From an uncultured Clostridia bacterium (GTDB taxonomy: Bacteria; Bacillota; Clostridia; Christensenellales; CAG-314): a stretch of 50,566 nucleotides of DNA. Below are positions 1-50,566 of the stretch, one piece after another. Each line of letters starts with the position of its first letter. Within the stretch, counting starts at the first letter, position 1. The DNA lies in assembly GCA_947624235.1 (NCBI GenBank), contig CANQJK010000003.1:1-50566 (forward strand), written 5' to 3'. The notes beneath the pieces are model-generated. The model was not told where the DNA came from, made no database searches, and worked only from the letters and a program-made list of their open reading frames with translations. The position numbers and the translations under genes are program-made.

Positions 1-3000
1 TTCGGCAAGAGCATTGGCGGCTCACGCGCTGAATATTTTCGGCGACCACCAAGATGTGATGGCATGCCGTCAGACGGGCTTTGCAATGCTTGCCAGCAAC
101 TCCGTACAGGAAGCTATGGACATGGCGCTTGTGGCTCACCTTTCCACGTTGGAAGCGCGCGTACCCTTCCTGCACTTCTTCGACGGGTTCCGCACCAGTC
201 ACGAAGTGAGCAAGATAGACGAAATATCCTACGAGGATATGGACAAACTGCTCGACCGTCGCTATGTGGATGAGTTCCGCGCACGCGCGCTCAACCCCGA
301 ACATCCGCAACTGCAAGGCACTGCGCAAAACGGTGACATCTACTTCCAAAACAGAGAAGCGGCCAACAAATACTATCTTGCCACCCCCGCCATTGTAGAA
401 AAATACATGCAAAAAGTGGGAGAACTTACGGGCAGACATTATCATTTGTTTGACTATGTGGGCGCACCCGACGCCGAAAACGTAATCGTATTGATGGGTA
501 GTGGCGCCGAAGCCGTAGAGGAAACGGTGGACTACCTCACCGCTCGCGGAGAAAAAGTGGGCGTACTCAAAGTTCACCTGTACCGTCCTTTCTCTGCAAA
601 GCACTTTGTAGACGCGTTGCCCCTTTCCGTCAAGAACATTGCCGTGCTCGACCGCACCAAGGAACCCGGATCTCTCGGCGAACCCTTGTACCTCGACGTG
701 GTCGCGGCTCTTGCCGAACAAGGACGTCAGGCTAACGTTGTGGGTGGAAGATACGGCTTGGGAAGCAAGGAGTTCACTCCTTCCATGATACTTGCCATCT
801 ATCGCAACCTCCAAGGCGAACGCAAAAACCACTTCACCGTCGGCATCAACGACGACGTGACGGGAACTTCGCTCGAAGTGAAAGAGCTTATCGACGTTGC
901 GCCTCAGGGCACGACGCGTTGCAAGTTCTACGGTTTGGGAAGCGACGGCACCGTGGGAGCCAACAAAAACAGCATCAAGATCATCGGCGACCACACCGAT
1001 CTGTACGCACAGGGATACTTTGAGTACGACAGCAAAAAGAGTGGCGGTTTGACGATATCTCACCTGCGTTTCGGCAAAAATCCCATCAAATCCAGTTACC
1101 TCATCGATCAGGCGGAATTTATTGCCTGCCACAACCAAAGCTATGTGACGCGTTACGACGTGCTTGCAAGCGCCAAAGAGGGCGGAACGTTCCTTTTGAA
1201 CTGCTCTTGGAGCGACGAGGAATTGGAAAAAGAACTGCCCGCGTTCATGAAAAATCAAATTGCAAACAAACACCTCAAATTCTACACCATTGACGGATTG
1301 CACATCGCCATCAAAGCGGGAAGCGCCAAATCCACCAACATGGTGATGCAGGCGGCATTCTTCAAACTGGCGGATATCATTCCCTACGATCAGGCGGAAG
1401 AATACATGAAACAAGCCGTCATCAAATCCTACGGCAAAAAAGGTCAAAAGGTCATCGACGCCAACTTTGCCGCCATTGACGGAGCCGTTGCAGGCTTGCA
1501 CGAAGTAAACGTGCCTCAAAGTTGGGCAACCACTACCGAGGGCGCCGCGCTACCCGAGAAGACGGACAGCGAGTACTACGAAAGCTTTGTTCGTCCCATA
1601 ACCGAGCAAAAGGGCAACGATCTGCCCGTTTCCGCTTTCAACGAGGCGGGCGTCGTGCCTACGGGAACGACCAAGTTCGAAAAGCGCGGTATTGCGGTAA
1701 ACGTGCCCGTTTGGGTGCCCGAAAACTGTATCCAATGCAACCAGTGCTCCTTTGTCTGCCCGCACGCCTGCATTCGTCCCGTGCTTGTGGACGAAAACGA
1801 ACCTACCCCCGAGGGATTTGTGACCAAACCCGCCGTGGGAATAAAGGGCGCCAAGTTCCGTATTCAGGTAAGTCCGTTGGACTGCACGGGTTGCGGAAGT
1901 TGCGCCAACGTGTGCCCCGCTATCAAGGGCAAAGCGCTTGTGATGACTCCGTCGGAGCAGGTGCACGAAACGGAAAATTGGGAATACAGCCAAACAGTAA
2001 AACAAGCGGACAGCCCGCTCAACCCCGCAACGGTAAAGGGAAGTCAGTTCAAACAACCGCTGTTCGAGTTCTCGGGAGCATGCGCAGGTTGCGGAGAAAC
2101 GCCCTACGTCAAACTGGTCACGCAACTGTTCGGCGACAGAATGGTAGTTGCCAACGCAACGGGTTGTTCCAGTATCTACGGCGGATCGGCGCCCACTTGC
2201 CCCTACACCACCAACAAGGAAGGACACGGTCCCGCTTGGGCAAACAGCCTGTTTGAGGACAATGCGGAATTCGGCTACGGCATAAATCTTGCCTACACTC
2301 AACGCAGAAACCGCCTTGCGGACAAAATTGCTCGTCTTGCCGAACTGTGGAAGGATTGGCAAGAGGGAGTGGACGCCTGCAATGCTTGGATAGCCAACAA
2401 AGACGACGCAGAACAAAGCAAAAAGGCAAGCGCAGACCTCGTCAAATGCCTCGAAGAGTGCAAAGATTGCGGTTGCGAATGTGACCAACTTGTAGGCGAG
2501 ATCTATTCAGAAAAGGACTGCCTCGTCAAGAAATCCGTTTGGATCTTCGGCGGAGACGGCTGGGCATACGACATCGGCTACGGCGGTTTGGACCATGTGC
2601 TTGCAAGCGGTGAGGACGTCAACGTGCTTGTGCTGGACACCGAAGTGTACTCCAACACGGGCGGACAAGCGTCCAAATCTTCACCCACGGGTGCAGTTGC
2701 CAAATTTGCGGCCGCAGGCAAACGCGTAAAGAAAAAGGACCTCGGCATGATGGCAATGAGCTACGGCTACGTTTACGTTGCGCAAGTAGGCATGGGCGCA
2801 AATCAAGCGCAACTCGTCAAGGCGCTCACCGAAGCGGAAGCCTACCACGGACCGAGCCTCATCATCGCTTACGCTCCCTGCATCAACCACGGTTTGAACA
2901 TGGGCAAATCGCAAGAAGAGATCAAGCGCGCGGTAGATTGCGGATATTGGCAACTGTATCGCTATAATCCCACTCTTGTAGAACAGGGCAAGAACCCCTT

Positions 3001-3175
3001 CACGCTGGACAGCAAAGATCCAACGGGAGACTACCAAGAGTTCATCAAGGGCGAAACCCGCTACGCGTCTCTTGCCAAAACCAAGCCCGAAATTGCCGAA
3101 ACGCTGTTCGCCAAGTCGGAAAAAGACGCAAAGGAACGCGTGGAAAAATACAAGAAATTGGCAAATAAGGAATAA
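1..3175 (+). CDS. nifJ: Pyruvate:ferredoxin (flavodoxin) oxidoreductase, 5' end truncated by the window
   Basis: HFFDGFRTSHE, GxDGTVGANK, two CxxCxxCxxxCP ferredoxin motifs, FEFSGACAGCGET and GGDGWAYDIG TPP-binding motifs. The ORF begins mid-protein. Confidence 0.97.
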   Translation, partial: SARALAAHALNIFGDHQDVMACRQTGFAMLASNSVQEAMDMALVAHLSTLEARVPFLHFFDGFRTSHEVSKIDEISYEDMDKLLDRRYVDEFRARALNPEHPQLQGTAQNGDIYFQNREAANKYYLATPAIVEKYMQKVGELTGRHYHLFDYVGAPDAENVIVLMGSGAEAVEETVDYLTARGEKVGVLKVHLYRPFSAKHFVDALPLSVKNIAVLDRTKEPGSLGEPLYLDVVAALAEQGRQANVVGGRYGLGSKEFTPSMILAIYRNLQGERKNHFTVGINDDVTGTSLEVKELIDVAPQGTTRCKFYGLGSDGTVGANKNSIKIIGDHTDLYAQGYFEYDSKKSGGLTISHLRFGKNPIKSSYLIDQAEFIACHNQSYVTRYDVLASAKEGGTFLLNCSWSDEELEKELPAFMKNQIANKHLKFYTIDGLHIAIKAGSAKSTNMVMQAAFFKLADIIPYDQAEEYMKQAVIKSYGKKGQKVIDANFAAIDGAVAGLHEVNVPQSWATTTEGAALPEKTDSEYYESFVRPITEQKGNDLPVSAFNEAGVVPTGTTKFEKRGIAVNVPVWVPENCIQCNQCSFVCPHACIRPVLVDENEPTPEGFVTKPAVGIKGAKFRIQVSPLDCTGCGSCANVCPAIKGKALVMTPSEQVHETENWEYSQTVKQADSPLNPATVKGSQFKQPLFEFSGACAGCGETPYVKLVTQLFGDRMVVANATGCSSIYGGSAPTCPYTTNKEGHGPAWANSLFEDNAEFGYGINLAYTQRRNRLADKIARLAELWKDWQEGVDACNAWIANKDDAEQSKKASADLVKCLEECKDCGCECDQLVGEIYSEKDCLVKKSVWIFGGDGWAYDIGYGGLDHVLASGEDVNVLVLDTEVYSNTGGQASKSSPTGAVAKFAAAGKRVKKKDLGMMAMSYGYVYVAQVGMGANQAQLVKALTEAEAYHGPSLIIAYAPCINHGLNMGKSQEEIKRAVDCGYWQLYRYNPTLVEQGKNPFTLDSKDPTGDYQEFIKGETRYASLAKTKPEIAETLFAKSEKDAKERVEKYKKLANKE

Positions 3176-3229
3176 CATTTGCGCAAGCCACGCAAAATGC
3201 GCATAGACGCACCACTCTATTTCAAAAAC

Positions 3230-3261
3230 AATGCTCTCACTCTTCGGGTGGGAGCATTTTT
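3230..3261 (+). terminator. Intrinsic terminator after nifJ
   Basis: AATGCTCTCAC-tcttcgg-GTGGGAGCATT stem followed by a T run. Confidence 0.65.
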
Positions 3262-3433
3262 CTCGTCGCACATTAAAAACACGACGCCATATGTGCAAAA
3301 ACCGCCTCTCGCATGCTTGCAAAGGGCGTTTTTTCGCAGAGTACATGCCCTGTTGCGTTTGCGCGCATTTAACACGACGATCACTCGCGACGGGCGTGTT
3401 TTGCAATCGCCGATCGCAAAAGGCGGTTATCCG

Positions 3434-3581
3434 TTATACAAGAAAAGAGGCTGTCGCATAAACATTTTTTATACAAAATGACATCAAAAAAACGGCTTGA
3501 AAATATTGATTTCAAGTCGCTTTGTTGTATAATTATTCATTTTTGATCGTTTATGCGATCAATGCGATAGCCCTTTCGTTG
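3434..3581. mobile_element. MITE-like ~145-bp element (family A), copy 1
   Basis: Close reverse-complement match to 44493-44640. Terminal inverted repeats GGCTGTCGCA...TGCGATAGCC and an internal palindrome GGCTTGAAA...TTTCAAGTC. Confidence 0.65.
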
Positions 3582-4025
3582 CTATTTTTTCAAAGCGCAA
3601 ATTTCTTTGTTGATCTTTTGACTGTCGTCACTTGTAAAAGTGTCAAGGATCTCTTGCAGACTGTATTTTATGTCTTTTACGCAAACCCGAGGAATTTCAC
3701 AATCGAAACAGAGAAAGCCCTCACTGTCGATATACGCTCTCCAATAAATACTATCATCGTTGTACTTGTTTAGCAGTTCGGCGATTTGCGCAGTCCACGG
3801 ATATTTATCGAACATGAACGAAACGTCCAAACTTCCCTTGAATGCAACGTTGTAGTCGATGTACAGCAAAACATCCTGTTCCAAATATTTTACGTCGCAC
3901 GAAAAGACCACTTCGTCTTTCTTCATTTCTTGCTTATATTTCAATCCCATTTTGCGCAACACGCCTTTTATGCGTTTTGACGCCTTTTTCAAAGTTTTTT
4001 CTTTACTGAACAATCCGAATAACAT
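3582..4025 (-). CDS. Hypothetical protein, possibly YbjN/T3SS-chaperone-like fold
   Basis: 147-aa ORF with AGGAGG RBS. The LLNKYN...WRAYIDSEG pattern resembles YbjN-type proteins. Confidence 0.6.
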   Translation of the reverse strand: MLFGLFSKEKTLKKASKRIKGVLRKMGLKYKQEMKKDEVVFSCDVKYLEQDVLLYIDYNVAFKGSLDVSFMFDKYPWTAQIAELLNKYNDDSIYWRAYIDSEGFLCFDCEIPRVCVKDIKYSLQEILDTFTSDDSQKINKEICALKK

Positions 4026-4041
4026 TTTTACCTCCTAATTT

Positions 4042-4581
4042 TTATCTTCTTCTGTTCCTTGCTCTTCTCCTGTGTACAAAATAAGAAATAATCAAAAACA
4101 GGCAAAAAGCTTCCTCAGCCACAAAAGGAAGCCAAGCTATTTGAGCCCACAACCCCAACGCCGAAGCGATTGCCGTAGATACCAACACCATGATCAGTTT
4201 TACCCACCAAGCGGGACGATCGTGCTCCACCTCTTTTTCCTCGACCGTCACATTGTCACTGAATATGCCGTGATCCACATGGGTGGTACTTTCCGTAGTT
4301 GTCCAACTTTCTGCGCCGATGTCTGTAAAAAGAAAATAGAAGTACAAAAAATTGGAAATAATATACATGCCGATCCGCGTTGTTTTGTCCGCAATAAACG
4401 AAGTGCCGAAAACCGCCCCCGATACCAAAAACAAAAAGACTTGATACCCCACATAAAACCTATTGCTGAGGTAGTCGAGCAATTTGTTCAACAGCACCAT
4501 CAACACTATGGCGCCCACGACAACTGCAATTATTATGCCCACCGTTGCGCCGGCACTGATTTCCGAAAGTAAATCTAACAT
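4042..4581 (-). CDS. Hypothetical multi-pass membrane protein
   Basis: AGGAGG RBS, about 5 hydrophobic segments and an Arg-rich C-terminus. Confidence 0.75.
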   Translation of the reverse strand: MLDLLSEISAGATVGIIIAVVVGAIVLMVLLNKLLDYLSNRFYVGYQVFLFLVSGAVFGTSFIADKTTRIGMYIISNFLYFYFLFTDIGAESWTTTESTTHVDHGIFSDNVTVEEKEVEHDRPAWWVKLIMVLVSTAIASALGLWAQIAWLPFVAEEAFCLFLIISYFVHRRRARNRRR

Positions 4582-4610
4582 TTTTTCCTCCTTAACAACA
4601 GTCCAATATT

Positions 4611-4640
4611 AATATACCAAAGTATTTCGAGGTTTGTCAA
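4611..4640 (-). promoter_or_regulatory. sigma-A-type promoter for the 4581-3582 pair
   Basis: TTGACA-18 bp-TATATT with an extended TG. Confidence 0.5.
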
Positions 4641-4697
4641 GCGATTTTGTACAATAGTATTGTAATTTTTGACAAATTTCAACAAGGAGCAAAGGGT

Positions 4698-5015
4698 ATG
4701 CTGAGTGAAAATATAAAAAAGTTGCGCCTCGCGCGAGGTATAAGTCAAGTGGAACTTGCAAGAGCACTGAGTGTGAGCAAGCAGTGCGTGTCCAATTGGG
4801 AAAATGACAATATCCAACCCTCAGTGGAAATGCTTGTGCGCATTGCCAAATTTTTCAACACTTCCACCGATTATTTGCTTGACTTGGATACGGAAGATCA
4901 TCTTTGCATAAGGGGCTTGACAGAATTACAAGCGATGCACCTCAAACTGCTGATAGAAGATCTTAAAGGAGCAAACGCCAATAGTTCAAACACTGCTTTT
5001 ACAGAAAAAAAATAA
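4698..5015 (+). CDS. XRE-family HTH transcriptional regulator
   Basis: IKKLRLARGISQVELARALSVSKQCVSNWEND...STDYLL. AAGGAG RBS upstream of ATG 4698. Confidence 0.9.
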   Translation: MLSENIKKLRLARGISQVELARALSVSKQCVSNWENDNIQPSVEMLVRIAKFFNTSTDYLLDLDTEDHLCIRGLTELQAMHLKLLIEDLKGANANSSNTAFTEKK

Positions 5016-5242
5016 AATTATTGCGCTGTACAAGCCACATTGGCACAGCGCGGATAATAAATTAAGACAAGGACGACAAAATGGTTCTTTGTCAAATGTT
5101 TGAATGAAAGTAGTTTTTTGCAAATCAACTTAATGGAAATAAGTGACGTTGCTGTCGTAAAATATGTCGCAAAAGGTCATCGCTTCACTGTGTGCGGTTT
5201 CGAAAAATCGACAATGCCCTTTTTCGTAAAGGGCGTTGCTTG

Positions 5243-5605
5243 TTATATTCGTATGCGCACGACGTCGCCGTCCTCCGAACAAACGTACACAAGATCGAAA
5301 TGACCGCAGAGGCGGACAGTGTCGCGCAGGGCACGATAAAAACACAGGATCTGCTCACGGGATAGATCACTCTGCCGACTGTGCGTACATTCGCCGTCAC
5401 CTGCCGAAAACTGTTGACATTGCAGGGTACCCGAGACTTCACATGCAGACTCGTCGGCTTTCGGTGCATTGCACTGCGCGTATGACATCGCTGTACGGTC
5501 TGAATATTTGCACAGCAATTTAATTACAGGTTTAACGGTGAGTAGCGACAGTGGCAACCAAAGGCGCAGACCTATCTTGCCCTTTTGGGCGATGTAAATT
5601 GTCAT
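5243..5605 (-). CDS. Hypothetical protein paralogous to the C-terminal domain of the upstream regulator
   Basis: TGATG coupling to the upstream gene. LRLWLPLSLL and LVYVCSEDGDVVRIRI mirror VNVNLPLAVV and LIDVESADGDHVEIWVE. Confidence 0.65.
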   Translation of the reverse strand: MTIYIAQKGKIGLRLWLPLSLLTVKPVIKLLCKYSDRTAMSYAQCNAPKADESACEVSGTLQCQQFSAGDGECTHSRQSDLSREQILCFYRALRDTVRLCGHFDLVYVCSEDGDVVRIRI

Positions 5606-6093
5606 CACTCTACCCAAATCTCGACGTGATCGCCGTCGGCACTTTCCACATCTATCAGTTTACCCACCACGCCATTCTCCACAAGCGAATATATCTGCTT
5701 GAAATCGATATTGGCAAGGTTGATGTTACCGGTGGAAACAGGTATATTTGCACCGCTATCCAGAAACACCTTGACCACGGCGAGGGGTAAATTGACGTTG
5801 ACTTTGTCGCCGTCGGAGGAATTTGCCTTTATGTGTAAAAACATCTTACCTATATCCTTACGATCAGCGACAGGGACATATTGCGTTGTGGGTTGTTTGC
5901 CCAGCAACTCATCCAGAGTTACGCCGAGAATGTCCGACAGCTCGTTCAACACCGATATGTCGGGTGCGGAAATGTCGTTTTCCCACTTGGACACTGCCTG
6001 AAACGTAATATTAAGTTTGGTTGCCACTTCTTCTTGGGTAAGATTTGCCTGCTTGCGTAGACGTTGCAAGCGTTGACCGAAAGTTTCGTTCAT
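5605..6093 (-). CDS. XRE HTH regulator with a C-terminal DUF2089/SHOCT-like domain
   Basis: N-terminal HTH (LRKQANLTQEEVA...QAVSKWEND) and AAGGAG RBS. Confidence 0.85.
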   Translation of the reverse strand: MNETFGQRLQRLRKQANLTQEEVATKLNITFQAVSKWENDISAPDISVLNELSDILGVTLDELLGKQPTTQYVPVADRKDIGKMFLHIKANSSDGDKVNVNLPLAVVKVFLDSGANIPVSTGNINLANIDFKQIYSLVENGVVGKLIDVESADGDHVEIWVE

Positions 6094-6387
6094 AATATTC
6101 TCCTTAAAAATTCAGTAGTACTTTGTTGTACGACAGAATTATACCTCCTCGGACGGTCAAAAAACAGCGACTGTTTGGCGAATCGGTCTTTGATCGCTCA
6201 ACCAAACGGGGAAAGATCACTCAACAGTCGGTTGAATAGTTGTAACTTGTGAAGATTAGCAGAATATCGATTGTCGCGCGGAATCGGTCTGTAAGTAAAG
6301 CGCGATCCCTTTCGTCCGTCGTGCGTCGGCTTACTGCAAGAGCAACAAGCGGAACACTTTGCAGTTCGATAACCTCGTATGCAGGTA

Positions 6388-7719
6388 TCACTTGTAGTAA
6401 CTGTTCGGGCGGTCGTTGACGTTCAGCGCACCGTAGTCGGCTTGACCGAGAGATATCTCTATCACAGTGACGCCCTTTTCCATTTGATTGCCCTCTTCGT
6501 CCGTCCAAAGTTTGGCGTTGTACAGCACTTTGCCCGTCAATATCTTGGGATTATTGAAGAATGGGTAGGTGTGGTAACCGCAACACAGTCCGTACGCGAG
6601 ATAGATGTCGTCGTAGTACCCTTTGAGATTGTTGACGTGATCGTGTCCGCAAAACAGCGCCTTGGTGCAATCGCTGTCTTTTATGTACTTGAATACGTCG
6701 GGGTGGTCGGTAACGCCCTCGGCATTGCCCTGATAAAATATCCCCACTGTGTAGCCATCGTCGCCCCACACAAATTCGCTGTCCTTTTTGTCGCTTTCGC
6801 GCACCACTCCCTTTACGTCGCGTATTTCCGCTTGGGGAAGTTTCTCCTCTACAATTGCGGGTATTTCGCGCCCGTTTGCCAACTCGTTTAGATAGTACAT
6901 GTTGGCGAATTCCTTGATGGGAATGTGAAAGAACATACTGCTTTGGATATCAGATTTGATGTTTTTCAGTCCGTCAACAGCCCAAACGTACCAATCCATT
7001 TGGCTTTGATGTATCCAATCGTACACCCAATCCGTCAAAGCGACGTTGTCTGCTTCGGGATACATTCCGCTATCCAAACATACAAGGCTGTAAATGAGGT
7101 TTTCCTCCTTGCGCTCCCCCTTGAAGATGTTTACCAAAAAGTTGCTTTCGCCGTACACATCGCTCGGACCGGGATCGAACAGGCAATATTCGTACCGCTT
7201 TAACAAGTTGTAGATCGTGTACTTGCTACAATCGAATTGACTGTCGTGGTTGCCGTAGACAAAGGTCCAATACTGCTGACGCTCCTCCATAAAGTTGCAA
7301 AAGTATTTGAACGCACTGTGACTGAACACAGACAGCGTCAAATCGCCCGTCACAACGCAAATGTCGGGCTTTTCCTCTTTGATAGCGCGGTCCAACAGAT
7401 CCATTGTTTTGGTGTCGCGCGTAAAGGATCCGAATTTTATTTGCGGATCGGCTATCTGCATTATCTTCAATTCGTCAGCGTCCTTGTCCACCACCAACGA
7501 CGGGAACAGGTCGATATCGAATTTGGCTTTGCCGTTGTCGAACACATAACTTCCGTACGGCTCGGACGGTTCCTTGCTGTGCACTGCCCAACAAATGCCG
7601 TACACCGCAATAAAGATCAACACCACCGCCAAAATACCGCCCACAACGGACCAAATTATCTTGCGCCGTTTTTTTCTTTTGTCTTTCTTTGTTTCCTGCG
7701 TAGAATTATCCCTTGCCAT
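6388..7719 (-). CDS. Membrane-anchored calcineurin-like metallophosphoesterase
   Basis: N-terminal TM helix. Motifs QIADPQ, TGD, GNHD, FFHIP and CGHDHVN. Confidence 0.9.
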   Translation of the reverse strand: MARDNSTQETKKDKRKKRRKIIWSVVGGILAVVLIFIAVYGICWAVHSKEPSEPYGSYVFDNGKAKFDIDLFPSLVVDKDADELKIMQIADPQIKFGSFTRDTKTMDLLDRAIKEEKPDICVVTGDLTLSVFSHSAFKYFCNFMEERQQYWTFVYGNHDSQFDCSKYTIYNLLKRYEYCLFDPGPSDVYGESNFLVNIFKGERKEENLIYSLVCLDSGMYPEADNVALTDWVYDWIHQSQMDWYVWAVDGLKNIKSDIQSSMFFHIPIKEFANMYYLNELANGREIPAIVEEKLPQAEIRDVKGVVRESDKKDSEFVWGDDGYTVGIFYQGNAEGVTDHPDVFKYIKDSDCTKALFCGHDHVNNLKGYYDDIYLAYGLCCGYHTYPFFNNPKILTGKVLYNAKLWTDEEGNQMEKGVTVIEISLGQADYGALNVNDRPNSYYK

Positions 7720-7802
7720 AGTTACCTCTGCAAAATATTTATAGGCATATTATACCACAGTTTTGCGCAAAGTCAAGCCCGCCCCTTTTGCCGAAGCAAG
7801 CA

Positions 7803-7841
7803 GAAAAAAGCGCCCTTCCCTCTTGAAGGGAAAGGCACTTT
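7803..7841 (-). terminator. Intrinsic terminator after the 71-aa ORF
   Basis: GC-rich stem (GCCCTTCCCT...AGGGAAAGGC) with a T6 tract on the minus strand. Confidence 0.55.
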
Positions 7842-7871
7842 GCATACAAATCAGATCTTTGTGCGGACAGC

Positions 7872-8087
7872 TCACATCTCCCACAACAGTTTGGGATAGG
7901 TCGCATTTGACGGATCGAAGTACCAAACTTCTTCGCCCCAATAGAGCTTTTCCGCAAGAAATTCTCTGCCGAAAATAGTCAGCGCGTCGTGCGACTCCAC
8001 CAGATCGGGAGCAAACGCTCCTCCTTGGCAAACGTTATCGGAAACGTAGTCACCGCTTAACGTGCCGAAAATCAAATACTTTTTCAT
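7872..8087 (-). CDS. Small hypothetical protein (71 aa)
   Basis: AAGGAGG RBS. Bracketed by a structured leader and a terminator. Confidence 0.7.
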   Translation of the reverse strand: MKKYLIFGTLSGDYVSDNVCQGGAFAPDLVESHDALTIFGREFLAEKLYWGEEVWYFDPSNATYPKLLWEM

Positions 8088-8135
8088 TCTTCCCTCCTTG
8101 CTTGTTTATGTCGTTGGTTATTGCAAAACGGCAAC

Positions 8136-8303
8136 AAAAAAAGTGCCGTATCTACCGAAACGGCACTAGTAGAATATGCGTCCCGATAGTTACCACACTA
8201 TTGCATTGACGTCACGCCAAATGAGAAAGACACATAACTCTACCCGGAGAGTATGCGGTATGACGTCAAAAATATTCGCAATAATGTGGTAATTTTATTC
8301 TAC
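8136..8303 (-). ncRNA. Candidate cis-regulatory leader RNA with attenuator
   Basis: Nested pairings 8303-8296/8176-8169, 8292-8278/8204-8190 and 8269-8261/8214-8206, followed by terminator stem 8167-8160/8149-8142 and a U tract. Confidence 0.55.
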
Positions 8304-8620
8304 ACCAACCTATAAAAGATGTTAAGGCAAAAACAAACATTACGGTTGCATTTTCAATCATTGCCGAACCACAAATATTCAGCAAAAGATTAAGACTTGC
8401 CCAAAAACTTTGTAAAAATAACCTAACTAAACTTGTAAACTTTTACGCAAATAAAACATGTCGGCGCACATTGCGCGAGGAAGCCAAAGGGGACTGATTG
8501 CACAAAATGGACTGTTGCGTTGATCGAATAAACGACGACTCTATTTCAAGTTTGGGGTAAAACATTTTTTTCACAATCTTTTTTGCCAACATTCTCGCAG
8601 AACCTGAATAAAAGTGAATA

Positions 8621-8682
8621 ACTATACAAAAAAAACGGCTTGAAGTTGGGATTCAAGTTGTTTTCGATATCATGTTGTATTA
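8621..8682. repeat. Partial family-A palindromic repeat
   Basis: TATACAAAAAAAACGGCTTGAA...TTCAAGTTGTTTT, matching the core of 3470-3530. Confidence 0.55.
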
Positions 8683-8866
8683 TAGTTTAATGCGAAAGCG
8701 CGTTTTTGAATAGAAATCGTTTGGTGCGACCGCTCCGATACGGTTCGGTTCTATGTGAAGTTTTGCGGTGTCAAAGTAAATGAAATATGAATGTTTATGT
8801 CTGCTTTTTCGCCCCGACTTTTGACACAGAGCCACATTTCTCACAACTTAAACAAAATGTTGAATT

Positions 8867-8930
8867 ACTATACAAAAAAAACGGTTTGAAGTTGAGGTTC
8901 AAGTCGTTTTTGGTGTTGTGATGTGTTATA
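8867..8930. repeat. Partial family-A palindromic repeat
   Basis: TATACAAAAAAAACGGTTTGAA...TTCAAGTCGTTTT, a direct repeat of 8621-8682. Confidence 0.55.
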
Positions 8931-8958
8931 ATTTGGTGCGAGAGCCTGCTTTGAACGG

Positions 8959-9666
8959 TCACTCTTGTTTGAATATGATACGACCGCAATGCTCGCATTT
9001 CATATAATTTTTCTTGGCGAATTGGGCGTCTATCACCGCCTTGGGAATTTCCATTCGGCAACCTCCGCAACGGGTACCGCTCTCCAACGGCACAAAGACG
9101 GGTTGCAGTCCCCCGTCTGCCAACTTTTTGTAAATTTCAAACAGATTGGGATCTATCTTGCTCTTCAACTCCGCCTGTTTTTGACGTATTTCCGCAATAC
9201 GCGGTTTAACCTCGGCGGTGGCTTTGTTGAACTCCTCGTCGCAGTGCTTGTAGCCCGCAACAAGTTTGGGAAGTTTGGTGCTCGCCTCCTCGAAGGCTTT
9301 GGCGATTTCTTCGCCCTCGCGCAAAATGCGTTTTATTTCCTTTTCCACATTGTTAAGCTCGCTGAGTTGTTCGTTGAGCTTTTTGTTCATGTAGTTGAGT
9401 TCGTCCTCGTCTTCGAGAGTGTCGATCTCCCTTGAATGTTCCTCGATAACTTCGGTGATTTTTTGCAGACTTTGCTGAGCCAACGCCAATTGATTGCGCA
9501 GATCCTGCGCGCGTGCGTCCAACTTGGCGATAGACTCTTCACATTCCTGACTGAGCGCCTTGTATTGTCTGCGCTTGATGAAACTTTCGTTCTTTTTCAA
9601 ATCGCGCTCTATGCGATTTAGTTCGCCGTCCAGCTGTTGATATTGAAGCATTTCCTGTTGAATCAT
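8959..9666 (-). CDS. Coiled-coil protein with C4-type zinc ribbon (DUF164/HP0958 family)
   Basis: Long coiled coil followed by CGGCRM and CEHCGRII. ATGA overlap with the trmK stop. Confidence 0.88.
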   Translation of the reverse strand: MIQQEMLQYQQLDGELNRIERDLKKNESFIKRRQYKALSQECEESIAKLDARAQDLRNQLALAQQSLQKITEVIEEHSREIDTLEDEDELNYMNKKLNEQLSELNNVEKEIKRILREGEEIAKAFEEASTKLPKLVAGYKHCDEEFNKATAEVKPRIAEIRQKQAELKSKIDPNLFEIYKKLADGGLQPVFVPLESGTRCGGCRMEIPKAVIDAQFAKKNYMKCEHCGRIIFKQE

Positions 9667-10310
9667 ATTTGTCCTCCCATGCAAATTGCAAGAGCTTTTT
9701 CCACCCGCGACAGCCTGTCTGCCACGTCGGGATCTCCGCAACTGTGCAATATATTTGTCAATTTTGTCTGTTCCTTTTTCAAATAGGAAACAAAGTCCTC
9801 TGTCGGATGCGACAGATTGTCCGCGCCGAATTCCAATTCCAATTCGCTTAATTTTGGCGGATCGGCGCATATACAAGCCACTATCATGTCGTAGTACTTG
9901 CCGTCCGAAATTTTGCTGTCTTGCGTTATGCGATAGCTATCCGAAACAAACTCGCGCACCTCGCGAGCGTTGCGATTTGGTTGCAAAACAAGCATATGGG
10001 GTAGATTTTTTGCTTTGCGAAGAATGGAAATTATCTCCATTCCGCCCATGCCCGCGATAACCGCGCAGTCGCATTGCAAGTCTGCCAAGCCGTCCTGACA
10101 CACAAACGTCGCCCTGTCTTGCAGTTCGTCAGGGCAGTTTGCGCGAGCCTTGGACAGGCTTTTTGCAGATATATCCGCAAAGATCACCCGCTCTGCTATG
10201 TTCCGTTTCAACGCTTCTGTCCCGACGTAACCGTGGTCGCACCCGACGTCGGCTAATATGCGACACTCGGGCACAAGGCAGAGTAGCTTGTCCAACCTAC
10301 GCGACAACAT
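9663..10310 (-). CDS. trmK: tRNA (adenine22-N1)-methyltransferase
   Basis: ADVGCDHGY, IAGMGG and LVLQPN motifs. Canonical position after rpoD. Confidence 0.9.
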   Translation of the reverse strand: MLSRRLDKLLCLVPECRILADVGCDHGYVGTEALKRNIAERVIFADISAKSLSKARANCPDELQDRATFVCQDGLADLQCDCAVIAGMGGMEIISILRKAKNLPHMLVLQPNRNAREVREFVSDSYRITQDSKISDGKYYDMIVACICADPPKLSELELEFGADNLSHPTEDFVSYLKKEQTKLTNILHSCGDPDVADRLSRVEKALAICMGGQI

Positions 10311-11359
10311 CAGTCAAGGTAGTCGTGAAGCTTGCGCGAACGACTGGGGTTGCGAAGTTTGCGAAGCGCCTTAGCCTCTATTTGACGTATGCGTTCTCGC
10401 GTTACGTTAAATTCCTTGCCCACTTCTTCGAGGGTGCGTTGCTTGCCGTCGTCCAATCCGTAACGCAAACGAATTACCTTTTCTTCGCGCGGGGTAAGCT
10501 TGTGAAGCGCCTGTATCAGCTGTTCTCTGAGCATAGATTGCGCCGCAACGTCGCTTGGTGGCGTCGCCTTGGTGTCCTCGATGAAGTCTACCAAATGGCT
10601 GTCCTCTTCCTCGCCTATGGGCGTTTCCAAACTGACGGGATCCTGCGCGATCTTTTGTATCTCCACCACCTTTTCCACCGAAATGCCCATGTAGTCGGCT
10701 ATTTCCTGCGGAGTCGGTTCGCGTCCGAGATCCTGCAACAGCGTGCGTTGTGCACGAACTTGACGGTTGATCGTTTCCACCATGTGCACGGGTATGCGAA
10801 TGGTACGCGCTTGATCGGCAATGGCGCGGGTTATCGCCTGACGTATCCACCAGGTGGCATATGTACTGAACTTGAAGCCCTTGGTGTAGTCGAATTTCTC
10901 CACGGCTTTCATCAAACCGAGATTGCCCTCTTGTATCAGATCGAGAAACAACATTCCGCGTCCCACATAGCGCTTGGCAATGGATACCACCAAACGCAAA
11001 TTGGCTTCGGAAAGTTTTTTCTTTGCTTCCTCGTCGCCGTCCAACATACGTTTGGCAAGTTCCGCCTCCTCCTCGCTGGAAAGCAGAGGAACTTTGCCTA
11101 TATCTTTGAGATACATTTTGACGGGATCGTCCACCGCCACGTCTCCCATGTTGCGATACAATGCGGAGTTGTCCTTGTCGAAGGTGTCCACTATCTTTAT
11201 GCCGTTTTGTTCGAGATAGCGATAGATCTCGGCATTTTGCTCGGGAGTCAGATCGGTATGTTCCAAACGCGCGTCCAAGTCCTCATAGGATATCTTGGTG
11301 ACGCCACCCGTTTTGATATCGTCCAGCAGATCCTGCAAATATTTTTGTGTAATTTCCAT
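10310..11359 (-). CDS. rpoD: RNA polymerase primary sigma factor
   Basis: [46 protein letters not shown] and [14 protein letters not shown]. Confidence 0.98.
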
Positions 11360-11371
11360 TTATTTCCTCCT

Positions 11372-13135
11372 TCACCGTGCGTCGGCGATTTGCTTGCTCA
11401 ACTTGTTCAGCTCTTCCAACAACGAGCCGTCATCGGGATTTTGTTTTATCTTTTTTAGCAGTAGATCGCGTTTGTGTTTGAGCGTTTCTACCGTTATAAG
11501 CCTTTTACATTCTTCAAAATAGCGTTTGTTGCGTTCCTGCTTGTCCGCAGAAAAGTCCACATCGACGATCTGCGCGTATTGCGCCTCCTCCGCATTGGGA
11601 CACACCGTGTAGATCATATCCATTGCGGGAGTGACGCCCTCTGCCTTGCACTGCAAAATGTAATCGAACAGCGCCGACAAAAACGATGTGTTGCACAGCG
11701 GTTTTTCCTCTAACGTTGCGTAGCTTTCGCCGTGCAAAATGCAGGATGCAACGTAATACTTGGCTTTGTCCTCGGGTGAAAGCGCGCCAACGGTCACTTC
11801 CGCCAGATCGGGCTTGTCTCCTTCGGCAAGTTTGCGCTTGATGTAGTCCTCGGAATAGCCCGTTTTCAACGAAACCGCCGTGATGTAGCGCGCCTGTCGC
11901 ACGTCGTCTAACGAACGCAACATGTTGAGCGCGCCCTTGACGTATTTGGGCAAAGCGTCGTTACGTTGCGTGCTGTCTCCGCTGTTGATGGGAAAAGTCG
12001 CGTCCAACAATTTGAGCTTGTAGTCGGGAAGGGGCAAAGCCTCCTTTATAAGCTGTTCAAACGCTTGCGCGCCGTATTTTTTGATGTATTCGTCGGGATC
12101 CAACTTTTCGGGCACAGTCATCACCTTTACTTCCAGTCCCGCCCTGTCCAGTATGTCCATTCCGCGCACCGTCGCCTTTTGCCCTGCGGAGTCGCCGTCG
12201 TAACATATGTACACAGTGTCGCTCAAACGAGAAAGCCACTTTGCCTGTTGCTCCGTAAGCGAAGTGCCCATGCTTGCCACCGCGCCTTTGAAGCCTGCCT
12301 GATACATGGCTATTACGTCCATGTAACCCTCTACCACCACCAGATAGGGCAAAGATGTGAGTTGTTTTTGCTCCTTGGCGATGTTTATGGCAAACAAATT
12401 GTCCTTTTTGACGAACAGGGGCGTTTCCGACGTGTTTTTGTACTTACCGCGCTCTATCGTCCTTTCGTCCAGACCGCGTCCGCCAAAGGCTATCACCTGT
12501 CCCTGCATGTTGAAAATGGGAATGATCAACCTGCCGTAGAGCGCGTCGTTGTACCCCTGTTTGGTTTGTTGGATAACACCGCACTTTACGCAATCTTCCA
12601 ATTTGAAACCGAGGCTTTGCAGGTGTTGCGGGAGCGCGTTGCCGTTGGGAGAGTAGCCGATACCGAATTTTTTTACCGTTTGCTCGTCAAACCCGCGCTT
12701 TGCCACATATCTGCGCGCAATTTCCCCCTTTTCGCCGTAGTAACAACGATAGTAGAAACGCGCCGTTTGACGGCATATATCCAGATAGGTCTCGCGCTTC
12801 TTTTTGCGCTCCGAGTATTCGACGTCCGATTTGTCGCGAGTGTTTTCGGGCATTTTGAGTCCTGCCCGTTTGGCAAGAATTTCCAACGCCTCGTAAAATG
12901 TGCAGGACTCGTACTTTTCCACAAACTTTATCACGTCGCCACTTTCTCCGCAACCGAAACATTTGTAAATCTGCAAGTTGCGGTTGACGTTGAAACTGGG
13001 CGTTTTTTCGCCGTGAAAAGGACAGCGCGCCATAAAGTTTGCACCGCTGTGACGAAGTTCGAGATATGAGCCGATAACGTCCACAATGTCGTTTGCACGC
13101 TTTACTTGTTGAATGAAATCTGTCCAGTCTGCCAT
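11372..13135 (-). CDS. dnaG: DNA primase
   Basis: CPFHGEKTPSF/CFGCG Zn finger, KYKNTSET, Toprim VVEGYMDV and YDGDSAG. Start placed at MADW. Confidence 0.97.
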   Translation of the reverse strand: MADWTDFIQQVKRANDIVDVIGSYLELRHSGANFMARCPFHGEKTPSFNVNRNLQIYKCFGCGESGDVIKFVEKYESCTFYEALEILAKRAGLKMPENTRDKSDVEYSERKKKRETYLDICRQTARFYYRCYYGEKGEIARRYVAKRGFDEQTVKKFGIGYSPNGNALPQHLQSLGFKLEDCVKCGVIQQTKQGYNDALYGRLIIPIFNMQGQVIAFGGRGLDERTIERGKYKNTSETPLFVKKDNLFAINIAKEQKQLTSLPYLVVVEGYMDVIAMYQAGFKGAVASMGTSLTEQQAKWLSRLSDTVYICYDGDSAGQKATVRGMDILDRAGLEVKVMTVPEKLDPDEYIKKYGAQAFEQLIKEALPLPDYKLKLLDATFPINSGDSTQRNDALPKYVKGALNMLRSLDDVRQARYITAVSLKTGYSEDYIKRKLAEGDKPDLAEVTVGALSPEDKAKYYVASCILHGESYATLEEKPLCNTSFLSALFDYILQCKAEGVTPAMDMIYTVCPNAEEAQYAQIVDVDFSADKQERNKRYFEECKRLITVETLKHKRDLLLKKIKQNPDDGSLLEELNKLSKQIADAR

Positions 13136-13359
13136 TGTACCTTTGTGCCTCGAAAATGTCGATCTGAGTAAAATAACCATGGAAATGTCGCAAAAATGCC
13201 AAAGCAATGCTATTTTTTACAAATTCCCACATTTTCCTATTTATAAATACCGCCCAAAAACAAAAATTCCCCTAAAAAATGTCACAAAAAATAAAAAATT
13301 GAAAAAAGCGCACAGACGATCAAGATCTACCGGGCGCTTTTTGTCGAAATTTTTTACAA

Positions 13360-13986
13360 TCAGGAGTTTATGATATCTTTCACTTTCATCAGTCGCACCG
13401 TTGCCGAGCGTTCGCTCTCGTCCAACTTCATCTTGATGTACTTGATGGTTTCCGTCAATTGCGGGATCATGATGTTTTCCAAGGCATTGACGCGACGTTT
13501 GTTCTTTTCTATCTCCTCGGCAAGCATGTTACAGCATTTTTCCACCTCTGCAAGCTGTACCAACTTTACGAGCACGTCGTTAAGTCCGCGCACCGATTCG
13601 TCCAACTTGCCCGTTACGGACAAAAAGCTGTATGGATACAGATCCTCGCCTGCGTTGTCGGAAATTTTGACGGAGGGCACCTCGATACCCATTATCTTGC
13701 GCTTGGAGCACTCCAACGTGACCTTGCGCGCAGGCATCAATATCGCCTCTTCCACCACGCGAGCGTCCGTTGTTGCGCGCGCCTTGGCAAAGGCTGTCAA
13801 CGCTTGACAAAGTTCCGCCTCCGTTTCCAGACGAAGCCGTTTGTTTTCTTCGGCAAGGGCGATGAAACGGCGCACCATTTCATCCGTCTTGTCCTTTAAT
13901 AGTTTGTGTCCCCTTACGGCTGTCCTGAGGCGACCTTGAAGGCGCTTCATCTCCATGCGCGTGGGGTTGACGTTCATAACTGCCAT
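13360..13986 (-). CDS. ntpD: V/A-type ATP synthase subunit D
   Basis: PTRMEM...GHKLLKDK and RRVNALE. Operon position. Confidence 0.95.
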   Translation of the reverse strand: MAVMNVNPTRMEMKRLQGRLRTAVRGHKLLKDKTDEMVRRFIALAEENKRLRLETEAELCQALTAFAKARATTDARVVEEAILMPARKVTLECSKRKIMGIEVPSVKISDNAGEDLYPYSFLSVTGKLDESVRGLNDVLVKLVQLAEVEKCCNMLAEEIEKNKRRVNALENIMIPQLTETIKYIKMKLDESERSATVRLMKVKDIINS

Positions 13987-13989
13987 TTG

Positions 13990-15369
13990 TTACTCCGTTA
14001 TCGGTTTGTAGTACTTGTCTAACATGTCTTCCGAAATACGTTTGAGTTCGCTTCTCGGCAAAATGCCCAACAGTTCCCAACCGAGATCCAGCGTTTCCTC
14101 GATCGTACGGTTGGTGGTAAAGCCCTGCGCGATGTAGCGTTTTTCAAATTCTCCCGCAAACTTGGCGTACAATTTGTCGGTGTCGGATAACGCCGATTCG
14201 CCGAGTATAGCCGAAAGTTCCTTGGCTTCCTTGCCCTGAGCGTATGCAGAAAACAGTTGGTTCATTGTGCTGGCGTGATCTTCGCGCGTCTTGCCTACGC
14301 CTATACCCTTGTCCTTCAAACGGGACAAACTGGGCAACACGTCGATAGGGGGATTGTAACCGCGTTTGTACAGTTCGCGCGACAAAATGATCTGCCCTTC
14401 CGTAATGTACCCCGTAAGGTCGGGAATGGGGTGCGTTTTGTCGTCTTCGGGCATGGACAAAATGGGTATTTGCGTGATACTGCCCTTGCAACCGTGGATA
14501 CGTCCCGCGCGTTCGTACAACTGAGCGAGGTCGGTGTACATGTATCCGGGATAACCGCGACGTCCCGGCACTTCCTTGCGTGCGGCGGAGGTTTCGCGCA
14601 ATGCCTCGGCGTAGTTGGTGATGTCGGTAAGTATCACCAACACCTGCATGCCCTTTTCGAATGCAAGATATTCGGCAGCCGTCAACGCCATACGGGGCGT
14701 GGAAATACGCTCGATAGCGGGATCGTTGGCGAGGTTGATGAACATGACCGTCCTTTCGATAGCGCCTGTTTTGTTGAAGTCTTTGATAAAGTAGTCCGCT
14801 TCCTCGTAGGTAATGCCTATCGCCCCGAACACAACGGCGAACTTTTCGTCGTTGCCGAGCACTCGTGCCTGACGCGCTATCTGCGCGGCAAGTTGTGCAT
14901 GAGGCAGACCGCTTGCGGAGAAAACAGGCAACTTTTGTCCCCTTACCAGGGTGTTTAGCCCGTCGATGGCGGATATTCCCGTCTGGATAAATTCGTTGGG
15001 ATAATCGCGCGCATAGGGGTTTATGGGTTGACCGTTGATGTCCAACCTTTCGTCGGCTATTATCTGCGCTCCGCCGTCAATGGGTTCTCCCATTCCGTTG
15101 AAAACGCGTCCGAGCATGTCTTCCGATACGGCAAGTTCCAGACTGCGCCCCAAAAAACGCGCCTTGGCTGTGGATATTTTGAGCCCTTGCGTGCCTTCGA
15201 ACAGCTGAACAAGCGCTCTGTCGCCGTTTACTTCCAATACTTTGCCCTTGCGCACTTCGCCGTTTTCCTGCTTGATCTCGACAAGCTCGTTGTAGCTTAC
15301 GCCCTGTACATGGTCCACAAGCATAAGCGGTCCCACCACTTCGCGAATGGTTTTGTATTCTTTAAGCAT
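13990..15369 (-). CDS. ntpB: V/A-type ATP synthase subunit B
   Basis: [23 protein letters not shown] and [12 protein letters not shown]. Confidence 0.97.
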
Positions 15370-17119
15370 TGGCATCTCCTTTGTTTACAAGCGCGCTTAT
15401 CTCCTTTTTGAGATTGCGCTCTATATCGTCAAAACGGTCTATGTGCGATTCCTCTATGTATTTACTGCGTCCTATCTGCTCGCGGACGGACAAGCCCAGC
15501 AGATCTTTAAGTTCCACTCCCTTGTCCAACGCGTCCAGCGCCTCGTGATAGAAACCGAGTATCAACCTCATCATGCGGTACTGTTTGTTCAACGAAGTAT
15601 ATGTGTCCACGTCGTGAAAAGCGTTTTGGTGCAAATAGTCCTCTCTGATAGATTTGGCGGTTTCCATTGTGAGGCGATCGCGCGCGCCCAAAGCGTCCAT
15701 ACCCACCAAACGAACGATTTCGTTTAGCTGATTTTCCTCTTGAAGCACAAAACTGAGTTCCGTTTTGAGGGCATTGAAATCTTCCGCCACGTTGTCCGCG
15801 TACCAATCTTCCAATTTGTCGTCATAGAGCGAGTAGCTTGTCAACCAATCGATCGCGGGGAAATGGCGTCTGTAAGCAAGTTGAGCGGAAAGTCCCCAAA
15901 ACACCTTTACTATGCGCAAAGTCGCCTGCGACACGGGTTCGGAAAGGTCTCCGCCGGGAGGCGACACCGCCCCTATTGCGGAAATTGCGCCCACCGTGTC
16001 CGAACTACCCAACACATGCACTATTCCCGCACGCTCGTAGAACTCCGCAAGACGGCTGGCAAGGTAGGCAGGATAGCCCTCTTCGCCCGGCATTTCCTCC
16101 AAACGTCCGCTCATTTCGCGCAAAGCCTCCGCCCAACGGGAAGTGCTGTCCGCCATGATAGCCACAGTGTAACCCATATCGCGGAAGTATTCCGCAATGG
16201 TGATGCCCGTGTAGATGCTCGCTTCGCGCGCGGCAACGGGCATGTCGCTTGTGTTGGCGATCAAAACCGTGCGTTTCATCAACGGTTCGCCAGTACGCGG
16301 ATCCTTCAACTCGGGAAATTCGCGCAGAACGTCCGTCATTTCGTTTCCGCGTTCTCCGCAACCAACATAAACTATGATGTCGGCGTCCGCCCACTTGGCA
16401 AGTTGGTGCTGGACTACCGTTTTTCCGCTTCCGAATGGTCCCGGAACGGCCGCGACGCCTCCCTTTGCAATGGGAAATAGGGTGTCTATTACGCGTTGTC
16501 CCGTAACCATGGGCAGGTCGGGCGCCATTTTGGATTTGTAGGGACGTCCCTTACGCACGGGCCAACGTTGCAACATGCACAGTTGACGTCCGTCCACCTT
16601 GGCTACGGTTTCCGTGACGGTGAAGTCCCCTTCCGCCTCGATAAAGTCCACCGTGCCCTCGGTGCCTACGGGAACAAGAATTTTGTGCAAAACCACCTTT
16701 GTTTCCTGCACGGTACCCAACACGTCTCCCGCGGTCACCCTGTCTCCGACTTTAACTGCGGGCACAAAGTGCCACTTGCGGTTGCGATCCAGCGAATTCA
16801 CTTCTATCCCGCGCGCTATACGGTTGCCCGACACCTGCACGAGCACGTTTAACGGACGTTGGATACCGTCGAAAATACTCTCGATGAGTCCCGGTCCCAG
16901 TTCTACCGAAAGGGGCGCGCCCGTAGATTCCACTTCGTCGCCGACGGTGAGACCGCTTGTTTCCTCGTAGACCTGAATACTGGCTTTGTCCCCTCTCAAC
17001 TCGATAACTTCGCCGATCAGTTTTTTGTCCGACACCTTGACGACGTCGTACATTTCCACGTCGGCAAGTCCTTCTGCCACTATCAACGGTCCGCTGACTT
17101 TTACTATTCTTCCTTTCAT
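15362..17119 (-). CDS. ntpA: V/A-type ATP synthase subunit A
   Basis: Walker [18 protein letters not shown] and [12 protein letters not shown]. Confidence 0.97.
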
Positions 17120-17448
17120 CACTTTTCCTCTTTGTTGAAAATTATATCCACGCCGATAGCCTTTTCCACGTCGCTCTTGATACCGCTCAAACCGAAACCC
17201 GTCGGCTCATTCGTCGTGGGAATGGGCACCACCGCGGGGTAAGTTTGCAATTTGGCTTTTTGAAGCGTTTCGGGAATTTGCTCGGCAAGGCCCTCCGCAA
17301 TGAAAACCACCGCGTAGTCTCCCTGCGAAAGCTTTTTTATCAAATGCTGTGCCTCCTCAGCCGTCACTGCGTCAAAAACTTCAACGCCCACCGCCTTGAA
17401 TGCCAGCACACTGTCCTTGTCTCCGATAACTGCGATCTTGTTAGGCAT
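17119..17448 (-). CDS. V/A-type ATP synthase subunit F
   Basis: [14 protein letters not shown]...EKAIGVDI. Confidence 0.92.
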
Positions 17449-18386
17449 TACTTCAAATTATCCTTTATTTTGTCTTTGTCTACGCCGTTTTTGATGTCTA
17501 CGAGCAGACGGCGCACCAGTTCCGTTTCCGCCACCTTTTTGAAGAAGTACTCCAACGCTGGTTGAACGGTAAGCGGATCGGCATATGCCTTTATCAACGC
17601 CTGACGTTGCGCGTCCAACTCTTTTTCGGCGTCGGAGGAGAGAAATATCTTTCTCGCTTGCTCCGTCAAGTCGTTTGCCGTGATCTTGCCCTGCCACAAT
17701 GCCGAAAGCGTTTGCGCGTTGACGCTACCGCCCTCTACTGTCCAGTCCTTCAACTTTTCCTCGTCGTAATCGGCTTTTTTGAGCCTGTCGATGAGCAAAA
17801 GGTTTGCACTGTCTATTTCCAAACGACACAGCCCTGTTATCAGGCGAGAATGAGATCTCTTTGCAAAACGCCTCATATCCTCAAAACACGCCCTGTCCAA
17901 CAGTCTGTCTATCACCTGCGGAGAGCGATTGCCGTTGGCGTATTCGGCGTCTATGCCGTCGCACGCTTCCGCCATCGTTTTGCCGAAAAGCGAGTAGTCG
18001 TCGTTGTTGAAGCAGTCGCGCATGGTTTCGGGCGAATATGTAGCCTGTTCAAAGCAATTGTCCCGCACATCCAAACGCATGTACTTGCCCTTCATGAGCA
18101 CCTTTGCGTTAAGATAGTCGTACTTGCAAAGCAGGTAGCGAAGGGCATTGGCATTGCAACACAATTCCTTGATGTCCTTCATCACGATATCCAACTCGGC
18201 GCGAATGACCTTTTCGTAGTCGTTGGGGTTTGTGACCGTAGTGCCTGCCCCATAGGAAACTTCGTTGAGCACATGCAACGCTTCCGATAACGTGGCGCAA
18301 TCCGCAAGACGGGCAAACTTGTCTGCCCCCAACATACGGGTAGACATCACCGCAATACGTCCGTTGGCAAAAAGTTGTTCACTCAT
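17448..18386 (-). CDS. ntpC: V/A-type ATP synthase subunit C (d)
   Basis: ANGRIAV, YDYLNAKVLMK and IDSANL patterns. Operon position. Confidence 0.85.
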   Translation of the reverse strand: MSEQLFANGRIAVMSTRMLGADKFARLADCATLSEALHVLNEVSYGAGTTVTNPNDYEKVIRAELDIVMKDIKELCCNANALRYLLCKYDYLNAKVLMKGKYMRLDVRDNCFEQATYSPETMRDCFNNDDYSLFGKTMAEACDGIDAEYANGNRSPQVIDRLLDRACFEDMRRFAKRSHSRLITGLCRLEIDSANLLLIDRLKKADYDEEKLKDWTVEGGSVNAQTLSALWQGKITANDLTEQARKIFLSSDAEKELDAQRQALIKAYADPLTVQPALEYFFKKVAETELVRRLLVDIKNGVDKDKIKDNLK

Positions 18387-18957
18387 CGCGTACTCCCAAA
18401 AGCGTGGCGACCTGCGTTTCCGTTTGCTCGCGCAGATACCGCACGACGCTGTTCAAAGTGAGGTCCTTTTCGTAACCTTCGCCTTCCAGCACTATTCCGC
18501 CGTCGGCGACTATGCGCCTGTTTCCCAATTTGAGACCGCGCTCAAAGCCGTTGAGCCACAACTGCGTCACCAACTTGGCGTCCTTTGCCGTGACGTACAC
18601 AGTTTCGCCCCTTTCGGAGTGCTTTTCTATCAGCGCGCCGATGAGATCCAGCCTATCCTCATCGTTGAGGCGGGCAAGACGTTCATGTACCTCGTCGTAA
18701 CAACGGGCAATAAGTGCCTGTTTGGCGTTTAGGCGATATTTCTTGGCGTCCAACTCGGCGTTGGATATCGCGTTACGTTCACGCTCGGCACAATTGAGGG
18801 AAAGTTTGGCGTCCAACGCTTCCCTGTCCTTGGCGACCTGTTCGCGCGTTTCCTCCACCAATGCGTTAGCACGGGTATGTGCCGAAGATATTATCTCCTC
18901 GCATCTTGCGTCGGCGTCCGAAAGTATTTTGTTAATAATGTTTTCCTTGCCGTTCAT
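18379..18957 (-). CDS. ntpE: V/A-type ATP synthase subunit E
   Basis: IINKILSDA coiled coil and GGIVL C-terminal motif. Operon position. Confidence 0.88.
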   Translation of the reverse strand: MNGKENIINKILSDADARCEEIISSAHTRANALVEETREQVAKDREALDAKLSLNCAERERNAISNAELDAKKYRLNAKQALIARCYDEVHERLARLNDEDRLDLIGALIEKHSERGETVYVTAKDAKLVTQLWLNGFERGLKLGNRRIVADGGIVLEGEGYEKDLTLNSVVRYLREQTETQVATLLGVRDE

Positions 18958-18974
18958 TTTGTCCTCGTACAAAG

Positions 18975-19538
18975 TCAGGCGCCAACAAACATTCCGAGCA
19001 GAGCTTTGGCCGGTTCCGTTACGGTTTCGGGCTTTGTTACGATGTTGCCGATGCTATCCAGCGGGATGTTGTTGAACATCATGATAGATACTACCAAACC
19101 GAGCAATGCGTAAAACTCTATCATTGCGGGGAATATTATGGATTTGGCCGCGATCTCGCCCTTTTTGCCCACAGCGATTATCGTCGTCGCCGCGGTACGT
19201 CCCTGCAAGTAAGCGGAAACGGCTCCGCCTATCATCATGGGCAAGCAAGCCCCAAAGACGTTCCAGCCCTGAGCATTGATCTGTGCAAAAGTTACGCCAT
19301 CGGGCAAATTGGCGGTTATGGGCAGATGACTTGCGCCGAGAATGGCGATAAGAAAGCCGTAAATACCCTGCGTTGCGGGCAACAGCGAAAGCACGATGAC
19401 CTTGCTGAATTTGCTTGGATCTTCGCTCAGCACGCCTGCGGAAGCCTTGCCTGTGGCTTCGAGTCCCAAACCGGAACCGATACCGCACAAAAGCGCTGTC
19501 AATACCAAACCGATGATACCTATTGTTAATCCTGTCAT
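18975..19538 (-). CDS. ntpK: V/A-type ATP synthase rotor subunit K (c)
   Basis: Four TM helices, LLPATQGIYG and MIEFYA. Confidence 0.93.
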   Translation of the reverse strand: MTGLTIGIIGLVLTALLCGIGSGLGLEATGKASAGVLSEDPSKFSKVIVLSLLPATQGIYGFLIAILGASHLPITANLPDGVTFAQINAQGWNVFGACLPMMIGGAVSAYLQGRTAATTIIAVGKKGEIAAKSIIFPAMIEFYALLGLVVSIMMFNNIPLDSIGNIVTKPETVTEPAKALLGMFVGA

Positions 19539-19612
19539 TTTTTGTTTTCCTCCGTTAGGATAAATTTAATTTGTTGTATATTGCGTCCGAGACAAACTCG
19601 GAAACATTCGTA

Positions 19613-21637
19613 TTATTTTACCAAGGTGTACTTGGTGTCACTGCCAAAGGGCACAAACAGTTGCCCGTCGCCCGTGTAGAACTTGCCGAAAAACTCGACA
19701 TATTGCAATCTTCCGTCGTGAATGTACACGCTGAGTATGCCCATAACAAGGTTGAACATGTGCGCAAACACCAGCACCACGGCGGCGAACACATAGCCCA
19801 CTCCGCCTCCGCTTGCGACCATTCCCGCAAGGGTGTTGATGACAGTGCCCATGATAGCCGAACTGAGCATAATACCGAACACGCGGATGTAGCTCATGAT
19901 ATCGCTGAAATAGTTGATTATTCCGTAGGCGCTGCCGAAACTTTTTATCACTTTGCCCAAAAAGCCCTTTGTGCCCAAACCTGCGCAGACAAGGGCGACG
20001 GCAAGCGCGCCGATGCAAACGTAGAGGCTTATCTGCCCCACGAGGGGAGGCAGTCTCAACGCCTCATAAGGTCCGTAACCTGCCATATCCAAAGCCATAT
20101 TGAATATTGCCAACACAAAGGTCGCAAAGACGATTATCCACGGGAAATCGACAAGCCAAGCGGAAAGGTGTTGCTTGTGCTTTATCTTTACCGCCATGTT
20201 GCAACCTATGCCTGCAATTATGTGCACCACGCCGAACAAAAGGGAGATGATCATCATCACCATGGGATAGGTGCTCGGATCGGGAATTATGCCGTTGTGC
20301 AACGGGTGAGCGGGATCGGGAAACACTTTGTCCCATATGGTGTAGGAAAATACGCTTCCGAACAGCACTCCCACCGCAATTGCGGATATTCCGCAAATAC
20401 CGAAGAGCATAAGCATTGTGCGTATGCCCGTTTTCTGCTTGATGAGGGTGCCTGCGCAAATTCCCGCAACAAGCAACAACAGCCCGTAGCCGATATCCGC
20501 CACCATCAGCCCGAAAATTATAAAGTAAAACACGGACATGACGGGGTTGGGATCTATCTCGTGATAGTCGGGAACAGAATAACTGTTGGTCACAAACTCA
20601 AACGGTTCCGTCAATTTGTTGTTGCGCGTGAGCGTGGGCGCAAATTCCTCGTCGCCTATCTCGTAGAAACACAGCACCATATTGTCCGACACCTTGCCGA
20701 GAGCGTCCCTGACAAGTTGTTCGTCCTCGGCAGGACAAAAGCCTTCCAAAACAAATGTGCTTACGCTCTGCACCACATCGCCGTCGGCGCGAAGTTTCTT
20801 TTCGCAAAGGGAAAGCCAATCGACGTACACTTTCCACTGCGGTATCTCTTCGGCAAACCGCGCAAGCTCGCCGTTGATATCGGCAATTTGTTGCTCTATG
20901 CCGTTGATTTGGCGTTCCAGATCTTCCAACAACACGCGAGGCAACACTTCGGTTGCGATGTTGCAACGGGAAAATCCCAACGAAACGGCTTTGTCGAAAA
21001 AGGAGTTTTCGCTTTTGTGCGCGACAATGACCACCGCAACGTTTTCCGTGCCTTCGCCGATTTGCTCGACGGTGACGGTTTCGTACTCTTCCTTTAACGA
21101 GTGCAAGTTTTTCACTTCGCTTGCGGGAATTTGCCCCAGCGCCACCGAGGCGTGTTCCGTGTCGTGATACCAAACCGTCGGGTGCGGAAGTTCGCCGTAC
21201 ACAGCCAGTTTTGCCACTTCCGCAAGTTTGTTCTGTTTGAGCGCGCCGAGGCGAGCAAGCTCCTCTTTGAGTTCGTCCGCTTTGGACAGCGACCGCTCTA
21301 TCGACTCGGCATTCTGCCCGAAGTTCAGGAAGTAGTCGTAGTCTATCTCCGTGCGAGGGCGGGCAATGCTGTTTTTGGCAACGACTATTTTGCCCTCCTT
21401 TTTGTGGGAGGCGTTATACAAACTTGCCTTTTCTTCCGCATAGGCAATATTTTCCTCTACACGCGCTATCTTGCCCAAAAGTTGCTCGCGCGACTGCGAT
21501 TCATCCGCCGAAGTGAAACTTTGTATATCCGCACTGCGTTTTAACTGAACGCAACCGCACCGAACAATGCTGTCGTAGATACGCTCTCTGTCGCAATTTA
21601 GCGCCAACAGAGTGAACCTTTTCATTTTTACGATCAT
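19613..21637 (-). CDS. ntpI: V/A-type ATP synthase subunit I (a)
   Basis: PDYHEIDP, FGLMVADIGYG, SDIMSYIR and RLQYVEFFGKFY. Confidence 0.95.
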   Translation of the reverse strand: MIVKMKRFTLLALNCDRERIYDSIVRCGCVQLKRSADIQSFTSADESQSREQLLGKIARVEENIAYAEEKASLYNASHKKEGKIVVAKNSIARPRTEIDYDYFLNFGQNAESIERSLSKADELKEELARLGALKQNKLAEVAKLAVYGELPHPTVWYHDTEHASVALGQIPASEVKNLHSLKEEYETVTVEQIGEGTENVAVVIVAHKSENSFFDKAVSLGFSRCNIATEVLPRVLLEDLERQINGIEQQIADINGELARFAEEIPQWKVYVDWLSLCEKKLRADGDVVQSVSTFVLEGFCPAEDEQLVRDALGKVSDNMVLCFYEIGDEEFAPTLTRNNKLTEPFEFVTNSYSVPDYHEIDPNPVMSVFYFIIFGLMVADIGYGLLLLVAGICAGTLIKQKTGIRTMLMLFGICGISAIAVGVLFGSVFSYTIWDKVFPDPAHPLHNGIIPDPSTYPMVMMIISLLFGVVHIIAGIGCNMAVKIKHKQHLSAWLVDFPWIIVFATFVLAIFNMALDMAGYGPYEALRLPPLVGQISLYVCIGALAVALVCAGLGTKGFLGKVIKSFGSAYGIINYFSDIMSYIRVFGIMLSSAIMGTVINTLAGMVASGGGVGYVFAAVVLVFAHMFNLVMGILSVYIHDGRLQYVEFFGKFYTGDGQLFVPFGSDTKYTLVK

Positions 21638-21942
21638 CAGATGTTCTCCAAAACGGTCTTTACGGCTTGTTCCAGATTGCCTTCGAGACGGCAAATATCT
21701 TCGTCCGCCTGACGATTGAGTTTTTCACGCAGATCGTCCGCCTTTTTTTGCGCGTCTTTATCCGCCTGCGCAAGACGTTCCGTAGCGTACTGTTTGTTAT
21801 TTTGCAGAGCCGTACGTCTGATCTGCGACGCTTCCTCTTCGGCGTCGGCTACAATTTGCGACGCTTTTGCTTCGGCGTCGGCAATGCGACGCTTGGCTTC
21901 GTCCTCCGCTTCCAAAATGGAATTTACAACTTCTTCTATCAT
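21637..21942 (-). CDS. V/A-type ATP synthase subunit G/H (peripheral stalk)
   Basis: 101-aa Ala/Glu coiled coil (ILEAEDEA). First gene of the operon. Confidence 0.8.
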   Translation of the reverse strand: MIEEVVNSILEAEDEAKRRIADAEAKASQIVADAEEEASQIRRTALQNNKQYATERLAQADKDAQKKADDLREKLNRQADEDICRLEGNLEQAVKTVLENI

Positions 21943-21957
21943 AGTTTCCTCTTTGTG

Positions 21958-22386
21958 TTACTCTTCTATCTTGTCCACGCGACGGGCGTGCTTTCCGCCC
22001 TCGAAGGGAGTGTTCAAAAATTCCTCCACAATGGCTTGCGCGGTGGCGCAGTCAACGTATTTTTGCCCCAACGCTATCATGTTGGCGTTGTTGTGAGCGC
22101 GCGTCATGTGCGCCATGTCCGAGTTGGTGCAAAGGGCGCAACGTACGCCATGCACCTTGTTTGCCACTATGGATACGCCTATACCCGTAGTGCAGACCAC
22201 TATTCCCCTGTCACACTCTCCGCTTGCAACGGCAAGAGCGGCGGGACGGGCAAAGTCGGGATAGTCGCAACTTTCTTCCGAATAAGTGCCGAAGTCGCGC
22301 ACGGTGTGTCCCAACTGCTCCAAATAGCGCGCAATATACGTTTTGAGGGCAAATCCTCCGTGATCGCTTGCCAAAGAAATCTTCAT
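21958..22386 (-). CDS. rpiB: Ribose-5-phosphate isomerase B
   Basis: SDHGG, DYPD, CTTGIG, HNNAN and FEGGKHARRV. Confidence 0.95.
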   Translation of the reverse strand: MKISLASDHGGFALKTYIARYLEQLGHTVRDFGTYSEESCDYPDFARPAALAVASGECDRGIVVCTTGIGVSIVANKVHGVRCALCTNSDMAHMTRAHNNANMIALGQKYVDCATAQAIVEEFLNTPFEGGKHARRVDKIEE

Positions 22387-22397
22387 ATTTTACCTCT

Positions 22398-23393
22398 CTA
22401 AATAAGGTTGTGCCCCGAAGCGCGCACAAGCTTGTCCAAAACTCCCACGCCCAAGCCTTCATCCGACGGACAGACGGAAGCAATGATAAAATCGTACGTC
22501 CTTTCCAAAATACGCATGTGTTCGTACAGTCCGTGGGCGGCGTCGTCTATTTTTGTTCCCATGGGATACACGTTTTTGCCCGAAAAGCGTTCGGGGAAAC
22601 GCACCCAAAGCACGGGATGATACCCTTCCTTTACCTTTGCGTCGTAAAATTCGGCAAGTTTGGTCGCGTCCTCCGACAGATCCAACACCATTGGCACGTT
22701 GGGAGCATAGTGCTTGTAGCGCACCCCCGGCGAATTGACCTTGGAATTTGGATCGGTGAGAATTTTCACCTGCTTGCCCAAAAGTTCCGAAAGTTGTTTT
22801 GCGCCCACCGCGCCCGGACGCAGAATGACTGGTTCGTCGCGCGACAGATCCAAAACGGTGGATTCTATCCCCACCGCGCAATCGTCTCCGCACAGCACCG
22901 CGCTGATACGTCCGTCCATATCCTCGGCAACGCGTTGCCACGTCGTGGGACTGGGACGTCCGCTCAGATTTGCGCTGGGCGCCGTAACGGGTACGGAAGC
23001 GCTGTGCAAAAACTCCCTTGCCTGAACGGACAACGGCATGCGCACCGCAACCGTGTCCAAGCCCGCCGTTATCGAGTCGCCGATGACGTCCTTTTTGGGC
23101 AAAACTATGGTTATGGGCGCAGGCATCACGTTTTCTATCACTTTGAGCGCGTCCTGCGACACTTCCCGCGCGATATCGAAAACTTGCGATTTATCCCAAA
23201 TGTGCACGATAAGGGGGTTGTCGCTCGGACGTCCCTTGGCAAGATAGGTGTTTTTTACCGCCTGCTCGTCAAAAGCGTTGGCTCCCAAACCATATACGGT
23301 CTCCGTGGGAAACGCCACCAACTCTCCGCGCCGAATAAGTTCGCCCGCCAGCGCCATATCTTTTTTGTTGAATTGCAAATATCTTGTTTTCAA
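22398..23393 (-). CDS. sua5: L-threonylcarbamoyladenylate synthase (Sua5)
   Basis: FPTETVYGLGA, KGRPSDNPLIVH, APSANLSG and SPGVRYKHYAP. Start (TTG) is approximate. Confidence 0.93.
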   Translation of the reverse strand: MKTRYLQFNKKDMALAGELIRRGELVAFPTETVYGLGANAFDEQAVKNTYLAKGRPSDNPLIVHIWDKSQVFDIAREVSQDALKVIENVMPAPITIVLPKKDVIGDSITAGLDTVAVRMPLSVQAREFLHSASVPVTAPSANLSGRPSPTTWQRVAEDMDGRISAVLCGDDCAVGIESTVLDLSRDEPVILRPGAVGAKQLSELLGKQVKILTDPNSKVNSPGVRYKHYAPNVPMVLDLSEDATKLAEFYDAKVKEGYHPVLWVRFPERFSGKNVYPMGTKIDDAAHGLYEHMRILERTYDFIIASVCPSDEGLGVGVLDKLVRASGHNLI

Positions 23394-23577
23394 GTTTTTG
23401 TGCCTGCGACTCCAAAAATCATACGGATATATTTTATCATACGACGTGATTTTTGTAAACATTTATTTTATTGTAAAAACTTATGCAACACTACAATTTT
23501 TCGATATCGCGTGGCGCCGAACACAAAAAAAACGGCGTGCGTGGTTTCGCAAGCCGTTTGTGCTATGCAGTTGTGTT

Positions 23578-23826
23578 TTACGCTTGTGACGCGAGGTATT
23601 GTTCGAGAGCCGTCGCCAACTGATCGGGGCAGGATGTGCCCTTCATACCGCATTGTATGCCTTTGAGACGGGATATTGCTTCGTGGATATCCATTCCGTC
23701 CACCAATGCCGAAACGCCCTTCGTGTTGCCGTTGCATCCGCCGACAAATTGCACGTTTTTTACCTTGCCGTCCACTACGTCAAAGGAAATTTCGCGCGAA
23801 CATACGCCCCTTGTTGTGTATTTCAT
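23578..23826 (-). CDS. TSCPD-domain protein (TIGR03905 family)
   Basis: GVCS, GGCNGN and CGMKGTSCPDQLA. AGGAG RBS. Confidence 0.9.
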   Translation of the reverse strand: MKYTTRGVCSREISFDVVDGKVKNVQFVGGCNGNTKGVSALVDGMDIHEAISRLKGIQCGMKGTSCPDQLATALEQYLASQA

Positions 23827-23901
23827 ATTTTTGCTTCTCCTCCAATAGATTTTTTTGCGTTGATAGTTAAGTTTTTGCACCCCATATCGCTTTTTTTTTG
23901 C

Positions 23902-24270
23902 TCAATCCGCGTGGTAGTCCGTAACGTTGGAACCATTGTTCCACAAATTGTCCAACGAGTAAATTTCCCGCGTATCCTTGTGGAAAATATGCACGATCAC
24001 GTCGCCGTAGTCCACCGCGATCCATCTGCCCTCGCTGTAACCTTCCTTTCTGAGAGCAAATTTGCCCTCCTTTTCCAGTTGTTCCTCCAAGTGATCGAAT
24101 ATCGCCTTTACCTGCGGGATACTTTTGCCCGAGCAAATGATAAAGTAGTCGGCGAGGTCGCTTATTCCCTTTATCGACACTATTTTTATGTCCGTTGCCT
24201 GTTTGTCGGACAATATCTTGCAGATGTGTTCTACCGTGATTGGAGTTTGTTGTACCGTTTGTTTGTTCAT
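23902..24270 (-). CDS. rsfS: Ribosome silencing factor
   Basis: ADYFIICSG, WIAVDYGDVIVHIF and YSLDNLW. Confidence 0.95.
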   Translation of the reverse strand: MNKQTVQQTPITVEHICKILSDKQATDIKIVSIKGISDLADYFIICSGKSIPQVKAIFDHLEEQLEKEGKFALRKEGYSEGRWIAVDYGDVIVHIFHKDTREIYSLDNLWNNGSNVTDYHAD

Positions 24271-24301
24271 AAAATTTCTCCGTAAAGTTTGTTAAAATGC
24301 A

Positions 24302-25405
24302 CTACCGCCACTCGGGACAGTAGAAAGCAACCGTTTGTTCGGACAGCGGACACATGCTGTCGCAATGAGTTTGCAGACACACTTCGTACGCCTCCTTCAA
24401 GCAGGCGACAAACTGCTCGTCCAGTCCTCCGCGTTTCAGGTGAGACAGCGCATACGGACGGGAATCTTCCGTTTTGTCGGCGACGTACACTATCTTGTCC
24501 AGTCGCGTCATGTCGGGACGTCCCGTTGTGTGATAGGCAATCGCGTCCAGTATCTCCTTGTCGTGTATGCCGAAATCCTGCTCGGCGACCTTTGCTCCCA
24601 AAAAGGAGTGCACCACCGAATCGGGCAGATCCCCCTGTTCGAAGCCGTAACGCGCGTAGTCCTGCTTGTCAATGTACTTGGCTACGTCGTGCAGTAAGCA
24701 GGCGACAAACGCCTTGTGTTTCTCCTCTTCGGACGCAAGTTCCTGCCCGCGTTTGACAACGTAAAAGGTGTGCATGTACCGCTTTTCCGTCAAATATCCC
24801 CGCACTTTTTGCGCCATAGCCCGATATTCGGCGTACAAGCCCTTTTCCAACGCGTATCTGTTTACCGCTTCGGGCACGAGATGCGAGTTGTCCAAGTCGA
24901 ACTCAAAGCGCAACCGCACAACGGTGGAGCTGAGCGCGTCGGGTTGGCAACTCAACAGTCGTATGCGTGCGCCGTAGTCGCGACGGATCCTGTCCACCGT
25001 AGCAACGGACGTGCGACGTTCCCTATCCACCACGGCAAGGGTGGCAAGGCGCGCTATCTCGTCGGGACAAAACCAATTGCCGAAACTTTGCAGGCTATCC
25101 GCGCCTATCACAAGGTAAAGTTCCGCGTCGGGATATTGCGAGGCAATGTGCCTGAGCGTTTCCACTGTGTAGCTTTTGCCCTGACGTTCTATCTCAAAGT
25201 CGCTCACCTCGGCAAAATCGCCGAAAGCAAGGCGGGACAGTTCCAGCCGAACGTTAGCGGGCACATCGCATTTTTTGTGGGGCGGATCTCCGCAGGGCAT
25301 CACAACGAGTTTGTCCAGGTCGAGCTGTTGTTTTGCCACAAGCGCCATGTGCACATGGGTATTGTGGGGCGGATTGAACGTTCCGCCGAAAACACCTATT
25401 TTCAT
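24302..25405 (-). CDS. nadD: Nicotinate-nucleotide adenylyltransferase fused to a YqeK-type HD hydrolase
   Basis: GGTFNPPH, SYTVETL and SSTVVR, then RYMHT, LLHDVAK, YHTTG and YVADKTE. Confidence 0.92.
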   Translation of the reverse strand: MKIGVFGGTFNPPHNTHVHMALVAKQQLDLDKLVVMPCGDPPHKKCDVPANVRLELSRLAFGDFAEVSDFEIERQGKSYTVETLRHIASQYPDAELYLVIGADSLQSFGNWFCPDEIARLATLAVVDRERRTSVATVDRIRRDYGARIRLLSCQPDALSSTVVRLRFEFDLDNSHLVPEAVNRYALEKGLYAEYRAMAQKVRGYLTEKRYMHTFYVVKRGQELASEEEKHKAFVACLLHDVAKYIDKQDYARYGFEQGDLPDSVVHSFLGAKVAEQDFGIHDKEILDAIAYHTTGRPDMTRLDKIVYVADKTEDSRPYALSHLKRGGLDEQFVACLKEAYEVCLQTHCDSMCPLSEQTVAFYCPEWR

Positions 25406-25468
25406 ACTACTATTCTACATTATTTTTGCAAACTTTTCAATAAAAAAATACACAAAAAAGTCAACAAT

Positions 25469-26260
25469 ATGTATATGGCAAAAATACTCAACACCGTTTT
25501 TCTCAGTCTGACGGCATTTTGGCTGTGTTTTGTGTGGATCGTGTACTGCGTAAAGAACGCTGTCGTCGGCGCACTTGTCGCCTGCGTAGTTGCCGTGGCG
25601 ATAGGATATATCGTCTGGAACGGACAAAAACTCGGCGCGCGCAAACAAAGCGAGAGCAAACAAAAACGAAAGCAGGCAACCTGTCTTGCGGAGTTTTTGC
25701 GTTTCGGCGAAAACAACGCCGAACTCATCGCCAAAATGATGCGCTACTACCGCTTCGACATTATTGAGGCGCAGGGGGACGAACTCATCGCGGACAAGGA
25801 GGGCTGTCGCTCAATTGTAGCGATAAGATATATGTGCGACGAGGTAAAGCAGGAAACGCTTTGCCAAGCCGTGGTCCTTGCCAAGCGATCGCACTGCGAC
25901 AAACTCTACCTGTTTGCCGACAAGGCGGACAAAAACGCCTTGGAAAAAGCGCGCGAACACTTTGACATCACCTTTGTTGACACGGCAAACCTGCTTGAAC
26001 TGTTGGAGCAATGTCAAATGACGCCCGCGCTGAAACAATGCAAACGTCCCAAACAAAACAATGTCGTGTTGCACTATGCGTTTAACAAAAAACGCGTGGG
26101 TTGGTATCTGTGCGCGTCCTTGTTCTGCTTGGCGATATCCGTCATATCGGTGTTTCCCTGGTATATGCTCGCTTGGGCGACAATAAATCTCGGCTTGGCG
26201 GTGTACTGCACAGCCAACAAACGCTACAACGCTCTACCCACGCGCGTAACGCTGGACTGA
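25469..26260 (+). CDS. Hypothetical membrane protein (2 TM, soluble core, 2 TM)
   Basis: Hydrophobic N- and C-terminal pairs. The upstream part of the 24716 ORF is a shadow of nadD. Confidence 0.7.
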   Translation: MYMAKILNTVFLSLTAFWLCFVWIVYCVKNAVVGALVACVVAVAIGYIVWNGQKLGARKQSESKQKRKQATCLAEFLRFGENNAELIAKMMRYYRFDIIEAQGDELIADKEGCRSIVAIRYMCDEVKQETLCQAVVLAKRSHCDKLYLFADKADKNALEKAREHFDITFVDTANLLELLEQCQMTPALKQCKRPKQNNVVLHYAFNKKRVGWYLCASLFCLAISVISVFPWYMLAWATINLGLAVYCTANKRYNALPTRVTLD

Positions 26261-27102
26261 CTGCGCACAACGCTGTGCAGGGGCGTGTCGAGGGGGACGG
26301 ACAGCACAAGTTGCTCCAATTGGGCGATGTCGAAATGCGCAACGGGCTTCATGTCCATGTCCACCACTTCCAGACAGTACACAAAATTGCCCTGCATGCG
26401 TTTAGCCACGTCGGCGAGCAGGTTATTTTCACAAAACACAAGCGTTTTCTTTTCCATACCCTTTTTCAAAAAAAACGGACGGTTTACCGCAAAAACCGTC
26501 CGTTCGTACATCTCGCGTCCCTTGGCAAAACTTCCCGAAAACAGTCCTATTGCAAACAGTCCCACCGAAAACAGCGGAGAGCGCAAAAACAGCGACAGCA
26601 AAAACACCGCAAAAAACACAAGGGACAATATCGCCGTGAGATATTTGGTGAGAAGCAACGCCCTGTCGCCGATACGCTTTTCCAACAGTCCCGTAAGCAC
26701 GCGTCCCCCGTCCAACGGATAGCAGGGCAACATATTGACGCAAGCCATTGTGAGGTTTGCCGTAAAGAAACTTTCGGTATAGTAGTAACTGTCGGGGACT
26801 ATCCACCACACCGCAAGGCAAACCAAGCAAAGCGCAAGATTGGCAAGCGGACCTGCCAACGCGATCTTTATTCGATCGGCGCCGTTTACGTCCTGAAAAT
26901 CTCCGTAAAGCACCGCGCCGAAGATCCCGAGCCTTATCTCCTTACACCTGTAAAACAGACGTCCCGCAACGATGTAATGAGCCGTCTCGTGCAAAATTAC
27001 CGCAATAGAATACATGACAGCGAAGTATCCCTGACGGAACACCGTCGCTGTCACGACAAAAATCCAAAAGCCGGGGCGTATGTTTAGTTTTACACCTTCC
27101 AT
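26224..27102 (-). CDS. spoIVFB: M50 intramembrane metalloprotease, SpoIVFB-like
   Basis: HETAH, IALAGPLAN and NMLPCYPLDGGR. Lies downstream of minD. Confidence 0.8.
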   Translation of the reverse strand: MEGVKLNIRPGFWIFVVTATVFRQGYFAVMYSIAVILHETAHYIVAGRLFYRCKEIRLGIFGAVLYGDFQDVNGADRIKIALAGPLANLALCLVCLAVWWIVPDSYYYTESFFTANLTMACVNMLPCYPLDGGRVLTGLLEKRIGDRALLLTKYLTAILSLVFFAVFLLSLFLRSPLFSVGLFAIGLFSGSFAKGREMYERTVFAVNRPFFLKKGMEKKTLVFCENNLLADVAKRMQGNFVYCLEVVDMDMKPVAHFDIAQLEQLVLSVPLDTPLHSVVRSQSSVTRVGRAL

Positions 27103-27704
27103 GTGAGCTGAGTTTCGCTACCCACAACGTCCGTTATCGTCTGTCCTGACACGGTCACGCTGGCAGTAAAAGTGCCGTCGTATTTGGCAAGAAGAGCGTT
27201 GGCGCTAACGTCCTGCCCCACCGTGACGTAAATATCCGTCAAATTGCCGTAGACCACGGACGTGTCGTCGTCGAGACTGACGGCAACATAGTTTTCGCCC
27301 ACTTCCGTCACCGTACCGTTTGCAAACGCCAAAACCGTTCTACCGCCCTCAAACACCGCTACTCCGTCGGAAATATCCACCAAGTCCGCGTTGGACGGAA
27401 TGGCTATTGCAGTAGACACTTCCTGCGGTTTGCTCTCAAAGAGCGTTGTTAAAAAGGCTTCTTTTGCCGTTTTGAACACGTCCTTTGCAAACTGACCGTC
27501 CACAAACAACAGCAACGCAAGCAACGCCACGCACAACACCGCAACGACGGCGATCTTTGCCGATTTTGTCAGCCTAAACTTAAATTTTGCCTTTTTTTCG
27601 GCTGGATGGGGTTCGGAAACATACTTTCTTTCCGAATAGGAAACGTCCAGCCAATCGCTTTCTTCCGCGTCGCACACTACACTGCTTACACCCTCGTAAT
27701 CCAT
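27090..27704 (-). CDS. SpoIVFA-like membrane protein with a degenerate M23/LytM domain
   Basis: One TM helix, VLAFANGTV...YGNL...VTVGQDV, no HxH ligands. Adjacent to spoIVFB. Confidence 0.6.
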   Translation of the reverse strand: MDYEGVSSVVCDAEESDWLDVSYSERKYVSEPHPAEKKAKFKFRLTKSAKIAVVAVLCVALLALLLFVDGQFAKDVFKTAKEAFLTTLFESKPQEVSTAIAIPSNADLVDISDGVAVFEGGRTVLAFANGTVTEVGENYVAVSLDDDTSVVYGNLTDIYVTVGQDVSANALLAKYDGTFTASVTVSGQTITDVVGSETQLTWKV

Positions 27705-27758
27705 TGTTGTTTACCTCCGTTACACAATACACTATGTTGTCACGTCCGTTCGTAGAAC

Positions 27759-27965
27759 CTACAATCGAAAAGTAGGCTTTACTTTTTGCACGGACACGGT
27801 GATGATCATTCTGTTACCGCACCGTTCCACGTCCACGCTCATTCCGTCAAACTTCATATACCGCGAAACAAGACTGTTCAGTTCCGCAAAAAAATCCGTT
27901 TGAGACAAGCCGAATTTATCCGCAAAAACCATAGCTTCCGCGCGCTCGTACTGTTTGGACTTCAC
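27759..27965 (-). CDS. Small protein, probably a divergent MinE
   Basis: 68 aa directly after minD, with GAGGT RBS and GTG start. ERAEAMVFADK and ELNSLVSRYM resemble MinE. Confidence 0.55.
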   Translation of the reverse strand: MKSKQYERAEAMVFADKFGLSQTDFFAELNSLVSRYMKFDGMSVDVERCGNRMIITVSVQKVKPTFRL

Positions 27966-27973
27966 ACGGCACC

Positions 27974-28735
27974 TCACACATTGCGTTTCAATTTGCGTTT
28001 TAGCTTGCCGAAAATGCCCCTGTATGGCGAAACGCAATCGTAAATGCGACAATTGCCCGTTTGCAGATTTTCCGCAAGCATGTCAAATGCGCCGTTTTTG
28101 CTTTGCCGAGCGTTGCAATTGACGTCGTCGTTTTCGGGTATAACACCCAACGCCGTTTGTCCCAACAGGCTAAACACTTCAAATGCCGAAAGCATTTCTC
28201 CGCTTGCCACCAAATCTCCGCGCACTCTGTTTACCACCACGCTCACCACCACATTGCCCACAAGTTCGCCCACCGTTTTGTCGGCGTCGCGCACGCTGGA
28301 AAGATGTGGCGTCACCACCACGATCGCCTCGTCGGCACATGCGATAGCGCGTCTGAAACCGCTGTCGATACCCGCGGGACAGTCCAACAAAATGTAGTCG
28401 AAGTTGTCCTCCAACCTGCCTATCACCTTTTTTACCTGATCGGCGCTTATCTGACGTTTTGCAAGGTGACAACTGGGCATGACATAGAGCGTGGGAAACT
28501 CGCCGTCCTGTATGTATGCCTGCGAGGGACGACAACGATTTTCCACCACGTCCACAAAGTCGAATACCACCTTGTCCTCCACTTGCAAAACCACATCCAA
28601 ATTGTTCAAACCTATGTCCAGATCCATCAACAGCACTCTGTGCGACCGTTTGGCGAGGGCAATGCCGAGATTGGCGCATACGGTAGTTTTTCCCACGCCT
28701 CCTTTGCCCCCTGTGACAACTATTTTGCGAGCCAT
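27974..28735 (-). CDS. minD: Septum site-determining ATPase
   Basis: GKGGVGKTT, DLDIGLNNLD, DCPAGID and SSVRDADK. Confidence 0.93.
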   Translation of the reverse strand: MARKIVVTGGKGGVGKTTVCANLGIALAKRSHRVLLMDLDIGLNNLDVVLQVEDKVVFDFVDVVENRCRPSQAYIQDGEFPTLYVMPSCHLAKRQISADQVKKVIGRLEDNFDYILLDCPAGIDSGFRRAIACADEAIVVVTPHLSSVRDADKTVGELVGNVVVSVVVNRVRGDLVASGEMLSAFEVFSLLGQTALGVIPENDDVNCNARQSKNGAFDMLAENLQTGNCRIYDCVSPYRGIFGKLKRKLKRNV

Positions 28736-28956
28736 AATTTGTTCCTCCGTTTAGTGTTCGCGCCCATTGTACCACCTCAATCAAGTTGTGACCATGCCTT
28801 CGACAAATCTTGTGGCAACAAAAAAAATCGTATATTATCGCAAAAGTACGAAAAAGGGAGCTTCCCGTTTGAAGCCCCCTTTTGGGTTTTGTGATGAATG
28901 TATGCGACGAAAAAATATAATTGGAAGTTCTCAAAAAATCCCCTGCAAGTGGCGAC

Positions 28957-29640
28957 TTGCACCAACACAATTGTGACGCGAAAAATTATATCCCCCAAAA
29001 AAGGGGCCCCCACAAAGTTCCAAAGACTTTGTGGGGAAAGAAGCAAACGCCTGACAGCGGTACCATATGAGAAATAAAGAACAATATAATCAAAATCAGT
29101 AAGTCAAAAAAATGTCCCGACCTTGTAACGGTGGGAGTGAGTGTATCCCCTGTAAAATAATCTGCAACGAGGACGAAGTCCGAAGCGAAGCCTTTTTACA
29201 GGGGATATGCGAGCGTTATTCAAGGGCGATTTGCGACGCGGGGTGGGCGGTCGGGGACCTTGTAATAGACAGAGCGAGGGTGTTTCGCGCAAAATAATCT
29301 GCAACGAGGGCGCCACTTTTCCGAAACCAGTAAGTCCAAATATGTCCCGACCTTGTAATAGACAGAGCGAGTATGTCCCCAATCAAAACAATCTGCAACA
29401 AGTGCGAAGCGCGAAACCGATAAATAAAAAAATGACTTTGTAATATAAAATGCTCGTATGTCCACTGCAAAATAATCTGCAACAAGGACGTAGTCCGCCG
29501 TGAAGCCATTTTTGCAGGGGATATGCGAGCGGTATGTTTCTAATAATTTGGGTTACAATGCGCAAAGCACGAAGTGAAGCCGTTTTGATGGGAATATGCG
29601 AGCGATACCGCGAAGCCTTTTTACAGGGGATATGCGAGCG
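28957..29640 (+). repeat. Cluster of family-B interspersed repeats
   Basis: Recurrent AATCTGCAAC (x4), CCTTGTAATAGACAGAGCGAG and GAAGCCTTTTTACAGGGGATATGCGAGCG modules. Confidence 0.75.
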
Positions 29641-29646
29641 ACAATC

Positions 29647-30441
29647 TTACGAGTTTGTAAAAACATACTCCACGGCGATCAAGGCAATGCTCAGCACTGT
29701 CAGCAACACACCGACGATGAGGTTGAGCCATTTTGTTTTGACCTTGTTTGCAATAAAGGACGCAACCTGCGCAAACACCAACGTGGAAACCACGCACACC
29801 ACCAACGGCACCCAATTTTGAGCAAGTCCGCCGTCTATGGCAAAGTGTCCCACTGCGCCCGTCAAGGCGGTAAAAGTCATTATAAACACGCTTGTGCCCA
29901 CAGCCGTTTTTGTTTCGTAGCCGAGCACGCTTGTTAGCAACAGCAACATCATTATGCCACCGCCTGCGCCCACAAATCCGCAAATGAAGCCTATTATCAA
30001 ACCGCACAGCACCGAGCGAATTATTCTGCTTTTGGACGATAGGTTGAGCATTTTGTCGTTGTCGGATCGGGGCGGGAAAAGCAAAAACCGCAAACCCAAA
30101 AAGAACATTGCAAAAATGGACACTCCGCCCATCACGTCCTCGTTTGCGCGATTGAGTATGTCGCCGACAAAGCAACCGCCGACGGTCGTGAGCACAACCA
30201 CCACAAAAAGCACCCAGCTGTGTTTCAGATCGATGTTTTTGTTCCGCGCGTAAATGATCGTGGACACTCCGCTTGCCAAAACATCGCTTGCCAAAGCAAT
30301 GCCAACCGCCGTGTAGGGGTTGACTTCGCAAAAAACAATGAGCATGGGACTGATCACCGCGGCCACGGACATTCCGGCAAACCCCGTGCCCAAACCCGCA
30401 CCCAAGCCTGCCAAGACGCAAATAATGATATTTTTCAACAT
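29647..30441 (-). CDS. Sulfite exporter TauE/SafE (TSUP) family membrane protein
   Basis: About 8 TM helices, GFICGFVGAGGG and AVGTS motifs. Confidence 0.88.
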   Translation of the reverse strand: MLKNIIICVLAGLGAGLGTGFAGMSVAAVISPMLIVFCEVNPYTAVGIALASDVLASGVSTIIYARNKNIDLKHSWVLFVVVVLTTVGGCFVGDILNRANEDVMGGVSIFAMFFLGLRFLLFPPRSDNDKMLNLSSKSRIIRSVLCGLIIGFICGFVGAGGGIMMLLLLTSVLGYETKTAVGTSVFIMTFTALTGAVGHFAIDGGLAQNWVPLVVCVVSTLVFAQVASFIANKVKTKWLNLIVGVLLTVLSIALIAVEYVFTNS

Positions 30442-30482
30442 ACTGTTTATTAACTATATCACATGGGAATACCCTTTGTCAA

Positions 30483-30682
30483 GTCGCTCGCATGTCCCCA
30501 TCAAAACGGCTTCGCTTCGGACTTCGTCCTCGTTGCAGATTGTTTTGATTGGGGACACACTCGCTCTCGCCGTCACAAGGTCGTTACATTGTTTTGACTT
30601 ACTGGTTTCAGGACTGTCACTCGTTGCAGATTGTTTTGATTGGGAACATACTCGCTCTGTCTATTACAAGGTCGGGACATTT
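30483..30682 (-). repeat. Family-B repeats in inverted orientation
   Basis: 30623-30680 is the reverse complement of 29342-29399 (57/58 identical). Confidence 0.75.
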
Positions 30683-30737
30683 TGGACTGCGGGGGTTTGG
30701 TTATTGTGCTCTTTCCGATTCGGAGCAAGGGGCATTT

Positions 30738-32024
30738 TCAGTCGCGCAGGCAACCTATTGCTATCACATACACGCCGTCGGCTCTTCGGTAGGAAATTTG
30801 TCCGCCCGTCAACACTATCAGCGCCGACGGCAACGCAAGCGGGCATTGAACGTCGCCCTCATTGTGTTGTTGTAGCAGTTGTTGCAACTTCAACAAATGC
30901 TGTGCGCCCTGTTCTATCTCGGTAGTGCCCAGTTTGCACTCTATCAAGGCATATCTGCCGTCTTTTAGGTGCAACACAAAGTCCGCCTCCAACCCATAGC
31001 GGTCGTGATAGTAGGAAAGCGCCCCGCCCATTTTTTGCGAGTACACCTTCAAATCGCGTGCGCAAAGGTTTTCGAACATAAACCCAAAGGTTTTGAGATC
31101 CTGCCAAAAATATTGCGGTTCTACACCCAAACTTGCCACCGCTATGGACGGATCGACAAACAAGCGCTTTTTTCCGCTACGAATAGCCGAAGCCGACCTT
31201 ATTGCAGGGCACCAGGCAGGGATATCTTCCACCACAAAAAGCCTTTCCAACGCATTGATGTAGCTATCCATTGCGCCGACGGAAAGCGTGGCGCCGTTGG
31301 CATTGATATCGGCAAGAATGTTACTGTTTTTTGCAAGCGTGGCGACATTGCGCGCATAGGAGCGCAACAGCACGCGCGTTTTGGAGACATCTCGCTTTGT
31401 GCCGTCCACCGAAGAAATTTCCGTTTGGCAAATGCCGTCCACGTAGTCTTGCGCAACAAGCAGTTTGGCGCGGTCGCTTGTTATATCCAACGATGACGGC
31501 CAACCACCCCTGCAAGTTGCAAATATCAACTGCTCCACAGACAAGTCCGAATGAGCCTCGATCGCGGGCGCGCCTGCAAAAATATCCGTTAGCGAAACGG
31601 TTCCGTTGGATTCGTCCGATTCAAACAAGCTCATGGGGTACATTTTCATGCGCGAAATACGCCCAATGCCCGTGTGACTTATTTTTGTTTCGTCCACGGC
31701 GTTGGAGCCTGTCAAAACAAAAAGACCTTTGCTTTGCGAGCTGTCCACTTCGTGCCGTACGGCGTCCCACAATTGAGGCACAACTTGCCATTCGTCCAAC
31801 AGGCGCGGTTTTTCGCCTGCAAGCAAAAGGGAGGGCTTTGTTTCGCCTGAAAGTTGGTAGCTTGCCAACATGTCGGAGTTTTGCAAGCTGATACTGCTTT
31901 TTGCAACCTGTTGCGCTGTGGTAGTTTTGCCACACCATTTTGGTCCCACTATCAATGTTGCGCCAAATGCCTCCAAGCGCAAACGCAATTCGTCGTCCGC
32001 CAATCGCGGTAGATATTTTTTCAA
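30738..32024 (-). CDS. AAA+ ATPase with C-terminal DUF4143
   Basis: GPKWCGKTT, LLDEWQ, LTGS, FVDPSIA and EADFVL...IECKL. AAGGAG RBS with TTG start. Confidence 0.9.
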   Translation of the reverse strand: MKKYLPRLADDELRLRLEAFGATLIVGPKWCGKTTTAQQVAKSSISLQNSDMLASYQLSGETKPSLLLAGEKPRLLDEWQVVPQLWDAVRHEVDSSQSKGLFVLTGSNAVDETKISHTGIGRISRMKMYPMSLFESDESNGTVSLTDIFAGAPAIEAHSDLSVEQLIFATCRGGWPSSLDITSDRAKLLVAQDYVDGICQTEISSVDGTKRDVSKTRVLLRSYARNVATLAKNSNILADINANGATLSVGAMDSYINALERLFVVEDIPAWCPAIRSASAIRSGKKRLFVDPSIAVASLGVEPQYFWQDLKTFGFMFENLCARDLKVYSQKMGGALSYYHDRYGLEADFVLHLKDGRYALIECKLGTTEIEQGAQHLLKLQQLLQQHNEGDVQCPLALPSALIVLTGGQISYRRADGVYVIAIGCLRD

Positions 32025-32047
32025 TTTGGTATCTCCTTGTTGATTTA

Positions 32048-32076
32048 ACTATAAACCATTTCAAAGCATTTGTCAA
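32048..32076 (-). promoter_or_regulatory. sigma-A promoter of the DUF4143 ATPase
   Basis: TTGACA-17 bp-TATAGT. Confidence 0.65.
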
Positions 32077-32080
32077 GGGC

Positions 32081-32172
32081 AAATGTGTATTTTTGTCGTA
32101 ATTTGATGTGTATTTTTGTGGCAAATTGATGTGTGTTTTTGCGGTAATTTGTAGATAAGTTTTGCTGACAAT
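32081..32172. repeat. Four degenerate 23-bp tandem repeats
   Basis: ATGTGT at 32083, 32106 and 32129. TTTTG at 32091, 32114, 32137 and 32160. Confidence 0.75.
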
Positions 32173-32833
32173 AGGTCACTCTTATTCGGAGAAACCTACT
32201 CAAAAGGACGATAAGTGCCACATCGGTACTTGCGGGATTTGTGGTACGGACTTTGAAGAAGAACATTACGGCATGGAGAGTGACAACACTTGCGACGCTT
32301 GCAACTACGAAAACAATGTTGTAAAAGAGTTGAAGACATGGACACTGGACTTTAGTTCGACAGACACTGATTTGATTACACAAATTGGCACTTCCAGTGT
32401 TAATTCCCAAAAAACATTCATTTATGAAGGCTTGACACTTGCTTTCTTAAGTTGTAAAAAGGGAACCGTTAGCAAAAACGGGAATACTACGGAATATAAG
32501 TATCTTTATATGGACAAAACTAATGCAAGTTTTATTGCAAATTCTGAAGCAATAAATGGAATTATTACGAAAATAGAAGTAGTTGTTCCTGCTCAGGCTA
32601 GTTACAAGGCGCGCTACTATATCGAATTGTTATCAGTGGCGAAACTACAATCAGTTACAACAGGACAAGAATGTAAAAGTACAGAAGATCCTAAAAGCAC
32701 ACAACATGCTACTTTGGAAACAACATTTACTATTACAGCAGATGAATCTGCCAACGCCAGATTCTTCAACATATCTAATACGACGGTGGCAAACGGGCAA
32801 ATTAAATCTATCACTATCTACTACTACGAATAA
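32162..32833 (+). other. Silent alternative C-terminal cassette for the giant lipoprotein
   Basis: Open frame with no RBS. Begins I-G-HSYSE, matching I-S-HSYSE in the giant protein, continues with CxxC/His repeats and a domain ending IKSITIYYYE, like internal VTSITIYYE. Confidence 0.8.
32169..32191 (+). repeat. Left inverted repeat (putative recombination site)
   Basis: CAATAGGTCACTCTTATTCGGAG, 22/23 identical to the reverse complement of 34028-34050. Confidence 0.85.
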
Positions 32834-32850
32834 CTCATTATATCTCATCA

Positions 32851-32891
32851 CAATGAAAGAGGGGCGGAGATTTCTCCGCCCCATTTCATTG
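32851..32891. terminator. Hairpin between the two convergent C-termini (probable bidirectional terminator)
   Basis: CAATGAAA-g-a-GGGGCGGAGA-tt-TCTCCGCCCC-a-TTTCATTG. Confidence 0.7.
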
Positions 32892-32917
32892 TAGTGGTTG
32901 TAGAATAACAGGCTCGT

Positions 32918-35900
32918 TTATTTAAGAATGTACAGCTGAATGGCTGTTTGCGTGCCACTATAAAATCTAAAGTACGTGGTATCATTGTTATGTTGTAAAA
33001 TACAACCACCTTGACCTTTTATTTTTACATTTCCGTCTGAGAATGTAATAGTAACCGTTCCTTTCGTACCCCAATCGATACCAGTTTTACTTTGGCTACG
33101 ACTGATATAATATCCCGTTTGTGATTGGATCTCGTATCCGCCGGTAACGGCAGTTATGATGAAATACGAATTTTCCACTTTGCTGTCATTAGTTATTTGG
33201 TTGTTGGTGATAGTTATACCACTCACTGCTTGGTCTTGAATTGTCGCATTACCATCAAATATATCTTTTTTGCTTTCACAAACAATTAGATATTTTCCTC
33301 CACTGACAATTTGAGACGTACTTGTAATTTTTTCGTAGTATTCTCCTGTCGGTTCCTCTCCGCCACCGGTGCTACTATGCCCCGGGCATTTATCTTTACA
33401 AACGGGATTCTGACACATCAAATCAGTACATTTGCCACAGTCCGGTTCGGAGCAGACATGTTGACAAACATGTTCAGGCTCCGGTATAGCGATACCTGTC
33501 GGCAATCTGTAAATTACCGGAACAGCATAAGTACCATTGTTGGAATTGGTATTACTTAAATTTGACTTGGAATACGGTCCGAATTTTAACGATATTGTCG
33601 TTTGATTACTTTTTTCTTGGAACAGCAATCCACGACTATTATCTTTAACATTGCAGAAATACTTGTTGCTATTGCTTATCGTCCATTTTGCGTTGTTCTC
33701 CGTTGCATCCGATAGTTTTTGGAAGTTTGTTCCACTATTATATGAGAGATAATCTTCATCGCTAAATTGCAACGTGTATTGTTCTCCCGTATTGCCAAGC
33801 GTCAAAATTGTGAAGGAATCCAACAGAGTGGTTAATTCTTCTGTTCCGCTTGCAATAGAAGTTTCAACACTTTGGAACTTCGAATCCGCAAAATTAGTCA
33901 TTACATGCAATTGTCCACCAGCGGGCGCATAGGCGAATATAAGTCTGTCGCCATCTTGCAAGTCTTCAACGCTTTTCACAAGCGACCAAGTTGCGGGTTG
34001 TGGTGCATTGCAATGAGTGCATTTCCCCTCCGAATAAGAGTGACTTATTGGCTCTTCGCCAAAGAACACACGCTCGCTCAGCATGTCACATGTTACGCCA
34101 TCCAGTTTGAGAGTGTACTTGGCTTGTTCTTTTTCGAACATCACAATCAAGTATTCTGTTGCGTTTTCTTCCGTTGTAGAAATTGTCACTGTTCCCGTAA
34201 TTGTACTACCGGAATCTGTAAATTCGACGGCTGAACTTACGACAGATAATTTTATGTTGCCTGTTACGGTTGCGCCGTTTAACTCAATTGTACCACCACT
34301 AATTGTGATGCCTTGTTGAGCGTTGATCGTGCCTTCTAATTTGACAGTTCCATTTGCCTCAATTGACAATGCCGTTGTCAATGTCAATATGTGATCATTG
34401 GCGTTGATTAGAATTTCTTGAGTTGCACTTGCTTTCAATTCAGCGCCTTCGCCATTGTAGTCCTTGTTGAGGGTGATCGTGCCACCATTTACTGCTACTG
34501 CTTCAAAAGCGGTTGCAAGGCTATCTGTGGAAGTGCTACCTGCGGTGAATACCTTCAAACCATATCCGCAGTCTGTGCAAGGAACTCCGTTGTGTTCTGT
34601 CCAATCTACTTCAACATGGTCACATCCTGCTCTATCGCAATATTGACGGTGTCGGTCGGGGTGTTCTTCGGTGTTATACTCCCATACAAGGTTGTGACCG
34701 AGAGGCTCGCCTTTATTTTGCGTGGTGTCGACTATCCTATCTTTTTGCAACGAGGTGGCGGGAGTTTCTCTGTCAGGTTCAATCGCTTCGTCTCCATTCA
34801 TATGGCCCTTACATGTGTTGCACTGCCATTGTCCGACATATGCGGGATCGTCGCAGGTGGCAGGAGTTGCAGGCAACCACTCCCAGCTGTGTCCTTTTTT
34901 GGGCGTTGTTGACTGTTCAGCATTTTGGCCACAACGTATGCAGGTGCCTTCTATTTTACCATCTTCGGTGCAGGTGGCGGGTGTTTCAACACCCTTAACA
35001 ACTGTATGGTTGCAGACTTCATAGTAGATTGTAATTGAAGTTACCACCGCGTAAGATGAACCACATTTCAACGTGAAGAAAGTATAATTTTCATCGTTTT
35101 TGGCGGTCCATTCCGTAATTGTTCCTTTGTTTACAGAACCCGTTCCGGAAATTTGTTTGCTTGTATTACTAAGATACAAATTCATGCTATTTGTTTTATA
35201 AGCAATAACAATTTTTGTAATGCGCCCGGGGAATGGCTTTGTATTGTAAATGTAACCAACGGACCCTTTTGCTTGCATTCCTCCACTATTTTCGTAAACT
35301 TTGTCTGTATCAAACTCAACACCATTTATCGTGACGGGATCTCCGTCGCCACCATCATACCCACCACCAGTAACTCCGATGTTTGAAACATTCAATGTGA
35401 TGTTTTGAGTAGTGACTCTCACCTCTCCGCAATCGCATTTTTCCTTTGTATATGCACCGCTTTCGTCTTGGAAGTTGTGCACTTGCTCGGTTTTGTAACC
35501 GCAAACACATTCTGCATCGTGATGAACTCTGTCGTTGTCCGCTTTCTTTTTGGCAACAAGGGTGTGGTTCTCGGTTTTTTCCGCTTCGCAACCCTCTTGT
35601 GTGCAAGTGAGTTTGTGTTGTCCTTCGCCATTATCGGTACCGGGTACAACACTCCAATTGTGGTTGTCTATTTTTTCGTATTTGCAATCGTTGCAAGTGC
35701 GGTGATGTCGACTTTCGTCCAGTTCGCTCCAATTGCTCCAATCGTGTCCTACTTCTGTCTTTGTGTAATCACAACCTTCCACCGAGCATGCTACATCGTG
35801 AGTAGTAGCCGTTTTGTTGGAATATTTAAGCGTGTGACCTACCGTTTCGGTTTGACGTCCGCAGATAGCGCACAGTTCATGGTGTCCTGCGTCGCCCTCG

Positions 35901-38900
35901 TTGACTATGCTGTCGTTGTGTTGAATATGTTCGCCGTTGACGTTGACAAGTGCCGTTTCGCACGTTACGCCGTCGCCTTCCAGTTTGAGCGTGTAGCCCG
36001 TAACGGAAGCGTCAAGCGCAAGCGTAGCGGACGTTGTCGTCACTTTGACTTTGGCATTGAGCGTGCCGTTTGTGACGGTAAGCGTTCCACCGCTAACGAT
36101 CACGTTGCCACCATTGACCGCAAGTGTTTTTTTGCCAAGGTCGAGCGTAACAGTGCCTTTGTTGGGCAAAGCGAGCGTTGTCTCCGTACTGTCGCTGAGC
36201 AATTTGACGGTTGCCGTTGTGCCTTCGGCGATCTTTGCAAACGCTTCTGTCAACGACACATAAAATGTCTCTTTGCCGTCGATCGTCACGCTGACATTTT
36301 GTCTGCTTGCACCGCATTTGCACTTTGTTCCGTCTTCTTGGTCGAAGGTGTGTTCCGTGCGGTCGTATTCTTGTCCACAACTTGTGCAATAATTCCAGTG
36401 ATCAGCGGAGTCGAACGTTTCTTTGGTTGTGCAAGCCTCTTCCTTGGTGGCTTTTTCGGTGCCCTCGGCACAGGTTTTGCAGGTGTAGACGTGAACTCTT
36501 TCGTCGCCGTCTTTGTGAACGGGTTTGCCTGTTAAGTCGTGCTTCAATTGCGTAGAGGCTTCTTCGATTTCGATTGTTGTCGTTTGCTCTCCCGTCACGT
36601 TGAGTGTGTCAAGTTCGGGTTGAGGAAGCTCGTTTTTGATTTTTTCAACATCGATTGTTGCCGTGTAGGTCGTGTAAGCATTGCGTTGGCAAGTTGCGTC
36701 CACTCTACTTCCGGCAACACCTTCAACTTCGATCGTGCAAACATGCTCTTCGTCGGTTTCGCAAACAAGGTGCAATATTGCGGTTGTTTCGTTCCAAGTC
36801 CAGCATTCATCGGCAAGCTTCCAAACGTGTCCATTGGCAGGTTTAATGACGGTACTGTCGTCAAGACGGTTGCCTTCCTCGTCGAACTTGCCGTCGCATT
36901 GATCGCACTTGTTGTACCCTATGTTACCGGGTTTGTCGCAAGTGGGTTGCGCTTCGGGCACCCAGGTAAACTTGTGGTTGTGGTCGGTTTTGTATACCAC
37001 CGAAATGGAAACTATCTCAACCTGACCATTAGTGCCAGTTTTACTGTTACCGCCTGCCGCGGAGAACGTTATCGATTTTTCTTCGTCAACAGGATAGGGG
37101 GTTTGGGACTCCACCTCCTCAGCACCATGTGCAAGATAACCCGCATTATTAGTTTTGTAAATAATAGTTACCGAAACCAAAACAAAACCGTCTTTTGCAG
37201 TGATCGTAAACTCGCCGTTGTCAGAGTGATAAATTTTCCAGATTTGCGGTTTTGATTCACTAGATTCTTGTTTTTTATAGGTTCCGGTATACGTTCCCTG
37301 TGAAGCTGAAACGGAAATTGCAGAATTAAGATCGAATTCTGTGTAAAGCGGACTAGGCTTGGTTCCCGTTGTTTCCGTCCATTTGTCTCTTTCCGCAATT
37401 TCTTGTATTGTTTTTGTAACCGTTTCATCACTTGGTACACCGTAGTCTCCCACCGTGATAGTTATGGTTGTTGCCTCCACAACATTGAAGCTGTACACGC
37501 CGTTTTTGTCTGCAACAAGATTTTCACCGTTTATCGTGACAGAAACAAGCTTGCCACCAGTGACGGTCACCTTAAACTTTACTTCCGTGCCAACAGGTTG
37601 CTCTTGCGTTCTCTCAAACGCACCGCCTTCTTCATCGGTGATCGTAACAGTTGAGCCTGCCACCTCACTACTATTGTCGTTGACGGTGATAGCGTAGTTG
37701 GGCAAGGAGTAGCTTTCCAACTTGCAAACGTTTTTGCCGTTTGTTTCGAAAAACTCAAAGCCATAATCCGAAAAATATTTCAGTTTGTCGCCGTTGCCAC
37801 TGATCGTGACTTGGGCACCGTTTCTGATGTCGTTGTATGTTACTTTGCCGTTGAGGTCGATACCGTAACCTTCAAAGCTGTATGCTTCGTCGCCATCGAT
37901 ATAGATCCAAAGGTTATACCAAGCACCACTATCGTTGGTACCGGTTTGTTTTTTGTAGACAAAACCTGTGAACACAAATGTATCCGTTGCCTTGGGTTTG
38001 AAACTGCCCTTTTGGACTGCATCGAGAATATCCTTTTGAGCAAATTCTTGCGAGCACTCGGTGCAGACATTGTTTTCGATCGTGCAATCTTCCGTTACGG
38101 TTTGGTTGCAATCGGGGCATGTGTAGGTGTGTTGCCAATCGTCTGCGTAAGAGATATCTTCACCACGGGTGTGCGCAACGGGAGATTTGTTGTTTCCGCA
38201 TACGGTACATTGCTCGTGATGTTGCGTGTCGTCATCCGAAACAAATTTGTAGCTGTGCTCCACTCCCTTGGTTTCGCCCACGGTGATGTTGGCTTGGTCG
38301 CAGGTGGTGCCTTTGATCTTGAACGTGTAGTCGCCCTGTGGCAAAACAAGCGCACCGCCCTTGTTGTAGACAATTGTGCCTACTGCAAAGGTCGTTCCGC
38401 CCGTAACCGTCAACGAACCGTCTACTTGCAAGGTGCCCTTTTCAAAGTGCACAGCGTGATTTGCAAGGTTTATGGTCACGTTGTAGCCGGCAGGGACGAT
38501 TATCGTGTCTTCTGCCGTACTGCTACGGTCGTGCGTAAGGGTGATAGTATAAGTTTTGGATATGTCTCCGTGCTTGGATATCAGATCGAACGCCTCGGCA
38601 ATGGTCGGCGCAAAGTAGGTGTTGTTCTTGTCGTCTACAATGCTCACTTCAAAGAACTTGTGTCCGCAAGTTGTGCAGAAGCCGTCGTTTGCATCTTTGT
38701 CGAAGCTGTGCTTCTCGTAGCCAAACTGCTCTTCGCAGAATTGGCAAACTTGCCAGTGATGATCTGCGTCGGCGTAGAAGCCTTTTTTCAAGCCGTGAGT
38801 GGCGTCGTGTTTGTCGTCGCCACCGTCGGGCGTACATTCTTCTTCTTTTACCGCCTTGAACTTGCAATCTTTACAAGTCTTGGTGTGATAGCCGTCTTTG

Positions 38901-41482
38901 GTCGATTTTTCGTACTGCCATACGTGCTCGGTCACACCCGTTTTGTGTTCGGGGTTGTATTCGCACTCGTACCAGTGGTTTGTTCCGTCGAACGACCACT
39001 CTTCCTTGTACTTGTGGTTTGTTTCGTCTATTTGCGTTTCGATGTCGCCCCAATCGGCAGGCACCTTGACGCCGTCCTTTTCCACAAAGTATTTTTCACA
39101 TTCGGAACATTGATAATATTCCTTGTTGCCCTTATTTGAGCAGGTCGCTTGCACGGCGGGGTGCTTTTCGCCATAGACGTGCTCGGCAAGGGGCAATGTT
39201 TGCGTAAACGTTTGCGAAGGAGCCGTTACACCACCAACAGTGGCGTCCTTTTCGAGACGGTATTCCACCTTGCCTTGTTCCACGCAGGAAGAAGGCGTGC
39301 GGTGTTGCTCGATCAGTTTTACTTCCACTTGTTCGGTGTGTCCGCACACGTTACAACTGAAATGCGCAGTGGCTGTTTTGAAAGTCTTTTCGTCCCAAGT
39401 CCAATTGTCAAACTTGTAGGTGTGCGCCAGTTTGTCCAGCACAAGCTCGTTGGCTTGAACTTCCTTTTTGACGCCGTTTTCGTCAACAAACAACTTGTGG
39501 CAATCGGCGCATTGATAGTGAGCGTCAGTACCCGTAGCCGTGCAGGTGGGTTCCTGCTTGGGAATGAGCGTGCCGTAGGTGTGTCCCTTGGCAGGTTCGT
39601 CCTCGGTGCGCGTGGCTTGGCAACGCGTGCATGTGAAGGTGCGTGTGCCCGTGTCCTCGCATGTGGGCGGAGTGGTTACCTGACCGTTGTTCCAAGTGTG
39701 GTCGAGTTGCGCGTCGTTGACGGTGACGTCTACGTCGTTGCAGTGCAAGCTTGCTTTTAGCGCGATTTGGTAGTTACCGCTGACGCCGTCAAGCACAAGT
39801 TTTCCGCCGTTGAACTGCACCTTGCCGTCGAGCGTGCCGTTTGTCAACGTTACGTTGGCGTTGCCCTCCACCACAAGACGATAACTGCCCATATTGATGC
39901 CGAAACCGCTCATATTCAACGTGACGTCGATGTCGCCGTCAAATGTTACGTCGGCTGTTGCTCCGCGGTCGTCGGTGAGAACTATCGTTGCGGGGGTTGT
40001 GGGATAGTTTTGCTTGATGTAGTTGAGCGCTTCGGCAAGGTTTGCAACTTGGTGGTCGGTGGCGCCTTCCACTTGCACTATTATCTCGCTGACCTCTTTG
40101 CCACACTCGGTGCATTGCTTACTGCCCGCTTGCAGAGCGTGAGGCTCGTGCGTCAAATCTCCCGAGCAGACGGTGCACTTATGCCAGTGATAGTCGCCGT
40201 CGAACTGCCATGCTTGGGCAGGGGTGCACTCTTCCGTTTTGTTGTAGTCGCAACGGGCGCATGTAACAGTGTGATGAACGCCGTCCTTGTCGGACGTGTA
40301 GATGAAACTGTGTCCGAGAGGCGCGGTGTTTTTGGGCTCGATAAGCGTCGCTCCGCAATCGGCGCAACGCCAACCTTCCGTCTTTCCGCCGTGCGTGCAA
40401 TCTGCGGGGATGGGTTCTATTTTTTGACGATTGTTGTGACCTGTGGCGGGCAAAACGACGGGTTTGTCTATTTGCTTTTCGCACTCCATATCCTCAAAAA
40501 GCTTGTTGCAACGCGTGCACTTGTAGTATGTTTCGAAACCGCTGTTTGTGCAGTCGGGCGCTTTGCCCTCTACTTTTTGCGGGGTGTGTCCCAGTGCGTT
40601 GAGAACAAGCGCGTCTTCGTCAACGGGTTGTTTGCCCTCGTCGAAGAACTGCTTGCATTGCGCGCATTGATAGTACGCTATGTGACCTGCCTGCTCGCAG
40701 TTCGGCTCTACCCTTTCAACCAAACGACCGAAACTGTGTGCAAGCTTGGGCAATGTTTGCGTAAAGCTCTCCGTGCAATCGTCGTTTTGGCAGGTAAACG
40801 TCTTGACGCCTTCCTGTTGGCAAGTGGCTTCCGTCGTCACAACGCCGTTGTCGTAGTTGTGAGCAAGTTTAGGCAATTTTTGCGTGTAACTTTCCGAGCA
40901 GCCGTCGTTTTGGCAGGTAAACGTCTTGACGCCGTCATGTTGACAAGTGGCTTCCGTCGTCACAACGCCGTCATCGAAGTTGTGAGCAAGAGGAGCGATT
41001 ACCAGATCGCTGTCCTGCACGATGTAGCCTTCTTCGTTCAACTTGGTACCGCAGTTATCTTTGCACAGCCAGTATTCCTTGGTGCCTTCGCTGTGACAAG
41101 TGGGATCTACTTGCGTCACATGCGTTCCCTTGGCATGCTGACCTGTCGCCTCGATATCCTCGGGGCGCGTTGCTGTTTTACAAACAGTACAGGTGTACGT
41201 TTTGACGCCCTTTTGAGTGCAGGTTGGCTCCGTCGTCACCTTGCCCTCATCCCAGACGTGGTCTTGCGTGATGGGAAGAGTGCGTTCTTCCGTTTGTCCG
41301 CAGACTTTACATCTGTAAACTGCCGTTCCTGTTTCGGCACAGGTGGCGGGTTTGGTTATCTGACCGTTGTCCCACGAGTGCCCTTTTGCGCAGGGATCTT
41401 GGTTTTCGGAACACGCCGTAACCGTAAGGGCGACGACCGAAACAAGCAAGATCGCGAGCAAAATTCGGATAGCTTTTTTCAT
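32918..41482 (-). CDS. Giant (2854 aa) Cys/His-repeat cell-surface lipoprotein
   Basis: AAGGAG RBS and a signal peptide with a VTAC lipobox. Dozens of H-x-W/Y...ATC...CxxC repeats interleaved with beta-rich domains. Confidence 0.9.
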   Translation of the reverse strand: MKKAIRILLAILLVSVVALTVTACSENQDPCAKGHSWDNGQITKPATCAETGTAVYRCKVCGQTEERTLPITQDHVWDEGKVTTEPTCTQKGVKTYTCTVCKTATRPEDIEATGQHAKGTHVTQVDPTCHSEGTKEYWLCKDNCGTKLNEEGYIVQDSDLVIAPLAHNFDDGVVTTEATCQHDGVKTFTCQNDGCSESYTQKLPKLAHNYDNGVVTTEATCQQEGVKTFTCQNDDCTESFTQTLPKLAHSFGRLVERVEPNCEQAGHIAYYQCAQCKQFFDEGKQPVDEDALVLNALGHTPQKVEGKAPDCTNSGFETYYKCTRCNKLFEDMECEKQIDKPVVLPATGHNNRQKIEPIPADCTHGGKTEGWRCADCGATLIEPKNTAPLGHSFIYTSDKDGVHHTVTCARCDYNKTEECTPAQAWQFDGDYHWHKCTVCSGDLTHEPHALQAGSKQCTECGKEVSEIIVQVEGATDHQVANLAEALNYIKQNYPTTPATIVLTDDRGATADVTFDGDIDVTLNMSGFGINMGSYRLVVEGNANVTLTNGTLDGKVQFNGGKLVLDGVSGNYQIALKASLHCNDVDVTVNDAQLDHTWNNGQVTTPPTCEDTGTRTFTCTRCQATRTEDEPAKGHTYGTLIPKQEPTCTATGTDAHYQCADCHKLFVDENGVKKEVQANELVLDKLAHTYKFDNWTWDEKTFKTATAHFSCNVCGHTEQVEVKLIEQHRTPSSCVEQGKVEYRLEKDATVGGVTAPSQTFTQTLPLAEHVYGEKHPAVQATCSNKGNKEYYQCSECEKYFVEKDGVKVPADWGDIETQIDETNHKYKEEWSFDGTNHWYECEYNPEHKTGVTEHVWQYEKSTKDGYHTKTCKDCKFKAVKEEECTPDGGDDKHDATHGLKKGFYADADHHWQVCQFCEEQFGYEKHSFDKDANDGFCTTCGHKFFEVSIVDDKNNTYFAPTIAEAFDLISKHGDISKTYTITLTHDRSSTAEDTIIVPAGYNVTINLANHAVHFEKGTLQVDGSLTVTGGTTFAVGTIVYNKGGALVLPQGDYTFKIKGTTCDQANITVGETKGVEHSYKFVSDDDTQHHEQCTVCGNNKSPVAHTRGEDISYADDWQHTYTCPDCNQTVTEDCTIENNVCTECSQEFAQKDILDAVQKGSFKPKATDTFVFTGFVYKKQTGTNDSGAWYNLWIYIDGDEAYSFEGYGIDLNGKVTYNDIRNGAQVTISGNGDKLKYFSDYGFEFFETNGKNVCKLESYSLPNYAITVNDNSSEVAGSTVTITDEEGGAFERTQEQPVGTEVKFKVTVTGGKLVSVTINGENLVADKNGVYSFNVVEATTITITVGDYGVPSDETVTKTIQEIAERDKWTETTGTKPSPLYTEFDLNSAISVSASQGTYTGTYKKQESSESKPQIWKIYHSDNGEFTITAKDGFVLVSVTIIYKTNNAGYLAHGAEEVESQTPYPVDEEKSITFSAAGGNSKTGTNGQVEIVSISVVYKTDHNHKFTWVPEAQPTCDKPGNIGYNKCDQCDGKFDEEGNRLDDSTVIKPANGHVWKLADECWTWNETTAILHLVCETDEEHVCTIEVEGVAGSRVDATCQRNAYTTYTATIDVEKIKNELPQPELDTLNVTGEQTTTIEIEEASTQLKHDLTGKPVHKDGDERVHVYTCKTCAEGTEKATKEEACTTKETFDSADHWNYCTSCGQEYDRTEHTFDQEDGTKCKCGASRQNVSVTIDGKETFYVSLTEAFAKIAEGTTATVKLLSDSTETTLALPNKGTVTLDLGKKTLAVNGGNVIVSGGTLTVTNGTLNAKVKVTTTSATLALDASVTGYTLKLEGDGVTCETALVNVNGEHIQHNDSIVNEGDAGHHELCAICGRQTETVGHTLKYSNKTATTHDVACSVEGCDYTKTEVGHDWSNWSELDESRHHRTCNDCKYEKIDNHNWSVVPGTDNGEGQHKLTCTQEGCEAEKTENHTLVAKKKADNDRVHHDAECVCGYKTEQVHNFQDESGAYTKEKCDCGEVRVTTQNITLNVSNIGVTGGGYDGGDGDPVTINGVEFDTDKVYENSGGMQAKGSVGYIYNTKPFPGRITKIVIAYKTNSMNLYLSNTSKQISGTGSVNKGTITEWTAKNDENYTFFTLKCGSSYAVVTSITIYYEVCNHTVVKGVETPATCTEDGKIEGTCIRCGQNAEQSTTPKKGHSWEWLPATPATCDDPAYVGQWQCNTCKGHMNGDEAIEPDRETPATSLQKDRIVDTTQNKGEPLGHNLVWEYNTEEHPDRHRQYCDRAGCDHVEVDWTEHNGVPCTDCGYGLKVFTAGSTSTDSLATAFEAVAVNGGTITLNKDYNGEGAELKASATQEILINANDHILTLTTALSIEANGTVKLEGTINAQQGITISGGTIELNGATVTGNIKLSVVSSAVEFTDSGSTITGTVTISTTEENATEYLIVMFEKEQAKYTLKLDGVTCDMLSERVFFGEEPISHSYSEGKCTHCNAPQPATWSLVKSVEDLQDGDRLIFAYAPAGGQLHVMTNFADSKFQSVETSIASGTEELTTLLDSFTILTLGNTGEQYTLQFSDEDYLSYNSGTNFQKLSDATENNAKWTISNSNKYFCNVKDNSRGLLFQEKSNQTTISLKFGPYSKSNLSNTNSNNGTYAVPVIYRLPTGIAIPEPEHVCQHVCSEPDCGKCTDLMCQNPVCKDKCPGHSSTGGGEEPTGEYYEKITSTSQIVSGGKYLIVCESKKDIFDGNATIQDQAVSGITITNNQITNDSKVENSYFIITAVTGGYEIQSQTGYYISRSQSKTGIDWGTKGTVTITFSDGNVKIKGQGGCILQHNNDTTYFRFYSGTQTAIQLYILK
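34028..34050 (-). repeat. Right inverted repeat (putative recombination site), inside the CDS at codons ~2478-2485
   Basis: Minus strand reads CAATAAGTCACTCTTATTCGGAG, with dyad AATAA-GTCACTC-TTATT. Confidence 0.85.
40742..40987 (-). repeat. Two 123-bp (41-aa) intragenic tandem repeats
   Basis: AHNFDDGVVTTEATCQHDGVKTFTCQNDGC... and AHNYDNGVVTTEATCQQEGVKTFTCQNDDC... Confidence 0.8.
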
Positions 41483-41515
41483 TGCGTTTTCTCCTTATAA
41501 AATTTTGTTTTTTGC

Positions 41516-41560
41516 AAAAAAAACACTGTCAAGGGATAAATTTGTCCCTTTGACAGTGTT
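41516..41560 (-). terminator. Leader terminator upstream of the giant gene
   Basis: AACACTGTCAAAGGGACAAA/TTTATCCCTTGACAGTGTT hairpin followed by a T run, ending about 35 bp before the ATG. Confidence 0.75.
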
Positions 41561-41666
41561 ATAATGGCGTATTTTTAGTGCAAAAATCAACCCGCGTTAA
41601 AACCGATGTTTCACGCTCGATACCCAAAATATATTGCTTGTTTCGTTTGAAGAATAACGCGCGCAT
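41559..41666 (-). CDS. Putative 35-aa leader peptide (MRALFFKRNKQYILGIERETSVLTRVDFCTKNTPL)
   Basis: GGAGGT RBS immediately upstream of the ATG. The stop codon overlaps the 5' arm of the terminator. Confidence 0.55.
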   Translation of the reverse strand: MRALFFKRNKQYILGIERETSVLTRVDFCTKNTPL

Positions 41667-41716
41667 GTTACCTCCAAAAATCCTCAAGAAAATATTTTGT
41701 TGCTAATTACTTATAT

Positions 41717-41744
41717 ATTATATCAACCTTTGAAATATTGTCAA
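41717..41744 (-). promoter_or_regulatory. sigma-A promoter for the leader and giant gene
   Basis: TTGACA-16 bp-TATAAT with an extended TG. Confidence 0.65.
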
Positions 41745-41836
41745 TAGTTACAACAATTTTTTCGACAAAAATTTCTGCGACAAGTCCTTTTTGCATAACT
41801 TTGTTTGCGCTAAACATACTATCCGCAGGAGGAATT

Positions 41837-43048
41837 ATGCAAACCAAACAAAATTACAAAGAAGAACGCACCGATCTGATAGTCGGCATACTTGTTATCG
41901 TTGCGGTAATGGCGCTGTTTGTGTTGATGATATCCACAATTGGCAGAAACATGCGAAAATACACCGAAGTGCGCTATTCGGGACAAATCACCTACGACGG
42001 CACCGCTCAACGCGGAAAGCAACAAACTTTTACCTACGCGCCCGCCCGTCCCGTTGCAGATGGGGAACAGGTGATATGGAAGGTAAACGGCGAACAGGTT
42101 TTTGAGGGAGTTTACGCCCAAGACCAACCGATATCCTTCGACTACACTCCCGACCAAAGCGGTAGGTTGGAAATCTGCGCGCAGGCGGGAAACAACATTC
42201 AGACCGCAGTTCTCGATGTGGAGCGTCCGCGCCTTACGCTTACCCTGCCCGACTACACCGTCGTTTACGGAGAACCTCTTCCGCAACTGTCGCCCAACGT
42301 TACGGGCTTTGTGGACGAGGAAGAACAAACAAACTTTTGCTACGACGCCAAGTGCACTATCGGGTGCGACAAACCCGACGTGGGCGTGTACTCTATCCGA
42401 ACGGAAGCCCCTTGCGAATATCTCGACTACGAAACGGAGTGCAGTTTCGGCACCCTCACGGTGCTTCCGCGCGAACTGGCGGTAGTAAACGACTTTGTAA
42501 AGACTTACGATTCCACCAACTATATTCAATCGCCCGACATCCGACTGGAAGGCGTTGTGGATGGGGACGACGTGTATGCGCAGTGCGACAGGCTGTACTT
42601 TGACAACAAAAACGTCGGAATGGGCAAGACCGTGTTGCTGGGGAGCATAGAACTGCTGGGCGAGGACGGCGACAACTACTTTTTGCCCGATTTCGGCACA
42701 GGAACCATTGCTCCGCGCGGAATTGTGCTGGAAGGGCTATCGGTAAAGGACAAGTACTTTGACGGCACCACCAAGGCGCAATTGAACAGCGCAGGCACCC
42801 TCAACGGCGTGTGCGAGGGGGACAGCGTGGCAATTGGCAACATATCGGTGAGCTTTGACGAGGCAGGCGTGGGCAAACACAACGTGATAACGCAAAACAT
42901 CACCCTTATCGGCGCAGACAAAAGCAACTACACCGTTGTGGGAGTAAAAACAAATCAAGCGGAAATTTTGCAAACGGAACAAAACTTTTGGGACAAGTTG
43001 CTCAACAGAGAACCTGTCAGCCCCACCGCGGTAGGCGTCGGCAGATAA
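41837..43048 (+). CDS. Membrane-anchored surface protein with MBG/YDG-type Ig-like repeats
   Basis: AGGAGG RBS and N-terminal TM helix. Motifs VVYGEPLP, KTYDST, KYFDGTT and GADKSNY. Confidence 0.8.
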   Translation: MQTKQNYKEERTDLIVGILVIVAVMALFVLMISTIGRNMRKYTEVRYSGQITYDGTAQRGKQQTFTYAPARPVADGEQVIWKVNGEQVFEGVYAQDQPISFDYTPDQSGRLEICAQAGNNIQTAVLDVERPRLTLTLPDYTVVYGEPLPQLSPNVTGFVDEEEQTNFCYDAKCTIGCDKPDVGVYSIRTEAPCEYLDYETECSFGTLTVLPRELAVVNDFVKTYDSTNYIQSPDIRLEGVVDGDDVYAQCDRLYFDNKNVGMGKTVLLGSIELLGEDGDNYFLPDFGTGTIAPRGIVLEGLSVKDKYFDGTTKAQLNSAGTLNGVCEGDSVAIGNISVSFDEAGVGKHNVITQNITLIGADKSNYTVVGVKTNQAEILQTEQNFWDKLLNREPVSPTAVGVGR

Positions 43049-43234
43049 CGCCGATGATCGACGGGCACGCGCTCGATCGTTGGGCGCGTCCTGCCAAACG
43101 TCATATAACGCTTTGCATTGACAAAAATCCCGACGGACAGACAAAACTTTTGACGGGTAAAATGTATTGCAAAATATCTGTTGGTGTTGTATAATAAATC
43201 TATTGCCGTGTAGGTCACAAAAGGAGTATCTTGT

Positions 43235-44362
43235 ATGTTTAAGACGCGCAGAATTTTGCAATTGATCGTGGGCGCACTGTCGCTTTTGACGGTGTTGGCG
43301 CTGATCTGCCTGTCCGTTGTCATAGGCGTCGTGGCTGTGTTCCCGGAAATTTCCGCTTCTGCCAACGCACGACTTGACGTTTACCGAAACGGTCTGCACC
43401 TCATTGCGGGGTATTTGAACCTCGGACAAAGCTACATCGTACCGCTGTTGATGTATGTGTTGCCGTCGTTGTTGCTTGTGGCAGGCGGAATTATGCTCAT
43501 TTGGAAAAACGGCAAACAACCCATGTACATCACCGCGCTGTCCCTTGTTGCGGCGGGCGAATTGGTGATAGCGATGTTTTCGATACTGTGCGCGGGCGAA
43601 TTGGTGGGAGAAAACGCCACCGCTTTGATCTGCGTGTGCGTCCTTTTGCTTGCCGTTTACGGCGCGTTGATAAGTTGCGCGCTGTGCCTCAAACCCAAAA
43701 AAGTTGGCGAAAACGCCGAAACGGTTGAGGAACAGACGGAGGAAGGCACGACCGCGGAGGCAATGCCCGTACAACAGGACGAAGAGGCGACAGTCGAAAC
43801 GGCGCAAAACGAGGAAAAAGTGGAAGATATCGACGAGGACGAGGACGACGAAGAGGACGACCTTGACGACGAGGATCTTGACGAGAACGGCGAAGATGAA
43901 CTTGACGACGCAGAACTTGACGGTGAGAATATCGACAACGAGGAACCCGTCAGCGAGGAACTCGACAGCGACGTAACGCTCGTTGACGAGCGGGCAACGT
44001 CAAAGGAACAAGAAACGGAAGAAACGGTTGCCAACGTCCCCGTGGCGGATATCGACGTACCGCAAGCGGTCGCCGAAGAACCCGAGCAGGAAGCCGTTGT
44101 CGCCGACGAAAACAGCGAAACGGCGCCCGTTATTGAGCAGACGGAACAGCAACAAAGCCAAACGACGGAAACCGTGAAAACACAGCAGAAACAAAGCACC
44201 TCTTCCGAGCCGTCGCTACGCGAGATGTTGACGGAGATCTACTCCAAACCGCAAAGCAACGGGACCGTTACCAAATTGGACATGATACAAATGCTCTACG
44301 ACAACAAAAAGATAACGCACGACGAATACGTTAAATTGATTGATTGGTTCTTCGGCAAATAA
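43235..44362 (+). CDS. Membrane protein with 4 TM helices, a long acidic tail and a SHOCT-like end
   Basis: AAGGAG RBS, D/E-rich low-complexity region and LYDNKKITHDEY C-terminus. Confidence 0.75.
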   Translation: MFKTRRILQLIVGALSLLTVLALICLSVVIGVVAVFPEISASANARLDVYRNGLHLIAGYLNLGQSYIVPLLMYVLPSLLLVAGGIMLIWKNGKQPMYITALSLVAAGELVIAMFSILCAGELVGENATALICVCVLLLAVYGALISCALCLKPKKVGENAETVEEQTEEGTTAEAMPVQQDEEATVETAQNEEKVEDIDEDEDDEEDDLDDEDLDENGEDELDDAELDGENIDNEEPVSEELDSDVTLVDERATSKEQETEETVANVPVADIDVPQAVAEEPEQEAVVADENSETAPVIEQTEQQQSQTTETVKTQQKQSTSSEPSLREMLTEIYSKPQSNGTVTKLDMIQMLYDNKKITHDEYVKLIDWFFGK

Positions 44363-44492
44363 ACAGCCGATTTGCACAATAGACGTTCGCGCTAACATCT
44401 TTATACAAAATGACGTCAAAAACGACTTGACAACATGATCTCAATGCAAATAGACGTCAAAAAAACGTGAAAAATTGGTCCAACGCAATGGA

Positions 44493-44640
44493 CAACAAAG
44501 GGGCTGTCGCATTGTTCGCATACACGATAAAAAAATGAATAATTATACAAAAAAGCGACTTGAAATCAATATTTTTCAAGCCGTTTTTGATGTCGTTTTG
44601 TAAAAAAAATGTTTAATGCGACAGTCCCTTTTTTGTATAA
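44493..44640. mobile_element. MITE-like ~145-bp element (family A), copy 2
   Basis: GGGGCTGTCGCAT...ATGCGACAGTCCC terminal inverted repeats. Inverted copy of 3434-3581. Confidence 0.65.
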
Positions 44641-44719
44641 ATATTCTTTTTGCCGTTTTGCTTTTGGCGCGACAGCCTGTTTTGATTTTGCGCGAGCACA
44701 ACTTGCAAAATCGAAATTA

Positions 44720-45565
44720 TCACAGCTTGGTTATGTAACAATCGTTGGTCGTTCCTCTGTTTACGGGAAGGAAGCTGTTGCCGTCCAACGTGATCCAAAA
44801 GTTTCCTAAATCGTCACGATAGGCTGTGGCAATTTGGTCGAAATGAAGATTGTTATACGGACCTGTGGTTGCCTGTCCCCAGTATTTGAGGTAACGCGTC
44901 GAGCCGTTTTCCAACACCGTGATGACTTCTTCGCCGTCACCCGAACCGCCACTCGAACCGCCGTCACTGCTTTTGAAGGGCGAGTGTTTGATAAGTTTGT
45001 ACACAACCCAAAGTATCAGGCACACAACGGCAAACGCAAGGAGCACCGCAATGAAGGTGGACAGCCACAACACCACTATCGAAACGATAAATTTTGTTAC
45101 ATAGTGACCGAAAAGGTTGAACCACCTGCCCAAAAGCAATACAAGTGCGTAAATTATCAACGACACCCAAGGCGCCACGACATACAAAATGACGTTAGCG
45201 GTACCGCCCAACATATCACCATTAAGGGAACACAACATTGTGTAAAATATACCAATACCCACAACGCATGCAATGCCGACAACATAAAGCGCTATTCTTG
45301 CGCCCTTTTTTAGGTTGAAATTAGACGCGGCAAAGTACATAAACAATGTCGGGACCATATTCGCAACACCCATTGCAAATACCATTGTGGTAAATTCCAT
45401 ATCCCCACCATTGCCAAACAACGCGGGAATGGGATGTCCGAACACGCCAAACATCAGCAAAAACGACACGACCAGCGTCAAGCCGTAGATCACAGCCAAG
45501 ATAATGGACATGACTAACTCGCCTTTGCTCAGGTAACTATCTTCTGCATAATCTCTTTTACTCAT
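44720..45565 (-). CDS. Hypothetical multi-pass membrane protein with a Gly/Ser linker and C-terminal soluble domain
   Basis: GGAGG RBS, about 6 TM helices and an SSDGGSSGGSG linker. Confidence 0.75.
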   Translation of the reverse strand: MSKRDYAEDSYLSKGELVMSIILAVIYGLTLVVSFLLMFGVFGHPIPALFGNGGDMEFTTMVFAMGVANMVPTLFMYFAASNFNLKKGARIALYVVGIACVVGIGIFYTMLCSLNGDMLGGTANVILYVVAPWVSLIIYALVLLLGRWFNLFGHYVTKFIVSIVVLWLSTFIAVLLAFAVVCLILWVVYKLIKHSPFKSSDGGSSGGSGDGEEVITVLENGSTRYLKYWGQATTGPYNNLHFDQIATAYRDDLGNFWITLDGNSFLPVNRGTTNDCYITKL

Positions 45566-45619
45566 AAGTACCTCCAAATAAAATTTTGTTTACAACAAAC
45601 ACTTGCTGTTTATAAACGT

Positions 45620-45648
45620 ATTATAACAATCAAAAATGTGCGTGTCAA
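45620..45648 (-). promoter_or_regulatory. Consensus sigma-A promoter
   Basis: TTGACA-17 bp-TATAAT with an extended TG. Palindrome CAAGAATTTCTTG at 45657-45669 is a possible operator. Confidence 0.7.
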
Positions 45649-45742
45649 GCAAAAATCAAGAATTTCTTGTTTTCGACTTTATAGCAATAAATAATTTCTT
45701 GTTTTATTTGTTATCGCATACTTTTTTTAGTATAATTCGATT

Positions 45743-46195
45743 ATGATATACAACAAACTAAAAGAGCTTCGAACGGAACGGGGTTGGCGACAAAAAGACG
45801 TTGCGGAAAAGTTGGGTATCAGCGTGCAGGTTTACGGCAATTACGAAAATTGGATAAACCGACCTGATCCCGAAATGCTGTGCAAAATGGCAGACCTGTT
45901 CGGCGTTACCGTAGACTACATCCTCGGACGCGAGGACGAAACGGGCGGAACGGGCGGAACAAGCTGGAACGGAACGGTGCTGGCGTCTAAACAAATCATT
46001 TCAAAACATGGTTGCGACGCCGACAAACACTCACAAGCCGAAAAAGCGTTGAACGAATTGCTCGGCATGCCCGACGACGAAGAACAAGAGGAACCGAACG
46101 GCACAAAAGCACAGCTTATCGCCGTGATAGACGAGCTGAACGAGGAACAGCGTCAACTTTTGTTGGAAGTTGCACGGCAAATGATAAAAAAGTGA
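45743..46195 (+). CDS. XRE-family HTH regulator
   Basis: LKELRTERGWRQKDVAEKLGIS...VTVDYILGR. Confidence 0.88.
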   Translation: MIYNKLKELRTERGWRQKDVAEKLGISVQVYGNYENWINRPDPEMLCKMADLFGVTVDYILGREDETGGTGGTSWNGTVLASKQIISKHGCDADKHSQAEKALNELLGMPDDEEQEEPNGTKAQLIAVIDELNEEQRQLLLEVARQMIKK

Positions 46196-46199
46196 CGTA

Positions 46200-46686
46200 C
46201 AGACAAAAATAAAGCAGTAGATAAATCAAAAATAAACTTTAACGAAAAATAAAATCAACGATATCCTTAAACGGGAAAAATAAACTTTAACAGAAAAATA
46301 GCCTTAAACGGCAAAGAATAAAATAACTTAAACATCAAACAAATCAAGATACATTAAACGGGAAGAAAACAAAAATAAACTTTGGCGGAAAATAGCCCTA
46401 AACTGCTATGAACCCCAAAACTTAAACGAAAGAAAATTAAAGAATACCCTTAAACGGGGACAAATAAACTTAAACAAAAAATAGCCTTGAACGGCAAAAA
46501 ACAAGATAACATAAACATCAAACAAATCAAGATAACATTAAACGGAAAGCAATCAAAAAATCAACTTTAACGGAAAAAGCATTAAACCGAAAGTAATCAA
46601 AAAAACAAACTTTAACAACAGACAAATCAAAAAAAATAAATTTCAAACAAGGCGACTTATACATCAAACAAATCAAAAATAACAAC
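46200..46686. repeat. A-rich degenerate tandem array
   Basis: Recurrent TTAAAC/TTTAAC cores. Block 46265-46361 recurs at 46448-46545. Confidence 0.75.
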
Positions 46687-46906
46687 ATGGGGGCTGTTTC
46701 TATTGGGTATTACCAAACGAAACAGCCCCTTTGTTTTGAAAAATATTGTTCGCTCCTGCGCGAAACGTCGCAATGTGAAAGCAACTAAATGCGCGTTTAC
46801 ATCTATGTTTTCCATTGCCACGACGCTTTTTTGCAGAAGCCTATTATCTGGGTAGCGAGGGCGACAAATTGCGTCGCATGTTGCCCGCGCCGAACAGACG
46901 CGGAGC

Positions 46907-47386
46907 CTATCTGTGACGGTAGGGCTTTTTGAAGCGAGGCTCATTGAGTATTTCGCCCAAAATCATTGCCTTTACCACACCGGAATAATCGTTATTCTCG
47001 TTGTTTTGCACTTCGTAGGCAATGTCGTGAGCAATGAAACGAACTCCGTCCAAATCGGCACATCCTTCGTCATCGATATCGCCGAGCGATCCCACTATTT
47101 CTTCGTAGTGTTCTTCTTCGCCCTTGTGTTGATGCGCGCGTGCGTCGGCTACATGCAAAGCGTGTTTATCTGCCTCCGTTTCGGCTTTCTTTTGGCGAAG
47201 TTTTTCAAGGTAGGGGTGCACCACCTCGGCAGAGGACTCTGCGGTTGCGCTCGATTGCGTACTGCCCGTCCCGTTGCTTTTCTTTTTGGCGATGTTGATG
47301 CGAGCAAACACCAATGCAATGATGACTACCATGGCAAAGAACATCGAAAAGCCCACTACCAAAAATATCGTAAACGTTCCGTCCAT
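46907..47386 (-). CDS. Membrane-anchored hypothetical protein (yqfB-like position)
   Basis: N-terminal TM helix and a KAMILGEILNEPR C-terminal motif. Follows floA. Confidence 0.7.
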   Translation of the reverse strand: MDGTFTIFLVVGFSMFFAMVVIIALVFARINIAKKKSNGTGSTQSSATAESSAEVVHPYLEKLRQKKAETEADKHALHVADARAHQHKGEEEHYEEIVGSLGDIDDEGCADLDGVRFIAHDIAYEVQNNENNDYSGVVKAMILGEILNEPRFKKPYRHR

Positions 47387-47402
47387 ACTTGTTGCCCGAC
47401 TG

Positions 47403-48428
47403 TTACTTCTTGGCGGGTTTTCCGTCCGAACCGTCACCCGTTCCGCTGATAGCGTTGCGCATAGCGGTGTCCGCTTGAATGTTTTGCAATTGATAGTAGT
47501 CCATTACGCCCAAATTTCCGTTCCTGAACGCTTCGGCAATGGCTTTGGGAATTTCCGCTTCCGCCTCCACGACTTTGGCGCGCATTTCCTGCGTGTGAGC
47601 CTTCATTTCCTGCTCCGTTGCAATAGCCATGGCGCGACGTTCCTCGGCATTGGCTTGCGCGATGCGTTTGTCCGCTTCTGCCTGATCCATTTGCAGTTGC
47701 GCACCGATGTTTCTGCCAACGTCCACGTCGGCGATGTCGATACTCAATATTTCGTACGCGGTACCTGCGTCAAGTCCCTTTTTGAGGACGGTTTTGCTGA
47801 TAAGGTCGGGGTTTTCCAACACTTCCTTGTGATACTCGGCAGAGCCTACCGTTGTGACAATGCCTTCGCCAACGCGGGCAATGATAGTTTCCTCTCCCGC
47901 ACCGCCGATAAGACGGCTGATATTGGCACGCACCGTAACGCGCGCCTTTACGCGCAATTCGATACCGTTTTTGGCAATGGCGGATATCACGGGCGTTTCG
48001 ATGACTTTGGGATTGACGGACACCCTGACGGCGTTCAACACGTCGCGTCCCGCAAGGTCGATGGCTTTTGCCGATTGCAAAGAAAGTTCTATGTTGGCGC
48101 TGTGCGCAGAAATGAGCGCGTTTACCACATTGCTGATGTTACCGCCCGCCATTACATGACTTTCCAGTTCGGCAATGTCTATGTCCAAACCTGCTTTGCG
48201 TGCGCGAATGTACACGTCTATCAACATGCGGTACTTGATACGGCGCATTTTCATGCCCACCAAACGTCCCATTGACACATGAGCGTTGCTCACCGCCGCG
48301 ATAAACCAAGTGCCGATAGGCAAAAATATCAACAAAATAATGACAAGCGCTATCACGACGATAAGCGCAATTGCCCAGCCGGGAAAATCTACCGAGCCTT
48401 CTGCCAAAAGCGTCAAAAATGTATTCAA
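47403..48428 (-). CDS. floA: Flotillin-like protein FloA (YqfA)
   Basis: [28 protein letters not shown] and [17 protein letters not shown]. Confidence 0.95.
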
Positions 48429-48432
48429 AGTT

Positions 48433-48987
48433 TTACTCCTCCTTTATGTTTGTTACCGATATGCGTTGACCTTCCACTTTGACAACGCACACATTACTGC
48501 CCTTTTCGATGTAGCCATCGCACACCACGTCCACCGTTTCCCCGTCGAAGGTGGCTCTTCCCACGGGGTGAAGAATCGTTTCCGTTACTCCGCACTTGCC
48601 GACAAGGTAGGAAAAATCTTTTGTTCCCTCCGTCTTGCCCGTAGGCACCGCGCTGTCGGTGTGGAACAGCGCCGTCTTGGCAAGTCGCGTCTTGGTGATG
48701 AGCCTTGAAAACACCCAAAACATCAATATGAACAATACCAATGCAATGAGCACCATATACAACAGCATGAGAAGGTCTCCGCCGTATATCATCCTGAGCA
48801 CAATGCCCGCCACTATCAAAATGACTCCGCTTATACCGCAGGCGCCGAACCCGGGCACGAACATCTCGATTGCGCAAAGAATGATCCCCAACGCAAACAG
48901 CGCTATCGTCCAGCCGTTCATTTGCGTGAACAGCCGAGCAAAACTACTGTCGGCAAAGCCTTCCATCATAAGCGCAAAAAAATTCAT
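48433..48987 (-). CDS. NfeD-family protein (short YqeZ-like)
   Basis: [11 protein letters not shown] region and an LHPVGRA OB domain. Upstream of floA. Confidence 0.88.
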
Positions 48988-48998
48988 TGTTTCTCCTT

Positions 48999-49529
48999 TT
49001 ATTCAATATACGGTTGAAGCAAGCCTATCGTTCCGTCGTTGCGACGATACACCGCTTCTACATTGCCCGTTTCCTCGTTGACGAACAAATAAAACGCGTG
49101 GTCTACGAGTTCGAGGTTTTCCGCCGCCTCAACGGCAGACATTCTGCCCACCGCAAAACGCTTTACCTTTGCAATGGTGAGAGGCGTCACGTCTACGTCG
49201 GAAACAAATTCGTACTCCGCGGGAGCCTGAGGCAGTTTGTAAGATTTGTTGAGCTTTTCGCGGTGCTTGACAAGTTGCCTTTCCAACTTGGGCAAACATG
49301 CGTCGATGTTGTAGTACATTGTGTCGCCCACTACTTCCGAACGAATGTATGTACCGTGATAGTTGATGGAAATTTCCATTTTGCATTGCCTGCCCAGATC
49401 CGTCATTACGATTTTGCACGGCGTATCCTTGTCGGGGAAGTATTTGTCAAGACGCTTGGTCTTGCCTTCCAAAATTCTTTCCAGTCTGTCCGTTACGCGA
49501 TAGTTTTTTGCTGTAATTTCCAGTTTCAT
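48999..49529 (-). CDS. hpf: Ribosome hibernation promotion factor (long HPF/RaiA)
   Basis: KLERQLVKHREK, MSAVEA and VYRRNDGTIGLL. GGAGG RBS. Confidence 0.92.
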   Translation of the reverse strand: MKLEITAKNYRVTDRLERILEGKTKRLDKYFPDKDTPCKIVMTDLGRQCKMEISINYHGTYIRSEVVGDTMYYNIDACLPKLERQLVKHREKLNKSYKLPQAPAEYEFVSDVDVTPLTIAKVKRFAVGRMSAVEAAENLELVDHAFYLFVNEETGNVEAVYRRNDGTIGLLQPYIE

Positions 49530-50030
49530 ATTGTACCTCCGTTTGTTACATTGGAAAACTCGGTAATATTTTCTCCAAATTTTCCTAAATAAAGTATATC
49601 ACAACCGTATAATTTTTCAAGACCATTGGCGCAAAAATATCATACTTTTTTTATTGGGCAGACATAAATAAAATTTTAAGTGTTTATATCAGTTCTACAC
49701 AAAGCGTCGGGACGTGAAAAAACAAAATATAAAAATCGATCCGCGCGGGGCGACGCCGAACACCGCCGAACAGATTTCTGTTTATCAAGGCTTGTTTACA
49801 TAATTCTCTTTGTATGTGTTGTTTTTTTAGCGCGTGCTATTTGCAATGTTTGTCTTTGAAAAGAGCAAGAACGTTGTTACTGACTGCGTTTACATACACA
49901 CTCTCATTTAAATTAACATTGACATTTGCATTTTCATTATCATTTACATTAGTTCCGTTTTGTTATTTTTTGAAAGCGTGGGCATTGCACCAAAACCAGT
50001 TGTCCCCCCCCCCAAAATGTCACTTACCTG

Positions 50031-50495
50031 AACCAACACTATTATAGCGGGGAAAATATGTCTCCGCGAATAGGGGCGGGCGGTCGGGGACCTTATTCTA
50101 CCGGGAGCGAGGGTGTTTCGCGCAAAATAATCTGCAACGAGGGACTGTCGATTCGCATAAACGACTAAAAAATGGATATTTACATAAAAAAAACGGCGTG
50201 AAACAAGAAAGTTTCAAGCCGTTTTTGATGCAATTTTGCATAAAAATTATGATACGACAGTTCAGGTACGGTAAGTTCAAAAATATCTCGTACCTGCACC
50301 AACACTATTGTAGCGCGAAAAATATGTCTCCGCGAATAGGGGTGGGCGGTCGGGGCCCTTGTAACAGATAGAGCGAGTGTATCCCCTGTAAAATAATCTG
50401 CAACGAGGGACTGTCGCGTTTGATTGTACAAGCAACTAAAAACATACAATACGACAGTCCCGAAGCGAAGCCTTTTTGCGCGGAATACCCGAGCG
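50031..50495 (+). repeat. Mosaic of family-B and family-A repeats
   Basis: Two B units (ACCAACACTATT...GGGCGGTCGGGG...AAAATAATCTGCAACGAGG), each running into a GGGACTGTCG...CGACAG family-A element. Confidence 0.7.
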
Positions 50496-50566
50496 ACGCC
50501 TTAACGTCTGTAAAATATAATTTCTCCGCCTATCGAGTCTACCAACACGTTGTCGCCCTTGTTGAT

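What the first reader, a model, noticed from the sequence alone, without database searches (positions are those of the whole stretch)
32162..34050. Intragenic invertible cassette swapping the C-terminus of a 2854-aa surface lipoprotein
Seen: a 23-bp sequence inside the giant gene (34050-34028, CAATAAGTCACTCTTATTCGGAG, encoding I-S-H-S-Y-S-E) recurs inverted at 32169-32191 with one mismatch. The second copy opens an RBS-less frame (I-G-H-S-Y-S-E...) in the same codon phase, and that frame encodes the same CxxC/His repeat and domain style as the giant protein. The two C-termini converge on a shared hairpin (32851-32891). Inference: inverting the ~1.88-kb segment would replace the last 374 aa with 218 different aa, giving a 2854-aa or a ~2698-aa protein. 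That would be a phase-variable distal tip, conceptually like the R64 pilV shufflon but in a chromosomal Clostridia lipoprotein.
Basis: partly seen in the sequence, partly recalled or inferred. Interest (0 to 1): 0.95.

Follow-up and report, generated by a model that had tools for sequence, protein, structure and literature searches.

The report
Invertible tip-swapping cassette in giant lipoprotein
A short recombination site sits once inside a giant surface-lipoprotein gene and once, inverted, in front of a promoterless spare gene end, so flipping the 1.9-kb piece between them would give the protein a different tip; sister species carry the same two tips in the swapped arrangement.

Summary
A 23-bp inverted repeat (22 of 23 bases) lies at 32169-32191 and 34028-34050. 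These are its only two copies in the genome. Both are in the same codon phase and flank two convergent coding ends that share one bidirectional terminator.

- The same site occurs at the body/tail junction of homologous giant genes and at the head of start-less cassettes in 10 genomes of this rabbit-gut Clostridia genus. The gene bodies are only 26-37% identical in protein.
- Partner sites in one genome always share the central 7 bases (6 of 6 genomes), while four different heptamers occur across genomes.
- Species G053 is the mirror image: its expressed tail is the homologue of the window's silent cassette, and its silent cassette is the homologue of the window's expressed tail.
- In four metagenome-assembled genomes (MAGs), contigs break at or within 77 nt of the site. 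In one, the 77-nt contig overlaps imply the body joined to two cassettes.
- An unlinked Xer-like tyrosine recombinase co-occurs with the site.

No contig in four rabbit-gut runs shows the window's own segment inverted. This is a new member of the known shufflon / gene-altering inversion class.

The parts
32918..41482 (-). Giant gene of 2854 aa with a lipoprotein-type N-terminus (MKKAIRILLAILLVSVVALTVTAC). Residues 1-2485 are the constant body.
   Evidence: No Pfam family above cut-off. Homologous giant genes in G009, G014, G053, G008 and G016 are 25-38% identical.
34028..34050 (-). Recombination site inside the giant gene (CAATAAGTCACTCTTATTCGGAG, read P-I-S-H-S-Y-S-E). It marks the junction of body and variable tail.
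32169..32191 (+). Inverted partner site at the head of the silent cassette (CAATAGGTCACTCTTATTCGGAG). Its one mismatch, A to G, lies in the left arm.
   Evidence: The AATAGG left arm is seen at 5 silent flanks and at 0 of 7 body sites.
32169..34050 (.). The proposed invertible segment of 1882 bp: two convergent coding ends and the terminator between them.
   Evidence: The same layout occurs in G009, G008, G005 and G053.
32921..34048 (-). The currently expressed tail ('G-type'): 376 codons counted from the site, 369 aa after ISHSYSE.
   Evidence: Its homologue is the silent cassette in G053 and the expressed tail in G008.
32162..32833 (+). Silent, start-less cassette ('K-type', P0002): 220 codons from the site. 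The predicted fold is a beta-sandwich after a Cys-rich head.
   Evidence: Its homologues are expressed tails in G053 (54% identity) and G022. Model pLDDT 78. Fold matches to carbohydrate-binding modules (CBMs) and gingipain adhesin domains have E 1e-4 to 1e-3 and TM 0.3-0.57.
32861..32882 (.). Bidirectional intrinsic terminator shared by the two convergent ends. It lies inside the invertible segment, so it serves either orientation.
   Evidence: Near-identical hairpins lie between the convergent cassette pairs of G022 (two copies) and G053.

Best explanation
This is a site-specific inversion switch, a two-cassette shufflon, that exchanges the C-terminal tip of a giant surface lipoprotein. A tyrosine recombinase binds the two inverted 23-bp sites, whose core is the palindrome AATAAGT-CAC-(T/A)CTTATT. 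It exchanges strands within the identical central GTCACTC and inverts the 1882 bp between the sites. The constant body (residues 1-2485) keeps its promoter, signal peptide and the left half of the site. After inversion it reads in frame into the other cassette, giving 2698 instead of 2854 aa, and the former tail becomes the start-less silent copy. The shared terminator ends transcription in either state. The most likely enzyme is the accessory Xer-like recombinase encoded elsewhere in the genome (G000:C60:5531-6436), acting in trans. The tips are probably ligand-binding modules, so switching would change what the cell surface binds or displays. Shown: the anatomy, the conservation and co-variation of the site, and the swapped state in sister species. 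Inferred: ongoing inversion in this organism, the identity of the enzyme, the crossover position and the function of the tips.
For: (1) The repeat is sharp, in phase and unique in the genome.
(2) The site was found in 8 of 47 genomes of the genus with an exact 16-nt pattern: 14 matches, against 2 for the reversed control. Variant pairs were found in G008 and G005. In all of these it lies either at the end of a long open body (1275-2482 codons upstream) or 4-51 codons after a stop at the head of a cassette.
(3) 12 of 12 complete tails or cassettes are open for 169-483 codons in the site's phase, and 3 more are open to a contig end.
(4) The 23 bp are conserved while the flanks are not (alignment A3). 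The bodies share only 25-38% of residues.
(5) Partner sites share the central heptamer in 6 of 6 genomes with two or more sites: G000 and G009 GTCACTC, G022 and G053 GTCACAC, G008 GTCATAC, G005 GTCATAA. From recalled knowledge, tyrosine recombinases need homology in the overlap region.
(6) Cassette types change place between species. K-type is silent in G000 but expressed in G053 and G022. G-type is expressed in G000 and G008 but silent in G053. Q-type is expressed in G009 but silent in G022.
(7) In run X7 a contig matches 31200-32191 with 7 differences in 992 nt and then continues, exactly from the end of the site, with a different cassette. That cassette matches the G009 silent cassette in 27 of 30 bases by my own comparison.
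(8) MAG contigs end at or within 77 nt of the site in G022, G053, G014 and G019. In G022 the body contig and the cassette contig share a 77-nt end (59 nt of body plus 18 nt of site), and the flank contig shares site plus 59 nt with the other end of the same cassette contig. A 23-bp repeat cannot break a k=77 graph, so the body must be joined to at least two cassettes in that sample. This is my inference.
(9) Orthologues of the 301-aa Xer-like recombinase (67-79% identity) occur in 9 other genomes, and all 9 carry the site or a variant pair. Five close relatives without the recombinase have 0 sites at up to 2 mismatches. The second recombinase (C27) is in 44 of 47 genomes, so it looks like the housekeeping one. 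No serine recombinase was found.
Against: No contig in 4 rabbit-gut runs from 3 studies shows the window's segment inverted. X1, X5 and X6 span one or both sites in the window's orientation. These are Logan contigs, which drop rare variants, and the depth of the likely source sample is only about 4. The window's own contig runs through both sites without a break. No recombinase gene lies in the window. The link between recombinase and site is confounded by kinship, and one site-bearing genome (G014, 91% complete) lacks the recombinase. In G022 only one of the two reciprocal new junctions is implied by the contig ends. The G045 pair sits in a different arrangement: a long inverted repeat around two complete convergent genes. 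The tip function rests on one model (pLDDT 78) with generic beta-sandwich matches. The model of the other tail failed (pLDDT 46).
Confidence: 0.78

Rival explanations
1. Fossil switch. The clade has, or once had, such a system, but in this genome the segment no longer inverts and the K-type cassette is a frozen leftover.
For: Every contig that spans the sites in X1, X5 and X6 has the window's orientation. The MAG contig is unbroken at both sites. The two sites differ by one base.
Against: The central heptamer is identical in both sites. The one mismatch is the AATAGG left arm, which silent flanks carry in 5 genomes, so it is not decay. The cassette is open for 220 codons and 54% identical, without frame breaks, to an expressed orthologue. 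The candidate recombinase gene is intact and aligns through the conserved RHTFAT and LGH...Y motifs of the solved XerA structure. A strain 99.3% identical in the flank carries another cassette at the same site.
Confidence: 0.12
2. The cassettes are exchanged by homologous recombination or non-reciprocal gene conversion, as in pilE/pilS-type silent-copy systems, using the 23-bp identity, rather than by a dedicated site-specific recombinase.
For: No recombinase is adjacent. In G022 the contig ends imply a body-to-Q-cassette junction but not the reciprocal flank-to-K junction.
Against: 23 bp is very short for RecA-dependent exchange (recalled). The site has a conserved palindromic core and sharp edges. 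An accessory tyrosine recombinase co-occurs with it. The cassettes are always inverted relative to the body, which suits inversion. In G053 and G000 both cassettes are present once each in swapped places, as a reciprocal inversion predicts.
Confidence: 0.07
3. No switch at all. The repeat merely reflects a conserved peptide motif (I-S-H-x-Y-S-E) at a module boundary, and 32162-32833 is an independent small gene or a decaying duplicate.
For: H-x-Y-type motifs open many Cys-rich modules of the giant protein. A TTG could start the frame.
Against: No other module of the gene matches the site within 3 mismatches. Identity holds at synonymous positions and across species whose bodies are 25-38% identical. 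There is no promoter-like site, and a start or signal peptide is conserved in none of the 10 silent flanks. The orthologue is fused to the body in G053 and G022.
Confidence: 0.03

Closest known systems
R64 / IncI shufflon (Rci recombinase, sfx sites, pilV C-terminal segments)
   Same: Promoterless alternative C-terminal segments are brought in frame to a constant N-terminal body by a tyrosine-recombinase-type inversion at short sites inside the coding sequence. Relatives hold several cassettes (G022 has 3 sites on one 3.7-kb contig plus the body site). Assemblies break at the sites, as reported for shufflons (PMC5430464, abstract seen in the listing).
   Different: This system is chromosomal, in an uncultured Clostridia genus. 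The target is a 1600-2850-aa lipoprotein, not a pilus adhesin. The window holds only two sites. No recombinase is adjacent, and the candidate is Xer-like, not shown to be Rci-like. The core is a near-perfect palindrome, whereas sfx sites are asymmetric (abstract of 10.1101/2024.10.25.620183, seen in the listing).
Phage Mu G segment / P1 C segment (Gin and Cin serine invertases, tail-fibre C-termini)
   Same: A single inversion between two sites, one of them inside the gene, swaps the variable C-terminal part of a receptor-binding protein. The two alternative ends face each other inside the invertible segment (recalled knowledge; Mu G segment cited in PMC9881135, reference list seen).
   Different: Those systems use a serine invertase encoded next to the segment. 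No Resolvase-family gene was found in this 95%-complete genome. This locus is not in a phage.
Clostridioides difficile RecV-dependent switches
   Same: Within the Clostridia, a tyrosine recombinase encoded far from its targets inverts short segments that affect surface proteins (PMC5903667, passages read).
   Different: The switches named in those passages are the cwpV and flagellar switches, and one neighbouring gene is described there as expressed in an on-off mode. That they are regulatory switches upstream of genes rather than exchanges of coding ends is my recollection. No comparison with RecV itself was made here.
Gene-altering programmed inversions / 'partial intergenic invertons' (Milman 2023; Chanin 2023)
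   Same: This locus fits that class: an inverted repeat partly inside a gene that exchanges homologous domains (passages read). Some such loci lack a nearby recombinase.
   Different: The enriched targets I saw listed there are PilV, hsdS, PglX and other methylases, SusD/RagB, tail fibres and DUF4393.

Membership tests
Gene-altering programmed inversion (shufflon-type, partial intergenic inverton) | Inverted repeats flank a segment, with one repeat inside a coding sequence | tested here: met
Gene-altering programmed inversion (shufflon-type, partial intergenic inverton) | An alternative coding segment without its own start, in frame with the site, so that inversion yields a full-length variant | tested here: met
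   Same phase. No promoter-like site. Only 4 codons lie between the stop and the site. 12 of 12 complete cassettes in 6 genomes are open in phase.
Gene-altering programmed inversion (shufflon-type, partial intergenic inverton) | Both orientations occur (within a population, or between strains and species) | tested here: inconclusive
   Between species it is met: G053 is the mirror state. Within a sample it is only implied by the contig ends of G022. For the window's own segment it was not seen in 4 runs of contigs.
Gene-altering programmed inversion (shufflon-type, partial intergenic inverton) | A site-specific recombinase that acts on the repeats | tested here: inconclusive
   None lies in the window. 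An unlinked Xer-like gene co-occurs with the site: all 10 genomes that have it have sites, and 5 close relatives without it have none. Activity was not tested.
R64-type shufflon (Rci/sfx) | An Rci-family recombinase gene adjacent to the invertible segments | tested here: not met
   No PF00589 match on contig C3; the four matches are on C60, C27, C22 and C6.
R64-type shufflon (Rci/sfx) | Multiple (more than two) sites that allow several segments to shuffle | tested here: not met
   The window and the whole genome hold only 2 sites. Relative G022 has 4 matches on 3 contigs plus one variant site.
Hin/Gin/Cin serine-invertase systems | A serine recombinase (Resolvase domain) | tested here: not met
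   PF00239 gives 0 matches in G000 (95.4% complete), while the control rings in 12 of 14 known genomes.
XerC/XerD chromosome-dimer resolvases (for the candidate enzyme G000:C60:5531-6436) | Score above the equivalog cut-offs of the XerC or XerD models | tested here: not met
   XerC scores 216.6 bits against a cut-off of 335; XerD scores 207.7 against 329.6. PF00589 is above its cut-off (146 bits). The closest solved structures are XerA and XerD. It is present in only 10 of 47 genomes at 67% identity or more, so it is Xer-like but accessory.
Bacterial lipoprotein (for the giant protein) | A signal peptide ending in a lipobox with an invariant Cys | not tested
   The N-terminus MKKAIRILLAILLVSVVALTVTAC was read directly. 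It fits the lipobox pattern as I recall it. No predictor was run.

The most novel reading that the evidence does not exclude
A Xer-family recombinase, the kind that normally resolves chromosome dimers at dif, has been recruited in one clade of gut Clostridia as a trans-acting shufflon invertase. Its short palindromic, dif-like core (ATAA-N7-TTAT) is embedded in frame at a module boundary of a giant modular lipoprotein. Site centres co-evolve between partners within each genome, and two to four interchangeable binding tips per genome, which also differ between strains, form a programmable adhesin.
Probability: 0.45. Interest if true: 0.65.

Novelty: new member of a known kind. Interest (0 to 1): 0.55.

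Why it matters
The locus would show how uncultured gut Clostridia vary the exposed tip of a very large surface protein without changing gene content. That bears on adhesion, substrate binding, phage receptors and immune evasion in the gut. It also offers a compact 23-bp site, with natural variants of the overlap sequence, and a candidate small recombinase. Together these could be tested as an orthogonal inversion tool. For metagenome assembly, the site explains recurrent contig breaks in these MAGs. The principle itself, C-terminal cassette switching by inversion, is long known, so this extends the class rather than founding a new one.

Tried and rejected
Direct detection. I laid the contigs of 4 runs (X1, X5, X6, X7; all four were Logan contigs, not raw reads) on 31200-35200. 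No strand-changing joint at the sites was reported. Parts without cover and the low depth of X1 (about 4) say nothing either way.

Protein database. P0002 against longer proteins (392-2000 aa) gave no hit. Against near-length proteins it found only itself. So no fused form could be found or excluded, and a 2698-aa form lies outside the length range searched.

JGI metagenome contigs. The 22-nt site pattern gave 0 matches. I did not use the second scan.

The genome-contig scan gave 38 loci. Only 9 of them (10 matches), all from uncultured Clostridia MAGs labelled 'Lapin', are in this system's coding context. The other 29 are single matches in unrelated taxa without the extended site. By my own estimate, that is about what chance gives in 596 Gb.

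Pfam and NCBIfam gave no family for the giant protein, P0002 or the neighbours of the recombinase.

The Atlas gave only weak leads: CBM77 at 0.84 for P0002, and ricin-type lectins at 0.78-0.81 for the expressed tail.

The model of the expressed tail was too poor to search with (pLDDT 46).

The three 23-bp tandem repeats upstream of the cassette recur only in the syntenic G009 flank and not at other silent flanks. I therefore dropped them as part of the switch.

The DUF4143 ATPase gene lies next to silent cassettes in G000, G009, G022 and G005 but not in G008, G053, G002, G019 or G054. I therefore do not count it as a component.

I looked for inverted repeats around the candidate recombinase gene and found nothing convincing.

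No alternative-junction contig exists in the MAG itself, whose shortest contig is 2594 nt.

The relaxed site pattern was run on only 10 of the 39 genomes that had no exact match. The other 29 were scanned with the exact 16-nt pattern only.

Four literature searches listed no description of this system.
Full report
THE SEQUENCE. The window is the whole contig C3 of a 94-contig, 1.66-Mb metagenome-assembled genome (MAG) that is 95.4% complete. Titles of related records call these organisms uncultured Clostridia from rabbit samples labelled 'Lapin'. All 13 sequencing runs that hold the stretch are gut metagenomes, most of them labelled rabbit gut, from 4 studies.

CAATAGGTCACTCTTATTCGGAG lies at 32169-32191 (+) and CAATAAGTCACTCTTATTCGGAG at 34050-34028 (-), 22 of 23 complementary. 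Similarity ends on both sides of the 23 bp. There are exactly two copies in the window at up to 3 mismatches, against 0 in 100 shuffles. There are two in the whole genome at up to 2 mismatches.

One copy lies in the 2854-aa gene 32918-41482 (-). Its product starts with a lipoprotein-type signal and matches no Pfam family above cut-off. The other copy opens the 223-codon frame 32162-32833 (+). That frame begins 4 codons after a TAA stop, and no + strand promoter-like site lies upstream. The only strong promoter-like site there points the other way, toward the DUF4143/AAA_14 gene at 30738-32024. Both copies are read in the same phase. The two coding ends converge on a hairpin at 32861-32882 that scores as a terminator on both strands. 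Inversion would replace the 369 aa after ...ISHSYSE with 213 others, changing the protein from 2854 to 2698 aa.

COMPARATIVE EVIDENCE. P0002-like sequence was found in 9 of 41 related genomes, G000 included, and only within the genus. An exact 16-nt site pattern hits 8 of 47 genomes of the genus with 14 matches; the reversed control gives 2. With mismatches allowed, G008 and G005 each show an inverted pair in the same gene context. G045 shows a pair in a different context: a long inverted repeat around two complete convergent genes of about 500 aa.

Wherever the context is visible, the site sits in one of two places. It lies either at the end of a long open body (1275-2482 codons upstream: G000, G009, G022, G053, G014, G008, G005) or at the head of a cassette that has only 4-51 open codons upstream (10 silent flanks). 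Of those 10 flanks, 3 hold no ATG/GTG/TTG upstream and only 1 holds an ATG. All 12 complete tails or cassettes are open for 169-483 codons in the site's phase.

The bodies are homologous but only 25-38% identical to the window's protein. The 15 aligned sites nevertheless keep AA.A.GTCA...TTAT invariant, while their flanks are unrelated.

The three central bases that vary between genomes are always the same in partner sites of one genome. This holds in 6 of 6 genomes with two or more sites, and four different heptamers occur across genomes. From recalled knowledge, a tyrosine recombinase needs identical overlap regions, which would produce this pattern.

The window's single mismatch is not decay. 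The AATAGG left arm occurs at 5 silent flanks and at none of 7 body sites. That is expected if the left arm stays with its flank and the crossover lies to its right.

SWAPPED STATES. In G053 the giant gene (L056 8922-13826) ends in a tail 54% identical to the window's silent cassette (E 3e-75). After a near-identical hairpin, a convergent cassette runs to the contig end. It is 44% identical over 238 aa to the window's expressed tail (E 3e-57).

Other cassette types also change place. The K-type is also expressed in G022. The Q-type is expressed in G009 and silent in G022. The Y-type is silent in G009 and G022.

Within the window's own species, run X7 holds a contig that matches 31200-32191 with 7 differences in 992 nt. 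Exactly from the last base of the site it continues with a Y-type cassette instead of the K-type (compared). Run X5 holds a 1401-nt contig that begins within one site copy, carries two other convergent cassettes around the same hairpin, and ends just past an inverted site copy.

ASSEMBLY BREAKS. In G022, G053, G014 and G019, contigs end at or within 77 nt of the site. In G022 the 21-kb body contig and one end of the 3.7-kb cassette contig share exactly 77 nt (59 nt of body plus 18 nt of site). A third contig (the flank) shares 77 nt (site plus 59 nt of the Q cassette) with the other end of that cassette contig.

A 23-bp repeat cannot by itself break a k=77 de Bruijn graph. The simplest reading is that reads in that sample joined the body both to the K cassette and to the Q cassette, meaning the 3.6-kb segment existed in both orientations. 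This is my inference from how such assemblers work. I did not see the graph, and the reciprocal junction is not implied by the contig ends.

THE ENZYME. The window has no recombinase. The genome has no Resolvase-family gene and four tyrosine recombinases. One of them (C27) has close homologues in 44 of 47 genomes and is presumably the housekeeping Xer. Two others look like phage-type integrases by length and sequence (my reading).

The fourth, a 301-aa protein on contig C60, scores best against the XerC, XerD and XerA models but below their cut-offs. It aligns with the solved XerA and XerD structures through the conserved motifs. It has orthologues of 67-79% identity in only 9 other genomes, and all 9 carry the site or a variant pair. 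Five close relatives that lack it have no site at up to 2 mismatches. One site-bearing MAG (G014, 91% complete) lacks it. Kinship confounds this association, so it remains a lead. A distant 'master' tyrosine recombinase has a precedent in C. difficile RecV (PMC5903667, passages read).

THE TIPS. The K-type cassette models as a small Cys-rich head followed by a beta-sandwich (mean pLDDT 78). Its best fold matches are gingipain adhesin domains and carbohydrate-binding modules (CBMs), with E 1e-4 to 1e-3 and TM 0.3-0.57. The Atlas gives a weak CBM77 lead (0.84). The model of the expressed tail failed. A ligand-binding tip is therefore plausible but not shown.

WHAT IS MISSING. No data show this very segment inverted. 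Contigs from X1, X5 and X6 span the sites in the window's orientation. Only contigs, not raw reads, were available. The protein and JGI metagenome searches were blank.

VERDICT. I put about 0.78 on the system as described and about 0.12 on it being frozen in this genome.

The class is known: shufflons, the Mu G segment, 'partial intergenic invertons' and gene-altering programmed inversions (10.1101/2023.03.11.532203 and PMC9881135, passages read). This is a new member of that class, with three features of its own:
- a giant modular lipoprotein of uncultured gut Clostridia as the target;
- a short, palindromic, in-frame site whose centre co-varies between partners;
- a probable unlinked Xer-like invertase.

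Noticed in passing
window 32083-32151: Three tandem 23-bp units (consensus ATGTGTATTTTTGTGGTAATTTG) lie between the DUF4143 gene start and the silent cassette. A similar triple repeat lies in the syntenic flank of G009, but not at the silent flanks of other genomes. It may be an operator of the divergent DUF4143 promoter (promoter-like site 32076 to 32048 on the - strand).
   Followed up: partly
window 30738-32024 (-); L011 8727-11435; L013 794-2101; L063 8255-9499: AAA_14/DUF4143 ATPase genes sit next to silent cassettes in G000, G009 (two copies) and G005, and inside the invertible region in G022. They are absent at this place in G008, G053, G002, G019 and G054. Their function is unknown, and a link to the switch is neither shown nor needed.
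   Followed up: partly
L062 (G045:C12) 8762-12065: Two convergent genes of about 500 aa have identical 5' regions inside a long inverted repeat that contains a 2-mismatch variant of the site upstream of both genes. One of them ends in a K/Y-like domain. The layout differs from the tip switch, and what an inversion would change here is unclear.
   Followed up: no
run X5, record 10 (maps to window 32168-32196 and 32861-32882 only): A 1401-nt contig (depth 7.5, against 20 for the main strain) starts in one site copy and ends just past an inverted one. It holds two convergent cassettes unlike the window's. It begins right after the A/G position that distinguishes body arms from silent-flank arms, as if it were joined to both arm types.
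   Followed up: no
L012 (G016:C1) 7810-15105: A 2432-aa homologue ends in a P0002-like domain with no site, and G016 also lacks the Xer-like recombinase. This looks like a fixed, non-switching version in a close relative.
   Followed up: partly
window 41738-44362 (+): Just upstream of the giant gene lies a 436-aa protein with YDG and MBG domains, followed by a 375-aa ORF with no family. The region may be a cluster of surface proteins.
   Followed up: no
window 32918-41482, residues about 2072-2154 and 1071-1226 of the giant protein: Internal parts of the constant body resemble the cassette weakly (E 0.002 and 0.76, including the ...SITIYY ending). The tips therefore seem to derive from the same module set as the body.
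   Followed up: no

Follow-up and report, generated by a model that had tools for sequence, protein, structure and literature searches.

Results

A giant lipoprotein gene with an inverted alternative end

The window (the whole 50.6-kb stretch of DNA that was analysed, from the genome called G000 here) carries a 2854-aa open reading frame (ORF) on the minus strand, whose distal end lies in a segment bounded by an inverted repeat (Table 1). The repeat has 23 nt, of which 22 match (96% complementary). The left arm reads CAATAGGTCACTCTTATTCGGAG on the plus strand, and the right arm reads CAATAAGTCACTCTTATTCGGAG in reverse complement. One arm of the repeat, the right one, is inside the 2854-aa ORF and overlaps its coding sequence.

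Table 1 Features of the locus and the candidate recombinase gene (functional names are predictions)
Feature	Position	Strand	Description
Left recombination site, silent side	32169..32191	+	CAATAG-GTCACTC-TTATTCGGAG
Silent cassette B	32177..32833	+	218 codons, from the site His codon to TAA
Invertible segment between arms	32192..34027		1836 nt; both cassettes inside, tail to tail
G+C-rich palindromic hairpin	32861..32882		Between the two stop codons; 9-pair stem, 8 G-C pairs
Expressed cassette A	32918..34042	-	Last 374 codons and stop of the 2854-aa ORF, from the site His codon
Right recombination site, expressed side	34028..34050	-	CAATAA-GTCACTC-TTATTCGGAG, read as P-I-S-H-S-Y-S-E
Constant body	34043..41482	-	2480 codons; lipoprotein-type signal (MKKAIRILLAILLVSVVALTVTAC)
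C60 Xer-like tyrosine recombinase	G000:C60:5534-6436		301 aa

The constant body consists of repeated Cys/His-rich modules and belongs to no Pfam family. Cassette A continues it to the C-terminus, as the ORF reads ...EEPISHSYSEGKC... around the right site. On the opposite strand, cassette B is an in-frame alternative gene part without a promoter; its frame, ...LLTIGHSYSEKPT... around the left site, is intact but lacks both a start codon and a ribosome-binding site. H-S-Y is thus in an open frame at both copies, in the same reading phase. H-S/T-Y/W/F is a recurring module-boundary motif of these giant proteins, and the repeat overlaps it.

Even at E up to 1, Pfam gives nothing credible for cassette A, cassette B or the whole 2854-aa protein. 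The C-terminal ~165 aa of cassette B are predicted to form a jelly-roll fold (AF2 pLDDT 82), and the fold matches are carbohydrate-binding and adhesin modules. Homologues of cassette B elsewhere form the extreme C-terminus of 760-2423-aa proteins (18 found in a full HMMER search). A word-indexed protein search for longer carriers of cassette B found none, although it covered only proteins of 383-2000 aa and carries little weight. Cassette A was modelled at a mean pLDDT of 52, and the protein atlas offers only a weak RicinB_lectin_2 lead (22% of one cluster, score 0.91).

The hairpin between the cassettes has T-rich tails on both strands and reads as a terminator either way, so that it could end a transcript in either orientation of the segment. 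Contigs of public runs X5 and X7 have the hairpin between other cassettes too.

Anatomy of the site

The original prediction described a dyad around an asymmetric 7-bp core that also encodes HSY, and the sequence is as described, with H-S-Y in both copies. Around GTCACTC, the right copy has a perfect inner dyad, AATAA/TTATT, and the left copy reaches 4/5 (AATAG), the single A/G mismatch between the copies being next to the spacer. Spacer and inner arm are perfect in both. On the plus strand the right site reads CTCCGAATAA-GAGTGAC-TTATTG. The left outer arm (32169-32174) lies within DNA that is never translated.

AATAR/TTATT dyad arms around a 7-nt spacer agree with the core-site layout of tyrosine recombinases, as had been proposed. 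The fixed A/G at -1 and the cassette-specific bases from +11 bound the crossover to 11 nt, GTCACTCTTAT. With a 7-nt spacer the dyad axis falls on a base, which is at odds with the 2-bp crossover of serine recombinases.

The 17-mer pattern of the site occurs twice in the window, when 0.02 matches are expected and none of 100 shuffles reaches two. When the whole 1.66-Mb assembly was scanned with up to 1 mismatch, only the two window copies were found (reversed control, 0), and the 22-mer with up to 4 substitutions again gives only these. A generalised pattern, CTCCNAATAA-N7-TTATT, which is the window site read on the opposite strand, is likewise confined to the two sites in this genome. Further site pairs, for which a genome scan had been suggested, did not turn up. 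The idea that one recombinase serves several loci finds no support for this site family, which is at one locus in this genome and at one per genome in the relatives.

Conservation of the site and cassettes across the genus

The 22-mer occurs at up to 2 mismatches in 9 of the 47 genomes (species) of the genus, and at up to 3 mismatches in 12 of them, with 2 hits in the 47 genomes for a reversed control. Sixteen unique sites were tabulated in 10 genomes, all of them at cassette junctions. Among the 8 silent-side copies, mean pairwise identity drops from 89% within the site to 29% in the non-coding flank (-30..-8), and the 6 copies on the body side give 91% and 53%. The outer arm CAATAG is kept in the non-coding flanks of 5 species, and positions -5..-2 and +8..+12 vary little or not at all (15-16 of 16 sites agree). 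Conservation at synonymous positions in homologous genes, by which the original prediction was to be judged, is evident: TAT is used in 16/16 sites versus 39% TAT usage in the genome.

All partner sites in a genome carry one spacer in each of the 5 genomes with at least 2 sites. Three variants were observed: GTCACTC (G000 and G009), GTCACAC (three sites of G022, and G053) and GTCATAC (G008), the last being a synonymous His change present in both copies. Marking cassette junctions in 9 of 47 species and sharing a spacer between partners, the pair behaves as the recombination site it was taken for. The A/G difference beside the spacer, which is outside the crossover window, is also present in G009 and G008.

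The segment architecture recurs in G009, G008, G022 and G053. Silent cassettes with open frames of 172-227 codons are found in G000, G009, G008 and G022, the last with two such cassettes and three cassettes in all. The arrangement is opposite in G053, where a B-type cassette is expressed (54% identity, 220 aa) and an A-type cassette is silent and inverted (44%, 238 aa). A homologue of cassette A is expressed in G008. A DUF4143/AAA_14 ATPase adjoins the left site in G000 and G009 and lies within the segment in G022; as an obligatory recombination factor it was rejected, because G053, G002 and G054 lack it at the locus.

Beyond the genus sample, the strict 22-mer was found at 4 loci in 185,579 species genomes, every one from this genus, and at 0 loci in a JGI metagenome scan. 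When the arm sequences were searched as words in the literature, the matches listed contained only unrelated primer or sequence strings.

Possible signs of inversion in contigs

Contigs C22, C51 and C32 of G022 overlap by exactly 77 nt, and the breaks fall on the very base where the alternative partners begin to diverge. Contig C42 of G019 terminates exactly 77 nt from the spacer start, and its partner contig was not found in the G019 bin. Like the reversed arrangement in G053, these breaks lend indirect support to both orientations being present in a population. Related strains in public runs have cassettes swapped exactly at the sites, and one public-run contig of 1401 bp is bounded by inverted sites.

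Assembly of the window contig itself ran through both sites without a break. No inverted junction of the window segment was found in the assembled contigs of 4 public runs (3 studies). Spanning contigs come from three of these runs (X1, left site only; X5; X6), always in the window's orientation; these are contigs of older runs, and contigs do drop rare variants.

Recombinases encoded in the genome

Neither a Pfam search with the 33 ORFs that reach 150 aa nor a six-frame search found an integrase or invertase in the window, and none adjoins the locus in the relatives examined. The original prediction had noted the absence of a recombinase in cis, which implies one acting in trans. A six-frame search of the whole genome yielded 4 Phage_integrase hits, all on other contigs. 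The same type of search gave no Resolvase (PF00239), when the control search hit in 12 of 14 genomes, and no IS110/Piv-type enzyme. The recombinases that were to be listed are four tyrosine and no serine enzymes, in an assembly that is 95.4% complete and could miss a gene. Resolvase-domain genes (small serine recombinases) are present in 5 of 5 relatives tested, elsewhere in their genomes.

The C27 type is XerS-like, single-copy and universal in the genus (43/47 genomes). A dif-like site near the XerS-like gene, with a TTATTCGCAAAA... motif, was considered and rejected: the motif is conserved and has an imperfect partner in some genomes, but conservation of the dyad does not extend across the genus, and its geometry is unlike that of the window site. 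The integrase-like C22 type was also rejected, being sporadic in distribution and unrelated to the site. The C6 type is multi-copy and occurs in 9 of 9 site genomes as well as in 16 of the 38 that lack the site. The inverted repeat next to its own gene is a different one, of 21 nt. In G000 it lies 2.5 kb upstream of a second gene for a giant Cys-rich lipoprotein.

A candidate enzyme, C60

The C60 protein hits PF00589 at 146 bits, above cut-off, and scores 217 bits with the XerC model and 208 bits with the XerD model, both below the equivalog cut-offs; it is closest to XerA, XerD and XerC. When aligned to XerA/XerD, it keeps the R..HxxR..H..Y stretches (TGIRIGE, HYLRHTF, GH...RYT), and the gene is intact.

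The C60 type (at least 67% identity) is encoded in 10 of 47 genomes, namely 8 of the 9 site-bearing ones and 2 of the 38 others. The exceptions are G014 (91% complete), with the site and no C60-type hit, and G045 and G005, with a C60-type recombinase but no intact site pair. All carriers fall in one 15-row subclade of a single-gene tree in which 4 of 27 inner branches are well supported. Only 1 independent pair is available (sign test p = 1), and we claim no p-value for the co-occurrence because the tree is too poorly resolved. As far as these sequences go, the co-occurrence of C60 and the site cannot be separated from shared ancestry.

Another line of evidence comes from homologues. Of 11 non-orthologous C60 homologues, eight are encoded within ~350 nt of a site of the CTCCNAATAA-N7-TTATT type: 5 of the 8 from other genera and all 3 paralogues from this genus. 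In other genera these recombinase-adjacent sites are not coding, and they could be attachment sites of mobile elements instead of inversion sites. Judged from sequence, C60 is most likely the enzyme acting on the window site, in trans. A trans-acting recombinase had been expected, and a specific Xer-like candidate can thus be named.

Proposed switch and alternatives

The sequences show the anatomy, its conservation across species, the concordance of spacers, a species in which the arrangement is reversed, and a tie between site type and recombinase family. On this basis we propose that the locus is probably a two-cassette, shufflon-like, gene-altering programmed inversion driven by an unlinked recombinase, with C60 the most likely one. 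The product would be a membrane-anchored lipoprotein of 2854 aa, with a constant body of 2480 aa and a distal C-terminal tip encoded in the 1.8-kb invertible segment. A site-specific recombinase would pair the two inverted 22-23-bp sites, and strand exchange would take place inside the 11-nt stretch, with the 7-nt spacer GTCACTC as the simplest choice, upon which the segment flips. As the sites are in the same phase (H-S-Y), inversion would join the body in frame to the 218-aa cassette B, giving a predicted 2698-aa protein and silencing the 374-aa cassette A, and the shared hairpin would end transcription in both states. The enzyme, most likely the C60 Xer-like protein, would be supplied from away from the locus. 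We infer that the segment still flips in this strain and that a tip swap changes ligand binding, just as the exact cleavage positions and the acting enzyme are placed by inference.

The switch could be real but served by another enzyme: the C6 type, the housekeeping XerS-like protein (a hijacked host Xer) or a missed small serine invertase. The C6 type is in every site genome and close to another giant lipoprotein gene, the XerS-like gene is universal in the genus, and Resolvase-domain genes occur in all five relatives tested, with the G000 assembly 95% complete. We nevertheless regard this as rather unlikely. The C6 type is also in 16 site-less genomes and has a different repeat beside its own gene, G000 gives no Resolvase hit, the odd 7-nt spacer is unlike the 2-bp crossover described for serine enzymes (in the parts consulted of PMC5357621), and it is sites beside C60-family genes that the arm sequences match. 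Slightly less credence is due to a relic, a segment that inverted during the evolution of the genus and is now frozen or very rarely flipping, with the silent cassette only a reservoir. The single orientation in all spanning contigs (3 samples), assembly through both sites and the A/G mismatch next to the spacer would suit it. On the other hand, the A/G difference recurs in G009 and G008 and falls outside the crossover window, both the 218-codon frame of the silent cassette and the gene for the candidate recombinase are intact, and spacer and inner arm are perfect in both sites.

Without a site-specific enzyme, a short coding motif that the two copies share could serve for exchange by RecA-dependent recombination or by gene conversion. 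The overlap of the repeat with the module-boundary motif speaks for this reading, but it is highly improbable: just 23 nt are common to both copies, the outer arm is conserved though never translated, TAT is fixed in all 16 sites, and the same arms and spacer length recur beside recombinase genes in other genera, where they are non-coding. That the repeat is a coding coincidence, with only a conserved peptide motif and a plus-strand frame that is a decayed duplicate, is hardly credible, even though H-S-Y-S-E is coding in both copies. The chance expectation is 0.02, five silent cassettes keep their open frames, G053 has the swapped arrangement, and contigs break exactly at the sites.

Discussion

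The proposed inversion switch has functional parallels. In the R64 shufflon, the Rci recombinase acts on sfx sites to vary the PilV tip adhesin, and rci adjoins its shufflon. As there, inversions at short sites in a coding region would swap C-terminal segments of a surface protein; the R64 enzyme is a tyrosine recombinase with asymmetric sites, and some relatives here have several cassettes (three in G022). Unlike R64, the present locus has no linked recombinase, its site sequence and target protein appear unrelated, and it is chromosomal in uncultured Clostridia. The likeness is functional only.

The Mycoplasma pulmonis vsa/hsd inversions by HvsR and the Clostridioides difficile RecV switches rely on a tyrosine recombinase that is encoded away from its inverted sites and works on them in trans. 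At vsa, one expression site receives silent 3′ parts of genes, and HvsR and RecV each serve several loci. The proposed C60 switch resembles these in its unlinked tyrosine recombinase acting in trans, but differs in having its site at only one locus per genome. In the phage Mu G segment (Gin), P1 (Cin) and Salmonella Hin, a linked serine invertase makes a 2-bp crossover. Two convergent cassettes are shared with this group, where inversion swaps the C-terminal receptor-binding part of a fibre protein; however, no Resolvase-domain gene was found in this genome and the spacer length is odd.

In Xer systems, the dif site has 11+6+11 bp, the central region of cer is 8 bp long, and xerS adjoins difSL, according to the sections seen of PMC5357621. 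The window site likewise has two arms, a partial dyad and a central region of 6-8 bp, and in other genera it is next to the recombinase gene, as difSL is. The system is nevertheless not that of chromosome dimer resolution. In contrast to Xer/dif, the C60 type is not universal (10/47, beside a separate XerS-like gene in 43/47), and the two window sites are inverted and inside a gene.

Gene-altering programmed inversions (Milman et al., NAR 2023, PMC9881135), or ‘partial intergenic invertons’ (Chanin et al., 10.1101/2023.03.11.532203), have inverted repeats that overlap a gene and a downstream silent copy and give alternative alleles; in the portions available to us, both sources report a few such regions without a nearby recombinase. 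A recombinase in or beside the segment is usual for programmed inversions, though not obligatory, and neither this 50.6-kb contig nor the relatives' loci have one. The enriched families named in the same portions are mainly restriction-modification, BREX, PilV, tail-fibre and SusD-type, and these portions mention neither the Cys-rich giant lipoprotein family nor the present site; the excerpt of PMC9881135 also names the PilV shufflon and Komano's review, and HvsR is its reference 14. Assigning invertases to targets is described as an open problem in the part seen of 10.1101/2023.03.11.532203, and the present case offers a concrete pairing of an unlinked candidate recombinase with its target. 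It also points to variation of a surface-protein tip in a lineage of gut Clostridia that is uncultured and represented by metagenome-assembled genomes alone.

In terms of annotation, the ‘orphan ORF’ of 223 aa would not be a separate gene, and the giant gene would have two alternative products. Assemblies of this genus are likely to break at this locus.

More broadly, and with about as much doubt as confidence, we suggest an undescribed accessory Xer-like family, within this order of Clostridia, with the CTCCNAATAA-N7-TTATT site. In one rabbit-gut genus the site would have moved into a reading frame (Tyr-Ser-Glu) and become uncoupled from the enzyme gene, so that one dedicated recombinase shuffles in trans the ligand-binding tip of a giant lipoprotein. 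The distribution of the site suggests that the same type may serve beside a gene start in some genera and within a reading frame in another. Elsewhere in such a family, the site would be beside the recombinase gene, with its GGAG arm at the position expected of a ribosome-binding site, just before a start codon.

A segment that would switch the C-terminus of a giant lipoprotein

The window is the entire contig C3 (50,566 bp) of genome G000, an assembly of 1.66 Mb in 94 contigs with 95.4% completeness and 48% G+C. Public runs containing this stretch are gut metagenomes of rabbit or other animals, and the titles of related records name uncultured Clostridia metagenome-assembled genomes. The relatives compared are metagenome-assembled genomes throughout.

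Two inverted 23-nt arms, differing by one mismatch, lie 1836 nt apart. The 17-mer of the original prediction matches the window twice against 0.02 expected, and at least two matches occurred in 0 of 100 shuffles. In whole-genome scans (up to 1 mismatch, or with a 22-mer at up to 4 substitutions), this pair is the sole one in G000. Here ‘cassette A’ refers to the expressed 374-aa tip of the giant protein, and ‘cassette B’ to the silent alternative on the opposite strand. At its start the giant protein has a lipoprotein-type signal whose last residues are VTAC, and it is built of Cys/His-rich modules in repeats; no family matched it in a Pfam profile search. The cassette B frame lacks its own start codon and continues ...HSYSEKPTQKDDKC....

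Because both arms share one reading phase (I-S/G-H-S-Y-S-E) and the cassette frames converge on a hairpin with a terminator score on each strand, a flip of the segment would exchange the last 374 aa for the 218 aa of cassette B, producing a 2698-aa protein. On the opposite strand the site reads CTCCGAATAA-GAGTGAC-TTATTG.

Coordinates of features in the window and in related loci
Feature	Position	Strand	Remarks
REP/MITE-like copies	29154-29404 and 30503-30683		inverted, on both sides of TauE-family gene
AAA_14 + DUF4143 ATPase gene	30738-32024	-	
Tandem repeats	32083-32151		three 23-bp units, ATGTGTATTTTTGTCGTAATTTG and variants, between ATPase gene start and left arm
Left arm	32169-32191	+	reads CAATAGGTCACTCTTATTCGGAG
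Cassette B frame, 218 codons	32177-32833	+	opened by left arm
G+C-rich palindromic hairpin	32861-32882	both	terminator score on each strand
Giant ORF, 2854 aa	41482 to 32918	-	contains right arm
Right arm	34028-34050		reverse complement reads CAATAAGTCACTCTTATTCGGAG
Site-like stretch	41491-41512	+	CTCCTTATAA-N7-TTTTT, 2 mismatches
Divergent neighbour of giant gene	41738-43048	+	YDG and MBG_2 domains
Inverted repeat on C6	G000:C6:42249-42269 and 42414-42434		21 nt, 2 mismatches, 144 nt apart
Composite inverted repeats on C13	G000:C13:18383-18592 and 20351-20641		long; arms 27-43 nt, around ~1.8 kb
A-type and B-type modules in series	L019 (G016:C1) 7810-15105		single fixed 2432-aa protein

A jelly-roll beta-sandwich is predicted with confidence for cassette B (mean pLDDT 82.4, 10-sequence alignment); the cassette A prediction gave no usable model (pLDDT 52). 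The best PDB matches of cassette B are weak (Foldseek E from 2e-4, TM-scores 0.37-0.52), namely a pectate-lyase CBM, CBM27, CBM15 and gingipain adhesin domains. One weak fold match hints at a putative carbohydrate-binding or adhesin-like function. Only 18 matches to cassette B were found among 1.84 billion representative proteins (E ≤0.001), mostly at the extreme C-terminus of 760-2423-aa proteins, and in one 2184-aa protein the homologue is attached after ...DHSYGSD.... Genome G016, whose species has neither the site nor a C60-type recombinase, carries both module types in series, a non-switching alternative for the same pair.

Signs of inversion in relatives

In relative G053, the expressed C-terminus (1635-aa ORF) is a cassette B homologue (54% identity over 220 aa), and the silent, inverted downstream cassette is a cassette A homologue (44% over 238 aa). 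This arrangement mirrors that of the window. The two-cassette layout recurs in G009 and G008, and G022 has three cassettes, making its locus a small shufflon. Silent cassettes retain open frames of 172-227 codons.

Contig C51 of G022 (3687 bp) is the invertible segment alone, its ends overlapping those of the body contig (C22) and the flank contig (C32) by exactly 77 nt, with the break at the first base that distinguishes alternative partners. In G019, contig C42 stops at a distance of exactly 77 nt from where the spacer begins, and in G014 the body contig terminates at the last shared base. From these ends, the break geometry appears to be the assembler outcome when reads contain both junctions.

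Among the public runs compared, X7 yields contigs of a near-identical strain that leave the window exactly at 32191 and 34049 and enter other cassettes. A 1401-bp contig from X5 has inverted site copies at both ends with the same hairpin between, and another X5 contig is collinear with the window. Spanning contigs from X1 (left site), X5 and X6 are all in the window orientation, and the inverted junction of the window's own segment was in no contig of these runs.

Conservation of the site

The 22-mer occurs in 12 of 47 genus genomes at ≤3 mismatches and in 9 of 47 at ≤2 (reversed control, 2 hits over the 47), and a 15-mer scan found 8 of 47 (control, 2 hits). All 16 unique sites tabulated from 10 genomes join the giant-ORF body or non-coding flank to a C-terminal cassette, with the conserved block [AC]AATAR-GTCAYNC-TTATTCGGAG. 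On the silent side (8 copies), pairwise identity is 89% in the site versus 29% in the flank from -30 to -8, which looks essentially random and includes T runs resembling terminators; on the body side (6 copies), it is 91% versus 53%.

The outer arm CAATAG is preserved in never-translated DNA of five genomes (G000, G009, G019, G002, G008). The Tyr codon is TAT in 16/16 sites, though TAC is commoner in the genome (61%), and the Ser codon is TCG, with 17% usage genome-wide. In agreement with the original prediction, which took the repeat for a recombination site, the site is kept at synonymous and non-coding positions alike.

The spacer is identical within each genome but variable between genomes: GTCACTC in G000 and G009 (two copies each), GTCACAC in G022 (three) and G053 (two), and GTCATAC in G008, where both partners carry a synonymous His change. 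Because of a fixed A/G difference at -1 and cassette-specific bases from +11, crossover is confined to 11 nt, GTCACTCTTAT.

Recombinase candidates

The original prediction of no recombinase in cis held, as none was found in the window by Pfam on ORFs or genome-wide profile searches. Four genes of G000 encode a Phage_integrase domain; they lie on contigs C60, C27, C22 and C6, after which the types are named, and none reaches an NCBIfam equivalog cut-off. The XerS-like C27 type, single-copy in 43 of 47 genus genomes (73-89% identity), is the housekeeping Xer. The C22 type was rejected as the switch enzyme, its distribution in the genus being sporadic and unrelated to the site. The C6 type, by a count of rows at ≥42% identity, occurs in 25 of 47 genomes, often in multiple copies and including 9/9 site genomes, and is the second candidate; its gene adjoins a different 21-nt inverted repeat.

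The best candidate is the 301-aa, Xer-like C60 type, found at ≥67% identity in 10 of 47 genomes, namely in all site genomes but G014 (8/9) and also in G045 and G005, the latter having a single site with 3 mismatches. Its nearest solved structures are XerA and XerD, and the catalytic signature stretches are retained. Since every carrier lies in a single subclade (15 rows) of a tree with poor resolution, we claim no statistical support for co-occurrence. Genome-wide searches of G000 found no Resolvase or IS110/Piv-type gene, but small serine recombinases are present in 5/5 relatives tested, leaving a residual chance that a serine recombinase gene was missed in the assembly.

Sites beside C60 homologues outside the orthologue group form a stronger link of the C60 type to the site than co-occurrence. 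Homologues (44-60% identity) occur in 8 of 294 other-genus genomes sampled in the taxonomic order, and beside five of these genes, within ~350 nt and mostly 58-80 nt ahead of the start, lies a site whose arms are the same and whose spacer is again 7 nt long. These read CTCCAAATAA-TTAATAG-TTATT (G177), CTCCCAATAA-TATTAAG-TTATT (G281, with a second identical copy on a different contig), CTCCAAATAA-TTGTTAG-TTATT (G298) and CCTCAAATAA-TTACTAG-TTATT (G031, repeated identically at the start of a contig, the two copies sharing a 41-nt prefix); G309 gives a weaker match. Same-genus paralogues (47-49% identity; G017, G046, G007) have a gene-adjacent site in 3/3, making 8/11 non-orthologous loci in total, and 0/5 orthologue loci examined (G000, G002, G054, G045, G005) have one. 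The generalised pattern at ≤1 mismatch finds only the two window sites in G000 (reversed control, 1 hit). In the other genera, GGAG of the arm lies a few bases ahead of ATG, resembling a ribosome-binding site; in the window it falls in the codons TCG GAG.

Relation to known systems

In its working the locus resembles a shufflon or a gene-altering programmed inversion, though without the usual recombinase in cis, and belongs neither to serine-invertase systems nor to the dif system. Unlinked tyrosine invertases such as HvsR and RecV are already known. With these precedents and its shufflon-like working, the locus is a further example of a known inversion class.

In the available parts of two reports (PMC9881135, 10.1101/2023.03.11.532203), gene-altering inversions number thousands of predicted cases, recombinases are usually near them and sometimes absent nearby, and pairing invertases with targets is unsolved. 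Compared with those parts, the new features are the family to which the target protein belongs, its site, the Xer-like family linked to that site, and the fact that a site found elsewhere at gene starts is here used in frame. As the accessible text of a review (PMC5357621) describes them, dif-type sites have partly dyad-symmetric arms and a 6-8-bp central region, and the XerS gene adjoins its own site; the site anatomy of the C60 family and gene adjacency in its homologues match this layout.

Neighbouring genes and other repeats

The ATPase gene adjoins the switch in G000 and G009 and has a paralogue within the G022 invertible segment; in G053, G002 and G054 the locus has no such gene. A stretch similar to the 23-bp tandem repeats precedes the silent site in G009, and species without the ATPase lack it; the repeats may serve the ATPase gene as an operator.

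The REP/MITE-like copies are 85-98% alike over 44-63 nt stretches, contain ...AATCTGCAACGAG...GCGAAGCC.TTTT... and belong to a family interspersed on many contigs (C21, C93, C14, C15, C25, C23). The C6 inverted repeat lies where a 748-aa ORF begins, ~220 nt downstream of the C6-type recombinase gene; a further giant Cys-rich lipoprotein gene (>1765 aa) comes after that ORF. This repeat is a candidate for a small inverton that has an invertase of its own.

Across L050-L079, the XerS-like gene is preceded at ~40-60 nt by a conserved motif, [AT]TTATTCGCAAAA, with an imperfect inverted partner, TTTACGAATAG, 8 nt further in several genomes, overlapping the promoter. The dyad showed no genus-wide conservation over these loci, and the motif may serve as an operator or as a dif-like site. 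The site-like stretch, which overlaps the giant gene's ribosome-binding region, is probably a chance resemblance in A+T-rich DNA. The domains of the divergent neighbour suggest that it is another surface protein.
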